Source of the DNA: Candidatus Melainabacteria bacterium 17Bon1m
GTDB taxonomy: Bacteria > Cyanobacteriota > Vampirovibrionia > Obscuribacterales > Obscuribacteraceae
DNA: 64,000 bases
NCBI GenBank assembly: GCA_032128875.1
Contig: JAVLKG010000007.1
Coordinates: forward strand, 288,001 to 352,000
Reading direction: 5' to 3'
Position numbers and translations under genes: made by a program. Below the pieces are notes generated by a model. The model had not been told where the DNA came from. It made no database searches and was given only the letters and a program-made list of their open reading frames with translations. Shown here piece by piece: positions 1-64,000 of this stretch (the stretch's first letter is position 1; each line of letters begins with the position of its first letter).

Positions 1-1205
1 CGTTGAAGCAAGCGTGCTACACCTTTGGCACTGCCGAGCTGCAAGACCTGCTCTACCGGGGCGAAGTCGACGCCGAGGTCAAGGCTTGAAGTACAAACAA
101 CGCAGCGCAATTTGCTGTCCCGCACTGCATCTTCTACGAATTTGCGCGTCTCTCGATCTAGTGAACCATGATGCAGCGCGATTTCTCCGGCCCATTCCGG
201 TCGGACTATAAGCAGTGCTTGGTACCACATTTCACACTGGGAGCGTGTATTGGTAAACACCAGCGATGTTTTCGCTTTTTCGATTGTTTGAGCGACTTGC
301 TCCACCATGGGCAAGCCGAGGTGCCCCGCCCATGGGAAATTCTCCACTGATTCCGGCAGCAGTGATACAAAGCTGATTTCTTTGTCGATGTTTGACGTAA
401 TGCGGCGGGTCGTGCTGGCATTGATTCCGCACAGTGTGTGCATAGCCTCGTCTGTATTGCCCAGGGTTGCGGACATTCCCCACGTTCGCAGATTAGGATT
501 GAGCACTCGCAATCGAGCAAGCGCCAGCTCTGTCATTGTGCCGCGCTTTGTTCCCATGAGTTCATGCCATTCATCAACTACTACGAGTTTTAAATTCGCA
601 AACATCTTCTGATTGTCTGCGTATGAAAGCAGCAGCGACAGACTCTCGGGTGTTGTGATCAAAGCCGAAGGCAATTCTTTCTTTTGGCGAGCTTTGATGC
701 TTGCAGAGGTATCACCGGTGCGTGTTTCCAGCGACCAATTCAGAGATAATCCGTCCAGCATCTCTCGCAATGACTTTTCTGTGTCGCCGGCAAGTGCACG
801 CAGTGGAGTCAACCAGAGCACTGTTAGTGGTGGCGTCGTGACTTCTGTAGCGCCACTAGAAAGCGACTCCTCAAGCCATTCGATCAGTGGTGCCGGCCAG
901 ATGGCGAAGGTTTTTCCTGTGCCGGTAGATGAATGAATCAATCCACTTTCGCCTTTTAGATACGCGTCCCATGTTTCCTTCTGGAATTGAAACGGCTCCC
1001 AGCCTTGCCGCGAAAACCAGTCTTCGACAAGCTCTCGCCCTCCGCTTGTTTGCTTGCTGATACTCTCTAGTGCAACAGTAGTTGTGCGTTTCTTTCTGCT
1101 GTTGCTTGGTTTGCGCGAAAGCTCCTCCCTTTTTCGTTGAAGCTCTTCTCTCTTCTTGAACATGTTTGGTCGCTTTCTTCGCCTATTGCCCATCGGTTCG
1201 TTCAT
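1..1205 (-). CDS. Ligase-associated DEXH-box (Lhr-like) helicase, 5' part; runs off the window edge
   Basis: Not in the ORF track; translated by hand: WFSRQGWEPFQFQKETW...GLIHSSTGTGKT (Walker A), LWLTPLRAL, RTGDT, LITTPESL, VVVDEWHELMGTKRG, GLSATLGN. The ATG at 1205 overlaps the ligase stop (ATGA); alternative ATG at 1193. Confidence 0.92.
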   Translation of the reverse strand, partial: MNEPMGNRRRKRPNMFKKREELQRKREELSRKPSNSRKKRTTTVALESISKQTSGGRELVEDWFSRQGWEPFQFQKETWDAYLKGESGLIHSSTGTGKTFAIWPAPLIEWLEESLSSGATEVTTPPLTVLWLTPLRALAGDTEKSLREMLDGLSLNWSLETRTGDTSASIKARQKKELPSALITTPESLSLLLSYADNQKMFANLKLVVVDEWHELMGTKRGTMTELALARLRVLNPNLRTWGMSATLGNTDEAMHTLCGINASTTRRITSNIDKEISFVSLLPESVENFPWAGHLGLPMVEQVAQTIEKAKTSLVFTNTRSQCEMWYQALLIVRPEWAGEIALHHGSLDRETRKFVEDAVRDSKLRCVVCTSSLDLGVDFAPVEQVLQLGSAKGVARLLQ

Positions 1206-2833
1206 TGAGAGCTGCCTCCGTTAATGAGAGAGGACAGCGTTTCGAGTGAATCAGCTTCTTGCATCGGCTTGTCCGTGCGCCATCTGGCGATGCGGGGGAA
1301 ACGCACTGCTACACCGGATTTGTGGCGGGGGGAATGTTGGATGCCTTCGAAGGCAATTTCGAAAACCAGCTCTGGCTTTACGGTGCGAACCGGTCCGAAT
1401 TTCTCCAAGGTGTTCTGCCGTATGAATGCATCGACTTGGCGAATTTCGGCGTCATCCAGCCCGGAATAAGCTTTTGCGACAGGTACTAGTTTGCCGTCGT
1501 GCCAGACGCCGAATGTGTAATCGGTGTAAAGACTCGCTCGTTTGCCGTGTCCCCGTTGTGCGTAGATGAGCACGGCGTCGATGGAAAACGGATTCACTTT
1601 CCACTTCCACCAGTCGCCTTTGCGTCTCCCGACACCGTACGCGGAATCGGCACGCTTGAGCATAATGCCTTCCACTTTCAAATCGCGACTGTTTGTGCGC
1701 GATTCGGCGAGTTCGTCCCAGGTGGCAACCATAAGGCTTGGCGATACACGAAATATCGGATTCATTTGTCCTCGACAGCTTGGTGCTGCATCGAGAGCGC
1801 CAGGCGTCAGGAGTTGCACCAGCATTTTTCGACGTTGGCTCATTGGCTGGCTGCGCACGTCAATGCCGTTGTGCTCGAGAATGTCGTAAGCCATCAGGGC
1901 TACTGGAATTTCTTGCAATAGTTTTTTGCTTAGCGATTTGCGTGTGATGCGCTTTTGCAGAAGGTTGAACGGCAGCACTTCTCCTTCTGCCCAAGCAAGA
2001 ATCTCTCCGTCAATCACTGTTCCATCCGGTAATTGCTCGGCTGCCTCCATAAGCTCCGGGAAGCGCTCGCTGATAAGTTCTTCGCCCCGTGACCAGATGA
2101 ATGTTTTTCCTTCTCGCCGAATTAACTGCGAGCGAATACCGTCCCACTTCCACTCCGCCAGCCAATCCGAAATTTCGCCAAGTGCCTCCGGCTCTTGCTC
2201 GAGCGGATAGGCGAGGTAGAAGGGATATGGTCTGCTGGCGTCGGCGTCTTGAGTGTCGGAAGAAAATAGTCCAGTGAAAAACTCTTCAGTGGGGCTCCAG
2301 TCGCCCATCAAGCGATGCGCGATCGTCGGCTCGTCAACGCCGGACGTTTTGCTCAGAGCCTTAACCACGAGGAGTTGCGACACTCCAATGCGAAAGCTGC
2401 CTGTGATGATCTTGTTCATCACCAAACGTTCCGATGTGGAAAGCTCATTCCAATATTTGACCAAAAGTTGTTTCTGCTCTGCCTCTGGTTTTGAACGCAA
2501 CGGCATGAGGCGGTCTTCCACCCATTCTCTGAGTGGAACATCAGAATTGTTGGTTGGCGGGGGCAAGAGCAGAGCGATTGTTTCTGCCAGGTCTCCAACT
2601 GCATCGTATGACTCTCCGAAGAGCCAGTCGGAGAGCCCGGCCTGTTCTTTGACGCACTCAGCCAAACGTGCAGTCGGAACAAGCTGTCTGAGTTTTCTGC
2701 CAGTCAATAAATACACTGTCCATGCGCCATCTGCTGGTGTGCAGGTAGAGAAATACTCGCTCATGGCGGTGACTTTTTCCGTTGTTTTTGTTGTTTCGTC
2801 CAGAGCGACGAAAAGTCTGGTGAAGTGCTTCAT
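1202..2833 (-). CDS. ATP-dependent DNA ligase
   Basis: EWKWDGIR (motif I, KxDG), DGEI, YDILE, EGIMLK, WWKWK, VRFPRI; lies between the exonuclease and helicase genes. Confidence 0.96.
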   Translation of the reverse strand: MKHFTRLFVALDETTKTTEKVTAMSEYFSTCTPADGAWTVYLLTGRKLRQLVPTARLAECVKEQAGLSDWLFGESYDAVGDLAETIALLLPPPTNNSDVPLREWVEDRLMPLRSKPEAEQKQLLVKYWNELSTSERLVMNKIITGSFRIGVSQLLVVKALSKTSGVDEPTIAHRLMGDWSPTEEFFTGLFSSDTQDADASRPYPFYLAYPLEQEPEALGEISDWLAEWKWDGIRSQLIRREGKTFIWSRGEELISERFPELMEAAEQLPDGTVIDGEILAWAEGEVLPFNLLQKRITRKSLSKKLLQEIPVALMAYDILEHNGIDVRSQPMSQRRKMLVQLLTPGALDAAPSCRGQMNPIFRVSPSLMVATWDELAESRTNSRDLKVEGIMLKRADSAYGVGRRKGDWWKWKVNPFSIDAVLIYAQRGHGKRASLYTDYTFGVWHDGKLVPVAKAYSGLDDAEIRQVDAFIRQNTLEKFGPVRTVKPELVFEIAFEGIQHSPRHKSGVAVRFPRIARWRTDKPMQEADSLETLSSLINGGSSQ

Positions 2834-3948
2834 TCCTGCACCTCAATTTTGTAGTCGGCAGTTTCTGTTTCATCTGCGGAATCTCTTACATCTCCAAAAG
2901 CAGCGTCCCCTGCGGGTTTGAAATCTGGATCAGTACTAGTTTCCTCTGCAGCAGATGTTTCTTCCTCGCCTTCGTATTGAGTCGATAGCGTGCCGGCGTT
3001 AAGCCCCTGGTCCTGCAAATAGCGAACGAGAATTTGTGAGTAGCCGTGCGTGACGAGTATATTTTCAGCACCGGTGAGATGAATAGCTTTCAGCAAGGAC
3101 TGCCAATCGCAGTGGTCGGAGACGGGAAAGCCTTTGTCCAGTGAGCGCCTGCGGCGAATGCCTCGCACGCGCATCCAGCCGGATGCGAAGGCGGCAGAGA
3201 CTGGATTGAGTTGCCTTTGCCAGGGTGTGCCATATGCCGAAGGCGGAGCTAAAACAAGCGCACCTGCGAACTTTGTGCCCCGCGTCATTGACGATAGCCG
3301 TGCAGTTTCGGGCAGCGCGACGCCGGAACTCAAATATACTTGATTCAGTGATTCCACTGCGCCGTGAGTGTAAATTGGTCCGATTGAAGTGTCGACGCCT
3401 TTGAGCAGCCGCTGTGCTTTCCCGAGCGCGTATGCCAGCAGCAGGCTCGTCTTTCCATCTCGCTTGTTTTTCTCCCACCAGGCATTGATGTCGGTGAAGA
3501 GTTCGTCATTGGATTGCCACGCATAGATTGGCAGGCCGAAAGTCGACTCTGTGATAAACGTATGGCAGCGAACAGGTTCGTACGGCGCGCAGGTCGGGTC
3601 CGGGTCGAGTTTGTAGTCGCCAGAAACCGCCCAGACTTCGCCCTTTCGCTCAACACGAATTTGCGACGAGCCCAGTATGTGCCCGGCGGGGTGGAACGAG
3701 ACGGTGGTGTCATTGAGAGTGAGTTTTTGCCCGTAGGGGACGGATTCAATCGGCGCTTCCTGGCCGATGCGATGGCGTAACACCTTGGCGCCCGGCTCGG
3801 CGCAGAGGTATTTGTTGCTGCCCCAGCGCGCATGGTCCGAATGGGCATGCGTCACGATTGCGCGCTCGACTGGGCGCCACGGGTCGATGTAAAAATCGCC
3901 TGCCTCGCAGTAAAGTCCCTTGTCGGTGGCGTAAATAAGCTTACTCAC
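2830..3948 (-). CDS. Ligase-associated DNA damage response exonuclease (MBL/beta-CASP fold)
   Basis: DFYIDPWRPVERAIVTHAHSDHA, PAGHILGS, SGDYK, ITESTFGLP, YALGKAQR, SDHCDW, THG; overlaps the ligase start by 4 nt. Confidence 0.93.
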   Translation of the reverse strand: MSKLIYATDKGLYCEAGDFYIDPWRPVERAIVTHAHSDHARWGSNKYLCAEPGAKVLRHRIGQEAPIESVPYGQKLTLNDTTVSFHPAGHILGSSQIRVERKGEVWAVSGDYKLDPDPTCAPYEPVRCHTFITESTFGLPIYAWQSNDELFTDINAWWEKNKRDGKTSLLLAYALGKAQRLLKGVDTSIGPIYTHGAVESLNQVYLSSGVALPETARLSSMTRGTKFAGALVLAPPSAYGTPWQRQLNPVSAAFASGWMRVRGIRRRRSLDKGFPVSDHCDWQSLLKAIHLTGAENILVTHGYSQILVRYLQDQGLNAGTLSTQYEGEEETSAAEETSTDPDFKPAGDAAFGDVRDSADETETADYKIEVQE

Positions 3949-4233
3949 AACCCTAATTTAAGCGTCTTGTCTGACCAGTTGGTGAACACGTCATTCTTTG
4001 ATCAGTTTTTGTTGCCTCGTTTGCTGCCTCGATGAAATGACAGAGTTGGTCGATGCTTGTTCCTTATACTAAAGAAAACAGTAGAGATCGGCGAAAAAAT
4101 GAAAACGGTCGATTCTGTCGGGGTTTTCGAGCCCAGAGCAAAATCGACCGTTTCGTTGAAGTGGAGGGGTGCGAATTGGAAAACAAACTCGTTAGAGCTG
4201 TTTTCAGAAATCGCGCATTGCCGTCAGTCGATG

Positions 4234-4629
4234 CTACTTGCCGCATGTGCAAGTGCATTTACCGCAAGGCAGATAGACAGGCGATGACGTCGGCTCCGGA
4301 AGTTTTGCAGCTTCGGGGTTGCGAACGTCTGACTGCCTGGTGCCCGTGTGGGGGACTTCGGCGACAGGAGCTGAGGCTTGAGCGTTTTCCTGGGAAACAT
4401 CAGCAGAGACAGACGCCGAGACTTTGTCTTCAGCAGTCTTTCGCTTTCTGGGTTTCCTGGGAGGTTTGCCCGCCGCTTGCTCCAAGATTTCCTTCGCATA
4501 CTTTGCACAGGTGCCGCACTGAGTTCCGACCTTGAGTTCTTGGGTCATCTTCTTCCAGGCGCAGCCGTGCTGTTTTGCGAATTCTTTGATCATGCCGTCG
4601 GTGACGGCGTGGCAGCTACATATCCACAT
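4234..4629 (-). CDS. Bfd-like [2Fe-2S] protein with a long C-terminal extension
   Basis: MWICSCHAVTD...VGTQCGTC matches the Bfd CxC...CxxC pattern; GAGG RBS upstream. Confidence 0.8.
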   Translation of the reverse strand: MWICSCHAVTDGMIKEFAKQHGCAWKKMTQELKVGTQCGTCAKYAKEILEQAAGKPPRKPRKRKTAEDKVSASVSADVSQENAQASAPVAEVPHTGTRQSDVRNPEAAKLPEPTSSPVYLPCGKCTCTCGK

Positions 4630-4872
4630 AGCATTTTCCTCTGCTTAACGAGCGCGGCGCCTAATGTTTCCGTGCAGGAATCAATAACGGCAGCTTTACC
4701 CAAAATCAAAATCGGTTCTTCTGGCAGTGACCGGTCGAGTCGCAGCTATGCCAACGAGATTTCCAACTTGCACGTCGGTTGCACTCCGCAAGGCGGATAA
4801 CTAAATGCAAGGCTGGAGCGTCGGTGTTGCGGTCTGTGTTGAGGTCTTGAAGTCGGAGGTGAAAAAGAAGAA

Positions 4873-4907
4873 CGCTATTACCCTAGAAGATCTCTTCTGG
4901 AATTCAA
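4873..4907 (-). promoter_or_regulatory. Putative promoter TTGAAT-N18-GGGTAATAGC
   Basis: One of four similar motifs upstream of long 5' leaders (see findings). Confidence 0.35.
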
Positions 4908-5439
4908 AAAGCGCTGTACGGGTTTAACAAAGCTCAAGACTGTAATCCTGTCTGGAAAAACGTTTCCGGCTTTTACCGGAGCCAAAATCAAGGAAAACTC
5001 TGAGCCAAAGCTAATTGATAACAGACTCGCGCGTTAGCTCATTTGTGTGCATCGCGTTACTTTGTAACGGACCATTTCATGCTGTGCCAGCTTTCGCGGT
5101 CTCTTGACATAAATTGCGCGCACGAGCCGGTTCATGAGTTTTCAAATCGGCGACTGCGAGATTCTCAACAGGAGTAAAACATGATTGAACAAATTGCTCT
5201 TACTGATAGAGCCAGGTCAGGATTTTCTGCAAAACAGGACGCCAAAGCCCGGGGTCAAAGCGGCAATATAAATGTAGCGCCGAATGCTCTTTTTCAAGGA
5301 CTGGTATGCGTTTTGCGGGTTTCAAAGGGTTTCGTGTTTTCCCCATTGAAAGCGGAAGGGCAAACTTTCATACTGCTGTCATCGCATAGGCTGAATGCGA
5401 TGCCATCCTCCCTCCTAAAAATCTCACGGTATTAAAAAC

Positions 5440-7701
5440 ATGGTAGAACAAACCTCTGCGCTCGGCAGGGGTCAGCAGTCTGCTGCCCTCGACGTGCCAT
5501 CCAATCAGCCCGAAAAGTCTTCCAACATAATCAATGAATTCGCCTCCGGAGTCTGGCAAGGCTCAGTAACCAACAAGGTGAACGGAGTAGCTCAACTGTT
5601 CGGCGCCGACGTCAAAACGCCGGAAGTAAAACGAAACACCGCACAGACAGTGGCTCACACTGCAGGTGAAGTGACCGGCGACTTGATCGACTTCATGATC
5701 ATGACCAAATTCGCTGGCAACGCTCTCGCCAAATTCGCACCCGAAATCGCAGCAACCAGCAAGGTTGGCGAGTATGTTGCACTCAATCCAGTCGGACGCA
5801 ATATGGCTGTTGGTGGAACAGTGGGTCTCGTCAACGGCATGATCTTGACGCCTACAAAAGAAGGCGAAAGCGGTTGGAACAGACTCGGTCGTGGCGTCAC
5901 AGATGCTGCCACCTTTGCCACTCTTGGTGGTGTCGCTACAAAACTCGCGCCGATGGCTGAAGGAACAGGCTTCATGGGTCGCATGAAGATGAACGCCTAC
6001 TCCGGTGCCGCCGCCGGTGTAGTCAACTCCGAAGTCGATGGTTTGACGCACGGACGTCAGGTCGGGCTCGGTGAGATGGCGACCAACACCGCCGCCTGGA
6101 CACTCGGTAACGTCGCATTCGGTGAAGCACTCCACGGACTCGGCGCTGCCAGCAAGAAATTCATGCCGAAGCATGAGCCTTTCGAAGCTAGCGTGAGCAA
6201 TATGTCTGGTCTGAAAGACTGGGAAGTCAACGTCATGAAACGGGACATCGAAGCTGCCAGAGCCAAGGTTGCTGCCAGCACTGGCGCGTCCGAAGCTGCT
6301 GCAAGCACCGGCGCCACCGCCGAAGCTACAGTGATGAGAAGTGTGGCGCACGAACCGCAAGATCCGAAGTTGCTCGAAGGAATTCGCGCAGCGTCTAAGG
6401 GTCACGTCGAAGACGGACATTCGCATGGCGCCGGCAAAGGCGATTTCAAATCGGTAGTCGAAGAAGGAGCAGCGGTAGATCCTGCCAATCCGCGCCGACT
6501 TCAACCTGGCGAGTCTGCCAAAGTCACTGAAGTAAACGGCGGAGAGCCTGTCGATGGCGCACGCGGTGAGAATACTCTTCCCGCCCTGCGTGTAGCAGTT
6601 GCTCCCAAAGAAGGCGAAGTAAAAGTTGCTGTTGAAGGCGACGCTGCCGGTGCTAAGAAGGGCGAAGGCGTTGAAGGCGAAGTCGCGCAGACAAGAGATC
6701 GCACTCGCAACAACGTCATGCTCGACAAGGGCGAAACCTTGAGTATGAGAGAGCTGTACGCTAAAAATCCTGATGAAGCAGACAAACTACTTGCAGAATA
6801 CATGGGCAAACTCGAGAAAGCATTCCCTCTGGAAGGAGAAATCGAGTCGGCTGCAGTCTACAAAGAGTATCTCACCAAGCCGGGCGGAACCTGGGATATG
6901 GTGGTTCTCAGAGACAAAGCGCAGAACATCGTCGGCGGTATTCAGTATCAAGTCATCGATGTAAACGGTCAGCAGATCGGCAAAGCCGCATGGGGCGAGC
7001 ACATCTGGTTGGATGAAGCTTCCAGAAATGCGCCCAACTTCTACGGCTTGCTCAGCATCGCTCGCGAAAGCATTCAAAAAGCGAAAGGCGAAATCGTCTT
7101 CATGGAGTTCAACAACCCAGATAAGATGAGCGTCGAGCAAATGCTCATGGACGAGGCTGCCGGACTATCTGCCAAAGACAGAGAAAAAATCTGGGGTCGC
7201 ACAGGCATTCACGTGCTCGTGGACAGCAAAGGAAAGGTTCTCGAGTATGGTCAACCGGCGATGTCCTCTGAGGATCCGCCCGTTATGTTCCTCTCGCTCG
7301 GTTTCATCTCGACCAAGCCCCTGGGCGGTCAGATGTTGCCGAAAGAAGACTACCTCAAGCTCATGCATGCCGCACACAAGACCATTCCGTCGGTCAATAT
7401 CGAAACTGACGCGACCGTGAAGTGGTACACCGATGCAGTCAATGCGACGGGCGAAAATGCTTTTACCTATGTTCCGTTGAACGCATTGGGAATTGCTCGC
7501 GAGGCTGGTCAAAAGGCTGCTCAAGAAGCGATGCAGAGAGAAACTGCAAAGCACATCGCCAAAGTAATGAGCACGACAGAGCTGAAGGATGCGATCGCCA
7601 AGCTGGTCGCAGAAAACAGAGCAACGCCGGAAGCGCTGCAAGCTCTCGTCGAGCAAGCTGCATTGCAATCAATGCTGGCTGGCGCACGCAAAGGAAAATA
7701 G
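5440..7701 (+). CDS. Large protein: Gly-rich hydrophobic N-module, linker, C-terminal GNAT-like domain
   Basis: 753 aa ORF. C-terminal MVVLRD..IVGGIQY...EHIWLDEASRN..LL...IVFMEFNNP...REKIWGRTG...YGQP resembles a GNAT acetyltransferase fold. Confidence 0.6.
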   Translation: MVEQTSALGRGQQSAALDVPSNQPEKSSNIINEFASGVWQGSVTNKVNGVAQLFGADVKTPEVKRNTAQTVAHTAGEVTGDLIDFMIMTKFAGNALAKFAPEIAATSKVGEYVALNPVGRNMAVGGTVGLVNGMILTPTKEGESGWNRLGRGVTDAATFATLGGVATKLAPMAEGTGFMGRMKMNAYSGAAAGVVNSEVDGLTHGRQVGLGEMATNTAAWTLGNVAFGEALHGLGAASKKFMPKHEPFEASVSNMSGLKDWEVNVMKRDIEAARAKVAASTGASEAAASTGATAEATVMRSVAHEPQDPKLLEGIRAASKGHVEDGHSHGAGKGDFKSVVEEGAAVDPANPRRLQPGESAKVTEVNGGEPVDGARGENTLPALRVAVAPKEGEVKVAVEGDAAGAKKGEGVEGEVAQTRDRTRNNVMLDKGETLSMRELYAKNPDEADKLLAEYMGKLEKAFPLEGEIESAAVYKEYLTKPGGTWDMVVLRDKAQNIVGGIQYQVIDVNGQQIGKAAWGEHIWLDEASRNAPNFYGLLSIARESIQKAKGEIVFMEFNNPDKMSVEQMLMDEAAGLSAKDREKIWGRTGIHVLVDSKGKVLEYGQPAMSSEDPPVMFLSLGFISTKPLGGQMLPKEDYLKLMHAAHKTIPSVNIETDATVKWYTDAVNATGENAFTYVPLNALGIAREAGQKAAQEAMQRETAKHIAKVMSTTELKDAIAKLVAENRATPEALQALVEQAALQSMLAGARKGK

Positions 7702-7763
7702 ACGGCAACCACGCATTCACTCTAAGAGGAAAGTAGTTCACCAAAGATCAAATAGAGATCTAG

Positions 7764-7800
7764 ATCTGCGGATTCGCAGATCGGCAGATCCGCAGAATTT
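7764..7800 (+). terminator. Stem-loop downstream of the 753-aa gene
   Basis: TCTGCGGAT...ATCCGCAGA inverted repeat followed by ATTTT. Confidence 0.4.
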
Positions 7801-8176
7801 GACGGACCGACCTAGGTCATGTCCAGTTGAAGTCAGGCACGCGACAAATAATAAGAGGGTCGAGAAATCGACCCTTTTGCATTGAGATTTAACGACTTCA
7901 AAATCTCATGTCGAGAAAATGCCAAAACAAAATGCGAAAGTTAAAACATCGCACAATTGCTGCTAAACCCCAACTGGTTGGGAGTTTGCTCCAATTGCCC
8001 GCAAGTTTTCCGAAGGAACACGTAAGCCAGGAGAAAGCGTTGAAAGCCACCAAAGTTCGCACATTTAACCGAAAAGTGGGATTTTCACGTATTAACACTC
8101 CCGCAAAATTTCCATACCATAGGTTCCTAAGGACCGCTCTTGCGGATTTCCATCCCCCATCACCTTCGAGAAAAAT

Positions 8177-10360
8177 ATGACTGAAAATGCACCCGCGGTA
8201 CGCCATACCGCGAGAACCCACTTTGCGGGTTTTAGATCAGGTGGAGATAGCTCTCTGGGCTCCAGTAGCGCTGGAAGCGATTCTACAGGTTCGGTAAGTG
8301 CCGAAGTCGGTGGCGAATTGACGTCCCTCACGGGCAACCGTCGCTTTGGTCTTCGCAGCAGCGAGAAGGTGGCCAAGGCCGAAACAACTCCAGTCCGCGA
8401 CTGGCGCACCAACAATCTTTTGGCCGAACAAATCGGCGGTGACATGACACTCACGCCGCTTAACGGCGAATACAATTCAATCTACTCGGCGGCAAACCAG
8501 CTCGGCAAAAGAAAAGCTGGGGATCAAGCGACAGCGCAAACAAGCGATCGCGCGGAGCCGAATCTATACGCATTCAACGGCGCCAAGACCGAAGGTAAAT
8601 TCGATCCGAAGAAGTCGGTAGCAGAGCTGCTTACTGATGCTTCCCTTCAAGGCAAGTTGCGCATCGCCGACCAAGTAGCAAATCCGAACGACGCTGCAAG
8701 AATTGCCGATAGGCTCGGACCTGGCGACAAGCCAAACATCAAGGTTGTCTATCAAGATCATTCAGACAACAACCCTAATAAGCCGCAAGCTGATTTCATC
8801 GTCAAGAAAGATGGAACCATTCAGGTCGTCAACGATCATGAAAGAAATCCCGACAAAGAAATCTGCGTTGTTGTTGAACGCGCCAAGGGTGAAACCGACG
8901 CACCGCCGGCAGCACAGCAAAAAGCAACCGACGAACTGGTCGATTACCTTGCGCAAAGACTGACCGACAAATTCCCCTACCCGCAAGGTGTAGGACCTGA
9001 TGGTAAGCCGCTTGCGCAGGTGCCAATCGAAGACAAACAAAATCTTGTTTCAGACAATCTCGAGAAAAAATTCGGCAATGGCAACAAGCCTGAGGCGCCA
9101 AGCTTGCCTCAAGCTCCCGATATGCCGCAGCCCGCACGTGATATGTCTGATGCGATGAATCGTACCGCAGGCAGTGGTGGCAGCCGCAATTTTGATCGCG
9201 GGGCCGTCGATAACAACTACCCGCAACGCGATGTTCCGCAGGCAGTCAATGAATCTAATGCGGTCAATTCAGTGAAGAACGCGGTTGCTTCAGTGTTCCG
9301 CGGAGAGAACGATACTGTTAGAAAACGCAGCGATGGACGTCACCAAGTCGGGCGATACGGCATGAGTTCTGGGCACTTTGGTGGCTGGCTCGGCGACTTG
9401 CTTGGCTTGGATCTCGGTGATCCGCCGGATATGGCTAAACTGCGCGAATTGCTGAAGAATAATCCAGAACTGCGTCAAAAACTTGCTGCGGCAATGAAGA
9501 AAGCACAGCAGGGTGGGCAAGACGGAAAGGGCACCAAGTTGCCTGAAGGATTTGCAGACAAATTCCAAGTCGGTGCCGACGGCAATTTCAAAGATCAGAA
9601 ATTTGTCGATGGCTTCATGAACTTCGGCGACAAGCTATCCGGCACGAAGGGCGACATCACGAGCGCTGAAGTCAATCAGTTCATGCCGAAAGAACTTCAA
9701 GATATCATGGCGACGGATCGCGTCGAGAAGTACGCTCGCGACATGGGTGTTCAAGACCCGAGCAAAATGACCAAAGAGCAAGCCGGCGTTGTTGGCGTCG
9801 CTATGTACCTTGGTCGCATGCCGAATCAACAAGAAATGCAAGATCCTTCGTACCAAAAATACGCTTCGGATTTCGCGAACATGTATCAGATGGACCGCGC
9901 ACGGGCAACCGGTTTGGGCGACGTCAACGTGTCCGATGCCAACGGCAAAATCACTGCTTTGGCAAATGGCATGGTCGGTCAAAGACTGTGGGCTCAGACC
10001 AAGTACCGCAATTCTGTCGAAGGTGGCAACCTGGGTTGCGCCGCGTCCGTGTCGAAGGTTTTGCAAGATGCAGGATTCAGCTACGCTGACTCTGCCGGCG
10101 TTAACGACCTGGCTGCAAAACTGCAAAGACACGGTTGGCAGCGTGTTTCTGTCAATCAAGCTCAACCGGGCGACGTTATCTACGGTATGAGCGGTGCACG
10201 CCACGGTCACATCGGTATTGTCGGACCAAATGGCATTGCTTACAACAACAGCTCAAGAACCGGTCAGTGGACGGCAGGCACAGTGAGCGGGACATTCACC
10301 CGCAGATTTGGCGGCGCCACCACCGTGCTTCGTCCGCCAGATGCCAACCGCGCTGCATAA
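8177..10360 (+). CDS. Multidomain putative peptidoglycan hydrolase with a C-terminal NlpC/P60-like Cys-His domain
   Basis: C-terminal GCAASVSKVL...AQPGDVI...HGHIGIV...NNSS. Internal amidase_2-like segment (ADFIVKKDGTIQ...ICVVVE...AQQKATDELVDYL). Confidence 0.7.
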   Translation: MTENAPAVRHTARTHFAGFRSGGDSSLGSSSAGSDSTGSVSAEVGGELTSLTGNRRFGLRSSEKVAKAETTPVRDWRTNNLLAEQIGGDMTLTPLNGEYNSIYSAANQLGKRKAGDQATAQTSDRAEPNLYAFNGAKTEGKFDPKKSVAELLTDASLQGKLRIADQVANPNDAARIADRLGPGDKPNIKVVYQDHSDNNPNKPQADFIVKKDGTIQVVNDHERNPDKEICVVVERAKGETDAPPAAQQKATDELVDYLAQRLTDKFPYPQGVGPDGKPLAQVPIEDKQNLVSDNLEKKFGNGNKPEAPSLPQAPDMPQPARDMSDAMNRTAGSGGSRNFDRGAVDNNYPQRDVPQAVNESNAVNSVKNAVASVFRGENDTVRKRSDGRHQVGRYGMSSGHFGGWLGDLLGLDLGDPPDMAKLRELLKNNPELRQKLAAAMKKAQQGGQDGKGTKLPEGFADKFQVGADGNFKDQKFVDGFMNFGDKLSGTKGDITSAEVNQFMPKELQDIMATDRVEKYARDMGVQDPSKMTKEQAGVVGVAMYLGRMPNQQEMQDPSYQKYASDFANMYQMDRARATGLGDVNVSDANGKITALANGMVGQRLWAQTKYRNSVEGGNLGCAASVSKVLQDAGFSYADSAGVNDLAAKLQRHGWQRVSVNQAQPGDVIYGMSGARHGHIGIVGPNGIAYNNSSRTGQWTAGTVSGTFTRRFGGATTVLRPPDANRAA

Positions 10361-10458
10361 GCGACAGGTAGCATTCTCCGCCAATCGCGAAACTGCTGGA
10401 TCGAATTTCCGAGCTGTCGCATAACCGAGCGGTTGCATGACTGCAAATCAAAACCATC

Positions 10459-10640
10459 CATGTACTCCGAAAAAAACTGGTTTTTCGGAGTACATGCTTT
10501 TGTGAGATTGGGCGCTGGTAAGGCTTTTGGTAATCGGCTTTTTTGAGCGCGCCCGCATAGATTTTTGGATTGTCAGCCTGTGGGCGTCTTAGGCTCGCGC
10601 ATCCACTCCGAAAAACCGGGATTTTTCGGAGTGGATGCGC
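10459..10640. repeat. Paired palindromes CTCCGAAAAA-N6-TTTTTCGGAG, copy 1
   Basis: Perfect 16-bp stem at 10459-10496 and 19-bp stem at 10597-10640; a related pair lies at 56598-56758. Confidence 0.8.
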
Positions 10641-10692
10641 ATATCTAAATCCAGAGGGCATAAGTTAACTAAGCTGCTTGGGGTGACCCAAA

Positions 10693-11682
10693 ATGGTTTC
10701 TGAAAAACTTACAGAGTATTCGGTAAACGTAATGGCGTTGGCGCGCATGGAAGCCGAACGCACCGGCAGCGCGAGTGTTGATGTTGAACATATTTTTTTG
10801 GGTCTGCTAGGCGAGGCGTATGGTGTTGCGTCTGAGGTGTTGCGCAAGAATGGACTTCAATTGCACGGTGTTCGAGAGCAAATGTGCGAACAAACAAAAG
10901 AAGAACGTTTGGCTCAAAAAGGCAATTATTCTTTCAGCATTAAAGCTGCGAAAATCCTCAATTCTGCGCTTGAATTTGCGGTTCAAATGGAGAATGAAAA
11001 CATAGACACAGAGCACCTCTTGCTTGCTGTTCTTGCGGAAAAGAATTGGAAAGTTCAGAGAATATTTGACGACTTTGGGGTTGACGCAAATAGGTTGCGC
11101 AGTGATGTTGGGAAGGTTGTGCATGAGCGAGAGTTGAATCCGGCATCCGCTGAGGATGCTGGTTTTGAAGAAGCGCCTCGCAAGAAGAGAGCAATATCTC
11201 CGACCGCGGAGTATTCTTGGCCTTCTACAACGCCGATGTTCTCTCACTTTAATGACTCTGCGATTAAAGTGGTTATGAGGGCGCAAGAAGAAGCAAGGCG
11301 CCTCGGCCACAATTTTGTTGGTACGGAGCAGCTATTGCTTGGTGTTATACCGGACAATGGTTTAGCGGGTAAAGTATTTCGAGATTTAGGCATCACCCTT
11401 ATTGCTGCTCGTCGTGAAGTTGAGAAAATCATCGGACACGGTTCTGGTTTTGTTGCTGTAGAAATACCTTTCACTCCGCGTGCCAAGGGGCTTTTGGTCG
11501 GTGCAATAGACGAAGCTCGCAGTCGTGGTTCTGAAATAATCGGAGCAGAACATATTTTGCTGTCGTTACTCGCCGAGGAAAATTGTGTTAGTACTCATGT
11601 CTTGCAAAATCTAGATGTGGACGCTGGAAAAGCCCGTGGAAACTTGCACAATGCTATGCGACGACCTGTTGTGGATGAGTGA
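10693..11682 (+). CDS. Stand-alone Clp N-terminal-domain protein (two double Clp-N modules)
   Basis: [21 protein letters not shown] and [16 protein letters not shown]; no Walker A/B. Confidence 0.9.
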
Positions 11683-11686
11683 CTCA

Positions 11687-12526
11687 ATGTTCGATAAATT
11701 CAGCAAGGATGCAATTAAAGTGGTCATGCAAGCGCTTGATGAGGCGCGCGTGTTTAAGCACAAAGAAGTAGGATCAGAGCATCTGCTTCTGGGTGTTTTC
11801 GCCTTTTGTGGCGATTCTATTTCGAAGGGTTTTCCGTACCTGGAAGGTGTCGATCTCGATCAACTGCGTGATGCAGTTAGAAATGTGAATCCGAAGGGCT
11901 CCAAAGCTAGCCCCGCCGAGCTTCCATTTAGTGACGAAGCCAAGGAGATACTCGTAAGTGCTTATCAAAAGTCTGGTCACAGCTTGATTTACTCACGACA
12001 CATTTTACTTTCGATGCTTGATAAGCAGAATAGTGTTGGAGTAAAGGTTCTCGAAATGCTTGGCGTTGACCTGGCTCCAGGAGCCGGGGGAAGCGAAGAC
12101 GAGCAGTCCGCAGCTGTCCTTAAATGTGCTCGGGAGGAGGCTCGAAGACTCGGACACAATTTTGTAGGTACTGAGCAGATTTTGCTCGGATTGATACTTT
12201 GCAGGGGAAGTGTCGGCGCGGTTTTAAGTAGGTTTGGAATTGAGGTTGGGTGGGCTCGACAAGAAGTCGAAAAGATCATTGGTCGCGGCTCTGGTTTTGT
12301 GTCCGTCGAAATTCCATTCACTCCGCGAGCCAGGAAAGTGCTGGAATTTGCCTGGGATGAGGCTCGTCAACTAGGACACAATTACATTGGAAATGAACAT
12401 TTGATGCTTGGGATTCTTCGTGATGATACCAGCGTTGCGGCTCAGATTTTGAAAGCGGCTCAAGTCAACACCGAGGAATTAAGAGCTGCTATCCTTGCTC
12501 TTTTCGATCAGCCAGAGGAAGCGTGA
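11687..12526 (+). CDS. Stand-alone Clp N-terminal-domain protein
   Basis: MFDKFSKDAIKV..., [54 protein letters not shown]. Start chosen by analogy with the next paralog; alternative at 11675. Confidence 0.9.
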   Translation: MFDKFSKDAIKVVMQALDEARVFKHKEVGSEHLLLGVFAFCGDSISKGFPYLEGVDLDQLRDAVRNVNPKGSKASPAELPFSDEAKEILVSAYQKSGHSLIYSRHILLSMLDKQNSVGVKVLEMLGVDLAPGAGGSEDEQSAAVLKCAREEARRLGHNFVGTEQILLGLILCRGSVGAVLSRFGIEVGWARQEVEKIIGRGSGFVSVEIPFTPRARKVLEFAWDEARQLGHNYIGNEHLMLGILRDDTSVAAQILKAAQVNTEELRAAILALFDQPEEA

Positions 12527-12535
12527 GGCGATTCC

Positions 12536-13444
12536 GTGTTCGATAAATTTAGCAAGGATGCAATCAAAGTGATTATGCAAGCGCAGGAAGAAGCGCGCAT
12601 GCTGAAACAGCAAGAAGTAGGTTGCGAGCATTTGCTACTGGGAGCTTTTGCTTCTGAAGTGGATTGTTTGCCTGTAGAGTCTGCCAACTCTCGTGACGGT
12701 ACCCTAGAGAAACTTAGGGCTTCGTTTTCGCAACGAGTGAAGAAGGGCGCCAAGCCTAGCCCGAAAGAATTACCGTTTGACGATGATGCAAAGCGCGTGC
12801 TAGTCAGTGCGTATCAAATTTCAGGGCACAAAACGATTTGTGCAAGTCACATTTTTCTGGCGCTGTTTGATTTTCCAGCAATACTGAATGTCTTTCGCGA
12901 TACGAAAATTGACGCGAACGAGTTGCGCTACGCCCTGGTTTATCAAACGCAATTCCACGGGGGGCTGCAAGTTGTTGATGGTTCCTCTGTTTCGCAGCAA
13001 GAAGCCATGGAGCTCTGTCGAGATATCTCAGATGTGATTAGCTTTGCAGTTGCTGAAAGACATAATTTCAAGCAGAAGCATTTGAGTTCTGAGCTCCTTT
13101 TGCTTGGACTTATTCATGCTGGTGGCATGCCCGCTAAAATTTTGGAGAACGCTGGAGTTACGCTGGATTCGGCGCGCGAGCATTTTGTGAAACTGATTGG
13201 TGAAGCTGCTGAACCAGCAGTGGTGGAAGTAAAACTGCAGTTTACTCCGCGTGCCAAGAAGCTATTGCACAATGCCAAGGAAGAAGCGTTTCAGTTGGGA
13301 CAGGATAAACTGAAAGGACTGCACCTTTTGCTCGGATTCACCCATGAGCAAGATGGTGTTGCTTGGCAAGTCTTGCGAGAAAATGGCGTAGATTTAGCAG
13401 CATTGCGAGCGTCTGTGCTAGCTTTATTTGAGGAGACACGTTAG
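12536..13444 (+). CDS. Stand-alone Clp N-terminal-domain protein
   Basis: MFDKFSKDAIKVIMQAQEEAR...EHLLLG and FTPRAKKLL; 5' end nearly identical in DNA to the gene at 11687. Confidence 0.88.
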   Translation: MFDKFSKDAIKVIMQAQEEARMLKQQEVGCEHLLLGAFASEVDCLPVESANSRDGTLEKLRASFSQRVKKGAKPSPKELPFDDDAKRVLVSAYQISGHKTICASHIFLALFDFPAILNVFRDTKIDANELRYALVYQTQFHGGLQVVDGSSVSQQEAMELCRDISDVISFAVAERHNFKQKHLSSELLLLGLIHAGGMPAKILENAGVTLDSAREHFVKLIGEAAEPAVVEVKLQFTPRAKKLLHNAKEEAFQLGQDKLKGLHLLLGFTHEQDGVAWQVLRENGVDLAALRASVLALFEETR

Positions 13445-13455
13445 GGATTTCGCTG

Positions 13456-13905
13456 GTGTTAAAAAACTACACTGAAAGAGCTACATACTCGATTCGGCGG
13501 GCTGAGGAAGAGTCGCGTAAGATGCGACATAACTACATCGGCACTGGCATGATTCTTCTTGGAATTTTGGAAGAAGGCGGCGCGGCAAGTCGGCTACTCA
13601 ATAGTTTTGGTATTACCTACGCGGCTGCACATGAAGAGCTTGAAGCGCTCATTGGGCGAGGCTCTGGTAATCTCGCGGCTGACATTCCGTTTTCACCAAA
13701 TGCGCAAGAGGCACTGGCATTTGCGCGCAAAGAAGCAGAGTCTCGAGAGATAAAAGATGTCGCTGTTCCGCATCTGCTTTATGCGTTGCTGCATGGTAAA
13801 GATACAATGGCTATGCGCGTTTTCGATGTGATGGGAATCAACTTTGATGTGATCAGAAAAAAGGTTGCTGAAGAACTCGATAAGAATTACGGCTCGCGAA
13901 ATTAG
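13456..13905 (+). CDS. Stand-alone Clp N-terminal-domain protein (one double module)
   Basis: YTERA...AEEESRKMRHNYIGTGMILLG, GRGSG..DIPFSPNA, PHLLYALL. Confidence 0.88.
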   Translation: MLKNYTERATYSIRRAEEESRKMRHNYIGTGMILLGILEEGGAASRLLNSFGITYAAAHEELEALIGRGSGNLAADIPFSPNAQEALAFARKEAESREIKDVAVPHLLYALLHGKDTMAMRVFDVMGINFDVIRKKVAEELDKNYGSRN

Positions 13906-13925
13906 TTCGTTCGCGACTTCTTATT

Positions 13926-14195
13926 CTATTTCTTCCGGTCGAACTCTTGATAGGCTGCGCTGTCATTACGGTTTCCGACGACTGTGACATACAGCACAGA
14001 CGAATCAAATCGATAGATAATGCGAAATTCTCCAACGTCTTTCCGGAAATGTTTGCCGTTTCCCATTGATATTGAATCAGTGGGACGTGGTTCATCGCAC
14101 AACTCAGTAATTGCTTTTAGTATCTGCAAAAACTGTTTGTTGTCGCGCTTTTTCAAGAAACGCATTGCGTCATTTGTTAGGTCTGGTTTTAGCAT
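13926..14195 (-). CDS. RelE/ParE-family type II toxin
   Basis: 89 aa basic protein with EPRPTDS, FRKDVGEFRIIY, VTVVGNRND; overlaps the antitoxin gene. Confidence 0.88.
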   Translation of the reverse strand: MLKPDLTNDAMRFLKKRDNKQFLQILKAITELCDEPRPTDSISMGNGKHFRKDVGEFRIIYRFDSSVLYVTVVGNRNDSAAYQEFDRKK

Positions 14196-14442
14196 CGCGA
14201 GTCAGTTTTTCCTTGATGAAACTGGCAGTCGCTTCGGTACCAATGTAACCAGTCTTTTCTGCTACTTCGATTCGTGCCAACCAATAGTCGTTTTCAAGCT
14301 GCATCAGATGCTCGTAATCGGCCTGAGCGATCATAACTGCAACAGGGCGGCCATTTTTCTCGATTGAGATTGGCTCCTTTTGTGCCGCGGCAATCGCTTC
14401 ACTCGTTTTGTTTTTTAGTTCTGTTGCGGTGATTCGTTTCAT
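14170..14442 (-). CDS. Phd/YefM-family antitoxin
   Basis: ITATELKNK...EPISIEKNGRPVAVMI signature. Confidence 0.92.
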   Translation of the reverse strand: MKRITATELKNKTSEAIAAAQKEPISIEKNGRPVAVMIAQADYEHLMQLENDYWLARIEVAEKTGYIGTEATASFIKEKLTRDAKTRPNK

Positions 14443-14482
14443 TTAAGTCGGACTATCAAGTTGCCTGTTGTGTATATATTGT

Positions 14483-14513
14483 CTATTTTGTTCAAAATAG
14501 CTATTTATGTCAA
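14483..14513 (-). promoter_or_regulatory. TA promoter with operator palindrome
   Basis: TTGACA (14513-14508) on the minus strand; CTATTTTG-tt-CAAAATAG palindrome at 14483-14500 over the predicted -10, typical of TA autorepression. Confidence 0.6.
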
Positions 14514-14579
14514 ATTTATTGCACCGCCTGACTTTTGGGGTTTAACCTGGATACTAAGCGTGATAGTAATACGAGGGGC

Positions 14580-14627
14580 AAAAAAAGAGGTGTCGCGTGT
14601 AGATTGCTCCACAAACGACACCCCTTT
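14580..14627 (-). terminator. Intrinsic terminator of the icd operon
   Basis: Minus strand GGTGTCG...CGACACC stem followed by a T7 tract. Confidence 0.65.
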
Positions 14628-14729
14628 GCCAGGTTTGGCTGAAACTCCATCAACCTGACGCTTCATGTGGTTAGTCTAAAGCGATGCGTCAGGTTGACGT
14701 GTCAGCGTGCCGAGGGCTCAGCTTGAGCT

Positions 14730-15083
14730 TTAGCCAGCATTCGCGTCCAGCTCGGCGATGAGGCGCTCGAGCTTTTCGACGCGTTTGCAAGCGGCGGTAT
14801 ACGCACCCTGCGCGGCCGCATAGCGGACGCGATAGGGATTGTGCCGATAGCCCCATTTGAAGCTCGAGTAGAGCCTCGTCATGTGGGCGCGGTGCTCGCG
14901 AGCGACTGCGCGATCGGTCTTCGCCTTGATGAGTGCCTCGCGCCGTTCGGCGGAGTTCATCGCACGGAAGCGAGCCGTTTCGGCTTCGTCAGCCTTGCGG
15001 TACTCGCGTTCGAGGTAGAAGTGAAAACCGACCAGCGCCGCTACAGGGAGCAGCGCGGCGGCGATGATGAAGATTGTGGTCAT
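14730..15083 (-). CDS. Hypothetical protein with an N-terminal membrane anchor
   Basis: Hydrophobic N-terminus, GGGAG RBS, codon style matches the operon. Confidence 0.7.
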   Translation of the reverse strand: MTTIFIIAAALLPVAALVGFHFYLEREYRKADEAETARFRAMNSAERREALIKAKTDRAVAREHRAHMTRLYSSFKWGYRHNPYRVRYAAAQGAYTAACKRVEKLERLIAELDANAG

Positions 15084-15099
15084 GTTGTTATGCTCCCGT

Positions 15100-15678
15100 T
15101 CAGAGTGTGAGTTCGTAGCAATTGAGCACGCGCTTGCGACCCTTGTACGTTCCGACCTGCTTGAAGCCGAAGCGAGGGTAGTAGGCGTTGCTGCGCATGC
15201 CGATTGGTGTCTTGAGCGCGACTTTCTCCATGCCGCGTTTACGCGACGCGGTAATCAGTTCGGTGAGGAGAAAGCTGCCGATGCCGCTGCTCTGCATGTC
15301 TTCGGCAACGCCGATTTCATGAAGAGTGGTGGCACCATCTTGGCGGTGGTAGGCGCGCAAGAAGGCGACGATGCGCCCGTCTGCGTCGACCACCACGCGA
15401 ATGCGGTGTTGCGATTTCTCGCCGTCGGCGTTTTGATTTTTCACCGCGTCTTCGACCACCACCCTCGGCAGATAGCCGAAGGATGCGCGATTGTTCTTGC
15501 TGTTGATGATCTTGCGGATGCCGACGTAGTCTTCGACCTGGGCGTCACGCACCGTCAACTTCGTCGAGATTGTCTTCGAAGCGTTAGTTGCGCCTGTCCG
15601 GATCGTCGTCGGCAGCTTGCTGCGATGGGCGATGCAGGAAGGCCCACCAGCAAGAAGTCCGAGTTTTGATTTCGCCAT
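15100..15678 (-). CDS. GNAT-family N-acetyltransferase
   Basis: LHEIGVAEDMQSSGIGSFLL (motif A) and SNAYYPRFGF (motif B); AGAGGAG RBS. Confidence 0.88.
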   Translation of the reverse strand: MAKSKLGLLAGGPSCIAHRSKLPTTIRTGATNASKTISTKLTVRDAQVEDYVGIRKIINSKNNRASFGYLPRVVVEDAVKNQNADGEKSQHRIRVVVDADGRIVAFLRAYHRQDGATTLHEIGVAEDMQSSGIGSFLLTELITASRKRGMEKVALKTPIGMRSNAYYPRFGFKQVGTYKGRKRVLNCYELTL

Positions 15679-15693
15679 TGTCGTCTCCTCTGG

Positions 15694-16332
15694 TTAGCCT
15701 TCGAGCGCCGCTGCGAGCATGCGGTCGTAGGTGACGCGCCGTTCGTAGTCCGTCTTGGGCGGGTTGTAGGGCAGCGCATCCGTGTAGATACGGGCGAAGT
15801 CGCCGGCTTGCGCCTTGCGAATTCGAGCGTTCCACACCTTGATGAGCTGGGCGGCGCAGGCGTCGGGCAGCGGTTCGCGGCGAGTGCGAAACTTGCTGGC
15901 GAAGCGACCCATCCAGCCGTTGCGGCGGACGTTCTCGAAGATTTGAACAATCTCGGGCACGTCGCTCACGCCGGCGGTGCTGATGATGAAGGGCGCCTTC
16001 TCATAGCGGAACGGCATGGTGCTGCCGTTTGCGCCGGGGGCGTCGGAATTTTGTGCGACTTGCCAGCGAATCTCGCTGCGATCGGAGTAGGGAAACGGTG
16101 TCACCGGCGGTGTCAGGTAAACCAGCTTGAAGCCGGCGTCACCACCCTGGACAAACGCGATGCGAGCGCCTTTCAGCTCGTGCACCTTCTTGGGGTGCAT
16201 GAGGTTGGTCTTGTGGCATCCGGTCAAACCGAAGCTGCCGAATTCCCAAAAGGGATCCGAGCGCATCTCGGTGGGGCGCTCCATGTGCGGCTGCCGGAGC
16301 AGCGCGACGAGCACTGTCTGCTTCTTGGGCAT
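15694..16332 (-). CDS. Conserved-looking hypothetical protein, possibly nucleotide-modification-associated (Nmad2/3-like)
   Basis: RSDPFWEFGSFGLTGCH...LKGARIAFVQGG; GGAG RBS before the ATG at 16332. The family resemblance is tentative. Confidence 0.55.
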   Translation of the reverse strand: MPKKQTVLVALLRQPHMERPTEMRSDPFWEFGSFGLTGCHKTNLMHPKKVHELKGARIAFVQGGDAGFKLVYLTPPVTPFPYSDRSEIRWQVAQNSDAPGANGSTMPFRYEKAPFIISTAGVSDVPEIVQIFENVRRNGWMGRFASKFRTRREPLPDACAAQLIKVWNARIRKAQAGDFARIYTDALPYNPPKTDYERRVTYDRMLAAALEG

Positions 16333-16435
16333 GTTTCTCTCCATGAGTTTGTTATGAAAGGAGAGCCACCGCGACTTAACGCGATGGCTCTCGGTTACTT
16401 AGACAAACCGCACAGAGAGGCGCTCTGCGCGATTA

Positions 16436-17989
16436 CTACGCTTCTTTGGCGGCGTTTTCGCCCACCTTCTCCACCTTCTCGGCGACCTTCTCGGCGACGA
16501 TGACGCCGGTCGTGTCCGGGAATGGCACCGCCGCACCGAGCTTTCCGTCTGCATCTTCGAGCAGCCAGCAGTGCCCGTTGTAGCGGTTTTCCTCGATCCA
16601 CGGATTGAGGTAGCTGTCGCAGTGCACGACTTTGTAGCCGAGCGCGACCAGCTCTTTGTGCCATTCGTCGGTGGTCCAGACGCCGAACTCCTCGTTGACT
16701 TCCATCGCCCAGTTGGCGAGGTAGTCTTTCTTCGAGAGGAATTCGTTGGCTTCGTGCAGCGTCATGCGGAAGTGCGTGACGCCGTCGAAGACTCGCTCGT
16801 CGTAAGCGAAGCCGGGTTTCGCCGACTTGCCTTTGAACTCGCGGGCGAACTTGCGGAAGCGCTCCTCGAGTTCTGCGTCCTTGCAACGCAGCCAAACAAG
16901 GCGGTCGCCGTTTTCTGGTTTCACACCATCGCGAATGATGATGCGCCCACCCACCATCAGTTCCAACCAGGCGTTCTTCAACGCCAGCCGGATCTGGTCA
17001 CGGTCGTAGCCGTTGTACGAGTACACCTCGTGCATGACCGACGAGAAGATGATGGTCGACACCGTCCCTTCAGCGAAGCGCTTGTGGATGATGTTGCCCA
17101 TCACAACTGCGACGTTGTGGTTGGGATAATGCTGACCTTCCGAGCGGTGCAGCAGGTCACGCGACAGGTCCATGCCGACGATCTGCGCCTTCGGATAGAG
17201 GTTCGACAGATGAATCAGCAGGGTGCCAGTGCCGCAGCCTTTGTCGACGATGTAGCCGCCGACAATCCAGGGGCAAATGTCCTGAATCTTCACCGATAAG
17301 CTGGCGTCCATGCCCTCGCTGTAGACGGCGAAGTCACGACCGTGCGACAGTTCGCCGTCGTCGTTGAGCAGCACGTCGCTGAAGAGCGTAGCGATACGCT
17401 CTTCGACTTGGTGGCTTTCGAAGACCGCAGCAGTCTCTGCCGTTGCCAGCTTTCGCCAGTCGCCGCGAGTCGCCACTGCCTGAAGCAGGTCGATGGGCAG
17501 CTTGCCGGCGGTGCTGGGCACGATCGCCTTGTAACCCGCTTTGGCGAAGTGCTTGTTGACGTCCGCGTTGGACGAGACGAGCACCGTGTTGGCGGGCGTG
17601 AGGACGGTCGTTTCGTCCGACTCCGACTTCACGACGTCGCAGATGTGCGCCGTCCAAGCCAGTGAATCGGGGATATCCGCGGCAGCATGGATTTCGTACG
17701 GGCGCCCGAGCTTCTTCGCGAAGCCCTCAGCGATGAGCTTGCGCTCGTTGCTGTAGAGCGGGTGCCGCTTGGTGCCGCCTTGCCCGTCCGCCGTGATGAC
17801 GAAGACCAGCTTGCCGGGAACGTGCTTGAGGGCACGCTTGAGCGAGCGTTCCTGGTCTTTGGTGACGCCATGCCAGCGTCCCACGAGGAGCAGATACTCG
17901 GGCTTCACGCCGAGGGCTGCGGTTATCGCCGTGCCGAGAGCTCCCTTCGGAGCGGGTCGGGGCGATTTCTTTACATGAGTCGTGCGCAT
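16436..17989 (-). CDS. Fusion of a degenerate NMNAT/cytidylyltransferase-like domain and a class I SAM methyltransferase
   Basis: N: LLVGRWHGVTKDQ...TKRHPLYSNERK...DIP..AW. C: IVDKGCGTG, VGMDLS, FSSVMHEVYSY, GGRIIIRDG. GGAG RBS before 17989. Confidence 0.8.
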   Translation of the reverse strand: MRTTHVKKSPRPAPKGALGTAITAALGVKPEYLLLVGRWHGVTKDQERSLKRALKHVPGKLVFVITADGQGGTKRHPLYSNERKLIAEGFAKKLGRPYEIHAAADIPDSLAWTAHICDVVKSESDETTVLTPANTVLVSSNADVNKHFAKAGYKAIVPSTAGKLPIDLLQAVATRGDWRKLATAETAAVFESHQVEERIATLFSDVLLNDDGELSHGRDFAVYSEGMDASLSVKIQDICPWIVGGYIVDKGCGTGTLLIHLSNLYPKAQIVGMDLSRDLLHRSEGQHYPNHNVAVVMGNIIHKRFAEGTVSTIIFSSVMHEVYSYNGYDRDQIRLALKNAWLELMVGGRIIIRDGVKPENGDRLVWLRCKDAELEERFRKFAREFKGKSAKPGFAYDERVFDGVTHFRMTLHEANEFLSKKDYLANWAMEVNEEFGVWTTDEWHKELVALGYKVVHCDSYLNPWIEENRYNGHCWLLEDADGKLGAAVPFPDTTGVIVAEKVAEKVEKVGENAAKEA

Positions 17990-18137
17990 AGTTTTTCTCC
18001 TGCAAAGGAATACGGCATTTTCGTGCCGAATTAGACACGACACCGATGGAGCAAATTCATCGCTGAACTTGCAACCATCGGGTCGTATCCGGTGGTCGTC
18101 CTGGCGGACCTGACGACCACCCGGTCGCAGGCTCGCC

Positions 18138-19448
18138 TTACTTGCGAATCGCCTTCTTGCCCTTCAGCGCGGCTTCCACCGTGCGTCGGGTCGGCTTCAC
18201 CATGTTGGCGATGACCGCGTCCGTGAACTTCACCGTGCCGACCTGGTTGCCGTTCTTCATGAACCGCGCCAGATCTCCGGTGGCAGTCTTCGAACGCAGC
18301 GTCTTCTCGATGGCGCGAGTGACGCACACGGCGGCCTCGTCCCAGTCGATGTACTCCAGCATCATGACGCCGGAGAGGGTGAGCGAGCAGGGGTTCGAGA
18401 TACCCTTGCCGGCGATGTCGGGCGCGGTGCCGTGCGTGGCTTCGAACATGGCGCTCTTGGCGCCGATGTTGGCGCCCGGAGCGATGCCCAGTCCGCCCAC
18501 TTGACCGGCTGCGTCGTCCGAGATGTAGTCGCCGTTGAGGTTCGTGGTCGCGATGACCGAGAACTGAGTCGGCTTGCAGAGCAGCTCGTAGAACGTGGCG
18601 TCGGCGATGCGGTGGTTGAGCAGGATCTTGCCTTCCGGCAGCTTGCCGCCATGCACCTTCCAGAGGTCGTCCTCCGACACCATGATGTCGCCGAACTCCT
18701 CAGCCGCAAGCTCCAGACCCCACTTCAGGAACGCGCCTTCGGTGTGCTTCTGGATGTTGCCCTTGTGTACGATGGTCACGACTTTGCGGCCATGGTCGAT
18801 GGCGAACTCGATTGCTGCACGCACGATGCGGCGCGAAGCATACTTCGAAATCGGCTTGATGCCGATGCCGGAGTCTTCGCGGATTTCGTGACCGTACTTG
18901 CGAGCAACGGCGATGATCTCTCGCGCGCCTTCGGAGCCGGCCTCGAACTCGATGCCCGCATACACGTCTTCCGTGTTCTCGCGGAAGATGACCACGTCCA
19001 GGTCCTGCGGGCGCTTCACCACGGACACGATGCCCTTGAAGTAGCGCACAGGACGGACGCAGCTGTACCAGTCGAAGTGCTGGCGCATGGTCACGTTCAG
19101 GCTGCGGATGCCGCCGCCGGTGGGTGTGCCGAGTGGTCCCTTCATGCCGATGCCGTAGTAGTCGAGCATCTCCAGGGTTTCGGCCGGCAGGGGGCTGCCG
19201 AACTTCGCCACTGCTGCGTCACCAGCGTAAGCCGGCAACCAGGTGATGCTTCGTTTGTCGCCATAGCATTTCGCCACGGCGGCGTTGATGATGCGACGAG
19301 TCGCTTCCGAGATTTCCGAGCCGATGCCATCGCCGTCGATGAACGGAATGATGGGGCGGGTCGGTTTCACGGCTTTGCCGTCCACGAGCTGGATGATTTC
19401 ACCAGCCGGGGCGGGCTCGCCGTAGAACTTTCTGACAGGTTTTGACAT
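18138..19448 (-). CDS. icd: Isocitrate dehydrogenase (homodimeric, E. coli-type)
   Basis: IPFIDGDGIG, KGPLGTPTGGGIRSLNV, FRENTEDVYAGIE, VHKGNI, NLNGDYISD, FEATHGTAP. Confidence 0.95.
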   Translation of the reverse strand: MSKPVRKFYGEPAPAGEIIQLVDGKAVKPTRPIIPFIDGDGIGSEISEATRRIINAAVAKCYGDKRSITWLPAYAGDAAVAKFGSPLPAETLEMLDYYGIGMKGPLGTPTGGGIRSLNVTMRQHFDWYSCVRPVRYFKGIVSVVKRPQDLDVVIFRENTEDVYAGIEFEAGSEGAREIIAVARKYGHEIREDSGIGIKPISKYASRRIVRAAIEFAIDHGRKVVTIVHKGNIQKHTEGAFLKWGLELAAEEFGDIMVSEDDLWKVHGGKLPEGKILLNHRIADATFYELLCKPTQFSVIATTNLNGDYISDDAAGQVGGLGIAPGANIGAKSAMFEATHGTAPDIAGKGISNPCSLTLSGVMMLEYIDWDEAAVCVTRAIEKTLRSKTATGDLARFMKNGNQVGTVKFTDAVIANMVKPTRRTVEAALKGKKAIRK

Positions 19449-19671
19449 TTTTCGGACTCCTTTCGTCAGAGTTTTTCAACGAAGAACAGTTGGTCCGTTG
19501 TGACTCGCGTAAGGACGCGCGAGCTGAACAACGGACCGGACAGGCTTTCAGCTAATGGTCGATAGTCAACGCTCGGAGGAATACCCGAGAGAATTGCCGA
19601 AACGATGGTTGGGACTACGTTGTCGGTGTTTGTCTGACTAAAAGCTCCAAGAGTTGAAAGAAAAGAGATAC

Positions 19672-19723
19672 AGCTATGACCCTAGTAGGTTTTAGGCAAT
19701 GTCAAGCAATGCTTATTGCCTAA
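19672..19723 (-). promoter_or_regulatory. Putative icd-operon promoter TTGACA-N17-GGGTCATAGC with an overlapping inverted repeat
   Basis: TTGACA at 19705-19700; TTAGGCAAT-N14-ATTGCCTAA at 19692-19723. Confidence 0.45.
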
Positions 19724-19851
19724 TAATTTACGCAAGCCCGCGCGAAACTTTGAAATCTTAGATTTCTGGGTTCACTTAGCTGCGATAGCTCTTTGAACTG
19801 GGCTAAGTTGAGCTGGTCTTAAGAGAGGTCTAGGGTGGGTATCATGTTGGC

Positions 19852-20190
19852 ATGTTGCCAGCCAATCGCGACCCTTCTGAAAACAATTCCGTCGGTTTTC
19901 CGCTTCCCGCTGAAACGCGTCGGCTATCTGTCTCCTTGCGAAATTTCAATGCTGTTGTGGTGGTAATTTTGCTGTCGGTGGCCGTTTGGTATTGCAACCA
20001 AATTCATATCTGGGAACTCGGAAAGGGCACTATTTGGGCATTTTTTTTGCATCGATACTGGGGCATAATCCCAATAGTTTTTGCGGTGTTGCCGGTAGCG
20101 GCATGGAGCGTGCCGATGCTCTATCTGCAAGACAAAGCGCAGAAGAAAAAACTGATCGTTGAATATCGCGATATTCCAAAACTTCGATAA
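19852..20190 (+). CDS. Small membrane protein (2 TM)
   Basis: Two hydrophobic stretches; fills an otherwise empty interval. Confidence 0.55.
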   Translation: MLPANRDPSENNSVGFPLPAETRRLSVSLRNFNAVVVVILLSVAVWYCNQIHIWELGKGTIWAFFLHRYWGIIPIVFAVLPVAAWSVPMLYLQDKAQKKKLIVEYRDIPKLR

Positions 20191-20331
20191 ATCCAGTCAT
20201 AGGCGTGATCCACACCTAGACTAACCTCCCTTCAAAAGCATTTGATGTTTTTACCGAAAGGCTTCTGAAGGGTCCACCTAACGCAGTTGTGTAGAATGGA
20301 AATGAGAGCAACGATCGAAGGGTGACGATTC

Positions 20332-20676
20332 ATGTGGCGAACCTCCACACGAGTCCTACAAAGCACAGCCTGCCTTTTGGCTGTTTTGTGCTTCGTTTTC
20401 GTTCGCACAACGGTGCTCGCGCCGCACAATAGCGAGGGCGTGATCAAAGCCTGTGGGGAGATTTTGCACGTTTGCGTGTCCGGCTCTCCAGAGATTTTGC
20501 TGGACAGCAAGCCGCACAAAATTTCAAAAATCCACTCTCCGATTGGGACTCGAATTCACCATAAACCTGTCGATCAAATCGCAAACCGGTTTGAGCGATT
20601 TCAGCTGTTTTCGAGGGCGAACGTTCTCGAAAGCAAACAGCCGATCTGGCTGATAAATCAAGCTTTGTTGATTTAG
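20332..20676 (+). CDS. Small protein with an N-terminal hydrophobic segment, possible leader of the antiporter gene
   Basis: GAAGGG upstream; hydrophobic N-terminus, His-containing middle, ends WLINQALLI. Confidence 0.4.
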   Translation: MWRTSTRVLQSTACLLAVLCFVFVRTTVLAPHNSEGVIKACGEILHVCVSGSPEILLDSKPHKISKIHSPIGTRIHHKPVDQIANRFERFQLFSRANVLESKQPIWLINQALLI

Positions 20677-20800
20677 TCACGGTATCAGGAACTGAAACTA
20701 AAGCTGGTGGCATCTTCTCTTTCGGGAGAAGAGAAAACCGTAGGTGGTAACTCATGGTGGCAAAAGAACGCCGGAGTTTAGGTGGACTTAGGAGTTTTTG

Positions 20801-22858
20801 ATGACGGAACTTGCTCTAATTGGTGATTTGGCTTTGATCTGGATCGTTGCGGCGGTCGCAGGTTATATCTGCGCGCGTCTGAAGATACCGCTGATCGCCG
20901 GTTATACAGGAGTGGGAATTCTTATTGGTCCACACGGTTTGAAGTGGATAGCCGAACCGGGTGATGTTCATGTTCTCGCTGAGATGGGCGTCGCATTGCT
21001 TCTTTTCGCGCTCGGGGTGGAAGTTTCACTGCGCCAGATTCTCAAATGTTCTATAAAAGTTGTCGGTACTGCGATCTTGCAAATTGGCTTCACTGTTCTC
21101 GCCGCCTGGTCTGTGGCACGCCTTTTCGGCTTTGCGACCACCCCTGCTGCCGGCATTCTCTTCGGATGGATTTGCGCTCTGTCCAGTACTGTTGTTGTAA
21201 CGAAAACCCTGATGGATCGCGGCGAAATCGACGCTATACATGGAAGGATGTTATTGCCTGTTCTTATTGTGCAAGACTTGAGTCTTGTTCCAGTAATAGC
21301 ACTGCTGCCTGCATTTCAAGGCGCCGGTGGAGACAATTTGTCGTCCGTGGTGTTAATTGCGTTGGCAAAAGCTGTTCTTCTGATAGGTGGTGTTCTCGTA
21401 GGTGCATACACTGTCGTGCCGGCGCTTTTGAAACCGATCGTCAAATCACAGCATCGTGAACTGTTCTTACTTACCATATTAGGTTTGTGTCTCGGTGTCG
21501 CAGTAACCAGTGACCGTGCTGGTTTGTCGCTTGCCCTGGGAGCTTTCCTTGCCGGGATTATGGTTAGTGAATCTCCGTATGGATCTCAGGCGCTCGTTGA
21601 TGTAATGCCTCTTCGAGACCTGTTTGCCGTCGTGTTCTTTGTATCGATCGGTATGTTGTTGAATCCCGTGTTTCTCGCCTCACATGTTGTCGAAGTGTTG
21701 GCATTCGTTGGATTGCTTTTGCTGATGAAGGTCATCATTGGCACCGCCAGCGCGTTTTTGTCTACTAGTAATTGGTGGAGCGCGCTTCTCTTCGGTGTGG
21801 GAATTGCTCAGATCGGAGAATTCTCCTTCGTGCTGGCGATGCTTGGCTATCAAGCAAAACTATTGGAAGAGTCGCTCTACAACCTCTTTTTCGCTGCTGC
21901 TGTTGTAACCCTGGTTCTGTCTCCGATTCTTATGAATGCTGTTCCAAAATTGCTGGGACGTTTTGCATCTGCCAAGGCGCGGCAAGAAGCTGGTGTCACG
22001 GGCGATGGCGTCGAAGAGCATGGATTGAACCTGTCCGGGCATGTAATTATTTGCGGCTTTGGCAGAACTGGACGCAATTTGGGCTTGGTCTTGAACGGAG
22101 TGAATATTCCCTATGCAGTTGTTGAATTGAACGCCAGCATATTGGAAGAACTCGACGCCGAAGATATTCCTCACGTATTTGGTGATTCGGTCAGTCACCT
22201 TGTGCTGCAACGTGCCGGTCTTCTCAGAGCAAAGGTTCTCATCATTACGGTTCCTGATCCACTTGCTGCACTCACTATCAGTAATATGGCTAGAGAAATG
22301 AATCCGGATGTGAAAATTATCGTGCGCGCTCACCGCTCCGAAGATATAAATGTCTTGCGTGCGGCTGGCGCAAATGCTGTGGTACAGCCAGAGTTTGAAG
22401 CGAGCATCGAGATTTCTCGTCTGACTCTTATGAGTTTGAACATGGGCGATCCAATTATCCAGAGAGCGCTGCAAGATGTTAGAACCCAGCGATATCGGCT
22501 GTTTCAGCCGGATGTGGCCGAAGCTTCATTGGCTCAGCTCATCGGGTTTGCGCATGATGAGTTTATTGGAACCTGGTTTGTCGTTTCCAAATCTCCAATT
22601 GTTGGGCAGAGTTTGCAACAGCTGGACATCCGCCGCCTGACGGGCGTAACTATCTCTGCTGCGCGCCGAGGCAACAATCTTGTCGTGCATCCTGATCCGA
22701 CTTTCGCATTGGCTGAGGGCGACGAATTGTACGTTGTTGGAACGCAAGACCAGCTCGTAGAATTCGAAGACACGTATCAGATAACGCGCTTCTGCCCGAC
22801 ATCCGAATATACAAGTGATGAGATCAGCCCATCTCGCCTGTTGCTGGAAGAAGCGTAA
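20801..22858 (+). CDS. CPA2/Kef-type cation:proton antiporter with TrkA-N and TrkA-C domains
   Basis: LAEMGVALLLFALGVE, ALSST, QDL, GAFLAG, QIGEFSFVL, IICGFGRTG, C-terminal RCK-C; AGGAG RBS. Confidence 0.93.
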   Translation: MTELALIGDLALIWIVAAVAGYICARLKIPLIAGYTGVGILIGPHGLKWIAEPGDVHVLAEMGVALLLFALGVEVSLRQILKCSIKVVGTAILQIGFTVLAAWSVARLFGFATTPAAGILFGWICALSSTVVVTKTLMDRGEIDAIHGRMLLPVLIVQDLSLVPVIALLPAFQGAGGDNLSSVVLIALAKAVLLIGGVLVGAYTVVPALLKPIVKSQHRELFLLTILGLCLGVAVTSDRAGLSLALGAFLAGIMVSESPYGSQALVDVMPLRDLFAVVFFVSIGMLLNPVFLASHVVEVLAFVGLLLLMKVIIGTASAFLSTSNWWSALLFGVGIAQIGEFSFVLAMLGYQAKLLEESLYNLFFAAAVVTLVLSPILMNAVPKLLGRFASAKARQEAGVTGDGVEEHGLNLSGHVIICGFGRTGRNLGLVLNGVNIPYAVVELNASILEELDAEDIPHVFGDSVSHLVLQRAGLLRAKVLIITVPDPLAALTISNMAREMNPDVKIIVRAHRSEDINVLRAAGANAVVQPEFEASIEISRLTLMSLNMGDPIIQRALQDVRTQRYRLFQPDVAEASLAQLIGFAHDEFIGTWFVVSKSPIVGQSLQQLDIRRLTGVTISAARRGNNLVVHPDPTFALAEGDELYVVGTQDQLVEFEDTYQITRFCPTSEYTSDEISPSRLLLEEA

Positions 22859-22870
22859 AACCATTCTGTT

Positions 22871-22924
22871 GTAGGCGAGCCGCATGCGGCTCCCTGAGCA
22901 GGAAGGCACATGTGACTCCCCTAC
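22871..22924. repeat. GTAG-type REP doublet
   Basis: GTAGGCGAGCCGCATGCGGCTC...CCCCTAC between convergent genes. Confidence 0.7.
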
Positions 22925-22937
22925 TTTCGCTTATGAT

Positions 22938-24131
22938 TTAACCGCCGAGATACTGGCGGGCGCATTCTGCCAATAGTGCAGAACCCAGCGGCAGTGCGTT
23001 TTCGTCGATGTCGAATTGCGGGGTATGAATTGCACGCGGCGAATCTTCGATTTTGGTTCCGAGGAAGAAGAAGGCGCCGGGTACAACTTGCGACATGAAG
23101 CTGAAGTCTTCCGCGCCCATTTCGTAGTTGGATTCGATGACGTTTTCCTTGCCCAGAATGCGGGCTGCGACCGAGCGAACGACGTTGTTTATCTGCGGAT
23201 CATTGGTGACCGCCGGATTATCCTTCGTGCGCTTTATCTCGAAAGAACCCCCCATCGCCTCAACAACTGATAACGCTTTCTTGAGTTCTTCAAAAATCAA
23301 TTCGCCGATTTCGTTCTCGAAATAGCGTGAAGTGCCGATTAGTTGAACTTCTTCGGCGACAATGTTTGGTCGATAGGTAGTGCTCTTGATGCCGCCAAAC
23401 GTGAGAACAGCAGGCTCCAGCGCGGATTTCCTACGCGATATCACAGTCTGAATCGCTTGTACTGCCTGGGCTGCAAGGATAACAGCGTCGATGCCATATT
23501 GGGGATAAGCGCCGTGAGTGGGAATGCCTCGGATGCTGATTTCGAAGGTGTCGCAGGCAGCGAGCATGGCTCCGTCTTTGACTTTGATTTTGCCGACCGA
23601 TGTCTTGGGATCGCAATGCAATGCGAAAACAGCATCTACATCGTGCATGCAGCCCTGCTCGATCATCAATGTGGCGCCTGATTTGCCGTCGTCGTTGACC
23701 ATTTCCTCGGCGGGTTGGAAGAGGAAGCGGACCCGTCCGTTTTTGGGAGGGTCTTGAGCCAAAAGCATTGCTGCGCCGAGTGCGCAGGCTGTGTGAGCGT
23801 CGTGACCACATGCATGCATAACGCCGGTGTTCGATGAGCAATACTCTTTGGGGTTCTCTTCTGTTATGGGAAGCGCGTCCATGTCGGCTCTCAGCGCGAC
23901 TGTTCGTCCGGCGCTCGCATCGCCGATTTCGGCGACGACGCCTGTGCCGCCCACCCCGGGTCGCACATCGTAGCCTAGTTTGCGCATTCTATCTGCGACA
24001 AGTTTGCCCGTATTTGCTTCGTCGAAACTCAGCTCGGGATGCTTGTGGATGTGGCGGCGCAGTTCGACAATTTCGGACTTGAACTTCTCGACCTGTGAGA
24101 GGACGGGCGCTTGCTCGACTTTGCTTGACAT
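22938..24131 (-). CDS. M20D-family amidohydrolase
   Basis: RRHIHKHPELSFDE, ALRADMDALP, MHACGHDAH, FQPAEE, GAEDF, HTPQFDIDE. Confidence 0.93.
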   Translation of the reverse strand: MSSKVEQAPVLSQVEKFKSEIVELRRHIHKHPELSFDEANTGKLVADRMRKLGYDVRPGVGGTGVVAEIGDASAGRTVALRADMDALPITEENPKEYCSSNTGVMHACGHDAHTACALGAAMLLAQDPPKNGRVRFLFQPAEEMVNDDGKSGATLMIEQGCMHDVDAVFALHCDPKTSVGKIKVKDGAMLAACDTFEISIRGIPTHGAYPQYGIDAVILAAQAVQAIQTVISRRKSALEPAVLTFGGIKSTTYRPNIVAEEVQLIGTSRYFENEIGELIFEELKKALSVVEAMGGSFEIKRTKDNPAVTNDPQINNVVRSVAARILGKENVIESNYEMGAEDFSFMSQVVPGAFFFLGTKIEDSPRAIHTPQFDIDENALPLGSALLAECARQYLGG

Positions 24132-24307
24132 TGGCGTGTACAACCTTCTATCGAACGCGTTGACGCGTTCCTCAGGGACAAACCCGCAGATCATACACCG
24201 CGCGCTGGCAAAGGATACGTGGTTCTTGATAATGTGAATCAATAGGCGCACCCGGTGGTATAGGAATACTGGGGGCTATTCGCTTTGCGGCTGGGGGGAG
24301 ACTGGTT

Positions 24308-24922
24308 ATGGTTAAACGTGCTTTGTCGGGCGGATTGTTTGGTCTGGCGGCTTGTTTGTTAATCGCTGGCGCGGCTTTTGCGCAAGGAGCGCCCGGGAAC
24401 ACCGGCGGTGGTGGGGGCGACGACCTGAATGCTCGTATCCACAGGCAGTTTCAGCGCATCGAGCGGGGAGTGAGAATCGGAGCGATTAACGCTGATCAAG
24501 CAAACAAGCTCAAGGCCTCCGTTCAAAGTTTGCAGGGGCAGGTGGCCGCAAAACGGCAAGCGGACGGATCTTTGAAGAAAGAAGATCTCACGCTTTTGGA
24601 AAATTTGTTCAATCAAAACAGCAACATGATTCATTCGACGATTGGCGCCGGAGAGCACAAGGCTGACGGCTCAGCGGCTGTCGGACCAGCTTGGACACCC
24701 GGAAAGGATGGGGCGCAAAACTCGCAATCGTTGCTCAAGGAAATGAAGATTGAGAACCGCCGTGAGTTGCGTCAGGAGCGCCAGGCAATCGAGCAAAAGA
24801 TCGAGCAACAGCAGCTAGACTACGAGCATAAGATGATCCCTGAACTTGCCAATCAAAAGAAAGCAATCTTGAATGGCAAACAGCAGTTGAAGGACATCAG
24901 GAAAGAACAGAACGCCAATTAG
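24308..24922 (+). CDS. Secreted helical hypothetical protein
   Basis: Signal peptide ending AFA-Q; coiled-coil-like Gln/Glu/Lys-rich body. Confidence 0.75.
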   Translation: MVKRALSGGLFGLAACLLIAGAAFAQGAPGNTGGGGGDDLNARIHRQFQRIERGVRIGAINADQANKLKASVQSLQGQVAAKRQADGSLKKEDLTLLENLFNQNSNMIHSTIGAGEHKADGSAAVGPAWTPGKDGAQNSQSLLKEMKIENRRELRQERQAIEQKIEQQQLDYEHKMIPELANQKKAILNGKQQLKDIRKEQNAN

Positions 24923-24955
24923 GAATTCAAAAAACTGCTTAGATAATTTCCGTGC

Positions 24956-25324
24956 CTACTTTTCTGCAGGCGCAGAAGATTCCTGCTCTGTAGGGCTTTT
25001 CTTCATCGTATCTTCTACTGAAGCATCTTCTTTTCCAGCATCTTCTTTTCCGGCTTCTTCTTTTGTCGGTTGTTCAGTGTCGATTGCGGCAGGTGTCTCA
25101 GTTTTTGGCTCGGTGCTCGAATCGGTCTTTTCTTCGGTCTTTGTTGCTGGTTGTGTGACTTTTGCCGGAGACGCTTCGTCCGAATGTTTCGTCTGATGGT
25201 CCTGCCAATACTGCCAAAGTGATACCATCAGCAGTGGCGTAAGAATGAGAGCCGAGACAAGTAAAATTTCAACCCACAGCGGGAAGCCGCGGGGGTGAAG
25301 CTCGGGTTGGTCGAATTTAGTCAT
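24956..25324 (-). CDS. Single-TM protein with an acidic disordered tail
   Basis: One TM helix followed by a T/E/K/P low-complexity region. Confidence 0.7.
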   Translation of the reverse strand: MTKFDQPELHPRGFPLWVEILLVSALILTPLLMVSLWQYWQDHQTKHSDEASPAKVTQPATKTEEKTDSSTEPKTETPAAIDTEQPTKEEAGKEDAGKEDASVEDTMKKSPTEQESSAPAEK

Positions 25325-25722
25325 TTTCTTCTTTGGTGCAGGGCGCCTGGCGTAACCTCAAGTCTACATTCCTTTGCGTCATTCTGAGGAAAAGATCTCG
25401 AACTTTTGCGCGTATTAGCTGAATTTGAACTCTTACAATTGGTGGCTTTTTTGTGCAATACTAAAACGCATAGTATGTATGACGTAAACAATGAAAAAGG
25501 CTGAAGGGGGTCAATGGGACGAGATTTGCAGAAACGCTGGCACGAGAGAGAGTGGGGTTTTGATTCCGACTTTCTCTCGTGTTTGCGCACGTTGCTTATA
25601 CCGATTGGTGCAGACTCCAAGAACAAGCCGCGAAGAAGCACCAATTGCTTGATGATTCATTCGCAGCTTGGCTTGGGCGAGAAGTCAGAGTGCAGACGAC
25701 ATTACGTCAGACCAGAGCCGAA

Positions 25723-26034
25723 TTACTTGCGGTTCTTGTCGTCGGTGTCGTCGCCAGGCTGACCTGAATTTCTGTCGTCACGGTTGGTACCGTCACCGTT
25801 TTCCCCATCGCGATTGCGCGGGCGGTTGGCACGAGCAAGCGCACCAGCGAGCTCATAGAGCCCCCAGGTGCTGAAGATCATGACCACGAACGCCAGCTTG
25901 ATGCAGTCGACTGCATAAGCAACTGCATCGCCGCCGGTACCGATTGTCCAGAGGACACCGAGACCGAAAGCCGGACCCATGATGGAGATTGTGACGATAA
26001 GACCGTAGAAAAACGATTGCCAGAAGCGATTCAT
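25723..26034 (-). CDS. Small 2-TM membrane protein
   Basis: AAGGAG RBS, two hydrophobic segments, D/N/G/R-rich tail. Confidence 0.7.
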   Translation of the reverse strand: MNRFWQSFFYGLIVTISIMGPAFGLGVLWTIGTGGDAVAYAVDCIKLAFVVMIFSTWGLYELAGALARANRPRNRDGENGDGTNRDDRNSGQPGDDTDDKNRK

Positions 26035-27012
26035 AACGGTGCTCCTTCAGTTTATGGAAGCGCATGGATATGCGTTCCTATCAGCCGTTTTCGAAATTGC
26101 GGCCGATTGGTTGTGTAACTAGCTACCGCGAGACTGCTACTCGTGATCTCAAATACTTGGTCTTGCCAAAACGCATCTTCAATCCGACGAACAACACCGG
26201 GTCGCTTTCGCGGCCGTAAGGTAATTGCTGGCAGGAGAAGAATTTGGCTGGGAAGCTGGGGGTTTGGGATCAAGAGGGGTAGTTAGAAAGCAATCCGAGG
26301 TTAAAACTAATAAGCAACTACGATCAAGAACTCATGACTGAAGCCTAAAAAGGCCGTTTAAAAATGTGCACGGTGCAAGTCCTAGAAGGTGCAACCGGCT
26401 GGGCTCCTGCTTGGTTGGTGAAGAAGTAGCGCAACTGATGGCAGCGAGTTGAGAATTAGCGCGGCTCGTAGACGGACTGCTTTGTGGTTGTAATGAGTTC
26501 TTCTGTAATTGGTTTTGAGTTATCAACATCGCTTCTTTTGGAGAGTTGGCTGTCGATGACGACCGATGACAAGAGGTTGTGCGAGCCTTGTAAACCATGA
26601 CAAGCTCGTTATTTCAAGGTTTCAAAACCAATTCGTAGGCTCCGTCAATGCCTAGGACTTTCAGTCACTATCAAAAATTTTCGTCGAGAATTCATTTTGT
26701 TTTGGGAAGCTGTCGACTTTGAGTGACGTGCCATCACAATTGGTGCTGATAATGTTTTGATGCGGTGGCACATTCGCACTGTATATGGTGGTTGATCATA
26801 AAAAGATGGATGTCAGTATGAAAAACGCGGGAACTTTGTAAACTGCCATATAGTCAACGCTTTCAGCCCTGTTTGTATTCGAAGTGGTACCGCCGGTGCC
26901 ATCGCGAAAATAAAAAGGATAGACGGTTGATTTTTTATACGACATCATTATGATAATGTTTTAGAATCTTGCAAAAAGAAATTCTGTTTAGCGCCACTAG
27001 AAGGAGCGATCG

Positions 27013-27732
27013 ATGAAGAGGACAGGTCTTAACGCAATCGTCGCGGGTGTTCTGTCCATTGGACTGGTTCTACCTGCGGTAGCACAAAGCTACAACGGTC
27101 AACAATTACAAGGACGTGTTACTTATGTTCCAGCCGGAACATCTGTTGACGCAGTACTTACAAGTCCAATCGACAGTGGAGTCGCCAAAGCCGGCGATCT
27201 CTTCAGTGCTAAGTTGTATACCCCGATGTATCTTGGTACCGACCTGGTGCTTCCCGGCAACACGGCTCTCGAAGGGCAAATGGTATCCGTCGATAAGAGC
27301 GGATTGGCCGGAAGCAACGGCAAAATGACCCTGAGACTGACCGGTGCTGTTACTCCTGATGGAGTCAGATATCCGTTGTCTGCAGTTATTACTGCAAACC
27401 AAACAGCTTCGGTTGTACATGAAACAAAAGATGGTCAAAGTCTCAAAGGCAGAACCACTTCCAGCACCGTTAAGAGCGGCGTTGTAAGAACCGGTCTTTG
27501 GACCGCAGGCGGTACCTTGCTGGGTATCTGCTTCGCGCCGATCGTCGGTGGAGCAGTCGGAGCCGGAGCTATCGCTGGTGTCGCAACTGGTGGCGCAGTC
27601 GGACTGGGAAGCAACTTGTGGCGTAAGGGCAAGGATGTAAAAATCCCAAGCGGCACACGCATCCAATTCGCTCTCGATCAGCCGATGTCGCTTACTCAAA
27701 GCGTAGCCGGCGGTCCTGCGAACTATCGTTAG
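27013..27732 (+). CDS. Secreted protein with a TrbI/VirB10-like beta domain and glycine zipper
   Basis: Signal peptide; VPAGTSVDAVLTSPIDS..AKAGD, GAVGAGAIAG zipper, KDVKIPSGTRI; AAGGAG RBS. Confidence 0.7.
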   Translation: MKRTGLNAIVAGVLSIGLVLPAVAQSYNGQQLQGRVTYVPAGTSVDAVLTSPIDSGVAKAGDLFSAKLYTPMYLGTDLVLPGNTALEGQMVSVDKSGLAGSNGKMTLRLTGAVTPDGVRYPLSAVITANQTASVVHETKDGQSLKGRTTSSTVKSGVVRTGLWTAGGTLLGICFAPIVGGAVGAGAIAGVATGGAVGLGSNLWRKGKDVKIPSGTRIQFALDQPMSLTQSVAGGPANYR

Positions 27733-27780
27733 GAACGTGACTTCAGCATATTGAAGTCTGTTAGGTTAGGGGAAACAGGT

Positions 27781-27814
27781 AACGAGGGATCGAAAGGTCC
27801 CTCGTTTCTTCTTT
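27781..27814 (+). terminator. Intrinsic terminator
   Basis: AACGAGGGATC-GAAA-GGTCCCTCGTT followed by TCTTCTTT. Confidence 0.7.
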
Positions 27815-27858
27815 GGGCGTGGTGGCGCATCGAAAGGCCCCTCGTTTCTTCTTTGGGC

Positions 27859-27940
27859 GTGGGGGCGCGTTGCACGCGCCCATTTTTGTAGGGGCGATGC
27901 CATGCATCACCCGGCGGGCGGCATTAATGCCGCCCCTGCA
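27859..27940. repeat. Cluster of three GTAG/GTGG-type REP palindromes
   Basis: GTGGGGGCGCGTTGCACGCGCCC, GTAGGGGCGATGCCATGCATCACCC, GGGCGGCATTAATGCCGCCCCTG. Confidence 0.7.
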
Positions 27941-27970
27941 GCTGAGAGAGGCTATCAACCGGACGAGCTG

Positions 27971-28021
27971 ACTTCTTCGAAATTACTTTTTCGAAATTAC
28001 TTCTTCGAATCTACTTCTTCG
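27971..28021. repeat. 14-bp tandem repeat (about 3.6 copies)
   Basis: ACTTCTTCGAAATT-like units overlapping the stop codon of the TPR gene. Confidence 0.7.
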
Positions 28022-29162
28022 CTTTGACAGCTGCTGTCTTTGGTGCAGCGGCTTCCTTGAGCGGGCGCAGTGACGGAAGAGCAGCTTTGTCTTGAGTCTT
28101 GACCAGTACGGCGACTACTTCGCGCAGTTTCCCGTCGTTTTTCATTTCCTGGTAGGTCTTTGCCAGTCCAATGTTGAAAGCGGTGTTTTCGGTCGAACCT
28201 GTGTATTTCTGTGCGCCGCTTTTGAATTGGAATTCTGCCTGCAGATAGTGCTTTGCTCGCAATTGCTTGCATGCTTCACGGTACTCTTTGACCCACTGAT
28301 CTGGATTGTTGGCGTCTTTGTCATTCCATCCGCAACCGCACGAAACGCCACCGGTCCCACCTATTTCCAGCTTTGCGCCACCGTCAGTCACACTTATTTG
28401 AGGTGGGGATTTTTTCCAAAGAGAGTTCAAATCTGTAACAACTTGCTCTTTGACGAAAAATTTTGCAAGTGCTCTTTCGGCCTTCTTCATCTCGCTGGAA
28501 GAGCCTTCTGCCTTTGCTTTGGAAATAGCCTTCAAGTACCAAGGTTTGGCTTCGTCATACCTTTGCTGCATGGCATACCACTCACCTGCTCCTAGCAATT
28601 CTGCCGAAAAACATTGCCCAACTGATTCGTTCTGTTTCAGTGTTTCCTTCAACAAATGCTCTGCCTGTGAGATGTTGTTCTCCTTGGTGTAGCACTCGAT
28701 AAGATCGAATTTTAGTTTGTGTTTGACGTCATACTCGCTGGCAAGTGGGATCAGTTTTGCAAGCAATTCTTCTGCCTTTTGATAATCTCCCGCTTGGTAG
28801 GCGGCTTCAGCATAGCCTGTTAGCTCGTTCTTGTATTCTTCGCTCAAATGGTCGCCGAGTGATTCACGAATTGCCATGACCTTTTTGAAATACTCGATCG
28901 ATTGCTGTCGGTCCGGTGTGTTGCGCAAAAGTAAAGCCAATGCGCTTAAAAGTGGCAGGGTGTCGCGATCGGATGCATGTGTTTCTTCCAAATGTTGCAA
29001 GTGTTTTTTCAGCATCTCGACAGCTTGTTTGTCGAGTTGAAGTTCTTTCTCTTCGTAAAAAAGTGAAGGTTTTTGCGGCGCCATACCTTGTGCTACCGTC
29101 ACTGTTGTCGCTGTGTTTAAGCAGATCGCGGCAATCAGAGTATGCAGTAACAATCGTCGCAT
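28011..29162 (-). CDS. Secreted TPR-repeat protein
   Basis: Signal peptide; repeated helical motifs (YAEAAYQAGDYQKAEELL, WYAMQQRYDEAKPWYLKAI); GGAG RBS. Confidence 0.8.
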   Translation of the reverse strand: MRRLLLHTLIAAICLNTATTVTVAQGMAPQKPSLFYEEKELQLDKQAVEMLKKHLQHLEETHASDRDTLPLLSALALLLRNTPDRQQSIEYFKKVMAIRESLGDHLSEEYKNELTGYAEAAYQAGDYQKAEELLAKLIPLASEYDVKHKLKFDLIECYTKENNISQAEHLLKETLKQNESVGQCFSAELLGAGEWYAMQQRYDEAKPWYLKAISKAKAEGSSSEMKKAERALAKFFVKEQVVTDLNSLWKKSPPQISVTDGGAKLEIGGTGGVSCGCGWNDKDANNPDQWVKEYREACKQLRAKHYLQAEFQFKSGAQKYTGSTENTAFNIGLAKTYQEMKNDGKLREVVAVLVKTQDKAALPSLRPLKEAAAPKTAAVKAKK

Positions 29163-29507
29163 CGAAAACTCCTGGGTTGAAATAATTTGGGAAGGTTTCA
29201 AAACCAAACTGCCAGAATGCCACTGTATACGGTGGCGGATGGGGATTTCGCGTTTATCTGACGGGCCGTCCCATCTCTGTCGACCAATGATATGCCACTT
29301 TTTCTTCGATTCACTGTCAGATTAAATTTGGGAATTTCCCTACGTACTTCCACGATAAGACAACTCGCCAACAGGCTTGACTTTTGGTACATTGTCAAGC
29401 ACCTAAAAGCTCCTTGCGATTATTCCATTTGTTTTCGGCTATCCAGCTGCGTTGAACCTCACAGTTCGCGCCTGGGTCTATGAAACAGTTTTTCGAGACT
29501 TATCTCT

Positions 29508-32500
29508 TTGGCATTCGAAGCATTTCCCACAGGTAATCTTTCCAGCTATATGGTCGCCCAGGCCACAGATGTGGGCGGCGGCGAGCACAAGCCCGAGCAA
29601 CACAAGCCCGAGCAGCAAAAGTCCGAACAACAAAAGTCAGAACAACCAACCGCGGAGCAGACTAAAGACCACGGTGGGCTCTTAACCGAAATATTTGGCG
29701 ACCGCAAAGAACGTACCCTGGCTGGATGCGTCATTGGGTCGGTCAGAGACGTATTCTCCAGCAAATTGACCGAAGAAGAAAAGGTCAAACGTGCCGAAGG
29801 CAATGACTTTGCTGCCACGATAGTTGCCGACACCGCTGCCATGATGAGCAAGAAAGTGGCGGTGGGTGGACTTGTACGTGCCACAATGATGGCGGACACA
29901 AAAGGCGATGCCCGCGATTTTGCTCTCGGGTTCTTGAAAGACGGGCTCGAGGGTGTAGGTCTCAACTACATCGGGAAGATGGCGCAGCCTGGCTCCAGAG
30001 CATTTGAGTATGCCGGCGCCAGACTAGGCACCGGTTTGAAGCAGGAAATAGCTCTACATGCCGGCTCCGGCGCACTTTTCGGAGCACTGAAGGCAGGTTC
30101 TGACCCGATGGCGTGGCGCGATCAGGACGGGCACTTTTCATTCCAGGGCGGCCTGAATAATCTTACAGATTTGAAGAAAATGTCGACCGCTACTTTGTCC
30201 GGCGCCGTTATTAACGTCCCAGCGGGCATGCTCGGTTTTCGGATCGCCAAGTCATCGACCTTGTCTGTTGCCAACCGTACGGGTTCTGAAGCCCTCGGCA
30301 CAGTAGCCGGTGGCGTACTCTCTGGTGGCGGCTCCGGCGCAATCTTCGGCGGTCTGGATGCAGTTGTGCATGGCAAGAGTCTTAGCGAAATCGGCAAGAG
30401 CACCTTAGACGGTATGCTCATTGGCGCGGGCACTGGGGGAGCGATGTCCGGCTGGCATGCCTTCAGGCCTGGTCAAAAGGCTCCACTAGAAACTCAACTA
30501 CAGGAAAAGCTTCAACCGAAGTCTCAGGATGCTGGGCGCGAGCAGTTGGCGCAAGAAAGGCAAGTTCGTACGGTGCAAGACGGGCAAGAGCGTTTGTTGG
30601 CTGAAGGTGAATTGCCTGCAATCTCTGAAGCTAGCCGCGTCAAACTGACCGACAAAGTAGAGTCTCTGACACCGCTGCAGCAGCAAAAGATGTTCGATGC
30701 GCATGATGCGGTTTCATTTGTCTCGGCGCCGAAAGAGGGCGTTCGTGAGCTCAATAGCCAGCTAGTCTTGGAGAAAAAGGGCGTTGTGACTATTACGCGA
30801 GTCAAGGATGACCCGAATATTCCTAAGACTTTCAAGGACGATGCTGAGTTTAGAAATTGGACGGAAAACCATGTTGAGCAAGCGCGCATTTATCGAATCG
30901 ATGGCACCGACGTCAAAATAGTCGTGCCCGAAGCTTATGCTCAGAAGCTCGATAAGGTTCGAGAACTGAGATTCTGGGCAGAAATTGACACGCCTTCATT
31001 CAACAGCAAGCCGATAATTGAGCAGCGTGTTTTGCGCAAAGCGATTCTGGAAGGCGATATGGAACTTGCCAGAGCTGCATTCGGAGATAAAGCCGACAAT
31101 ATTGCGCGTATTATCAAAGCCCGCAATGAGATAGATTCTCTTCTCGCTAATCAAAGAGCTCTGCCCGAAGATTTCGTTGGAGCGGTGAAAGAGCTGCCAG
31201 ATCCAAGTTTGATCAAGGAGATAATTCTTCTCGACGAACCATCGCACAGAGATGTCTTTAAGCGCTCGCAGGCAGATGAATTGGGCAACAGTTCGTACAG
31301 TGCCGGAGCAAATGCCGATCGCAACGGAATCATCACTTTCTTTGAAGCCTACAATTCACGCAAGAAAGGTGACACTACGGGCGGAACAATCAACGGCTAC
31401 CTCGCTCACGAGTGGTCTCACCTGGTTAAGTTCAAGCTTAAAGAACACAGTGCTTTGTTCAATGAAACTGCTGAAATAGAGACGGATTGGTACATTCGTG
31501 AGTACGCGAGACGGCAATATCCGGATAGTCCAGAACTGCAACATCACGAAAATTTCGCCGTGCACCTTGGTGATGAATTGATGGCGGCTGACGCCGACCG
31601 CTTCTTCATCACGGCTCATAATGCACCTGTTCGAACCACAATGCTGGCTAAGGCGCTGCTTGAAGCAATGATTCCTCAAACAAAAGAGGTCGTTGTACAT
31701 CCCGCTGATTTCCTCAAGCGCATCGATCAAATACCGGAAAACATGCCCAATCGCGAATCGCACGTGGCTCGTCTGAAATACATTGCGGAGGAGATTGTCC
31801 CGGTTGCTAGGGAGAAGCTGGTCGAAACCATCAACTCAGGCAACTTGAATGAAAGAGTGCGCGCGTCTCTATTGTTGGGACGCATGGGGCATAAAAGCGA
31901 CATCGCGCGTGTTCAGGAAACGCTTGATACCATCACAGACCCATTGCTGAAGAGAACGCTTTTTAGCTCGGTGTCGAATATCTACGATAACAGTCTGACC
32001 AATCGTATGAACTACTTGATCGAAAATGCCAAGCTCGGACAACCGCATAGAAACGAAGCTTTGGCTAATTTGGGTGGCTTGCAGCACCCCGAAGCAAAAG
32101 CGTATTTCGACGTGCTTCGCTTAGCTGGCAGCGATGCAAATCAAGTCGAGTTGATGAATTTCATTCAGAACACTCCGCACACTGGTCCAAAGAAAATGGC
32201 ATTTGAAACCATCATGGGCTTCGTTGAAAAGGCGCCGTACAAGAACGAATTCCTGCAGACATATCTCGCTAAATTGCTACGCACTCAGCCTGATATCAGA
32301 CTTGAGGTGATAAACCAAGCGGTGAAACATCCTTCCTTGCAAACCGAAATTGAAATTATGAATCTCACGAAGTCTCGCGATCAGGCTGTTGCGCTTCGTG
32401 CGAAGCAAGCTGTTGCAGAACTCCAGCTGGCGAAGAAGTTGGAGAATTATGGTAAGTGGATCAAGGGTGGCGATGAGCAAAACAAGTATGTAGCCATTCA

Positions 32501-32711
32501 AGAACTGGCGTGGCTAAATGATAATCGCGCAGTGCCGATGCTGCTGGAGGTTGTCGCCACCAGCAATCCCAAATGGGCGAGAGAAGCAATTGACGCTCTA
32601 AAGCACTACAATCCGGCAATCATCGCGGTCGAAGCGCATCAGATGCAACGCAACGGTAGTCCAATTCGCTGGGGCGATGTTCAACGTCAAATGAACGCTA
32701 CACGGCACTAA
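29508..32711 (+). CDS. Large protein: Gly-rich hydrophobic N-module, HExxH zincin-like domain, HEAT-like repeats
   Basis: YLAHEWSHLV...HENFA metallopeptidase motif; C-terminal repeats (AIQELAWLNDNRAVPMLLEV...AIDAL). Start uncertain (TTG 29508 or ATG 29550). Confidence 0.7.
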   Translation: MAFEAFPTGNLSSYMVAQATDVGGGEHKPEQHKPEQQKSEQQKSEQPTAEQTKDHGGLLTEIFGDRKERTLAGCVIGSVRDVFSSKLTEEEKVKRAEGNDFAATIVADTAAMMSKKVAVGGLVRATMMADTKGDARDFALGFLKDGLEGVGLNYIGKMAQPGSRAFEYAGARLGTGLKQEIALHAGSGALFGALKAGSDPMAWRDQDGHFSFQGGLNNLTDLKKMSTATLSGAVINVPAGMLGFRIAKSSTLSVANRTGSEALGTVAGGVLSGGGSGAIFGGLDAVVHGKSLSEIGKSTLDGMLIGAGTGGAMSGWHAFRPGQKAPLETQLQEKLQPKSQDAGREQLAQERQVRTVQDGQERLLAEGELPAISEASRVKLTDKVESLTPLQQQKMFDAHDAVSFVSAPKEGVRELNSQLVLEKKGVVTITRVKDDPNIPKTFKDDAEFRNWTENHVEQARIYRIDGTDVKIVVPEAYAQKLDKVRELRFWAEIDTPSFNSKPIIEQRVLRKAILEGDMELARAAFGDKADNIARIIKARNEIDSLLANQRALPEDFVGAVKELPDPSLIKEIILLDEPSHRDVFKRSQADELGNSSYSAGANADRNGIITFFEAYNSRKKGDTTGGTINGYLAHEWSHLVKFKLKEHSALFNETAEIETDWYIREYARRQYPDSPELQHHENFAVHLGDELMAADADRFFITAHNAPVRTTMLAKALLEAMIPQTKEVVVHPADFLKRIDQIPENMPNRESHVARLKYIAEEIVPVAREKLVETINSGNLNERVRASLLLGRMGHKSDIARVQETLDTITDPLLKRTLFSSVSNIYDNSLTNRMNYLIENAKLGQPHRNEALANLGGLQHPEAKAYFDVLRLAGSDANQVELMNFIQNTPHTGPKKMAFETIMGFVEKAPYKNEFLQTYLAKLLRTQPDIRLEVINQAVKHPSLQTEIEIMNLTKSRDQAVALRAKQAVAELQLAKKLENYGKWIKGGDEQNKYVAIQELAWLNDNRAVPMLLEVVATSNPKWAREAIDALKHYNPAIIAVEAHQMQRNGSPIRWGDVQRQMNATRH

Positions 32712-32725
32712 GGTTAGTGTAATAG

Positions 32726-32753
32726 AGTGTCGACGCCATGCGTCGACACTACG
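32726..32753. repeat. GTAG-type REP palindrome between convergent genes
   Basis: AGTGTCGACGC-cat-GCGTCGACACT followed by AC (GTAG on the minus strand). Confidence 0.65.
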
Positions 32754-32776
32754 GTATTCACAAGCTTATAGTGATT

Positions 32777-34744
32777 CTAGGCCGGGTGGAACATCTGGAA
32801 GAGCTTGTCCATGGAGAAGCTCATTCTGACTGGGCGTCCGTGCGGGCAGGTGTCGTTGCGAGGTGTTGCTATCCAATCACACAGCAGTGAAACGATTGAA
32901 TCTTCGGAAAGTGTCATGCCGTTTTTCACAGCAGACTGGCAAGCAATTGACTTGGTTGCTTCCAAAATGATGTTGGCGTGATCGCAGGTGATGAGCTGGT
33001 CTAAGAGTTCTTGAATTGCCGTCTCGTAATTCTTGTGTGCGAGTTCAAGCGGAACTTGCGTGCAGCAGCTGCCACCGTCTTCGGTGTGCTCGAATTCAAA
33101 ACCAAGTTTCGATAATGTCTCTTGGTTCTCTTTCAGGCACGCAGATTGTTCGGCGCTCAGTCGCAGAGGGGCTGATATCAACAGCGTTTGTGTAAGTTCT
33201 GTCAAGCGCCCAGGTTCGCTTTGAACTGCCAGCAGCCGTTCGTAAATTGTTCTCTCGTGGGCAATATGTTGCTCGATTATTTCTAACCCTTGTTCCGACT
33301 CGACCAAGAAATAAGTGTTCTTCAAATACGCAAGAAGTCGCCAACCATCTGGCAATTGACGGCGTGTTTGGGTTGTTGTCGAAGGAGTGTAGGAAGTTTC
33401 CTCATTTGACTCTTCCGATTCAAATGAACGTTCTTTTGTGCTTTCACGAGCAAAAATTGTTTCCCCTGCAATCCGCATGTCGCCCCGATTTACATCGGGT
33501 TGGCTGGTAGGCAGATTGAAGGTCAGGCGGTCACGAAATCCAAGCTGACGCGTGCGCGCTGGGGATTCCGCAACAATAGAGCTTTGCTCCGTGTGCGCTT
33601 CCTCGCCTGCCTTTTCGAAGCGGGCATAAGCGATTTGTGCATCAGGAGATGTGTAGGTTTCAGTTTCTGCCGAGCGGGATTCAACGATCAGACTAACTGC
33701 TGCGAGCTCAGGCTTGGGCTGTGACGCTGCGAGTGCGTGGTCGATTTCGTGGCGAGGAACAGATCGCATTGCAGTGACAATTGCGCGCTGAACGGTCAAA
33801 TAGACCTCGTTGCCTTGACTGTATTTGATTTCTTTTTTGGTCGGGTGGATGTTGACGTCGACGTGTGACGGGTCGACTTCAATTGCAATAACTGCGAAAG
33901 GATGTCTGCCCCTAGGAATGAGGTCGCTGTAGGCGTATTCCAGAGCTTTATAAGTGAGGGGGCAGCGTACCGGGCGGTTGTTGACCATAGTCAAAATCGC
34001 CTTGCGGTCTCCTCTGAAATGAACTGGTTTTGCAACCAGTCCGCGCACTTTAACGCCGCTTGTGACGTCGTGATTGTTGACTTCGATGAGCGCTTCGTTG
34101 CCGGTGAAAAGCTTTGCTTCTTTCACCACAATTCTCAAATCATTTGAGCCGCTGGTGCGCATGTGCACAGTGCCTTCGTGCTCTACGGAGATTGCCACGT
34201 GTGGATAAGCGATAGCGAGGCTCTGCACAATTTCTTGAATGTGCGCGAATTCCGTTGAAGCTTTTTTGAGGAATTTCAATCGAGCTGGGACGTTGTAAAA
34301 CAAGTCCACGACTTCCATCGTCGTGCCGGGGGCGCAGCCTGTCTCTGTGCTTGTGATCTTGCCTTCTTGGGCGTCGATGCGGAAGCCACTCGCTGCGTCT
34401 TTCAGGCGTGTGTAGCAGGTGACTTTGGCGACTGAAGCGATGGAGGGCAGTGCTTCTCCGCGGAAGCCGAGCGAAGTGAGGCGCCAGAGATCGTCCGCGC
34501 TGGCTAACTTTGAAGTGGCGTGGCGCTGGAATGCGAGGATTGCATCCTCTGGCAGCATCCCATGCCCATTGTCGGCGATTGAAATGGTTCGGCAGCCTTC
34601 CGATACGCTAATCGATATATCGGTTGCTCCGGCGTCGATGGAGTTTTCAACCAGCTCTTTAACGACCGATGACGGGCGTTCCACCACTTCCCCTGCGGCG
34701 ATTTGGCTGGCTATGTAGTCAGGGAGAACTTGTACTTTAGGCAT
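32777..34744 (-). CDS. mutL: DNA mismatch repair endonuclease MutL
   Basis: IAAGEVVERPSSVVKELVENSIDAGA, GFRGEAL, VDVNIHPTK, EQHIAHER, ACQSAVK, CPHGRP. Confidence 0.97.
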   Translation of the reverse strand: MPKVQVLPDYIASQIAAGEVVERPSSVVKELVENSIDAGATDISISVSEGCRTISIADNGHGMLPEDAILAFQRHATSKLASADDLWRLTSLGFRGEALPSIASVAKVTCYTRLKDAASGFRIDAQEGKITSTETGCAPGTTMEVVDLFYNVPARLKFLKKASTEFAHIQEIVQSLAIAYPHVAISVEHEGTVHMRTSGSNDLRIVVKEAKLFTGNEALIEVNNHDVTSGVKVRGLVAKPVHFRGDRKAILTMVNNRPVRCPLTYKALEYAYSDLIPRGRHPFAVIAIEVDPSHVDVNIHPTKKEIKYSQGNEVYLTVQRAIVTAMRSVPRHEIDHALAASQPKPELAAVSLIVESRSAETETYTSPDAQIAYARFEKAGEEAHTEQSSIVAESPARTRQLGFRDRLTFNLPTSQPDVNRGDMRIAGETIFARESTKERSFESEESNEETSYTPSTTTQTRRQLPDGWRLLAYLKNTYFLVESEQGLEIIEQHIAHERTIYERLLAVQSEPGRLTELTQTLLISAPLRLSAEQSACLKENQETLSKLGFEFEHTEDGGSCCTQVPLELAHKNYETAIQELLDQLITCDHANIILEATKSIACQSAVKNGMTLSEDSIVSLLCDWIATPRNDTCPHGRPVRMSFSMDKLFQMFHPA

Positions 34745-34978
34745 GGGCAGATTCTAACAGAGGCTTCCCTGCGCGTCCGTATCCGCACCCTGTGCCGATA
34801 GTTGGAAGTTATTTATATCTTGCAAACCGGTTGGATTTCGCCATTTAATGGCTAATCTGTGCATTTAACGCGCAGAACAAAGTAAATTTAACGCTCATGT
34901 ACTAGCATTTGAGATTGAAATTAGTCTTCCAATTTTCTCGTTGTATATATCTTTGGTTCTAAGAGGTGCTGAGGCAAC

Positions 34979-35587
34979 ATGGGCAGGGACATCGCGATGC
35001 CGGACAATGTCGTTCTGGAGCTTGTGGGCGACTCAACGGAGATGGATCCTGAGATTTTCTTTGAGGAACTACTGGGACTTGTAGAGCGCTCGATTTTGCA
35101 AGGGCGCCTCCTTATCTCGCTGAAACAGGCGGGTTTGACACTGGTTTCGCTGGACACGTCTTCCAAGCCTTACAAGCAGGTCAGCGACTTCTTGATTGAC
35201 AATCCGCTAAAACAACAAAAGTTCGAAGCTGAGGGCGAAGAAGGTTGTTATCGCATTGAGCTTCCCTTCACCGATGAAATGATTCAGGAGTTGGAGAGTT
35301 TCGCGCCAGAGCTTGATTTAGATCCGCAGGAGATTGACGAAATCGTTGCTGCCTTCTTGCGCTTGTTTCACGCATTCGTCGGCTTCGAGGTCGACAATGA
35401 AGAGTTCGGATATCAGGCGGCAATACGCGGATTGAAAGAAGATCTCGAAGACTTCCACGAGAAAGGTTGGACGATGTCCGGCATGGCTGGTGTTGTCGAT
35501 ACACCCGCGACGATGGATTCAAACATCGTCTGGGCGAGTGAAGCTAAAAAGCCAAAGGACAACCCGGTTTTCTGTGTTTTTGATTGA
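34979..35587 (+). CDS. Acidic hypothetical protein
   Basis: 202 aa ORF with GAGG RBS, directly upstream of the two-component pair. Confidence 0.7.
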   Translation: MGRDIAMPDNVVLELVGDSTEMDPEIFFEELLGLVERSILQGRLLISLKQAGLTLVSLDTSSKPYKQVSDFLIDNPLKQQKFEAEGEEGCYRIELPFTDEMIQELESFAPELDLDPQEIDEIVAAFLRLFHAFVGFEVDNEEFGYQAAIRGLKEDLEDFHEKGWTMSGMAGVVDTPATMDSNIVWASEAKKPKDNPVFCVFD

Positions 35588-35599
35588 TGTTCGAACTTG

Positions 35600-36766
35600 A
35601 TGACGAGCGCTAGCGACAAGCGATTCTGGTTTTCTGTGCTGCTTGCGGTACTTATAGCGGTGATTGCGGTAATTGGGATGCGCAATTTCGTCTCGTTTGA
35701 GACTGAAGTGTTTGAGCGTCTAATGCTTGCATTTGGGGAAACAGAATCCACTTTGAAGGCTGGAGGTGGCAACCCAGTTGCACAACTGGTATGGGTTGCG
35801 GTGGTTTCTGCGTCGTTGTCTTTTGCTGGTATTTTTGCCGGGACGAAACTTCAAGTAGCGGCGAATCAGCGCTTGGTTGTGTTTCTTGTGGTGTTTATCC
35901 AATTGCTTGGCGTTTCTCTCTTGCTCGATTGGGTTGTATGGAAATACCTGCACATCAGCCTTGCGCCTGTTACTTTTGTTGTTTCAATCATTCTTGGATT
36001 GGCCGGAGGCTTTGCAATTCGTCGCTGGGATGATGGCGATGTCCGCCTGCAGTCCCAGTTTTATCAATTGAAGGTGCGCAACAATGAGCTGCGAGATGTG
36101 CGTTTGCAAATGGTCAGACAAGATGAAGTAGAGCGCAGGATGCTGGCTGCCGACCTGCATGATCAAGTTCTGAACGACATGAAAAGGTTGCGCAAAAAAT
36201 TCGAAGCATATGCAAAAGACAGAACTGATGAGCAGAAAGCAGAGATCGACCAAATACTTGCAACGACTATGGTCGAAATTCGCGAAGTTATGGACAGTTT
36301 GTGCCCATCCGCGCTAGAGCATCTCGGATTGACTGCCGCGCTTGAAGATTGTGCGCGAAAAGCGGGAGAAAAGGGCGGCTTCAAAGCGCGTTGCAAGAGT
36401 AAGGTCGAAGATGCTGATGTGGAAAAACTTTCGCTGGTTGAACAGTCATTGCTCTACCGCCTTGTGCAGGAAGCGCTCACCAATGTGATTAAACACGCCG
36501 AGGCGAAAACCGTCCGCATCAATACTGAGAGGGACGGGGAGAGCTTGCTGGTTACGGTTTCGGACGACGGGAAGGGGTTGCCGGAAGGCAAAGCAAATGA
36601 GGAGTCCAGAGGTTTACGCTATATGCGCCAGAGGGCAGATCTGATTGGGGCGACCATCTCATTTCGCGCAGGCGATCTGGTCGCCAATTCTGGAAACCCT
36701 GGAACAGTAGTGGAGATACGGGTAGACCTTGCAGGGAGAACAGCAGTTGAAAGTACTGGTGGTTGA
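35600..36766 (+). CDS. Membrane sensor histidine kinase (HisKA_3/NarX-like)
   Basis: ERRMLAADLHD, LYRLVQEALTNVIKHA, VSDDGKG, GLRYMRQRA; 4 TM. Confidence 0.93.
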   Translation: MTSASDKRFWFSVLLAVLIAVIAVIGMRNFVSFETEVFERLMLAFGETESTLKAGGGNPVAQLVWVAVVSASLSFAGIFAGTKLQVAANQRLVVFLVVFIQLLGVSLLLDWVVWKYLHISLAPVTFVVSIILGLAGGFAIRRWDDGDVRLQSQFYQLKVRNNELRDVRLQMVRQDEVERRMLAADLHDQVLNDMKRLRKKFEAYAKDRTDEQKAEIDQILATTMVEIREVMDSLCPSALEHLGLTAALEDCARKAGEKGGFKARCKSKVEDADVEKLSLVEQSLLYRLVQEALTNVIKHAEAKTVRINTERDGESLLVTVSDDGKGLPEGKANEESRGLRYMRQRADLIGATISFRAGDLVANSGNPGTVVEIRVDLAGRTAVESTGG

Positions 36767-37496
36767 GGATGTTCCGGCGTTGAGGGCGCATGCCATAGAT
36801 GCCGTGAAGAGGCTTTTCCCGAAGGCAGAAGTTGCTGAAGCAACGAATGGCGCTGAGGGGCTGGAACTCGCGCAGAGCACCTCGCCGGACTTCATCATTA
36901 TGGATGTGTCGATGCCGGAAATGAGTGGCATCAAGGCAGCGCAAAAGATTTGGCAAAGTTCTCCGCAGCGCAAGATACTTTTCTGGTCGCAGTATCATCG
37001 CGAGGCGTATGTTCGCGAACTCGGCAAAATTGTGCCAGACGAGGCCATTCACGGCTATTTGCTGAAGTCGGAAGGCGACGACAAGCTGGAAGAGGCAATC
37101 AATTCGGTTTGCAATGAAGACAATCCGTACATCGATCCGATCGTGCGTGGTGTACAAGCGCGCTTGAAGTGCAAAGACAGCTCACTGACTGATGTTGAGT
37201 TTGAAACGCTCGTGGATATTGCCACTGGTCTCACGGATAAAGCTATCGCCGCTCGCCGTCACATCAGTGTGCGTGGGGTTCAAAACCGCCTATCAATGCT
37301 GCTGGACAAGCTCGTCAAAGGCGAAGATACGCATCTGCGCGAAACAGCCGGCATGGAGATTTTCAACCCGCGTACGCGTGTTGTGTTCGAAGCGCTGCGC
37401 CGCGGTTTGGTCGACCCTGATGAAGTTCAGCAACTCGAATCCGATCTGACTGAGTGGTTTGACGAAGAGTTCGACTACCAGCGCGCAGCGAAATAG
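36747..37496 (+). CDS. NarL/LuxR-type response regulator
   Basis: VLVVED, IMDVSMPEMSG, GYLLK, LTDVE...GLTDKAIA...ISVRGV; GGAG before TTG 36747 (ORF opens at 36729). Confidence 0.92.
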   Translation: MKVLVVEDVPALRAHAIDAVKRLFPKAEVAEATNGAEGLELAQSTSPDFIIMDVSMPEMSGIKAAQKIWQSSPQRKILFWSQYHREAYVRELGKIVPDEAIHGYLLKSEGDDKLEEAINSVCNEDNPYIDPIVRGVQARLKCKDSSLTDVEFETLVDIATGLTDKAIAARRHISVRGVQNRLSMLLDKLVKGEDTHLRETAGMEIFNPRTRVVFEALRRGLVDPDEVQQLESDLTEWFDEEFDYQRAAK

Positions 37497-37639
37497 CGTC
37501 TCCTCAATTTCAAAACCTATGAGAGTTCAAAAGCGATAGTTTTTGGTCACTCGAATTACAAAAAATAAAAGCTGCTGCTGATGCGGTTTGCGCCACCGTC
37601 TTTTTAAAGGGATTTTGGACATCCCTGGAGAACAGAAAA

Positions 37640-38122
37640 TTGCGTGTTGGAATTTATGTCCGTGTCTCAACTGCAGACCAGCAAACGCTGCCGATGAAAC
37701 TGGCTGCGATCAAGAAACATGTCAAAGCCCGCAGCTGGAAAACAGGTTTGGAAGTGGATGATATTGGATCTGGCGCTGTAAATCGAAGGCAGCGCGAGCA
37801 GTTGACGCGGGTAGCGCGCTGGCGAGAAATAGATACGATTGTAGAAGCGATCGCTTGGAGCGTCCTCAGCCTGATTTAGTAGCTACATTACAGGAGCCTG
37901 GAAATCAGGTGGGCTTTGTTTCGATTACTGCAGCAAATTGCTTTACCACCTCAACGGGAAGGGTGCTGGCGGGCATGCAAGCCGTCTTTACGGAATTCAA
38001 GGGAGATGGTCAGCGAACGGGTGAAAACCGGCATTTCCACGCGCGCAAGAAAGGGGCGGCAGCATTGCAAGCTGACAAAGTTGGAAAGCTGCATCAGCAA
38101 AGCCGACCAAAGGCTGAAATGA
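37640..38122 (+). pseudogene. Frameshifted serine recombinase (resolvase/invertase)
   Basis: IYVRVSTADQ...SGA in one frame, DRLER.DL..TL...GFVSI...TSTGR in a second, EMVSERVKTG..ARKG in a third. Confidence 0.85.
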
Positions 38123-38267
38123 AAATAGCCAGCCGGGTTGGCATGGTCGAACTTCAATGATTCGGATTTGGCTATCTGGCGACTTAGACCGGTCTATTAT
38201 CAATGGTGAAAAAAACACCATGTCTTATCGTTGGTTTTCTGGCGTTCTTGGTTAATGTCCACTGGCA

Positions 38268-38843
38268 TTAATGGTTCGATCTGGCTTTTAATGCGTTTCC
38301 GTATTGCACTTCGGCATTAGTAAGTGGTTGCCCCTTGCTATGAACTCTATTTCTAATTTCGAGAAACTCTTTTATTAGTGGTTCTGCTTTTTGTTCTTCT
38401 CCAACAGACAAATAATAAGTCGCATATTGATAAAGTCTCGATTGGAGAAGTGAACTATTCGCGCCTTTTAGTCTTCCAAGATGCAAATTATTTCGAATGT
38501 AGCCATCTACAATTCGATTGTCTTTTTGACCATAAGTGCTGGGAACATGTGCCTCAAATTGGAAACCAATAGAAGCTTTCCGTTCGTTCCTCGTGCCGTC
38601 CTGTTGGATTTCTGCGACTAACCCGTCGGAATATTTCTCAATTGTCCGGCTTTTGTCTACTTCTGTACTTTTTAGAAATACAATTTCATTAGGAAACAAT
38701 GGACCTCCAATAGTGCCTAGTGTTTTTTCTCCATAATTTCTCGGCAGTGAAATTATTGAATCTGAAGATTGAGCGCATGGAATAGTAGCGCTGCAAAAGG
38801 ACAACAAAATCAAATATGGGAAAGTTTTGTTCATGTGCTTCAT
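38268..38843 (-). CDS. Secreted hypothetical protein with a C-terminal TPR-like helix pair; AT-rich
   Basis: Signal-like N-terminus, GAGG RBS, LYQYATYYLSVGEEQKAEPLIKEFLEIR. Confidence 0.65.
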   Translation of the reverse strand: MKHMNKTFPYLILLSFCSATIPCAQSSDSIISLPRNYGEKTLGTIGGPLFPNEIVFLKSTEVDKSRTIEKYSDGLVAEIQQDGTRNERKASIGFQFEAHVPSTYGQKDNRIVDGYIRNNLHLGRLKGANSSLLQSRLYQYATYYLSVGEEQKAEPLIKEFLEIRNRVHSKGQPLTNAEVQYGNALKARSNH

Positions 38844-38887
38844 AGATACCTCGCAAAAACTCAACTTATCAAAATTTTTTCGAAAAG

Positions 38888-38919
38888 GGAACTGTGCAGG
38901 AATTTTCCTGCACAGTTCC
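38888..38919 (-). terminator. Perfect 15-bp hairpin after the large secreted protein gene
   Basis: GGAACTGTGCAGGAA-tt-TTCCTGCACAGTTCC, followed by CTTTT on the minus strand. Confidence 0.65.
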
Positions 38920-38935
38920 AGTTAAACCTTAGTTA

Positions 38936-41900
38936 CTAGTGTGTTTTAGAGCCAAACGGCGCGTACCAGTTAGGAGTGGTATTCGAGCAGTAAGCTGGAG
39001 ATGAGGGCGGTGTGAAAGCATCAGATGCGAGTGCGTTCCCCCAAGCAAACGTGCATTCCATGTATTTACCAGTCGATAGCGAAAGATTGCTGTTGATCAG
39101 CAAATCGGCGGTTGAATGCGTTAAGTTACTCACGGTTCCAACGTTTTGATTCGCATATGCAGCAAAAGCAAAAGCCTGTGCATACAGTTCTGAAAATCCT
39201 GAGGAATTAGGATCCAGGCTAGAGAAGGCAAAGATGCCTCCGTCAGAAAGCCTGATTATTTCGCTGTTCGTTTTACCTGCATAAGCACCAACAGGATCGT
39301 TCAACACGCCACTTGAACAGAATTGTTGACCCGTAACCCGGTCGATCACTCCTATAAGAGGAGCATCTAGGCCAGAACACGGATCTCTGTAGGTTGAACT
39401 TAACTCATCGCTTCCCAAAGCTGAATAGTCAAGGCGCAAGAAGTCGTTGTAAGCGAAGCCGATGTAGGTATTGCTCGTTGACTGCAAGCCACTATTTTGG
39501 TGCTTATATGCATAATCAAGAGCATGCCCAATTTCGTGAACGGAAGTCTCTGTTTCCCTTACCTGATTACCGAAGAAAGGCGCTTCGAAAACCATACTGT
39601 AAGTCTTTCCTAAGATATCGCCTGTGTAACCAGAGGCCAGCAGACCAACGTTTGCTCCCAATGTGTTCAGTCCGAAGAAATTTACGGCATCATCGCGAGT
39701 AGCGAAAGTATAGATGTCCACATCATCCTCACTCAATTTAAATCGAGCTTGGGCAGGAACATGCTGCATTGCGTCATTCTGGATTTGTGAAGGTGTACCT
39801 CCAGTGCAGTCCCAGAAACTTTTCGGCCAGTCGCCAGTACTATTAGCGTACTGCTTGCAGGTGACTTCGCTTTCGATAACGGTATTCAAAATCTTTATAG
39901 ATCCCGAGTCCGAATTGACGAAAAGCTTCGGAGCTGATTTCCTAAGTGCAACGCAACAGTCACCATCTCCACCATCACTTTCAACCGCGATCAAGGTGTT
40001 CACGTTGAAAGGTGTTGGGTTCGAGAGTTCAACATGTCCGCCGGCACCGCCATTGACACCACCGAGTGCACTGATCGACACAATTGTGCTCATATCGAGC
40101 TCGTCAGTCGATCTGAGTTTGATGCTACCACCAGTCCCGCTGTCAGCAGCGTCCGCATTAAAGGAAGCCATTGAAAACGCAAGGCTAGTTTCCATATCTA
40201 ATTGGATTTCTCCACCATCGCCTGACGAATCTGACCTTGCATCGAAGAAGCTGGTCCCTTCAAGCGCGATGCTTTCAGCGGAAATCGCAACTGTACCACC
40301 GTTTCCAGTTCCAAAGGCACGTGCGTTAAACGAAACAGTAGAATCGTTGCTGCCTGCAATCGCGTCGGCTTCGATTGTCACTGTTCCAGCGTCAGCGTTG
40401 TTTCCATCGGCGTAGAAATTGACTGCACCGTAGTCGAACGACAGACTGGTTGCGCCTGAAGGACTGGTCCCGGGATAGTGGATAGTCTGTTTAGTATCCT
40501 CACCGTACGCGAGGAAATTTGCGTTACCATAAAAACTGATGGGGTTTGCGGCAAAATAGCTTCCAGTCTCTTTGCCGTACGTGTATACGTTCAATGTAGT
40601 ATTGTCTGGCGAGTAGAATTGTAAGCTTCCGTTATTCACGTCGAACTGGCGAATATGCGGAAGAATCCCTCCCAAATTCAGCACGGTTCCAGTATCAATG
40701 TTGAAGATGGCACCGTCCTTGATATCAGAACCAGAATCTCCATTAACATTGATTGTGGCGCCACCGGAATAGAAGAATTGGCGCGCCGCGATCAAAACAT
40801 AGTGGTTTGAACCGTCTAGTCCATAATTGCTGGCATCTATAACGGAATTGTTGGTCAGTTCGACTCTTTGCGCACGAAGCACAATCTGTCCTGCTTTGCT
40901 AGTGCTGGAGCCTGCTGCGGAAAGCGTGCCACCCTTAAGCTTGATGTTTCCGCTATCGGCGTTGAGCAGGATTGCTCCCGCATCGGAATTTAAAGATGCA
41001 ACGCTGATTGCAGCGCCATTCTCTATCGTGATTCCGCCCGAACCCTTATTCTCCACACCTACATACTGAAGAGGAGTCTGATCCCAAAGAGGGGTTCCTC
41101 CACCAGATGTCTGTGGGGCGGAGCCACCAGTATCAGTAGTGGCAAATAAAGCAAGCGCATGATTGCTTCCTGAAGAAGTACCTATGACGAACTCGCTGAT
41201 GTTGCCTGACAAATTGGTGTGAAGTCGAATTGCTCCTGCATAACTCGTACTCCCGGCATAGATGTTCTCAACGGAAATATCTCCGCCGGCGAAAATTTCC
41301 GCTTCGAGAACATTGATATTTCCCGTTACAGTAACCTTTGCGCTAGATGAATAGGGCATGCCAGTATCAGCCCAGGCAGAAAAAACTCCAAAGACGCTTG
41401 TGATTGAACCATTGACAGCAATAGAGCCGTTATCCTGGGTATCGATTGAAACCCCGTCGTGTCCGTCAATGTTTCCGTTGATTGTTACGTTTCCCTTCGA
41501 CGAAGAAAGAACATAGTTAGTCTGGCTAGTCAGATTTCCATTCACAGTAATTGAATCGGATGATTCCAGAGAAACGTGATAGCCTTCGCTATTTAAGCTG
41601 CCCGTGATGAGCTGCGCTGATGAAGCGAAAGAGTCTACGATTGTTGCGGGTGAGCAACTCATGCTCGCGCGTACGACGCAATCTGCATCACTCATAGGAG
41701 CACTCGATCCACCACCGGAAGTGGGAAGAGTGCCCTGAAGGTGGAAGTTGACACCAGCTGCGAGTCTAATAGCACCCGTTGTACTTACATCGCCTACGGT
41801 AACATTGCCGCTCGCGACGGCGACAAAATCGACCAGAGTAGTTCCAGAATACGAGAAGCTCGGAACGGAAAGATCGCCACTAAAATTGTAGTACAGCGGA

Positions 41901-42466
41901 TCTCCTGATGCGACCTGCTTTGTGATGATCAAATTGCCTTTGTTCACCCCGACAGCGATGTTTTCTGCTGAGAGTTCTACTTTGCCATTCAGGCTGTTGG
42001 CTCCAATTTTGAGAGCTTTATCAGCGGTGAAAATCACTCGTTCGGCAGTGAGGTCTCCGCCGACAAGTTCAATATCGCCGGTGGAAACAAAACCTACGGC
42101 ATCTGGGGCCTTGATAGTGCCCGCCTTAAGGTTGAGCGCAAAGGGGCCGGTGCCATTATTTTGGAACGTCAAATTGAGCACATTAGAAATGATGACACCA
42201 TCATTTTGAAGTCCAGAAGCTTCAATTTGAGCTTGACGGACATCGCCGATAATCTGCAAGGTACCGTGATTCTCAAAACGCCCTTGGACGCGAAGCGGTC
42301 CCTTGGATGCGTCATAAGTGGCTGTCGCTCCTTGAGGAATAACGAGATCACCTACAGTACTTTTAACTTTAATAGGTTGAGACGTTTCGGGATGAGCCGA
42401 AACTGGGGAAAGCGCAAACATCGACAAGCAGGTCAATGCTGTGAACATCGCGAGCCTTATTCGCAT
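38936..42466 (-). CDS. Large secreted beta-helix (haemagglutinin-like) protein with a C-terminal HExxH peptidase-like domain
   Basis: Signal peptide (VSA-H); G/S/N-rich repeats (GNGGTVAI, GDGGEIQL, GTGGSIKL, GAGGHVEL); VHEIGHALD...SELYAQAF; AGGAG RBS before 42466. Confidence 0.8.
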   Translation of the reverse strand: MRIRLAMFTALTCLSMFALSPVSAHPETSQPIKVKSTVGDLVIPQGATATYDASKGPLRVQGRFENHGTLQIIGDVRQAQIEASGLQNDGVIISNVLNLTFQNNGTGPFALNLKAGTIKAPDAVGFVSTGDIELVGGDLTAERVIFTADKALKIGANSLNGKVELSAENIAVGVNKGNLIITKQVASGDPLYYNFSGDLSVPSFSYSGTTLVDFVAVASGNVTVGDVSTTGAIRLAAGVNFHLQGTLPTSGGGSSAPMSDADCVVRASMSCSPATIVDSFASSAQLITGSLNSEGYHVSLESSDSITVNGNLTSQTNYVLSSSKGNVTINGNIDGHDGVSIDTQDNGSIAVNGSITSVFGVFSAWADTGMPYSSSAKVTVTGNINVLEAEIFAGGDISVENIYAGSTSYAGAIRLHTNLSGNISEFVIGTSSGSNHALALFATTDTGGSAPQTSGGGTPLWDQTPLQYVGVENKGSGGITIENGAAISVASLNSDAGAILLNADSGNIKLKGGTLSAAGSSTSKAGQIVLRAQRVELTNNSVIDASNYGLDGSNHYVLIAARQFFYSGGATINVNGDSGSDIKDGAIFNIDTGTVLNLGGILPHIRQFDVNNGSLQFYSPDNTTLNVYTYGKETGSYFAANPISFYGNANFLAYGEDTKQTIHYPGTSPSGATSLSFDYGAVNFYADGNNADAGTVTIEADAIAGSNDSTVSFNARAFGTGNGGTVAISAESIALEGTSFFDARSDSSGDGGEIQLDMETSLAFSMASFNADAADSGTGGSIKLRSTDELDMSTIVSISALGGVNGGAGGHVELSNPTPFNVNTLIAVESDGGDGDCCVALRKSAPKLFVNSDSGSIKILNTVIESEVTCKQYANSTGDWPKSFWDCTGGTPSQIQNDAMQHVPAQARFKLSEDDVDIYTFATRDDAVNFFGLNTLGANVGLLASGYTGDILGKTYSMVFEAPFFGNQVRETETSVHEIGHALDYAYKHQNSGLQSTSNTYIGFAYNDFLRLDYSALGSDELSSTYRDPCSGLDAPLIGVIDRVTGQQFCSSGVLNDPVGAYAGKTNSEIIRLSDGGIFAFSSLDPNSSGFSELYAQAFAFAAYANQNVGTVSNLTHSTADLLINSNLSLSTGKYMECTFAWGNALASDAFTPPSSPAYCSNTTPNWYAPFGSKTH

Positions 42467-43089
42467 GTTTTTCTCCTGTTTAAGTTGGTTTGGTTCCACC
42501 TCTTCTCTCAAATCCAGGCACAGCAACGTTTTGAACAGCGTTGCTGTTCATGTCTTGCTGGTTTCTATCCTTCTATTTGCGCTGGGCGCTGGGAATTTCT
42601 CTGGATGATTACTGGAAAAGTGGACAGCTCAACCTATGTTTCCGGCACGCTCAAATTCGCCTCAGAAGCCGTAATCGTTACAGAGTCAACGTTTCTTAAC
42701 TGCGTAAAGTTTGTAAATGCGCGGTCTTGTATAAGTGTCAAGCCGGAAATATTTAGGCATAGAGCCAATCTAAATGAAATCGAAAGGCTAGCGCCAAGGT
42801 TAAAGAGCTGGTATTCTTTTGGTAACTAAAAGCTAAAAAAGCATCATTCGCGCTAGTTTTCCGAATCGCGCTTTGTCGTGATTTCAAGATGTTTGGCGCA
42901 ATTTTTATTGGTCTTGATTTTCGGAACAAAGTGGCCACAAGGTTTTAGGCTGAATGTCCGATTATGCCTGTAATGATTCATTCACCAAATATGACTTGAT
43001 TATTACTATCTCCTGTTTTGCGTGATCGGCTGCGGCAGTCCCTGAAATACGTTTTTCCCTAATTTTTTTGTTCTGCTTGACGCATTTAA

Positions 43090-44310
43090 TTAGGCGGGTA
43101 TCTGCAGTTTTTCCTTGAGAAACACTTGATGCAGCGAGTCTGCTGCAAGGTGCAGCTGGTCGTGTTTTACCCAAAAAGAAACTCGCGATTGCCCTTCAAC
43201 GTTCCAAAAGCGCGGGACTATTTTGTGGTGAATGAGGCTGGAGAATACTTTGTTTACTGTGTCTCCGGCGTTGTAAAAATCCCCAACCAATGAGAGTTTC
43301 GCGAGTGGTTTTGCGTGCTCCATTGGTAGGTGCAACTCGATTGCTAATTCATTTACCAGTCCAATCACGTCATGCACGTGTCGATTGCTGACTGCTAAGT
43401 AGGCTTTGTGAGCGGTCTTTCTGCCCACTCTGCAAATCACTTCGAGCGGCATGCCGAGTTCTACCGCGCGATTTTTGAACTCTTGAATTATGGCAAGCTC
43501 AGCGAGGTTGTCTGCTCTGTGCACCGCGAAGATTTCTTGTTGAGAATCGCACGCGACGCCGAGGAAGTCGCCGGTCGAACTTCCGTCTATAAGCGTGCCT
43601 TGGTCCGCCGGATTGTACGCAGATCTAACTCTCAGTTCGACGTTGTACTCGCGGGCGATGTCCATGGCGGACGGCGCCATAACGAGTGCGCCGGCTTTGG
43701 CGAAGTTGAGCATCTCAGTGTAATTCACTTGTTCGTACTTCACCGATCTGTCGCACATTCGGGGATCGCATGAATAGATACCGTCGACGTCGGTGAAGAT
43801 ATCGCAGCGCTCTGCTTTCAGGTGTGCTGCTATGGCGACCGCGGTGGTGTCGGAGCCTCCGCGTCCCAGTGTTGTGATTGCGCAGCTTTCGGACACGCCT
43901 TGATACCCGCACACTACCGCCACGCGCTTTTGCTTCAGGCATTTCATCAGAGCGTATGTGTCCACGCATTTGATTTCGGCTGAGCCGTATTGATTGTCTG
44001 TCAGAATTCCTGCCTGCCATCCGGTGAACGCAGTGGCTGGCACATCTATGGAATTCAGAGCCATAGCCAAAAGGCTGGTGGAAACTTGCTCGCCCGTCGA
44101 GAGCAGCAAATCCATTTCGCGCTTTGATTTTTTTGCGTCGAACGAACTGCTCAAGAGCAGCAGGTCGTCGGTTGAGTTACCCATTGCAGATGCCACGACC
44201 ACTACAGAGAAGCCCTCATCGACGCTTTTCTGCACTATCGCTGCGGCGTCTCGAATTCGCTGAATACTACCCAGCGACGAGCCGCCGAATTTCTGCACGA
44301 TGATTTTCAT
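43090..44310 (-). CDS. lysC: Aspartate kinase
   Basis: IVQKFGGSS, VVVASAMG, LLSTGE, TTLGRGGSDTTAVA, IFTDVDGIY.DPR; divergent ACT-like C-terminus. Confidence 0.93.
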   Translation of the reverse strand: MKIIVQKFGGSSLGSIQRIRDAAAIVQKSVDEGFSVVVVASAMGNSTDDLLLLSSSFDAKKSKREMDLLLSTGEQVSTSLLAMALNSIDVPATAFTGWQAGILTDNQYGSAEIKCVDTYALMKCLKQKRVAVVCGYQGVSESCAITTLGRGGSDTTAVAIAAHLKAERCDIFTDVDGIYSCDPRMCDRSVKYEQVNYTEMLNFAKAGALVMAPSAMDIAREYNVELRVRSAYNPADQGTLIDGSSTGDFLGVACDSQQEIFAVHRADNLAELAIIQEFKNRAVELGMPLEVICRVGRKTAHKAYLAVSNRHVHDVIGLVNELAIELHLPMEHAKPLAKLSLVGDFYNAGDTVNKVFSSLIHHKIVPRFWNVEGQSRVSFWVKHDQLHLAADSLHQVFLKEKLQIPA

Positions 44311-44495
44311 TTTGATACCTCGGGATTCGATACTAATAACTTCGCGTGAAAGCCCGGGCGAGCGCCGTCCGGGCCTTCGCGATGGTTCAGGTCTGTGATG
44401 GAAACTTGCTAGCGGCTAACTGGTGCCGCGCTTTGCGCTGCGGTCTTATGCCGTGGCTTATGCCGCAGTTCTATGCCGCGTCTTGCCCTGCAGTC

Positions 44496-44657
44496 CTATG
44501 GACCTGCAATCGGGTCGAACATCGGTTTATTGCCGTAAGCCGTTTTGATGGTTTTGACTCTTCCACGCACGGTCGTTGCCCGGCTGGATCGCGAATGTGC
44601 GTTCAGTTTCAAAGTCACATTCTTTCTACTGTTGGGTTCCCTTTTCTTTGTTTTCAT
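44496..44657 (-). CDS. Putative 53-aa Lys/Thr-rich leader peptide
   Basis: Below the ORF-track cutoff; GAGGAGG RBS; MKTKKREPNSRKNVTLKLNAHSRSSRATTVRGRVKTIKTAYGNKPMFDPIAGP. Confidence 0.5.
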   Translation of the reverse strand: MKTKKREPNSRKNVTLKLNAHSRSSRATTVRGRVKTIKTAYGNKPMFDPIAGP

Positions 44658-44730
44658 GGCTGCGATTCCTCCTCTGGAAATTGTTCAACCTGTGCTTAAT
44701 TAGACTCCCGGGGGCGTCCAGAAGAGGCAT

Positions 44731-44763
44731 AGATTTCGCCCGCCGACATAAAGTTAGTGTCAA
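44731..44763 (-). promoter_or_regulatory. Putative promoter TTGACA-N16-GGGCGAAATC
   Basis: Matches the recurring motif; upstream of the uORF and lysC. Confidence 0.35.
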
Positions 44764-44870
44764 TTCATAATTCATTAATTGCCGGCTAGTTTTGAACCTT
44801 AAACGCGGTCGAATAACGCCCTAAGAGGCTGTCATTTGATCTAGACTTCTTAACTCTGGAGGAAACGCCC

Positions 44871-45269
44871 GTGACGGACGATTTTGAACAGGCGCTGGCG
44901 TTTGAAACGTTGGCTGCATCGCTAAAGATGGACCAGAAGGCAGCAGCCGATATGGTTGAACAGCTGGCGCGGATGCTCAGTAGCTGCTTGCCGGACAGCG
45001 TGGAAATCAAGCGCGGCGGCAATATCTTCTCCAAGGAGAAGCCAGTCGAGCAAATGACTATTAAGTTCGACGATTCCAATTACCAGATTGTCAAAGTTAG
45101 CAATGGTCGCTATACCGCTAAGCACCTCAAAATGGTGCGTGGTGTGGCGTTAAAAACGACTGAAATGCCATTTGATAAGTGTTTTAACGAGATTGTAGAA
45201 AATCTCGCCAAGATGGCTGAAAACAATGCGGCAGCTCGGATGGCACTCAACAAGTTTGTACTTGGCTAG
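44871..45269 (+). CDS. Hypothetical protein, first gene of the YbjQ-like cluster
   Basis: GGAGG RBS; VRGVALKT motif; co-oriented with two YbjQ-like genes. Confidence 0.75.
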   Translation: MTDDFEQALAFETLAASLKMDQKAAADMVEQLARMLSSCLPDSVEIKRGGNIFSKEKPVEQMTIKFDDSNYQIVKVSNGRYTAKHLKMVRGVALKTTEMPFDKCFNEIVENLAKMAENNAAARMALNKFVLG

Positions 45270-45287
45270 ATGGCGAACTGACACCAT

Positions 45288-46298
45288 ATGTGGTTTAAAT
45301 TCAAAGCAGAATCACCTGAGGAAGTTGAGCGTAAACGTAGTGTAGAAACTGCAATTACAGCACTCCAGAACGGCGAGGTGATGCCGCGCGCCCGCCATCG
45401 AATTGAGCATCATATGGCGAGTGGTGCAAAACTTTTCTCGACAGACATGACTGTCAAAGAACATATTCTTATTGAAGAATGCGGGATTCAGCCGCTTGGA
45501 CAGGTCATGGGTTCTTGCTTCTACCGTATCGGACTTTGGAACACCAATGTTTCTAATCGCTACACTGGCGAAATTTATGCCATTGCCGATGCGCATCGCG
45601 ATGCTCGTCAGAAAGCGGTAGATCGCATGAAGAAGGAGGCGGCGTTGTATGGTGCTGACGGAATCGTCAGTGTTCGCATCAAATCTAGCCGCGCTGATTA
45701 CAGCTCAGATTTAGTTGAATTTACAGCGATAGGAACAGCTGTGAAAGTTCATAATTGGGAAAAGGAAGATCTCGATGATGAGCCATTTACCAGTGAGTTG
45801 AGCGGACAGGAATTTTGGCAGTTGATTCATGCCGGATACAGACCAGTCAATATCGTTTTCGGTATCTGCGCATACTACATAAACACCGATTATTCGACGC
45901 GCAGCCTGACATCGCGCAGCGTGTGGTTTAACCAGGGCAACCAGGAAGTTAGGCAATGGACTCAAGGTTTTTATGAGGCTCGTGAACGTGCCATGAGCGG
46001 CATGCAGAAAGATATTGAAGATCACGGCGCAGATGGCTGTGTGGGCATGTACGTTGATTGTGAGATTGAAGATATTGAGTACGAAGTTAACGACACGAGA
46101 TATTTGGATTTGTTGATTACGATCACGGCATTGGGATCTTCTGTCAAAAAGATGAAGAGACCTCACAAAGCAATAGAGCGAAAACCGCTTACGATGCTGA
46201 ATTTGTCCAACAAGAGTTTTGTGACTATTGGAGGATCTCGGACTGACGAGTTGCGTGGCTCGATTGACGACGAAGATTTTATGAACGATTACGACTGA
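45288..46298 (+). CDS. Tandem YbjQ-like (putative heavy-metal-binding) domain protein
   Basis: AR.KAVDRMKKEAALYGADGIVSVR...EFTAIGTAV, repeated twice. Confidence 0.85.
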   Translation: MWFKFKAESPEEVERKRSVETAITALQNGEVMPRARHRIEHHMASGAKLFSTDMTVKEHILIEECGIQPLGQVMGSCFYRIGLWNTNVSNRYTGEIYAIADAHRDARQKAVDRMKKEAALYGADGIVSVRIKSSRADYSSDLVEFTAIGTAVKVHNWEKEDLDDEPFTSELSGQEFWQLIHAGYRPVNIVFGICAYYINTDYSTRSLTSRSVWFNQGNQEVRQWTQGFYEARERAMSGMQKDIEDHGADGCVGMYVDCEIEDIEYEVNDTRYLDLLITITALGSSVKKMKRPHKAIERKPLTMLNLSNKSFVTIGGSRTDELRGSIDDEDFMNDYD

Positions 46299-46367
46299 TT
46301 TGAAACGCGCATTAGAAACAAAGGTTTGGCATTCCACGGTTAAGTAAGAACTCAAAGGAACAGGAAA

Positions 46368-47189
46368 ATGACCAGCTCATCCGGATCGGGAGATCTTCCA
46401 CAACACGCTAAAGAACGCCTTCATCAAATGATGGGTGAGGGTGGGCACCGCAAATTGTTTACTAGCGATTTGACGGTCAACGAATTCTTGCTGGTCAAAG
46501 AGTGTGGCTTCGAACCGCTAGGCATGGTCGTTGGTACATCCATCTATCACATCGGCTTTCAGCAAGCGAAGTGGACGCAGAATATGGAGATGGAAGTTCT
46601 CACGCAAGCGATGTATCACGCCCGCGAGTTAGCGATGACACGTATGGAAGAAGAGGCGCATGAATTGGGTGCTGACGGTGTTGTGGCAGTTCGCTTGACC
46701 GTAAAGCACATGTCGTGGAACTCTGATATTGCTGAATTCGTTGCAATCGGAACAGCAGTGCGACACGTCGATAATGACGGCAAATACAAAGCTTTGAATG
46801 GTCGCCCTTTCACAAGTGACTTGTCCGGTCAGGACTTCTGGACCTTGCTGCATGCCGGATATCGCCCAGTCGGAATGGTTATGGGCAATTGCGTGTATCA
46901 CATCGCGCACCAGACTTTTGGTCAATGGTTCAAATCAGTTGGGCAGAATGTGGAGATGACCAACTTCACACAGGGCCTCTATGATGCGCGCGAACTGGCG
47001 ATGGAGCGCATGCAGTCTGAGGCGGAAGGTCTGCAAGCAGAGGGAATCGTCGGTGTGGACATTCACGAAGGCAACTACGGATGGAGTACTCACGTAATCG
47101 AGTTCTTCGTCGTAGGCACAGCGATTGTTCCTATCCGCGCCGATCACCACATTCCGACGCCGCAGTTAGTGTTGTCTTTGAACGACTAG
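46368..47189 (+). CDS. Tandem YbjQ-like domain protein (paralog)
   Basis: FTSDL, ARELAMTRMEEEAHELGADGVVAVR, ARELAMERMQSEAEGLQAEGIVGV. Confidence 0.88.
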   Translation: MTSSSGSGDLPQHAKERLHQMMGEGGHRKLFTSDLTVNEFLLVKECGFEPLGMVVGTSIYHIGFQQAKWTQNMEMEVLTQAMYHARELAMTRMEEEAHELGADGVVAVRLTVKHMSWNSDIAEFVAIGTAVRHVDNDGKYKALNGRPFTSDLSGQDFWTLLHAGYRPVGMVMGNCVYHIAHQTFGQWFKSVGQNVEMTNFTQGLYDARELAMERMQSEAEGLQAEGIVGVDIHEGNYGWSTHVIEFFVVGTAIVPIRADHHIPTPQLVLSLND

Positions 47190-47217
47190 CAGCTTGTAAG
47201 TGTTGAAGGAAATGACC

Positions 47218-47284
47218 GGAGCGCCGCATCTTGGCGGCTTTGAAAATTTTCTTCCCTCCGAAGCCGGCGAGCCGCCGGCGCTCC
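47218..47284. repeat. GGAGCGCC-type REP-like inverted repeat
   Basis: GGAGCGCCG...CGGCGCTCC with inner hairpins, between convergent genes. Confidence 0.55.
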
Positions 47285-47290
47285 AAGGTT

Positions 47291-48484
47291 TTAGCCTTGT
47301 GAGCTGCGGATCGCGAACTGAATAATTGCCTGACTCAAGTCGAGTGCGCCAGTGCGAATACTTTGTCTGAGAGACACCGCGAACTGCACGAGGTCGCGCT
47401 GATCCGGGTAATAGCGCATGAGTGATAGTTCCAGCGGTTTTGAACTCTCTACGGCAAACTCGATCGCCTCTTTGAAGTTTTCACTGGATAAGTGTTTGAA
47501 GTCGTCGTAATCCGCCAAGATCTTCCTGACGAACTGCGGCTCATGAGCCAGTTTTGTGCAAAGCTCTTTGAGTTGGACCAAGCGGAAGAAACCGGCGACT
47601 TTGAAAAATTGATAGAGGCTCATGTTTTTCTCTAGCACAGTGGGCACCAGTCCTGCCGCTTCTAGCAATTCTTCAGTTCTTGCCGGCGTCGCTGAAATCG
47701 CTTTGAGCAATTCAATTGCCGCTTCCGGTTTCATCATGCCATGCCGAACATCGCGTTGCATGCGCAGAGATAGCGACAAGTGCTCCGGTCGCACGGGACC
47801 TTTTTCTGCAAGAACAACCCCGAGCAAGCGCTTGCGCTGCCGCGCTTCAGTGAGCGCCTCTTCCAATTCGCCTTCGCTGATTAATCCTGATTTGGTCAGC
47901 AATTCTCCAAGCAGCATTCCCTGGTTTTCCTTGGCGGCGATTTTGTCGGCAACAGAACTGAGGTGTTCTAGTGCCTTTTCGAGACTCACTTCGCCGTTTC
48001 TTATGTGCTCTTGTGTTTTCAGAAATTCGCTGAGCAACTGTTCTGAAATCAAATCGAGGGTAGTTAAAACGCGCCCGAGCGGCAAGCCCGACGCGTGTGC
48101 GGCGCTCAACAAACCGCGCAGTTCATCCTCGCCGATGATGTTTGTTTTCGTCAGCAACTCGCCTAGGCGGAAACCCTTGCTGGCATAAGCGTCGATTTCC
48201 ATGAGAATGAGTGCGTCGGGCAAATTCCAGCGGTTGCGGCGGCAGGTTCTCAATGCCTCTAGCGCGTCGTCTTTGGAGATAAAGCCGTCTTTCAGCATCC
48301 ACTGAGCATGTACCGCCGCCAAAACAAGCGAGTCGGACATTTTTTCCTGGATTACCAATGCCTTGCCCAGCGGAATCCGGCAATTGTCGGAAACGGCTTT
48401 CCCTTTTGTGACGTCGGTTTCTGTGACGATTCCCGCCTGCGTCAGCAGTGTACCTAATCGAATATCTTCATGCCCTTGTGGCAT
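47291..48484 (-). CDS. Protein with three MshEN-like (RLGxLL) modules
   Basis: RLGTLLTQAGIV/PLGKAL; RLGELLTKTNII/PLGRVL; LLGELLTKSGLISEGELEEAL/LLGVVL. Confidence 0.8.
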   Translation of the reverse strand: MPQGHEDIRLGTLLTQAGIVTETDVTKGKAVSDNCRIPLGKALVIQEKMSDSLVLAAVHAQWMLKDGFISKDDALEALRTCRRNRWNLPDALILMEIDAYASKGFRLGELLTKTNIIGEDELRGLLSAAHASGLPLGRVLTTLDLISEQLLSEFLKTQEHIRNGEVSLEKALEHLSSVADKIAAKENQGMLLGELLTKSGLISEGELEEALTEARQRKRLLGVVLAEKGPVRPEHLSLSLRMQRDVRHGMMKPEAAIELLKAISATPARTEELLEAAGLVPTVLEKNMSLYQFFKVAGFFRLVQLKELCTKLAHEPQFVRKILADYDDFKHLSSENFKEAIEFAVESSKPLELSLMRYYPDQRDLVQFAVSLRQSIRTGALDLSQAIIQFAIRSSQG

Positions 48485-48591
48485 AGGTCACCGTTTTGCC
48501 CAGTGAATGTCTAGCAAACTCAATCCCTGATTGAAGATTAGCTGCCTCGGAATCCTGCGGTTTTTTTGTACCGCGGTAGCCAGTAAGTGCT

Positions 48592-49518
48592 TTGTTCATC
48601 ATGCCCAAGTCACGCGTGATTTTCTCCAATTGTGACAGTAGTTTTTTGTCTATAATCGAAATGATGACAGGCTTACGAAAGTCACAGTACGGACCGAGGC
48701 GCGCAAATCACGTGCAACCCTTATGGCGCCGATGTTTTCGCGTCTTCGCGCTAGTCTTCGCAACGTCGCTGTTTGGTTGTTTGCATTCGGCTACAGCGGC
48801 AGACACCCCTCCGACGCCGTCGCCAAAGAGCAATGCTCCCGAGGCAGCTATTAAAAATGCTTGGAAGCTCGACCAGCGCTCTCGCGTTTTGGGAGATGTA
48901 ACTATCTTCATTTGCCCCACGGGGATAAAGGCAGTTAACCGCAAGGATAAGCTAACTGTTGTTTGCGCCGCTCCCTATGCGGAAGTTGTAACTTACAGCT
49001 TACGAACCGGAAAAATCTGCAAGCAGACTTTTGCGCGTTCGGATAATCCGTATGCTAAAGCTGTAGCCATGTTTAGTGGTATTGCCCATGCGCAGGTTCC
49101 GGTAGTGAAAACGCGAACGTATCAAAAGGGCGGTCTCACGTGGAGCGACTTCAAGATAACCGAGGAGTACAAAAAACAGCGTCAGGCTATGTGGAAAAAA
49201 CATGAGGTAACTGGCTCGGAACCTGCTTACGGCAACCTTGTCGTATTTTCGTTGCCGATGGATAAGCGTGCAATTGATTGGCTGGCTCGTTTGTATTGCG
49301 TTCCGAAGACCGGGATGATCCCGTTTGACGTGACTTTCTGGGATGTCGACAACGAAGTTCACTCCTTGGTGAAAACGTTCAGCATGGTTTCCACCAGGCT
49401 TACGGCATCTGACTTCAAAATCCCCGGTGGACTGCATCCCGTGAAGGATCCGCGTTCTGTCATTCAGGATGAAACAGCAAACGATGCTATCGAAATGATG
49501 ATGGGCGGCTCCAAATGA
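48592..49518 (+). CDS. Secreted hypothetical protein (start uncertain, probably 48661-48711)
   Basis: Signal-like segment FRVFALVFATSLFGCLHSATAA followed by a globular domain. Confidence 0.7.
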   Translation: MFIMPKSRVIFSNCDSSFLSIIEMMTGLRKSQYGPRRANHVQPLWRRCFRVFALVFATSLFGCLHSATAADTPPTPSPKSNAPEAAIKNAWKLDQRSRVLGDVTIFICPTGIKAVNRKDKLTVVCAAPYAEVVTYSLRTGKICKQTFARSDNPYAKAVAMFSGIAHAQVPVVKTRTYQKGGLTWSDFKITEEYKKQRQAMWKKHEVTGSEPAYGNLVVFSLPMDKRAIDWLARLYCVPKTGMIPFDVTFWDVDNEVHSLVKTFSMVSTRLTASDFKIPGGLHPVKDPRSVIQDETANDAIEMMMGGSK

Positions 49519-49711
49519 CCGGGCGCTTGCGCTAGATGGCTCAGGCTGCGCCAGTGGCTGTTTTGCCGTCTACTGACGTCAACTGCGCTAGGTTTTTGGC
49601 TCAGAGCCGGTGAATTATGACTCATGACAACATGAAATGATGTCAATGGTTCTATAAACCCTTGCTAAGAGCTGGAGATCTCTTTGTGGCCTGCGTTCAT
49701 GAGATTAGGAT

Positions 49712-49745
49712 TTGACCCTCCTCTTTGCTACCGTGGGTTATATCT
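49712..49745 (+). promoter_or_regulatory. Putative promoter TTGACC-N17-GGGTTATATC
   Basis: Matches the recurring motif; about 290 nt upstream of the beta-CASP gene. Confidence 0.4.
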
Positions 49746-50032
49746 TCTCTTCTCGCAATCAAGGCGCAAACAACACAAAGTGTAGTTCTCAGACAGTTTC
49801 CGGTTAATCAAATGCCCGCATCGTGCGAGCAGCCGGAGCCCGTTTGTTTTGCGCCGTAAGGGACCTTAGCAAGACGTTAGGAAACGTCTATGGGAGTCGT
49901 TCGTAGCTCAGGAAAGTTTGATCCCTAGCACTTCGTCAAATCCCGCTTTCTTCCCTTTCTCTAATAAGAAAGCCTGCCTCAAACCGGCGCTTCACCGCAC
50001 CGTAAGACTGCAGGCTGCAAGGAGTTTCTAAA

Positions 50033-51550
50033 ATGAAACGAGAAAGGCAAAAGCGTTCGGCTAGCCCCAGCCAGCGTATCAAAATGCACATCTTGGGGTC
50101 GGCTGGAGATGTCTCCGGCTCGCTGTTCTACTTCGAGTACTCGCCGCCTGAAGGCAAAGTCATTCGCTTCCTGCTGGAAGTGGGCTTGCACCAGGAGCAC
50201 GAGGAAATCAATCGCCAGAAGCGCCTTCCCAAGGGCGTCGACGCGAAGGACATCAACTTCGTCATCATCAGCCACGCGCACATCGACCACTCCGGTTGGT
50301 TGCCCGCGCTGGTGAAAGACGGCTTCCGCGGCGCGGTGTACACGCACCCTGCCACGAAGGACCTCCTGGACTTCTTGCTGCTCGACTCTGGTCGTCTGCA
50401 GGAGAATGCGGCTGACCGCGTCAACCGCTTCATCGCTCGCCGCCAGAAGAAGGCACAGGCAAGCGGCAAGAAGAGCCGGCGCATTCCGATGAGCGTGCCG
50501 TTGTACACACCGGAAGATGTTCCGCTGTGCTTCCCGCTCTTCAAGTCCATCAACTACAACCAGCTCTACAACATCGCCGACGGCATCCAGCTGCGCTTCA
50601 CCGAAGCCGGCCACATCCTCGGCGCCGCTGTTGTGACCCTGACCATTGGCAAAGGTGACGAGGCGAAGACCGTGTGCTTCACGGGCAACGTCGGTCGCGC
50701 TGCTCCGCCGATGCTCAAGCCGCTCGTGCCGGTCAAACACGCTGACTACGTGATCACGGAGTCGACGTACGGCAACAAGCTGCATCAGAAGCGCGACCGC
50801 CTGTCGACGCTCGCTGAGTACATCAACAACGCTTACGCACGCGCCAAGCAGAAAGATCGCGCCACCGGCTGTGGTGTCATCGTCATTCCTGCTTTCGCTG
50901 TGGACCGCGTACCGACTGTGCTGCATGACGTGCAAACGCTGGCAGCGCAGGGTCGTATTCCCAACCTGGCTACTTACCTGGACAGCCGCATGGCTATCGC
51001 CGGCGCCGCTGTCTACCGGAAGTATCCGGCGCTGTTCCAGGATGACGTTCGCCAGCAGCTCGAGAAGGGTCTCGACCCGTTTGCTCCGGCGCGTTACCTC
51101 GAGTGCGTCAAACCGGAACAGACCAACGCTCTGTACGAAAACCAGAGCGAGCCGATCATCATCGTCGGTTCTTCCGGCATGGCTGCCGGCGGCAAGATTC
51201 TTCGCCACCTGGAGAAGCGTCTGACGCAGAAGAACAGCACGGTGATCTTCGTCGGCTACCAGGGCACTGGTGCTCTCGGCTACGACCTCGTCAATAAGAA
51301 GCCGAAGCAGGTCCGTGTGCACGGGAAAGTCATTCCTGTGCGCGCCACCATCGAGTACATGTCCGACTACTCCGGACACGCCGACTACGAGGAAATCATC
51401 GGTTGGCTGCGCCACTTCGAGAACAAGCCGCGTAAGACGTTCCTGGTTCACGGGGACGGCGGTGCGCTCGAGGCCTTCAAGGGTCACATCGAAAAGGCGC
51501 TCGGTTGGTCGGTTGTCGTGCCTCAGCGCCGGCAATGCTTCGAGCTCTAA
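50033..51550 (+). CDS. MBL-fold beta-CASP ribonuclease (CPSF73/Ysh1-like bacterial family)
   Basis: SHAHIDHSG, AGHILG, ESTYG, IPAFAVDR, SSGMAAGG, GYQG.G, SGHAD, VHG; AAGGAG RBS. Confidence 0.92.
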   Translation: MKRERQKRSASPSQRIKMHILGSAGDVSGSLFYFEYSPPEGKVIRFLLEVGLHQEHEEINRQKRLPKGVDAKDINFVIISHAHIDHSGWLPALVKDGFRGAVYTHPATKDLLDFLLLDSGRLQENAADRVNRFIARRQKKAQASGKKSRRIPMSVPLYTPEDVPLCFPLFKSINYNQLYNIADGIQLRFTEAGHILGAAVVTLTIGKGDEAKTVCFTGNVGRAAPPMLKPLVPVKHADYVITESTYGNKLHQKRDRLSTLAEYINNAYARAKQKDRATGCGVIVIPAFAVDRVPTVLHDVQTLAAQGRIPNLATYLDSRMAIAGAAVYRKYPALFQDDVRQQLEKGLDPFAPARYLECVKPEQTNALYENQSEPIIIVGSSGMAAGGKILRHLEKRLTQKNSTVIFVGYQGTGALGYDLVNKKPKQVRVHGKVIPVRATIEYMSDYSGHADYEEIIGWLRHFENKPRKTFLVHGDGGALEAFKGHIEKALGWSVVVPQRRQCFEL

Positions 51551-51673
51551 GCTCGTAGTCGAACTCAAGCTCGGCATCGAACACTGAACACCAGGCAGCA
51601 AGCCTCCGGAGAACAGGCTCTACCTGAGCGGCAGAGCTTGTGATCCGGCGGTCGCTGTCGAAGGAGATTTAGT

Positions 51674-52081
51674 ATGCCCAAAATCATTCTCGTCCACCTG
51701 GCATTCTTCGCCGCGCTCTTCGCGCTGGTGTTGCCGGGTTTGAACAACCTCACAGAAGCGGTTGGTTTCGGCGGCGGCATTCTTGCTGTCGCAGTCATGA
51801 CCGTGCTGGCAGAGGTGGTGGTTATTGCCAGTGGCGTGCTCGGTCGCATCGTCGGCGACGCGCTCGGTATCAACCCCTTGCTCCAGCGCAAAAAGGCGGA
51901 GACCCTGTCGGCGAGCATCATGACGGTGCTCTTCGCCGGCTTCCTGTGGGCGAGTTCGGCAATCTTCCCGTCCGTCATCACCGTGACGTTTGTTTCGTCA
52001 TTGCTGGTGTCGGTCGTGGCTGTCGTCGTTCTCTTCATCGCGGTCTACGTCAAACGCGCCATCATCGCCAGCCGACCCTGA
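51674..52081 (+). CDS. 4-TM membrane protein, YvlD/phage-holin-4-like
   Basis: Four hydrophobic segments; pattern LPG...FLWASSAIFP..ITVTF.SSLL; AAGGAG RBS. Family tentative. Confidence 0.6.
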   Translation: MPKIILVHLAFFAALFALVLPGLNNLTEAVGFGGGILAVAVMTVLAEVVVIASGVLGRIVGDALGINPLLQRKKAETLSASIMTVLFAGFLWASSAIFPSVITVTFVSSLLVSVVAVVVLFIAVYVKRAIIASRP

Positions 52082-52195
52082 GGCTGGTCGCAGGCCATGG
52101 CCTTTTCTGTTGAGCACCGAAAGGAGCTCAACGGAAACGGCTTATAGCGCAAGCTTATGGCCGTTCTTTCCTGTCCACCAGAAAAGGAACACTCG

Positions 52196-52891
52196 ATGAA
52201 CAAATGGTGGAGAAAACTCTTGCCCGGTGGTGAGCGCCTCGCTCTTCCTCCGCGGCGAGTCACGCAGTGGTTTTGGGTGGTCATCGCCATCCTGTCGCTG
52301 CCGTTCATGATTCTCGACACTGCCAGCCTGTACGACACCGCCATCGCACAAGGTGCGACTTTCGGCGATGCAGCACTGCGCGCGCTCGTCGGGTTCTTCG
52401 CTATTGGGCTCGCATACGGGATGATGGGAGGAATGCTCTTCTTCCTGGTCTGCCTATTCACTTCGGTAGTGATACCGGATGTGGTGTCGGGAGTCCGAGC
52501 CGTCAACAATGCCGCCCGTCGCACACCCGCTGCCTGGCAGCGGTTTCGCGAAAACGCTTCTCGCGCCACGTCGAGAGTGCGTCAAAGGACGGTTTCGTTC
52601 TTGCGCTTCCTGTCCGGAATTCCGGTCAAGGTTCGCGCAATGACCGCGCGCGATTGGCTGTTCACGCTCTACTGCGTGCTCGCCGTCGCTATCCTCGCCG
52701 GTATGCTCTGGTTCGCCTGGGGCTGGGCAGGCGTGGTCGTTTCGTGGCTGCCCGATTGGCTTTTCGACGACCGGCGCTGGTTCCTCCAGGCTATCGTCGA
52801 CTGGTTCATCTGCATGATTCCATGGACGTTGGCGCTCTCCGTGCTGAACGCTGTGTTTAAGGCGTTCATCAGGCGGGGAAGTAAGCGCTAA
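52196..52891 (+). CDS. Membrane protein (4 TM, Arg-rich central loop)
   Basis: AAGGA RBS; hydrophobic segments; operon-like codon usage. Confidence 0.7.
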   Translation: MNKWWRKLLPGGERLALPPRRVTQWFWVVIAILSLPFMILDTASLYDTAIAQGATFGDAALRALVGFFAIGLAYGMMGGMLFFLVCLFTSVVIPDVVSGVRAVNNAARRTPAAWQRFRENASRATSRVRQRTVSFLRFLSGIPVKVRAMTARDWLFTLYCVLAVAILAGMLWFAWGWAGVVVSWLPDWLFDDRRWFLQAIVDWFICMIPWTLALSVLNAVFKAFIRRGSKR

Positions 52892-52955
52892 CGCAGGTCC
52901 TTCACCACTTACGCTGTGGGCGGCTCAGCTGCCCATGGCACAAGGAAAAACTGAT

Positions 52956-53549
52956 ATGAGTCACGAGAAAAAGACTTGTTCTTGTCACGGCGCCGCCGGT
53001 CAGCCTGCTGCGAACGCAACGGGCTCCATCTCTCTCAGCACCCCGCGACCCAAGGTCACGCTGCCGAAGATGATCAAGGTCGCTAAGGCTGACGAGGCTC
53101 TCTATCGCCAGGTCATCGAAGCCGCCAAGCGGGCGAGCGAAGATGCCTACTGTCCGTACTCCCAGTACAACGTCGGTGCTGCGGTGCTGACGTTCGACGG
53201 TGAGATTCACGCTGGTTTCAACGTGGAGAACTGCGGTTACTCGCAGACCATTCACGCCGAGGAATCCGCACTCACCCGCGCTCTCGGCAGCGGTTTGCTC
53301 CGTCGCGCGGCCACCCAGGGCGTCGATCAGTTCCATGCCATCAAGGCTGTCGCGGTCTACGCGCCCAAGGGTTCCGACCCGTGGCCCTGCTGCAACTGCC
53401 GCCAGTTCCTGGGTGAGTTCGGTTACGACATGCACATCATCGGCGAAGAGCCGAAGAGTGGTCGTATCCTTTGCCTGACGCTCGGGCAGCTCGTTCCGTT
53501 CGCCTTCCCAATCGAGGAAGTGCTTCGCAGCGTGCGCGGCGAGCGCTAA
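52956..53549 (+). CDS. cdd: Cytidine deaminase (homotetrameric type) with an N-terminal extension
   Basis: AYCPYSQYNVGAAVL, GFNVEN, HAEESA, PCCNCRQFLGEF, LVPFAF. Confidence 0.9.
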   Translation: MSHEKKTCSCHGAAGQPAANATGSISLSTPRPKVTLPKMIKVAKADEALYRQVIEAAKRASEDAYCPYSQYNVGAAVLTFDGEIHAGFNVENCGYSQTIHAEESALTRALGSGLLRRAATQGVDQFHAIKAVAVYAPKGSDPWPCCNCRQFLGEFGYDMHIIGEEPKSGRILCLTLGQLVPFAFPIEEVLRSVRGER

Positions 53550-53655
53550 AACGCTCACCGACGACCATGCACAAGTGGAGGCCGGGGTCTAATCACCCCG
53601 CGCCTCTGCTTGTGTTATGGGCGTCTTCGAATATCGCGAACTTAGAGGACGCACT

Positions 53656-54195
53656 ATGTTGGCTCTGCATGTAGCTATCAGCCTGGTGTTCGTGTACCTG
53701 CTCTTCTCGCTTGACGAATACGTCACGCATCGCTACCTCATGCATCGCATGAAGTTTGCGAACTGGCTGAAAAGCAAGTTCCTGAGAAGGCTGTGCACGA
53801 ATCACATGTCGCTGCATCACAAGCGCGGTTATCGACACACTGATGACGAGCCGGACGATTCTCTGGCCGACATCATGATCGCCGCTGCTATCGTCGGGCT
53901 GCCGACAGCTCCCATCGTCTGGTACATCGATCCGATCACGATCTATGTGGCAGGCGTGTTTTCTGTCGTCTACAGCGTAGTTTGGTGGCTGGTGCATCTC
54001 GAGATGCATCGCAACAAGGGGTGGTTCTATGCGAAAAACCCTGTGTTTCGATACCTCGAACGGCGCCATCAGCAGCACCATCTCTACCCCGACACTCAGT
54101 ACAACATTCTTCTGCCGTTCTGGGACTGGGTCTTCCGCACTCATCGCGTGAAGGAAGCACGTCAGAACCGACGTCAGCGCGCTGCGGCATTCTAA
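53656..54195 (+). CDS. Sterol desaturase/fatty acid hydroxylase family membrane protein
   Basis: His boxes HRYLMH, HMSLHH, HLEMH, HQQHH; YNILLPFWDWVFRT. Confidence 0.85.
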   Translation: MLALHVAISLVFVYLLFSLDEYVTHRYLMHRMKFANWLKSKFLRRLCTNHMSLHHKRGYRHTDDEPDDSLADIMIAAAIVGLPTAPIVWYIDPITIYVAGVFSVVYSVVWWLVHLEMHRNKGWFYAKNPVFRYLERRHQQHHLYPDTQYNILLPFWDWVFRTHRVKEARQNRRQRAAAF

Positions 54196-54609
54196 GCCGT
54201 AGCTCGAAGTAGCGTAAAAGCACGACAAGCGTAAAAGCGTGACGAAGCGACCGATGCGTGTGATGAGGACTATTTCCGCAAGGATTGAGTCCTCTAAACA
54301 CACATCCGCGCCGCTTCGCTTTCTAATCTGTGCAACTATAACAACTAGTAATAATACTGGATGCTCGGATCTGCCGCAGCAATAGCAAATCAGCTTTTCC
54401 GCTTTCGTCAGACCGCATGTTTTCGCTACGGTCAATTATCGGGGCTGTGTAAGTTTGTCTCTATATGTCTTAAATATCGCCTGGCGTGTGCTTGCATTTT
54501 CGGCGTTTGAGGCAGAATATAATGCCTAGATGGCAGGCACTCTGCTCGGAAATCCCCCTTGAACAATTCTGTAGATCTTCCTCTCACAAATTCACCGTTG
54601 CTTTTGGCG

Positions 54610-55656
54610 ATGAATTCTCCTGTTCTGCATGAGTTCATAGCCTATCTCGCGCAGAAGAAGAATGAGCAAGAAGCCAATCCCGACCAGCATCTGACGATCG
54701 AGCTGTCGCGGGAGTTCATCGGCAAAGTTCGTGAGGCCTTCAAACAAGACATTCTTGACGGCGAGCGCCGTCTGCATTTGCTGGCGCATCTTCTTGCATC
54801 AATCATGTTGGAAGGCGAATTCGAGCTGCATAGCAATGTCATTGGTTATTTGCCGGGCGAGGAGAATCGCCAGTTTTTAATTCGCGAAAGGATTAATCGC
54901 GAAACTCTCTATTCGGTGACCGACATCGATCTCGGCAATCACATGCTGGACAATTTTCGCTACCAACGCGATCGCTCGTGGGTGCCGCTGGCGCTTGCTG
55001 CTAACTTCGTTGAGTACATTCCGCTGCATCGTCCGATTACCGGTGTTAACCGTTTAACCAGCCGGGTCAAGGCTGAAGAAGAGCTCTCCAACAAAGTTGC
55101 CGATGAAATCTTCGCCCTCGATGAATTGGTTGCGCGCGACAAACAATTGCGTCAGTACAGCAAATTTGTCAAAGATATTTTTGGCATCAAAATAGTTTGC
55201 GAAGATGACGTCACATGTATGGCTGTGCATGAGACGTTGAAGAACCTCTTGGTAGGCGACATTAATGCGACACTCGCAGGCATGTTGGAAGAAGTCGGAC
55301 TACCTGTGAATGAAGACAGTTCGCATCCGCTTTTAGCGTTTATCGAGACGAAAGACTATCTGACTTGCGATCCCAGTAAGATGAAACGCACGGGCTGGCG
55401 CGCCATTAAGAGCGTTGTTGAATGGAACGATTGTTTGTTCGAAATTCAAATTCAGCCTCTGGCAAATTATTATTTAGAACTCGATCACATGGCGGGGCCG
55501 TCGCACCGCTCATTCAAGTTTACCCGTGATACTTTGCGAGACGAAGTGGCTAAGCGCATTCCGTTGTACGGCTTGTATCGCGAATTGCTGACGATGCTCT
55601 TCAAAGAGTCAAACGCGCCGATCGAATCTAAGAACGTTTCGGTGATCATTAAGTAG
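54610..55656 (+). CDS. RelA/SpoT-synthetase-like nucleotidyltransferase domain protein
   Basis: SRVKAEE...K, KDIFGIKIVC, KDY...KRTGWRAIK, FEIQIQ, SH. Confidence 0.7.
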   Translation: MNSPVLHEFIAYLAQKKNEQEANPDQHLTIELSREFIGKVREAFKQDILDGERRLHLLAHLLASIMLEGEFELHSNVIGYLPGEENRQFLIRERINRETLYSVTDIDLGNHMLDNFRYQRDRSWVPLALAANFVEYIPLHRPITGVNRLTSRVKAEEELSNKVADEIFALDELVARDKQLRQYSKFVKDIFGIKIVCEDDVTCMAVHETLKNLLVGDINATLAGMLEEVGLPVNEDSSHPLLAFIETKDYLTCDPSKMKRTGWRAIKSVVEWNDCLFEIQIQPLANYYLELDHMAGPSHRSFKFTRDTLRDEVAKRIPLYGLYRELLTMLFKESNAPIESKNVSVIIK

Positions 55657-56067
55657 TCTCGATTGCGAAAGCCTTTTGTTCTTGACTTAGCACGATTCCA
55701 GATTTAAGCTTTCCAAGCGCAAATTCCACAACTTTTCCACGAAATTTTGTCAGAGTTGATATGCGGGCAGTGTAAGCCTGCATGTCCGTCTCCCAAGCAA
55801 AATACGCATCAATACGGCGTTCGCGCGCTTGCGTTGTCCTGCGTATTTACAACAAAAACAAAATGCGCCTTCGCTGAGAAGTGATTGGCTGATTTATCGC
55901 GTAAGCGTAAATCGGTATCAGAAGAGCTTCTTTGTAGGTCAAGCTGCACGTATTTCTCGAAATGCTGCGCAAGTTTTGTGCTGCGAATTTTGGGTTGCGA
56001 GTATCGCGCCGTTGTTTCGCTGCGCCATATTTCGCTGCGCCAATGTGCGCACCCCGACTGGATTGCC

Positions 56068-56430
56068 ATGTCTGAATTTCCCCATTTCGATAATGCAAAG
56101 CTTATGATTGCGGCAAGTGCTAGACATTGCCGAACCACCATTGAAGACTTGCCGGTTGGACAGATAGTTGTTGATGAAGCAGGAACTATCCAGTCGATTG
56201 ATGTTTCCACTGAGATGGCATTGGGTTTTGAAAACATTCGTGGTATGAGGGTTTTGGAACTTTTGCTCGATGGCTATAACTGTTTTCCGCAGAAACTCTC
56301 TCTTGCCACTATTGGTGATTTGGGCTCAAACAAGTTTTGCTCCCGCGAGGGCAAGGAGTTTTCCGCACGCATTGTCTGTGTGCCTGGCTCGCATCCCAAA
56401 ACGTTTTTGCTGAGCATCGTTTTTGGATGA
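56068..56430 (+). CDS. Small stand-alone PAS-like domain protein
   Basis: IEDLPVGQIVVDEAGTI...LGF..IRG..V.ELL...SREGKEF; start uncertain. Confidence 0.6.
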   Translation: MSEFPHFDNAKLMIAASARHCRTTIEDLPVGQIVVDEAGTIQSIDVSTEMALGFENIRGMRVLELLLDGYNCFPQKLSLATIGDLGSNKFCSREGKEFSARIVCVPGSHPKTFLLSIVFG

Positions 56431-56597
56431 GAAATTGCGCTGCAGGACGTGTCGGCGACCGGCATGATGTCCATGGGGGCGGACATGAGGTGGCTCACAA
56501 CTCTGTCGAAGAGCTGGTTTATGGGTCTGCGTTGAAAGCGTCCCGAAGACTGCATTTTATTCCTGACGACGATGTCTGGAATCACATTTGGCCTTTG

Positions 56598-56758
56598 CTC
56601 CGAAAAACCGGAATTTTTCGGAGTGCCGATCTCTTGAATGTCCTATCTGGTAAGGGTTTTGAGGTTTTTGCTGCTCTCGAAATTGAAAGTGCTCAAAGCG
56701 CTCGCAGGGCGTAGGTTTTGGGCGATTGGCACTCCGAAAACCTGGGATTTTTCGTAGT
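56598..56758. repeat. Paired palindromes CTCCGAAAA(A)...TTTTTCG(G)AG, copy 2
   Basis: Perfect core at 56598-56623 and an imperfect one at 56731-56758. Confidence 0.7.
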
Positions 56759-56832
56759 TACTGGTGTGGCGCAATTTTCACGGGCTCGGTTTTTTGTGAT
56801 ATGAAAGCGTATAGTAGCTATGGAGTGAGAGA

Positions 56833-56867
56833 GAAAAGCCTGAGAGCATGCGGCTCCCAGGCTTTTC
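56833..56867. terminator. Bidirectional intrinsic terminator
   Basis: GAAAAGCCTG...CAGGCTTTTC between convergent genes. Confidence 0.65.
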
Positions 56868-56902
56868 GTCTTACTCGTTTGCTTCGTCAGCAAAAATCGT
56901 TT

Positions 56903-57781
56903 TCATTGAATCAGTTCCATCACCACCGCGCCGAGCACGATGAGCGAGATACCGATTGCGCGAACGACATTGAGTTTTTCCTTCAGGAACGTGAGCGCGA
57001 AGACGTACATCACAAGCGGGTAGCCGGCGGTCATCGTAATCACGTATCCAGCGGTCGAATTGGTGAGCGCTAAGATATACGCGATATTACCCGCGGTGAC
57101 ACCTGCGGCTGAAAGCCAGGAGAATTTCCAGGCGCCGGGTGTGCGGAAAGCTGTTTGGTAGCCGTATTTCCTGAAGAAGATAAGGATTAAGACGACCAGT
57201 GCAGTTTTCCAGCAGGCCTGCGCGAAGTACGTTTCGAACGGGCGGCCGAACTCAAGGGCGCGTTTTTCAAAGATGCCGAGCAATCCCCAGAGCAGTGTCG
57301 ACAACACCACGCAGAAGATGAGCACGAGCTTGTCGTGCTTGGTCATCTTCTTTTGTTCTTCTCCACCTGACCAGCCAATCAGAGCCACGCCAACGCTGAC
57401 GAGGGCTGCGGCTGCGACTGCGGAGATTTTGAACGGTTCGCCCGTGAGCGGAGTGGAGAGAAGTTGCCCGATTATCGGATAGCCGGCTGTGATGCCCAAA
57501 ACCCAAGATGCCTGAGTTTTGCTCATCGCATAATAGTAGGCGAGAAACGCCACCATCGCCGCCACCGCATTCAGACCTTCCCACATGATGACGCCCGTGC
57601 CGATGTGCCAGTCCGGATAGATCCAGGGCATGGACACACCAAGCACGAGCGCGACCACTCCAAGAAAGAGGTGGAAGGTGACGAAAACCGCACGCGGCTC
57701 CGCCGATTCTACCGCCTTCTTGTCAAAGATGCCCGCCACGCCCCATGCCATGAGGGTTAGAGCGATCCAGGCTATTGTCAT
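56903..57781 (-). CDS. EamA/DMT-family transporter
   Basis: Two repeats (WG..GIFDKKA / WG..GIFEKRA), about 10 TM, FLKEKL...GISLIVLG. Confidence 0.88.
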   Translation of the reverse strand: MTIAWIALTLMAWGVAGIFDKKAVESAEPRAVFVTFHLFLGVVALVLGVSMPWIYPDWHIGTGVIMWEGLNAVAAMVAFLAYYYAMSKTQASWVLGITAGYPIIGQLLSTPLTGEPFKISAVAAAALVSVGVALIGWSGGEEQKKMTKHDKLVLIFCVVLSTLLWGLLGIFEKRALEFGRPFETYFAQACWKTALVVLILIFFRKYGYQTAFRTPGAWKFSWLSAAGVTAGNIAYILALTNSTAGYVITMTAGYPLVMYVFALTFLKEKLNVVRAIGISLIVLGAVVMELIQ

Positions 57782-57812
57782 TCCAGGTTGTCCCTTCGGA
57801 AAGCGGGTGCGT

Positions 57813-59012
57813 TTAGGCGCCCTTGTTGTCCTTTTCCACGGGCTCGCCATCAGCTTTTGGCGCTGCGGTTTGCCCGTTGGTGACCGATTGCCCGTTTGCA
57901 GTGCAGGGCTGTCCGTTTTCCGGACTGGTTCGCCCGCCGTTGCCGGTCGGTTTTGCGACTTCTGCAGAAGCTGCCTGTGTCGGAGTTACACCGGTGTCTC
58001 CGGTGCGCAAAGGGGTTTGCTGCTCGACGGCATTAGCCTGACCTTGCGGTCCTGCCACTGTCCGATCGTCAGTTTCCAACACCTGAGCCTCCCTGCCGCC
58101 GGCAACTTCATTCGGTGCCCCGTTTTTACTTTTCGTTCTCGTCACCGCATACTCTATAACCTTGTTCATCTCGGCGGCAACCAGGAGAACAAGGCTCGAG
58201 AGCCAGAACCAGAACATCAGAGCCATAACCCCGCCCAGCGAGCCGTAGATGCGGTTGTACGAGGCGAAGGTCAGCACGTATTCGCGGAAGAGCAGCGTGG
58301 CACCCAGAAAAACGATGGTGCCAAAAACACTGCCCGGCGTCACCCAGCGTCCACGCTGATGAGAAGCCGGTCCCATACGGAAAATCAGTGCCATGCTGCC
58401 CATGACGGTAGCCGGCACGACTATCCACTTTACGATGGTCACGTAGTAAGCCGTGTCACCGGTGATGTGAAACAGGCTCAAAATCTGCGGCCATGCCAGA
58501 AGAACGATCAACGCTACGAGCCCAATCGCCATCTGGATGATGGTGATGAGAATCGCCCATAGCCGCACGTGCCAGTACGGGCGCGTTTCCTTCACACCAT
58601 AGATCTTGTTGAGAGCATCCATGATGTCGACGAAAACTGCCGACGCCATCCAGAGCAGCACCACGATGCTGATAGAAACCAGCCCGATTGGTGGCTGCTC
58701 CTGGATGTGTGTGATCTGATCGGTGATCACATTGGCTATGTCGGGCGGAAAGAGAGTCAGCAAAAACTCTCGCACCTGCTCGGGCGTGAGATTGCCGATG
58801 CCCAAATCTACTCCATTTGAAGCTCCCGAGAGATTCGGGAGCAAGTAGATGAAGGCGGTCAGCGCGAGGATAAGGAAGGGAACCGACGCCATCATTGAGC
58901 TGAAGGCGATTGCCGAAGTGCGTGTCAGCACCTCGTGGCGGGTGATGTTGCGCCACGTTTCGACGAAGAGTTCCCAAACAGTCAGTTTGCCTGTCACCTC
59001 GGGCAGTTTCAT
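57813..59012 (-). CDS. YihY/BrkB-family membrane protein
   Basis: SAIAF...SVPFL, ALNKIYGVKETRP, TPGS, YNRIYGSLGGV...WFWLS...AAEMN. Confidence 0.92.
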   Translation of the reverse strand: MKLPEVTGKLTVWELFVETWRNITRHEVLTRTSAIAFSSMMASVPFLILALTAFIYLLPNLSGASNGVDLGIGNLTPEQVREFLLTLFPPDIANVITDQITHIQEQPPIGLVSISIVVLLWMASAVFVDIMDALNKIYGVKETRPYWHVRLWAILITIIQMAIGLVALIVLLAWPQILSLFHITGDTAYYVTIVKWIVVPATVMGSMALIFRMGPASHQRGRWVTPGSVFGTIVFLGATLLFREYVLTFASYNRIYGSLGGVMALMFWFWLSSLVLLVAAEMNKVIEYAVTRTKSKNGAPNEVAGGREAQVLETDDRTVAGPQGQANAVEQQTPLRTGDTGVTPTQAASAEVAKPTGNGGRTSPENGQPCTANGQSVTNGQTAAPKADGEPVEKDNKGA

Positions 59013-60380
59013 TCATTTGCCCTCCGGCTCGCCTGTTGCATTGGCGACCTTGGCGGTGTCGGCGGCCAGGTAGCGAGCGCCCCACAGCCAGAGAACGCCC
59101 GAGAGGAGGATGGCGCCGGACACCACCAGGAAGGCTGTGTTCATGCTGCCGGTTTTGTCCGCAACTGCGCCAATCACCATCGGTGATATCACGTCGCCGA
59201 GCGCGTGAATGATGAGGATGTTGAGCGCGAATGCGGAGGCACGCATCGCAGGATGCGTCACGTTGGCGAGGATAGTGTTGGAAGGACCGGTCGATACGAA
59301 GAGGCAGAAGCAGGCGCCGAAGATGAGACCCCACGCATAGGGAAACGGCGTGTAGAGCGCCGCGATCCAGAGCGGGAAGCCCACCAGCATCGCTGCTGCC
59401 GAGACCTGGAAGTATGCACCCTTGAAACGATCGCGCAGTTTGTCGGCGATCCAGCCACCGAATACGGTGCCGGCGATGCCTGCTACGACGAGAATGCCGC
59501 CGAAGATCAAGTTGACCTGAGCGAGGTTTTCCACACCGCGATATTCGTGGATGTAGGACGGAATCCAGAAAGAGATGCCGCCCATGGCGAAGGTCATCGC
59601 TGCCATGCCGAGCGTGTCGAAGCGGAAGGACGGAATCTTGAGGATGCCGGCGTAGTCCTTGAGGGACATCTTCTTCTTCGACTGTTGGACGAGGTTGTCC
59701 GCGCCGCCGCGGGTGGGCTCTTTCATGAAGAGACACCAGATACCGAGCAGAACGCCGGGCGGAACGACGAGGTAGAACGCCCATTGCCAGCCGAGATGCG
59801 CCGCGACCTGCCCACCCAGGATGAAACCGAGGGCAGCGCCGATCGGAATGGCCAGGTAGAAGAACGCCATCACCTTGCCGCGCACGTTGAGCGGGAAGAT
59901 ATCGGAGAGCATCGCGGGGGCGATAGGACCGTATGCTGCTTCACCGATGCCGACGAAGCATCGTGTGAGGAGCAGCACGCCGAAGGTGGTCGCCAGTCCG
60001 GAGCCGCCTGAGGCGAGACTCCAGAGGATGACACCGAAGGCGATGATCCACCATCGCTTGAGATTGAGGGCGCCGAAGATAGGTGCCGTGATCATGTAGG
60101 TGACCATGAATGCCATCGCCAGAAGGCCAATCATGGCGTTTTCCGGATGACCACCGAGGAAGCCGCCGAAGAAATTCAGCAGCCCCTGCACGAATGGACC
60201 GGGCTCAGCGCCAGGTGCAAAGAATTCTTCTCTGATATTCGGCACAACGGCAGCCAGAACTTGCCGGTCAATCCAGTTGAAGAGATTGATTGCAAGGAGC
60301 AGCCATAGTGCACCTTTCGCTCCGGGCGCGGCGTTGGCAAAAATGCCGCCGGGCGCGGAGCCTTGTTTTTGATCAGACAT
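59013..60380 (-). CDS. MFS transporter, spinster-like
   Basis: INLFNWIDRQ, RCFVGIGEAAYGPIAPAMLSDIFP..RG, HALGDVISP..IG. Confidence 0.92.
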   Translation of the reverse strand: MSDQKQGSAPGGIFANAAPGAKGALWLLLAINLFNWIDRQVLAAVVPNIREEFFAPGAEPGPFVQGLLNFFGGFLGGHPENAMIGLLAMAFMVTYMITAPIFGALNLKRWWIIAFGVILWSLASGGSGLATTFGVLLLTRCFVGIGEAAYGPIAPAMLSDIFPLNVRGKVMAFFYLAIPIGAALGFILGGQVAAHLGWQWAFYLVVPPGVLLGIWCLFMKEPTRGGADNLVQQSKKKMSLKDYAGILKIPSFRFDTLGMAAMTFAMGGISFWIPSYIHEYRGVENLAQVNLIFGGILVVAGIAGTVFGGWIADKLRDRFKGAYFQVSAAAMLVGFPLWIAALYTPFPYAWGLIFGACFCLFVSTGPSNTILANVTHPAMRASAFALNILIIHALGDVISPMVIGAVADKTGSMNTAFLVVSGAILLSGVLWLWGARYLAADTAKVANATGEPEGK

Positions 60381-60409
60381 GTGAGGAGTCCTTAGGGTGA
60401 AACCATCCT

Positions 60410-60461
60410 GTAGGGCTGCGCATGCGCAGCCCTTTCAGGGAACCGCATGCGGTTCCCCTAC
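60410..60461. repeat. GTAG-type REP doublet
   Basis: GTAGGGCTGCGCATGCGCAGCCCT...GGGAACCGCATGCGGTTCCCCTAC. Confidence 0.75.
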
Positions 60462-60534
60462 TCAGGAAGGGATGTTTCATTTATCCGAGTGTCAGGGCTC
60501 GTGCCCGCATTATTGCGAGCAACCGATTTGGAGA

Positions 60535-61305
60535 TTACTTCGTGCGACGACGCGATGCGCCGGGCGTGGAAGTTTTCACCGGTGTGCTTTTGCACGCCGT
60601 GACAAACACTTTGAAGAGCCGCCTATTGCCTTCGAAGTCGCGCTCCGGATGCCATTGCACGCCGATGACAAATCGTTTGCGGAGATGTTCTACCGCTTCG
60701 ATAATGCCATCTTCCGCATGGGCAGTTGCCTTCAGCCAGCGCGCCAATTTGAGCGCCGCCTGATGGTGGGAGCTGACCGTCTGAGCAATGACGGAGCCAT
60801 AGATGGAGAACAGCTTGCTGTCCCGGGCGACCATCGCCGAGTGAGTGGCGCGTGGTTCACCTTCGTTTGCCCGGTGCTTGATGTTCGCTCTGACCGCACA
60901 GTTTGCAAGCGAGGCGAGGTGCTTCGGAATGTCGATGATAAGCGAACCTCCTAGCGCAACGTTAATCAGCTGGAGGCCTCCGCAGATTCCGAGGACTGGG
61001 AGATTGCGCTTGATAGCTTCTTTGGCCAGCGCCAGGTCGAACTTAACCCTGTCCGGGTGGAGCAGTGCCACAGTTTCGTCCTGTTCGCCGCCGTAAAGCT
61101 CGGGATTGTAGTCACGTCCGCCGATGAGGAGGACGCCATCGAGCCGGTCCAGAATGCGCCGCATTGCAGCGGGTTTTGAAGGCGGAATCAGCACCGCAAT
61201 GCCGCCCGCCTTCTCCACCGCTTCGTAGTAGGCACGCGCGACGCGCACCTGTTCCGGCTTTGTGACGTCCACATCGACATTCAAGCCGATGATGGGTTTC
61301 GTCAT
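60535..61305 (-). CDS. Gamma-glutamyl-GABA hydrolase-like class I glutamine amidotransferase (peptidase C26)
   Basis: LDGVLLIGG.D, PVLGICGGLQLINVALGG, SSHHQA, GVQWHPE. Confidence 0.9.
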   Translation of the reverse strand: MTKPIIGLNVDVDVTKPEQVRVARAYYEAVEKAGGIAVLIPPSKPAAMRRILDRLDGVLLIGGRDYNPELYGGEQDETVALLHPDRVKFDLALAKEAIKRNLPVLGICGGLQLINVALGGSLIIDIPKHLASLANCAVRANIKHRANEGEPRATHSAMVARDSKLFSIYGSVIAQTVSSHHQAALKLARWLKATAHAEDGIIEAVEHLRKRFVIGVQWHPERDFEGNRRLFKVFVTACKSTPVKTSTPGASRRRTK

Positions 61306-62291
61306 AGCGTTGCCATATCCTCGATTACGTACATGATGCCGTCGACTGCCAGCGTCATACGCGTGAAGTCGAGGCGATCGATGGTGTCTTTGGGTGTGTG
61401 GTAGAGCGGGTAACGGAAGTTGGACGTGTCGGTGACCATCACACCATCGTAACCATGCTGCCAGAAAGCCCAGTGGTCCGAGCGACCGGCGTCCTTGGCG
61501 AAGGACGGCGCCGCGACACCTTCGGAAGGCAGTCCCGCATGTTTGCGGAACACCTCAACGCAGCGGCGCACAAAACTGCGACCCTTGGCGTTGCCGACGA
61601 AAGCCAGGAAATTGGCGACGGTCGGATAGAACAGGTTGAACGGGCTCGGGTAGTGCTGGGAGTTGGGCTCGGTCGAGTAAACGCCGAGCATCTCCAGAGA
61701 GAGCATGCCAACGATGTTCTCGTTGCGCTCACGGCAGCGTTTCGCATAGGCAAAACTGCCCATCTGGTCCCAGGTGCCGCCCGGATGCTCTTCATTGGCA
61801 AAAGCCACGAAGCGAATTGTGCGGTCGGGAGCATTGGCAGCGGATCGGCGGCAGAAGGCGCGGCACAACTCCAGCATGGCGGCGACGCCGGTGCCGTTGT
61901 CGTCCGCTCCGGGAGTGTTGTTGACGGTGTCATAGTGAGCACCGACCACAACAATTTCATCAGGGCGCTTCTTGCCTTTGATTTCGACGATCAGATTCGG
62001 CATTACCTTGCCATCGAACTCGATGTTCTGACGCTCGACCTCGAGATTGAGTCCCTTGAACTCGCGCTCGATGTAGTCGATAGCCTTGAGCATGCCGGCG
62101 TAGTTGCCGATGCTGCGCTCACCGATCTGAACCGCCAGCGTTTCGACGTGCTCAGTCAGCCGCGCGCGCAGCAATTCTTGCGGCCGTCCGAAAGACGGCA
62201 GGCGACCCCGATAGCTCTGTCCCGGCATTTTGACGTACCGGTAAGCCAGAGGGTAGAGCAAGAACTTGAGAATGGTTTTCTTGAAGCTCAT
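61302..62291 (-). CDS. M28-family metallopeptidase
   Basis: VVVGAHYDT, PGADDNGTG, FANEE, SLEMLG, RSDH..FW, YH...D. Confidence 0.92.
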   Translation of the reverse strand: MSFKKTILKFLLYPLAYRYVKMPGQSYRGRLPSFGRPQELLRARLTEHVETLAVQIGERSIGNYAGMLKAIDYIEREFKGLNLEVERQNIEFDGKVMPNLIVEIKGKKRPDEIVVVGAHYDTVNNTPGADDNGTGVAAMLELCRAFCRRSAANAPDRTIRFVAFANEEHPGGTWDQMGSFAYAKRCRERNENIVGMLSLEMLGVYSTEPNSQHYPSPFNLFYPTVANFLAFVGNAKGRSFVRRCVEVFRKHAGLPSEGVAAPSFAKDAGRSDHWAFWQHGYDGVMVTDTSNFRYPLYHTPKDTIDRLDFTRMTLAVDGIMYVIEDMATL

Positions 62292-62326
62292 ATTATTGTC
62301 TCCTCAAGTTTTTCACATTTCCGCAC

Positions 62327-63391
62327 TTAAGGGAGGATATGAGGGGCTTCCTTCAGGAAGACACCCTCGACTTGGCGAGCGAAGCAGCGCTTGCGAATCG
62401 ACTTGATGTCGATGGCGGCAAGGTTGCGGCGCAGCCTAAGGAGAGCGTCCCGATTTTCTACCGGGATGCGTTTGCCGCGTTCGAGAGCGTCCACCGTGGA
62501 GATGAACCCTTCGACTACTGCGTGCCATTTCTGGTCGAGATTGAGCGTGAACTCCATGGCGTGAAATCCACGAATCATCGGCTGAGCGAGCATCAAGCCG
62601 TCCTTTTCTTCGGGATGGACTGCATCGATGGACACGCACTTTCCGCCGCAAAAGATGTGGAAGAGCATGCGTAGCCACCGATTTTTCTTGATGATCTCTT
62701 CGCTGATGTCGATGGCGAAGATGTCCGATTTCTTGACGCCGAAATAACGCGGCGGCAAGTCGACTGGGCACTCACCGAACTCGGTGAAGGCCCCGTCCCA
62801 CAGCGGCTCGCCTTTGAAGGCGACCGCATCGATCACGCCGGGAATGGCGCAGGAAGCGCGAACAGCCATACCCACAGGCACGGGCTCGTTGGCCACGTGC
62901 AGCGGGTGCGTGCCGAGACCCATGTGATGAGCACCGTTTTTGGTGAACACCACATAGCCACGATCGGCACTGGCGACTGTCCAGTATTTGTCAGGCCACG
63001 TCTTGGTGACGGTGCTGACGAAAGTCCCCAGCTTCTCGCTAGAGAAAACGCCGTTTTCCGGGCGAGTCTGCTCATAGCGATACTTCATGAGGAGTGCGAG
63101 AACTTGTCCGAGCTTGCCGGTCTTTGGCGTGAGCAGGCTGGAGAAATCCGTCTGCAACGCGTGCGACAGAATCTGCGTGGCATCTGCTCCGCTTGCCAGA
63201 AGTGCTGCGGGTATCGACCCGCCAGAAGCACCTCCGATGGTGGCAAAGTTTTTCAGTCCGGCGAGTTGAAGGGCAACGATGGCTCCGGCACCAGCCAGAA
63301 CCGCTTTGCTCCCTCCGCTTCCGAAGACCACATTCAGCTCGCCCATTTCGCTAGAACGCAGAACGAGGTCTGCTTCATTTGGGCTTGTCAT
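62327..63391 (-). CDS. Patatin-like phospholipase
   Basis: FGSGGSK, GASGG (nucleophile), AVRASCAIPG, WDGA. Confidence 0.88.
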   Translation of the reverse strand: MTSPNEADLVLRSSEMGELNVVFGSGGSKAVLAGAGAIVALQLAGLKNFATIGGASGGSIPAALLASGADATQILSHALQTDFSSLLTPKTGKLGQVLALLMKYRYEQTRPENGVFSSEKLGTFVSTVTKTWPDKYWTVASADRGYVVFTKNGAHHMGLGTHPLHVANEPVPVGMAVRASCAIPGVIDAVAFKGEPLWDGAFTEFGECPVDLPPRYFGVKKSDIFAIDISEEIIKKNRWLRMLFHIFCGGKCVSIDAVHPEEKDGLMLAQPMIRGFHAMEFTLNLDQKWHAVVEGFISTVDALERGKRIPVENRDALLRLRRNLAAIDIKSIRKRCFARQVEGVFLKEAPHILP

Positions 63392-64000
63392 TTTGAGAAT
63401 CCCTGGTTTTTAGGCGTTGGGAAGTAGAAACGAAGACGACAGCTCATCTCCACACCAGCAGGCAACCGATTCGGCAAGCGCTGCAATCCTGAAGAACGCA
63501 GATACGCGTCAACCGGTTCGCAGAACGCTCATGCAATGCACCGCCAGGTTCAGGTTCGCAAACAATGCGTCGCTAAAAACTAGAGCGGTGTAGTTCGGAA
63601 CTATGAGTTTCAAGAAAGGCAACGTGGTTAGAAACCTTTCTTTGAAACACACATCTGGTAAAGCGATAAGCACTTCAAATCACATGTCGCGCTTGCGCGC
63701 AGACACGGAAATAAGTAACCAAGATCAAAGGTCAGATGGACTTGATGGGTTTGGTTTTAAAACAGGTAAGAAACAAAAGTGCTTCGAGATTCTATAAAAA
63801 AGAGACTTCTGTATTCTTGATGTCATAAGCCTAAAAAGATCGAATGCTAATAAACACAGATCACACAGCTTCAGCAGAGCTAGCATATCTTGTCATCTTT
63901 CTGCTGCGCGAAACCTTTGTCACGCAATGGTTTTAGCATTATGGCCAGGCGGTGCTAGATCTTGAGTGACTGAGCAAAACAACTTAAGTCGGGCGTAATC

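Follow-up and report, generated by a model that had tools for sequence, protein, structure and literature searches.

An array of motor-less ClpC-type N-domain genes in a Melainabacteria genome, a possible set of ClpC docking-domain paralogues

The gene array and its flanks

The window, a 64-kb stretch of DNA, comes from the 7.55-Mb genome of a member of the Melainabacteria, a non-photosynthetic relative of cyanobacteria. The list of open reading frames and a Pfam scan place four tightly packed, co-oriented genes at positions 10693–13905, which together encode seven ClpC-type N-domains. The first, g1 (10693..11682, + strand), encodes a 329-aa protein in which two such domains are joined by a linker predicted to be disordered. 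The second, g2 (11687..12526, + strand; 279 aa), also encodes two N-domains and is a whole-gene duplicate of g3; its open reading frame spans 11615–12526, and the ATG at 11687 is the likely start because it agrees with the 277-aa orthologue in genome G011 and with the start of g3. Two genes with GTG starts complete the array: g3 (12536..13444, + strand), encoding 302 aa with two diverged N-domains, and g4 (13456..13905, + strand), encoding 149 aa with one. The intergenic spacings g1/g2, g2/g3 and g3/g4 are 4, 9 and 11 nt, and the four genes probably constitute one operon. All four frames are intact in the window and in relatives, and we infer that their products are cytosolic.

Clp_N (PF02861) is the sole Pfam family in g1–g4 (E = 3.7e-44, 4e-41, 2.4e-25 and 2.1e-21, respectively), with scores of 149.1, 139.4, 88.9 and 76.2 bits against a gathering cut-off of 20.7, which places all four proteins in the Clp N-domain superfamily. 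Pfam reports 4, 4, 3 and 2 Clp_N repeat stretches in g1, g2, g3 and g4, 13 where 14 were expected. The NCBIfam models for ClpB, ClpA, ClpK and ClpG match only over their N-terminal ~150 positions, far under their cut-offs. By contrast with ClpC, a class I Hsp100 unfoldase in which the AAA+ modules D1 and D2 with Walker A/B motifs follow the N-domain, the array proteins match no AAA family in Pfam, and a Walker A motif is absent from all four. These observations agree with the preliminary description of the locus, which had reported closely spaced, co-oriented genes made only of Clp-N repeats and devoid of Walker motifs, and the peptide strings that it quoted are found in g1 and g2. It had also proposed that a frameshifted AAA+ domain would reveal a broken clpC. 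However, when the AAA+ bodies of ClpC and ClpB from the same genome served as tblastn queries, nothing was returned at E ≤ 1e-3 from the whole 64-kb window and only chance matches (E ≥ 0.44) from 7000–17000. With no AAA+ remnant in any frame, a broken clpC is ruled out and the ATPase-less nature of the genes is borne out.

The left flank of the array is conserved and consists of up1 (8177..10360, + strand), which encodes 727 aa. Its C-terminus is a borderline case of the NlpC/P60 type, with Amidase_5 at 21.4 bits (cut-off 21) and CHAP at 19.7 (cut-off 26); relatives of up1 also adjoin the clpS–clpA locus. A second upstream neighbour, of 753 aa, has no Pfam match, and neither of the two neighbours has a sequence match in the PDB. 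The effector-like character that the preliminary description gave to the upstream genes is not confirmed by these searches. The upstream gene and g1 are 333 nt apart, and between them lies a palindromic repeat with a 16-bp stem (10459..10496), with a second copy at 10597..10640. The genome contains 21 copies of the core of this repeat family, CTCCGAAAA-N-TTTTCGGAG, and the cores are often paired, 135–155 bp apart. A promoter scan of the + strand found no promoter-like site upstream of g1, and its totals were under the shuffle expectation. Four RNA-labelled public runs, all from one sample, contain 99% of the sampled words of the locus. Their assembled contigs break inside the second palindrome: in these runs (X1–X4) the contig ends fall at 10606–10637, most of them at 10609–10611, and this shared position within a palindrome indicates an effect of the assembly, as opposed to the end of a transcript. 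The contigs themselves were rejected as evidence of expression, being DNA-like: they are 16–148 kb long, have even depth and cross genes on both strands.

Convergent with g4 lies a ParE/RelE-like toxin gene (13926..14195, − strand), whose match to Pfam ParE_toxin scores 18.9 bits, under the 23-bit cut-off. It overlaps at 14170–14195 with a Phd/YefM antitoxin gene (14170..14442, − strand), which scores over its cut-off (E = 3.5e-11, 43.1 bits). The toxin–antitoxin pair mentioned in the preliminary description is thus real, with Phd/YefM above and ParE below threshold, and its composition is that of a type II Phd/YefM–ParE system. The cassette is absent from four related arrays (L027, L028, L029 and L048). 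In genome G009 it lies inside the array, between genes 3 and 4, with a ParE copy that is 93% and a Phd copy that is 81% identical, so that its position differs between the two arrays.

ClpC ancestry, orthology and divergence of the modules

All seven modules are nearer the N-terminal domain (NTD) of the genome's own ClpC, encoded at ~118.6 kb on contig C7 (G000:C7), than that of its own ClpB (30–57% versus 17–27% identity). The second modules of g1 (N2, about aa 182–329) and g2 are 56% and 57% identical to the ClpC NTD, whereas the first modules of g1 (N1, about aa 1–150) and g2 are 30% and 36% identical, the two g3 modules 32% and 39%, and the g4 module 35%. The earlier statement that some modules resemble the ClpC N-domain closely and that others are diverged is therefore accurate. 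In a phylogenetic tree, the modules group with the ClpC NTDs of the Melainabacteria class itself, which are of cyanobacterial type. True ClpC NTDs are 91–97% identical across the whole class, and the far greater divergence of the array modules indicates that constraint has changed and has not just been lost. The best PDB sequence match of g2 is the Arabidopsis ClpC1 NTD (5gui, E = 4.8e-44). AlphaFold2 models of g1 (mean pLDDT 82.0, pTM 0.80) and g3 (mean pLDDT 87.4) display the all-helical, pseudo-twofold N-domain fold. With the g3 model as a Foldseek query, the top matches are ClpC1 NTDs (target-normalised TM-score 0.86–0.88, rmsd 1.4–1.6 Å), and ClpT2 (4y0c) is also matched with a target-normalised TM-score of 0.78. 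Together, these results show that the array has the ClpC N-domain fold and derives from ClpC.

Within the genus, at least six genomes have the array in this position, with 3–5 genes each; it was not found among 18 genomes outside the genus searched with g3. Its modules form five orthologous clades (support 99/91, 100/100, 100/98, 98/99 and 100/100), from which module-by-module orthology across the genus can be read. Genes 2 and 3 had been described as sharing near-identical 5′ DNA indicative of tandem duplication. The duplication holds, since each g2 module groups in the tree with the corresponding g3 module, but "near-identical" does not: identity is 81% over 115 nt, and the two proteins are 38% identical overall. 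The tree and the identities likewise bear out the earlier view of a diversified tandem set. Against the G011 orthologues, dN/dS is 0.07, 0.14 and 0.27 for g1, g2 and g3; for g4, dN is 0.32 and dS is saturated. The row for u4053 was dropped from this table because its codons were misaligned (pN = pS = 0.70 at 87% amino acid identity). The codon comparisons show purifying selection on all four genes.

We compared the modules with ClpC at the N-domain positions E32, E106 and K85 and in the hydrophobic groove, whose roles are taken from one study (PMC12583610). All seven window modules retain the groove phenylalanine (F80-equivalent), and six retain the E32-equivalent; the K85- and E106-equivalents are retained in four and three, respectively, and none of the seven has threonine together with glutamate in both pockets. 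Some modules are without most ClpC signature residues. In g4, both glutamate positions of the ClpC pArg pockets are replaced, by GTGM and VAVPH; GTGM is invariant in 7/7 g4 orthologues and VAVPH is present in 6/7, G006 having VAVLH. In these alignments, each clade has fixed its own substitutions at the pArg, MecA and M-domain contact pockets of ClpC and at the K85 regulatory contact. No family match to McsB or MecA was found in the genome (completeness 93%), so that two of the classic ligands of the N-domain are not evident and a MecA-type adaptor was set aside as a partner. The absence of an McsB match, together with the 0/7 count for the pockets, weakens the idea that the modules are strict pArg receptors. 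One ClpS only was found in the genome, beside clpA; it is 100% identical to that of the nearest relative.

The linker of g1 contains an invariant short motif (11179..11241, + strand) composed of R163, R166, S169-P-T-A-E-Y174, W176-P-S178, T180-P181 and F183. These positions are invariant in 24/24 aligned sequences of 53–98% identity, and residues 152–162 and 164–178 have pLDDT <50 in the AlphaFold2 model, which predicts disorder. A six-frame translation of the genome contains only two instances of the pattern [ED]Y[SAT]W[PY], and each lies in the linker of a protein with two N-domains. The motif might mediate docking, serve as a degron or be a target of modification, and it may act as a tethering or degron peptide of the kind that AAA+ adaptors use.

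Synonymous divergence from the nearest relative is 2–10 times greater in the array than in its flanks: for the same genome pair, dS is 0.88–1.5 or saturated in the array and 0.12–0.45 in seven flank genes. Nucleotide similarity to this relative ends at 12657 and returns at 14584. The g3 allele is 46–54% identical to its genus orthologues (46–58% for g3 and g4 together), and database identities fall abruptly, from 98% and 89% to ≤53% for g3 and from 97% to ≤61% for g4. By these comparisons of sequence, genes 3–4 are a deeply divergent allele, which suggests that the ligands themselves may vary. However, gene conversion among paralogues or mosaics in the assembly of the metagenome-assembled genomes (MAGs) can also be a source of excess synonymous divergence. 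Moreover, between G007 and G011 the array (g3 80%, g4 87%) is about as conserved as its flanks (85–92%), so fast turnover is not general, and the related genomes compared are not independent samples.

Comparison with other motor-less Clp-N proteins

Motor-less Clp-N proteins are already known, in the form of ClpC2 and ClpT, and the likeness of the array to either is by analogy only. The modules have the same two-repeat helical fold as the NTDs of Arabidopsis ClpC1 (5gui), Mycobacterium tuberculosis ClpC1 (3wdb and 8b9u) and Bacillus subtilis ClpC (5hbn). Unlike ClpC, three of the four array proteins have two N-domains per chain, none of these is followed by AAA+ modules, and the equivalents of E106, T30/T105 and K85 are replaced in a clade-specific manner. 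Actinobacterial ClpC2, as portrayed in portions of two papers (PMC10030653 and PMC13345244), is homologous to the ClpC1 N-domain but has no motor; it binds ligands of that domain and acts as an antibiotic sponge and a pArg-sensitive repressor. The portion of PMC10030653 gives it a separate N-terminal dimerisation domain and one ClpC1-NTD-like domain, and has it repressing its own promoter. The array, in contrast, is multi-gene, its proteins contain nothing but N-domains and short linkers, without a counterpart of the dimerisation domain, and it matches ClpC2 chains far more weakly than ClpC1 NTDs (E = 7.7e-15 versus 4.8e-44). ClpT1 and ClpT2 are stand-alone ClpC-type N-domains that bind the ClpP ring and are unique to algae and plants, according to part of a review (PMC7966870). 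As in ClpT, g4 is a single stand-alone N-domain; g2 resembles ClpT chains only weakly in sequence (E = 1.3e-6 and 1.4e-4). For the cyanobacterial lineage, the same part of that review lists only ClpS and NblA as adaptors.

Multi-Clp_N proteins without a motor are common: 5925/8000 scored candidates, of 180–576 aa, match g1 at E ≤ 0.001. Uncharacterised examples occur in cyanobacteria, Chloroflexota, planctomycetes and other Melainabacteria; three-module proteins of ~455–472 aa are found elsewhere in the Melainabacteria class, where Clp_N-only clusters of ~451–454 aa are also commonest in a protein atlas. The array differs from these proteins in that its modules are distributed over 3–5 neighbouring genes of a single conserved locus, and in that their orthology can be traced and their divergence is allele-like. 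In a full-text literature search, the matches listed were mostly papers on plant SMXL/HSP100 proteins, and none among them describes a bacterial tandem Clp-N gene array. Phage Clp-N-only proteins (PHROG 35667), exemplified by gp251 of Mycobacterium phage Myrna (a 708-nt coding sequence), likewise have an N-domain and lack an ATPase. Each of the four array proteins matches this family (E = 5e-16 to 4.5e-45), whose members differ in having one N-domain plus a further ~80 residues and are 38% identical to the array. Some distant relatives carry TIR_2, EAD1, EAD7, AAA_16, Robl_LC7, ClpX zinc finger and UVR domains, which are absent from the array; the TIR, EAD1, EAD7 and AAA_16 fusions in relatives from other phyla point to uses outside Clp proteolysis.

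Possible functions

We tentatively favour, as a proposal still short of an even chance, the reading that the array is a long-standing, genus-specific battery of soluble ClpC docking-domain paralogues that binds ligands of the ClpC N-domain and thereby tunes or shields ClpC–ClpP proteolysis. The array proteins would act by binding, competing with or replacing ClpC's own N-domain for adaptor proteins, degron-bearing or unfolded clients, the ClpC M-domain, or molecules of foreign origin that target the N-domain of ClpC, and the outcome would be that proteolysis by ClpC–ClpP is tuned or shielded. The ClpC-like second modules of g1 and g2 would be the best candidates for true competitors, and the diverged modules (the first of g1 and g2, and those of g3 and g4) would probably have new specificities. 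This decoy or adaptor reading appears to us the most economical, and the variation of the locus between relatives lends it some indirect support. Stand-alone ClpC docking domains are very common in databases, yet studies exist for only two kinds, actinobacterial ClpC2 and plastid ClpT. The locus is a natural dissection of the ClpC docking domain, with seven graded modules, fixed changes at ClpC-activation sites, orthologues to compare and a linear motif conserved in one module pair. Should the modules indeed be competitors for N-domain ligands, they would provide a toolkit for mapping ClpC docking in the cyanobacterial lineage. The allele-like divergence would make the locus an example of conflict-type evolution acting on the receptor domain of a housekeeping protease; if the modules are ordinary regulators, they would be a modest addition to Clp biology.

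Two other readings are possible but appear unlikely to us, to a similar degree. In one, the proteins are positive co-factors that dock on the protease, either as substrate-delivery adaptors of ClpC or as ClpT-like subunits that assemble or gate a mixed ClpP/ClpR core. The six ClpP-family matches in the genome make mixed cores likely, plant ClpT1/2 offer a precedent on the ClpP ring in the part of PMC7966870 cited above, and the g3 model resembles ClpT2; the pairing of one ClpC-like with one diverged module in g1 and g2, plus the conserved disordered motif, would fit a bridging adaptor. However, the sequence likeness to ClpT falls far short of that to the ClpC1 NTD, and conservation would be expected of a factor that assembles the core, whereas congeners vary in gene content and in g3/g4 while ClpS is identical, and the search of genomes outside the genus did not find the array. 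In the other, the array is a variable island resembling an immunity locus, and its modules serve as sensors or decoys that bind peptides and counter phage proteins, toxins delivered to the cell or natural products, for the most part independently of the housekeeping regulation of ClpC. The elevated dS, the interrupted similarity to the nearest relative, the abrupt fall in database identities, the variation from 3 to 5 genes, the differing position of the ParE/Phd cassette in two arrays and the TIR_2, EAD1, EAD7 and AAA_16 fusions of relatives are all consistent with a conflict locus, as are the Clp-N-only proteins encoded by phages and the ClpN repeats that PMC7159879 places in one vWA conflict system. 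Against it, PADLOC assigned 0 families to g1–g4 and four neighbouring proteins, Pfam identified no effector, NTPase or nuclease gene within the array, and the G007/G011 comparison, between genomes that are not independent samples, does not single out the array. A more specific version, to which we give slightly less credence again, is an immunity-like, recombination-shuffled battery of decoy docking heads that would protect an essential proteolytic hub from phage proteins, delivered toxins and cyclic peptides, its old alleles being kept by frequency-dependent selection and moved with the toxin–antitoxin cassette.

It is highly improbable that the proteins are secreted or injected effectors that imitate the docking head of ClpC in a prey or host, be it a cyanobacterium or a plastid. 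Some members of the Melainabacteria class are predators, g2 has a chloroplast ClpC1 NTD as its best PDB match, and the array stands beside putative effector-like genes, large upstream neighbours of which one has a borderline NlpC/P60-type end. Yet the modules group with the class's own cyanobacterial-type ClpC NTDs, Pfam and the N-termini of g1–g4 reveal no signal peptide or secretion-associated domain, and no secretion system is linked to the locus, the TrbI match elsewhere in the window reaching 23.2 bits against a cut-off of 35. That the genes are decaying, functionless leftovers of duplicated clpC genes we consider scarcely credible: the loss of most ClpC signature residues from some modules would suit decay, but there is no AAA+ debris, every frame is intact both in the window and in relatives, dN/dS stays well under 1, each clade has its own fixed replacements and the structural models are confident.

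Architecture and ancestry of the array proteins

The window (G000:C7:288001-352000) belongs to a genome of 7.55 Mb in 35 contigs with 50% G+C; MAGs assigned to Candidatus Melainabacteria are the closest named relatives. In the ORF listing, g1 occupies 10693-11682 (329 aa), co-oriented with g2–g4. The g2 ORF spans 11615-12526; translation probably begins at an ATG at 11687, 4 nt past the g1 stop, giving 279 aa, which agrees with a 277-aa orthologue and with the N-terminus of g3. Both g3 (12536-13444, 302 aa) and g4 (13456-13905, 149 aa) begin with GTG. Clp_N is the only Pfam family in the encoded proteins (4, 4, 3 and 2 stretches in g1, g2, g3 and g4, respectively), and the NCBIfam models for ClpB, ClpA, ClpK and ClpG match through their N-terminal parts alone, far under cut-offs. 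These results bear out the preliminary description of four co-oriented, ATPase-less Clp-N genes. That description had named a frameshifted AAA+ domain among the cases that would undo it. A frameshifted clpC was rejected as the source of the array because the proteins contain Clp_N only, a Walker A motif is found in none of them, and, of the genome's own proteins, neither the AAA+ body of its full ClpC (865 aa) nor that of its full ClpB (904 aa) gave a match in the window at E ≤ 1e-3.

The four proteins contain seven N-domain modules, with identities to the NTD of the genome's own ClpC of 30, 56, 36, 57, 32, 39 and 35%, in order. Identities to the own ClpB NTD are 17–27%, and all seven are nearer ClpC. 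In a 60-module tree, array modules form five orthologous clades: g1-N1 (support 99/91), g1-N2 (100/100), g2/g3-N1 (100/98), g2/g3-N2 (98/99) and g4 (100/100). True ClpC NTDs, taken from six other families of the class, have branches of near-zero length and are 91–97% identical to the own ClpC NTD. Because both g2 modules group with the matching g3 modules, the two genes are whole-gene tandem duplicates, as had been proposed; the near-identical 5′ DNA cited for that proposal proved to share 81% identity along 115 nt.

The g3 model that AlphaFold2 gave from an alignment of 40 sequences (mean pLDDT of 87.4) has ClpC1 N-domains as its best PDB matches, with target-normalised TM-scores of 0.86–0.88, ahead of ClpT2 (0.78); the score against the ClpC2 C-terminal domain is 0.71. 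The g1 model (mean pLDDT of 82.0, pTM of 0.80) contains a linker predicted to be disordered, with pLDDT <50 at residues 152–162 and 164–178. This linker holds the most conserved stretch of g1, which does not vary among the 24 sequences aligned (53–98% identity). Its core, [ED]Y[SAT]W[PY], occurs only twice in the six-frame genome translation, each time in the linker of a protein with two N-domains. Elsewhere in the genome, a 403-aa protein is encoded at G000:C3:258773-259984. One of its N-domains is ClpC-like (65% identity to the own ClpC NTD); the second is diverged and follows a YEYSWYEP motif, and the C-terminus is a hydrophobic tail resembling a membrane anchor.

According to PMC12583610, the two pArg pockets of ClpC rely on E32 and E106; in the resting state they touch the M-domains, and MecA covers them. 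The same source describes K85 as crucial to the resting state and contacted by all the cyclic peptides, and the hydrophobic groove as accepting unfolded substrate. The groove Phe is retained in all seven window modules. The E32 equivalent is Glu in six of seven and Gly in g4, the K85 equivalent is Lys in four of seven, and the E106 equivalent is Glu in three (g1-N1, g1-N2 and g2-N2), the remaining modules having R, S, L or P. None of the modules retains the Thr and Glu of both pockets. These replacements are clade-specific and fixed; among g4 orthologues, GTGM is invariant (7/7) and VAVPH is kept in 6/7.

A conserved locus with divergent alleles

A g3 query recovered full-length orthologues (46–54% identity) in 5 of the 12 other genomes of the genus and in none of 18 genomes from outside the genus. 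G002, which is without a g3-type gene, is the sixth of these relatives to carry an array. Both flanks are alike in six genomes (G000, G011, G007, G006, G009 and G002); the seventh array, in G004, lies on a 3.5-kb contig without flanks. Gene number varies from the four of G000 (329, 279, 302 and 149 aa), whose four types recur in G011, to five in G007 (316, 329, 153, 305 and 152 aa), three in G006 (329, 305 and 160 aa), G004 (311, 306 and 149 aa) and G002 (378, 330 and 153 aa), and four in G009 (338, 306, 320 and 152 aa). The ParE/Phd pair lies 3′ of g4 in G000, is missing from four related arrays, and in G009 stands between array genes 3 and 4 (93% and 81% identity to the G000 pair). Other Clp_N-only layouts occur in the class (L049 in G013:C6, L050 in G028 and L051 in G025), among them a tandem pair of genes (260 and 280 aa) that both encode one N-domain followed by a C-terminal extension of ~120 aa, and solitary genes encoding three N-domains (472 and 455 aa).

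Between G000 and its nearest relative, G011, seven flank genes show dS of 0.12–0.45 and dN/dS of 0.02–0.17; the row u4053 was excluded, its codon alignment being out of register. The upstream genes (dS of 0.27–0.45) are the fairest comparators because their G+C is similar to that of the array, which at 0.47–0.49 is near the genome mean, the downstream flank being an outlier at 0.57–0.63. Over the same genome pair, dS and dN/dS are 1.24 and 0.07 for g1, 0.88 and 0.14 for g2, and 1.51 and 0.27 for g3; for g4, dS is saturated, dN is 0.32 and dN/dS is not computable. Nucleotide similarity is continuous over 2705-12657 and then lost until 14584, save for a short patch at 13321-13583. Database matches fall from 98% and 89% to ≤53% for g3, and from 97% to ≤61% for g4. 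The ClpS proteins of the two genomes share 100% identity. Between G007 and G011, g3 is 80% and g4 87% identical, nearly as in the flanks (85–92%), so the array is best described as a conserved locus at which deeply divergent haplotypes have been exchanged, rather than as uniformly fast evolving. Gene conversion or MAG mosaicism is a possible source of the divergence.

Candidate functions

Motor-less homologues of the ClpC N-domain are already known, as described for ClpC2 (PMC10030653; PMC13345244) and ClpT (PMC7966870), and multi-N-domain proteins are abundant in databases. What did not turn up in our literature search for bacterial Clp-N-domain proteins is a tandem battery that is genus-wide, varies in an allele-like way and shows specialisation at the level of modules. 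In G000, the Clp machinery further comprises six ClpP-family matches, one ClpS and six motor-less Clp_N frames besides the array; the McsB and MecA families gave no match in this genome, which is 93% complete.

The data fit array proteins that descend from the ClpC receptor domain and putatively act by binding. They could quite plausibly be competitors or regulators of N-domain-directed ligands, a role that we put forward tentatively. That they serve instead as positive co-factors, in an adaptor or ClpT-like manner, seems rather unlikely. It is similarly doubtful that the array is a conflict-type sensor or decoy locus, largely independent of ClpC: the allele structure, the movable TA cassette, distant relatives fused to TIR_2, EAD1, EAD7 and AAA_16, and Clp-N-only proteins encoded by phages would suit such a locus, but PADLOC gives no match and the array is without any effector gene. 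We attach little weight to secreted mimicry, and likewise to gene decay.

Genomic setting

The array is bounded by the 727-aa protein encoded at 8177-10360 (+), which has a borderline NlpC/P60-type end, and by a GNAT gene. The 333-nt gap 5′ of g1 contains two copies (10459-10496 and 10597-10640) of a palindromic repeat whose core, CTCCGAAAA-N-TTTTCGGAG, has 21 copies in the genome, often paired 135–155 bp apart; contigs of public runs break within the second copy. Relatives of the upstream neighbour recur beside genes with Clp N-domains (besides the window gene itself, the loci are G000:C2:696388-698154, L077 and L079). In G000, G011 and G007, a gene for a 588-aa paralogue of the neighbour's central part is found immediately 3′ of clpA. 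In two other genera the NlpC/P60-like end is present as three tandem copies 3–4 kb from clpS; in two further genera none occurs within 9 kb. This recurrence may reflect old synteny or a functional link.

Outside the window, at the clpS–clpA locus (G000:C2:698585-701405), a single in-frame TGA interrupts clpA. It falls in the linker that separates the N-domain (a frame of 176 aa) from the AAA+ body (656 aa, in the same frame). Seventeen loci were examined; of the 16 with a match, four (G000, G004, G006 and G009) have the stop at the identical position and 12 are uninterrupted. The stop is therefore inherited and not a sequencing error; the outcome is either a ClpA in two pieces, its N-domain standing alone, or a site of read-through.

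Within the window, 15000-19500 and 50000-54000 are blocks of ~60% G+C in this 50% G+C genome, the first containing GNAT, methyltransferase and isocitrate dehydrogenase genes with 93–100% protein identity to the nearest relative. On the minus strand, 3-3948 holds a DNA-repair cluster with genes for a DEAD/Lhr-type helicase (continuing past the window edge), an ATP-dependent DNA ligase and a weak metallo-beta-lactamase-fold protein.
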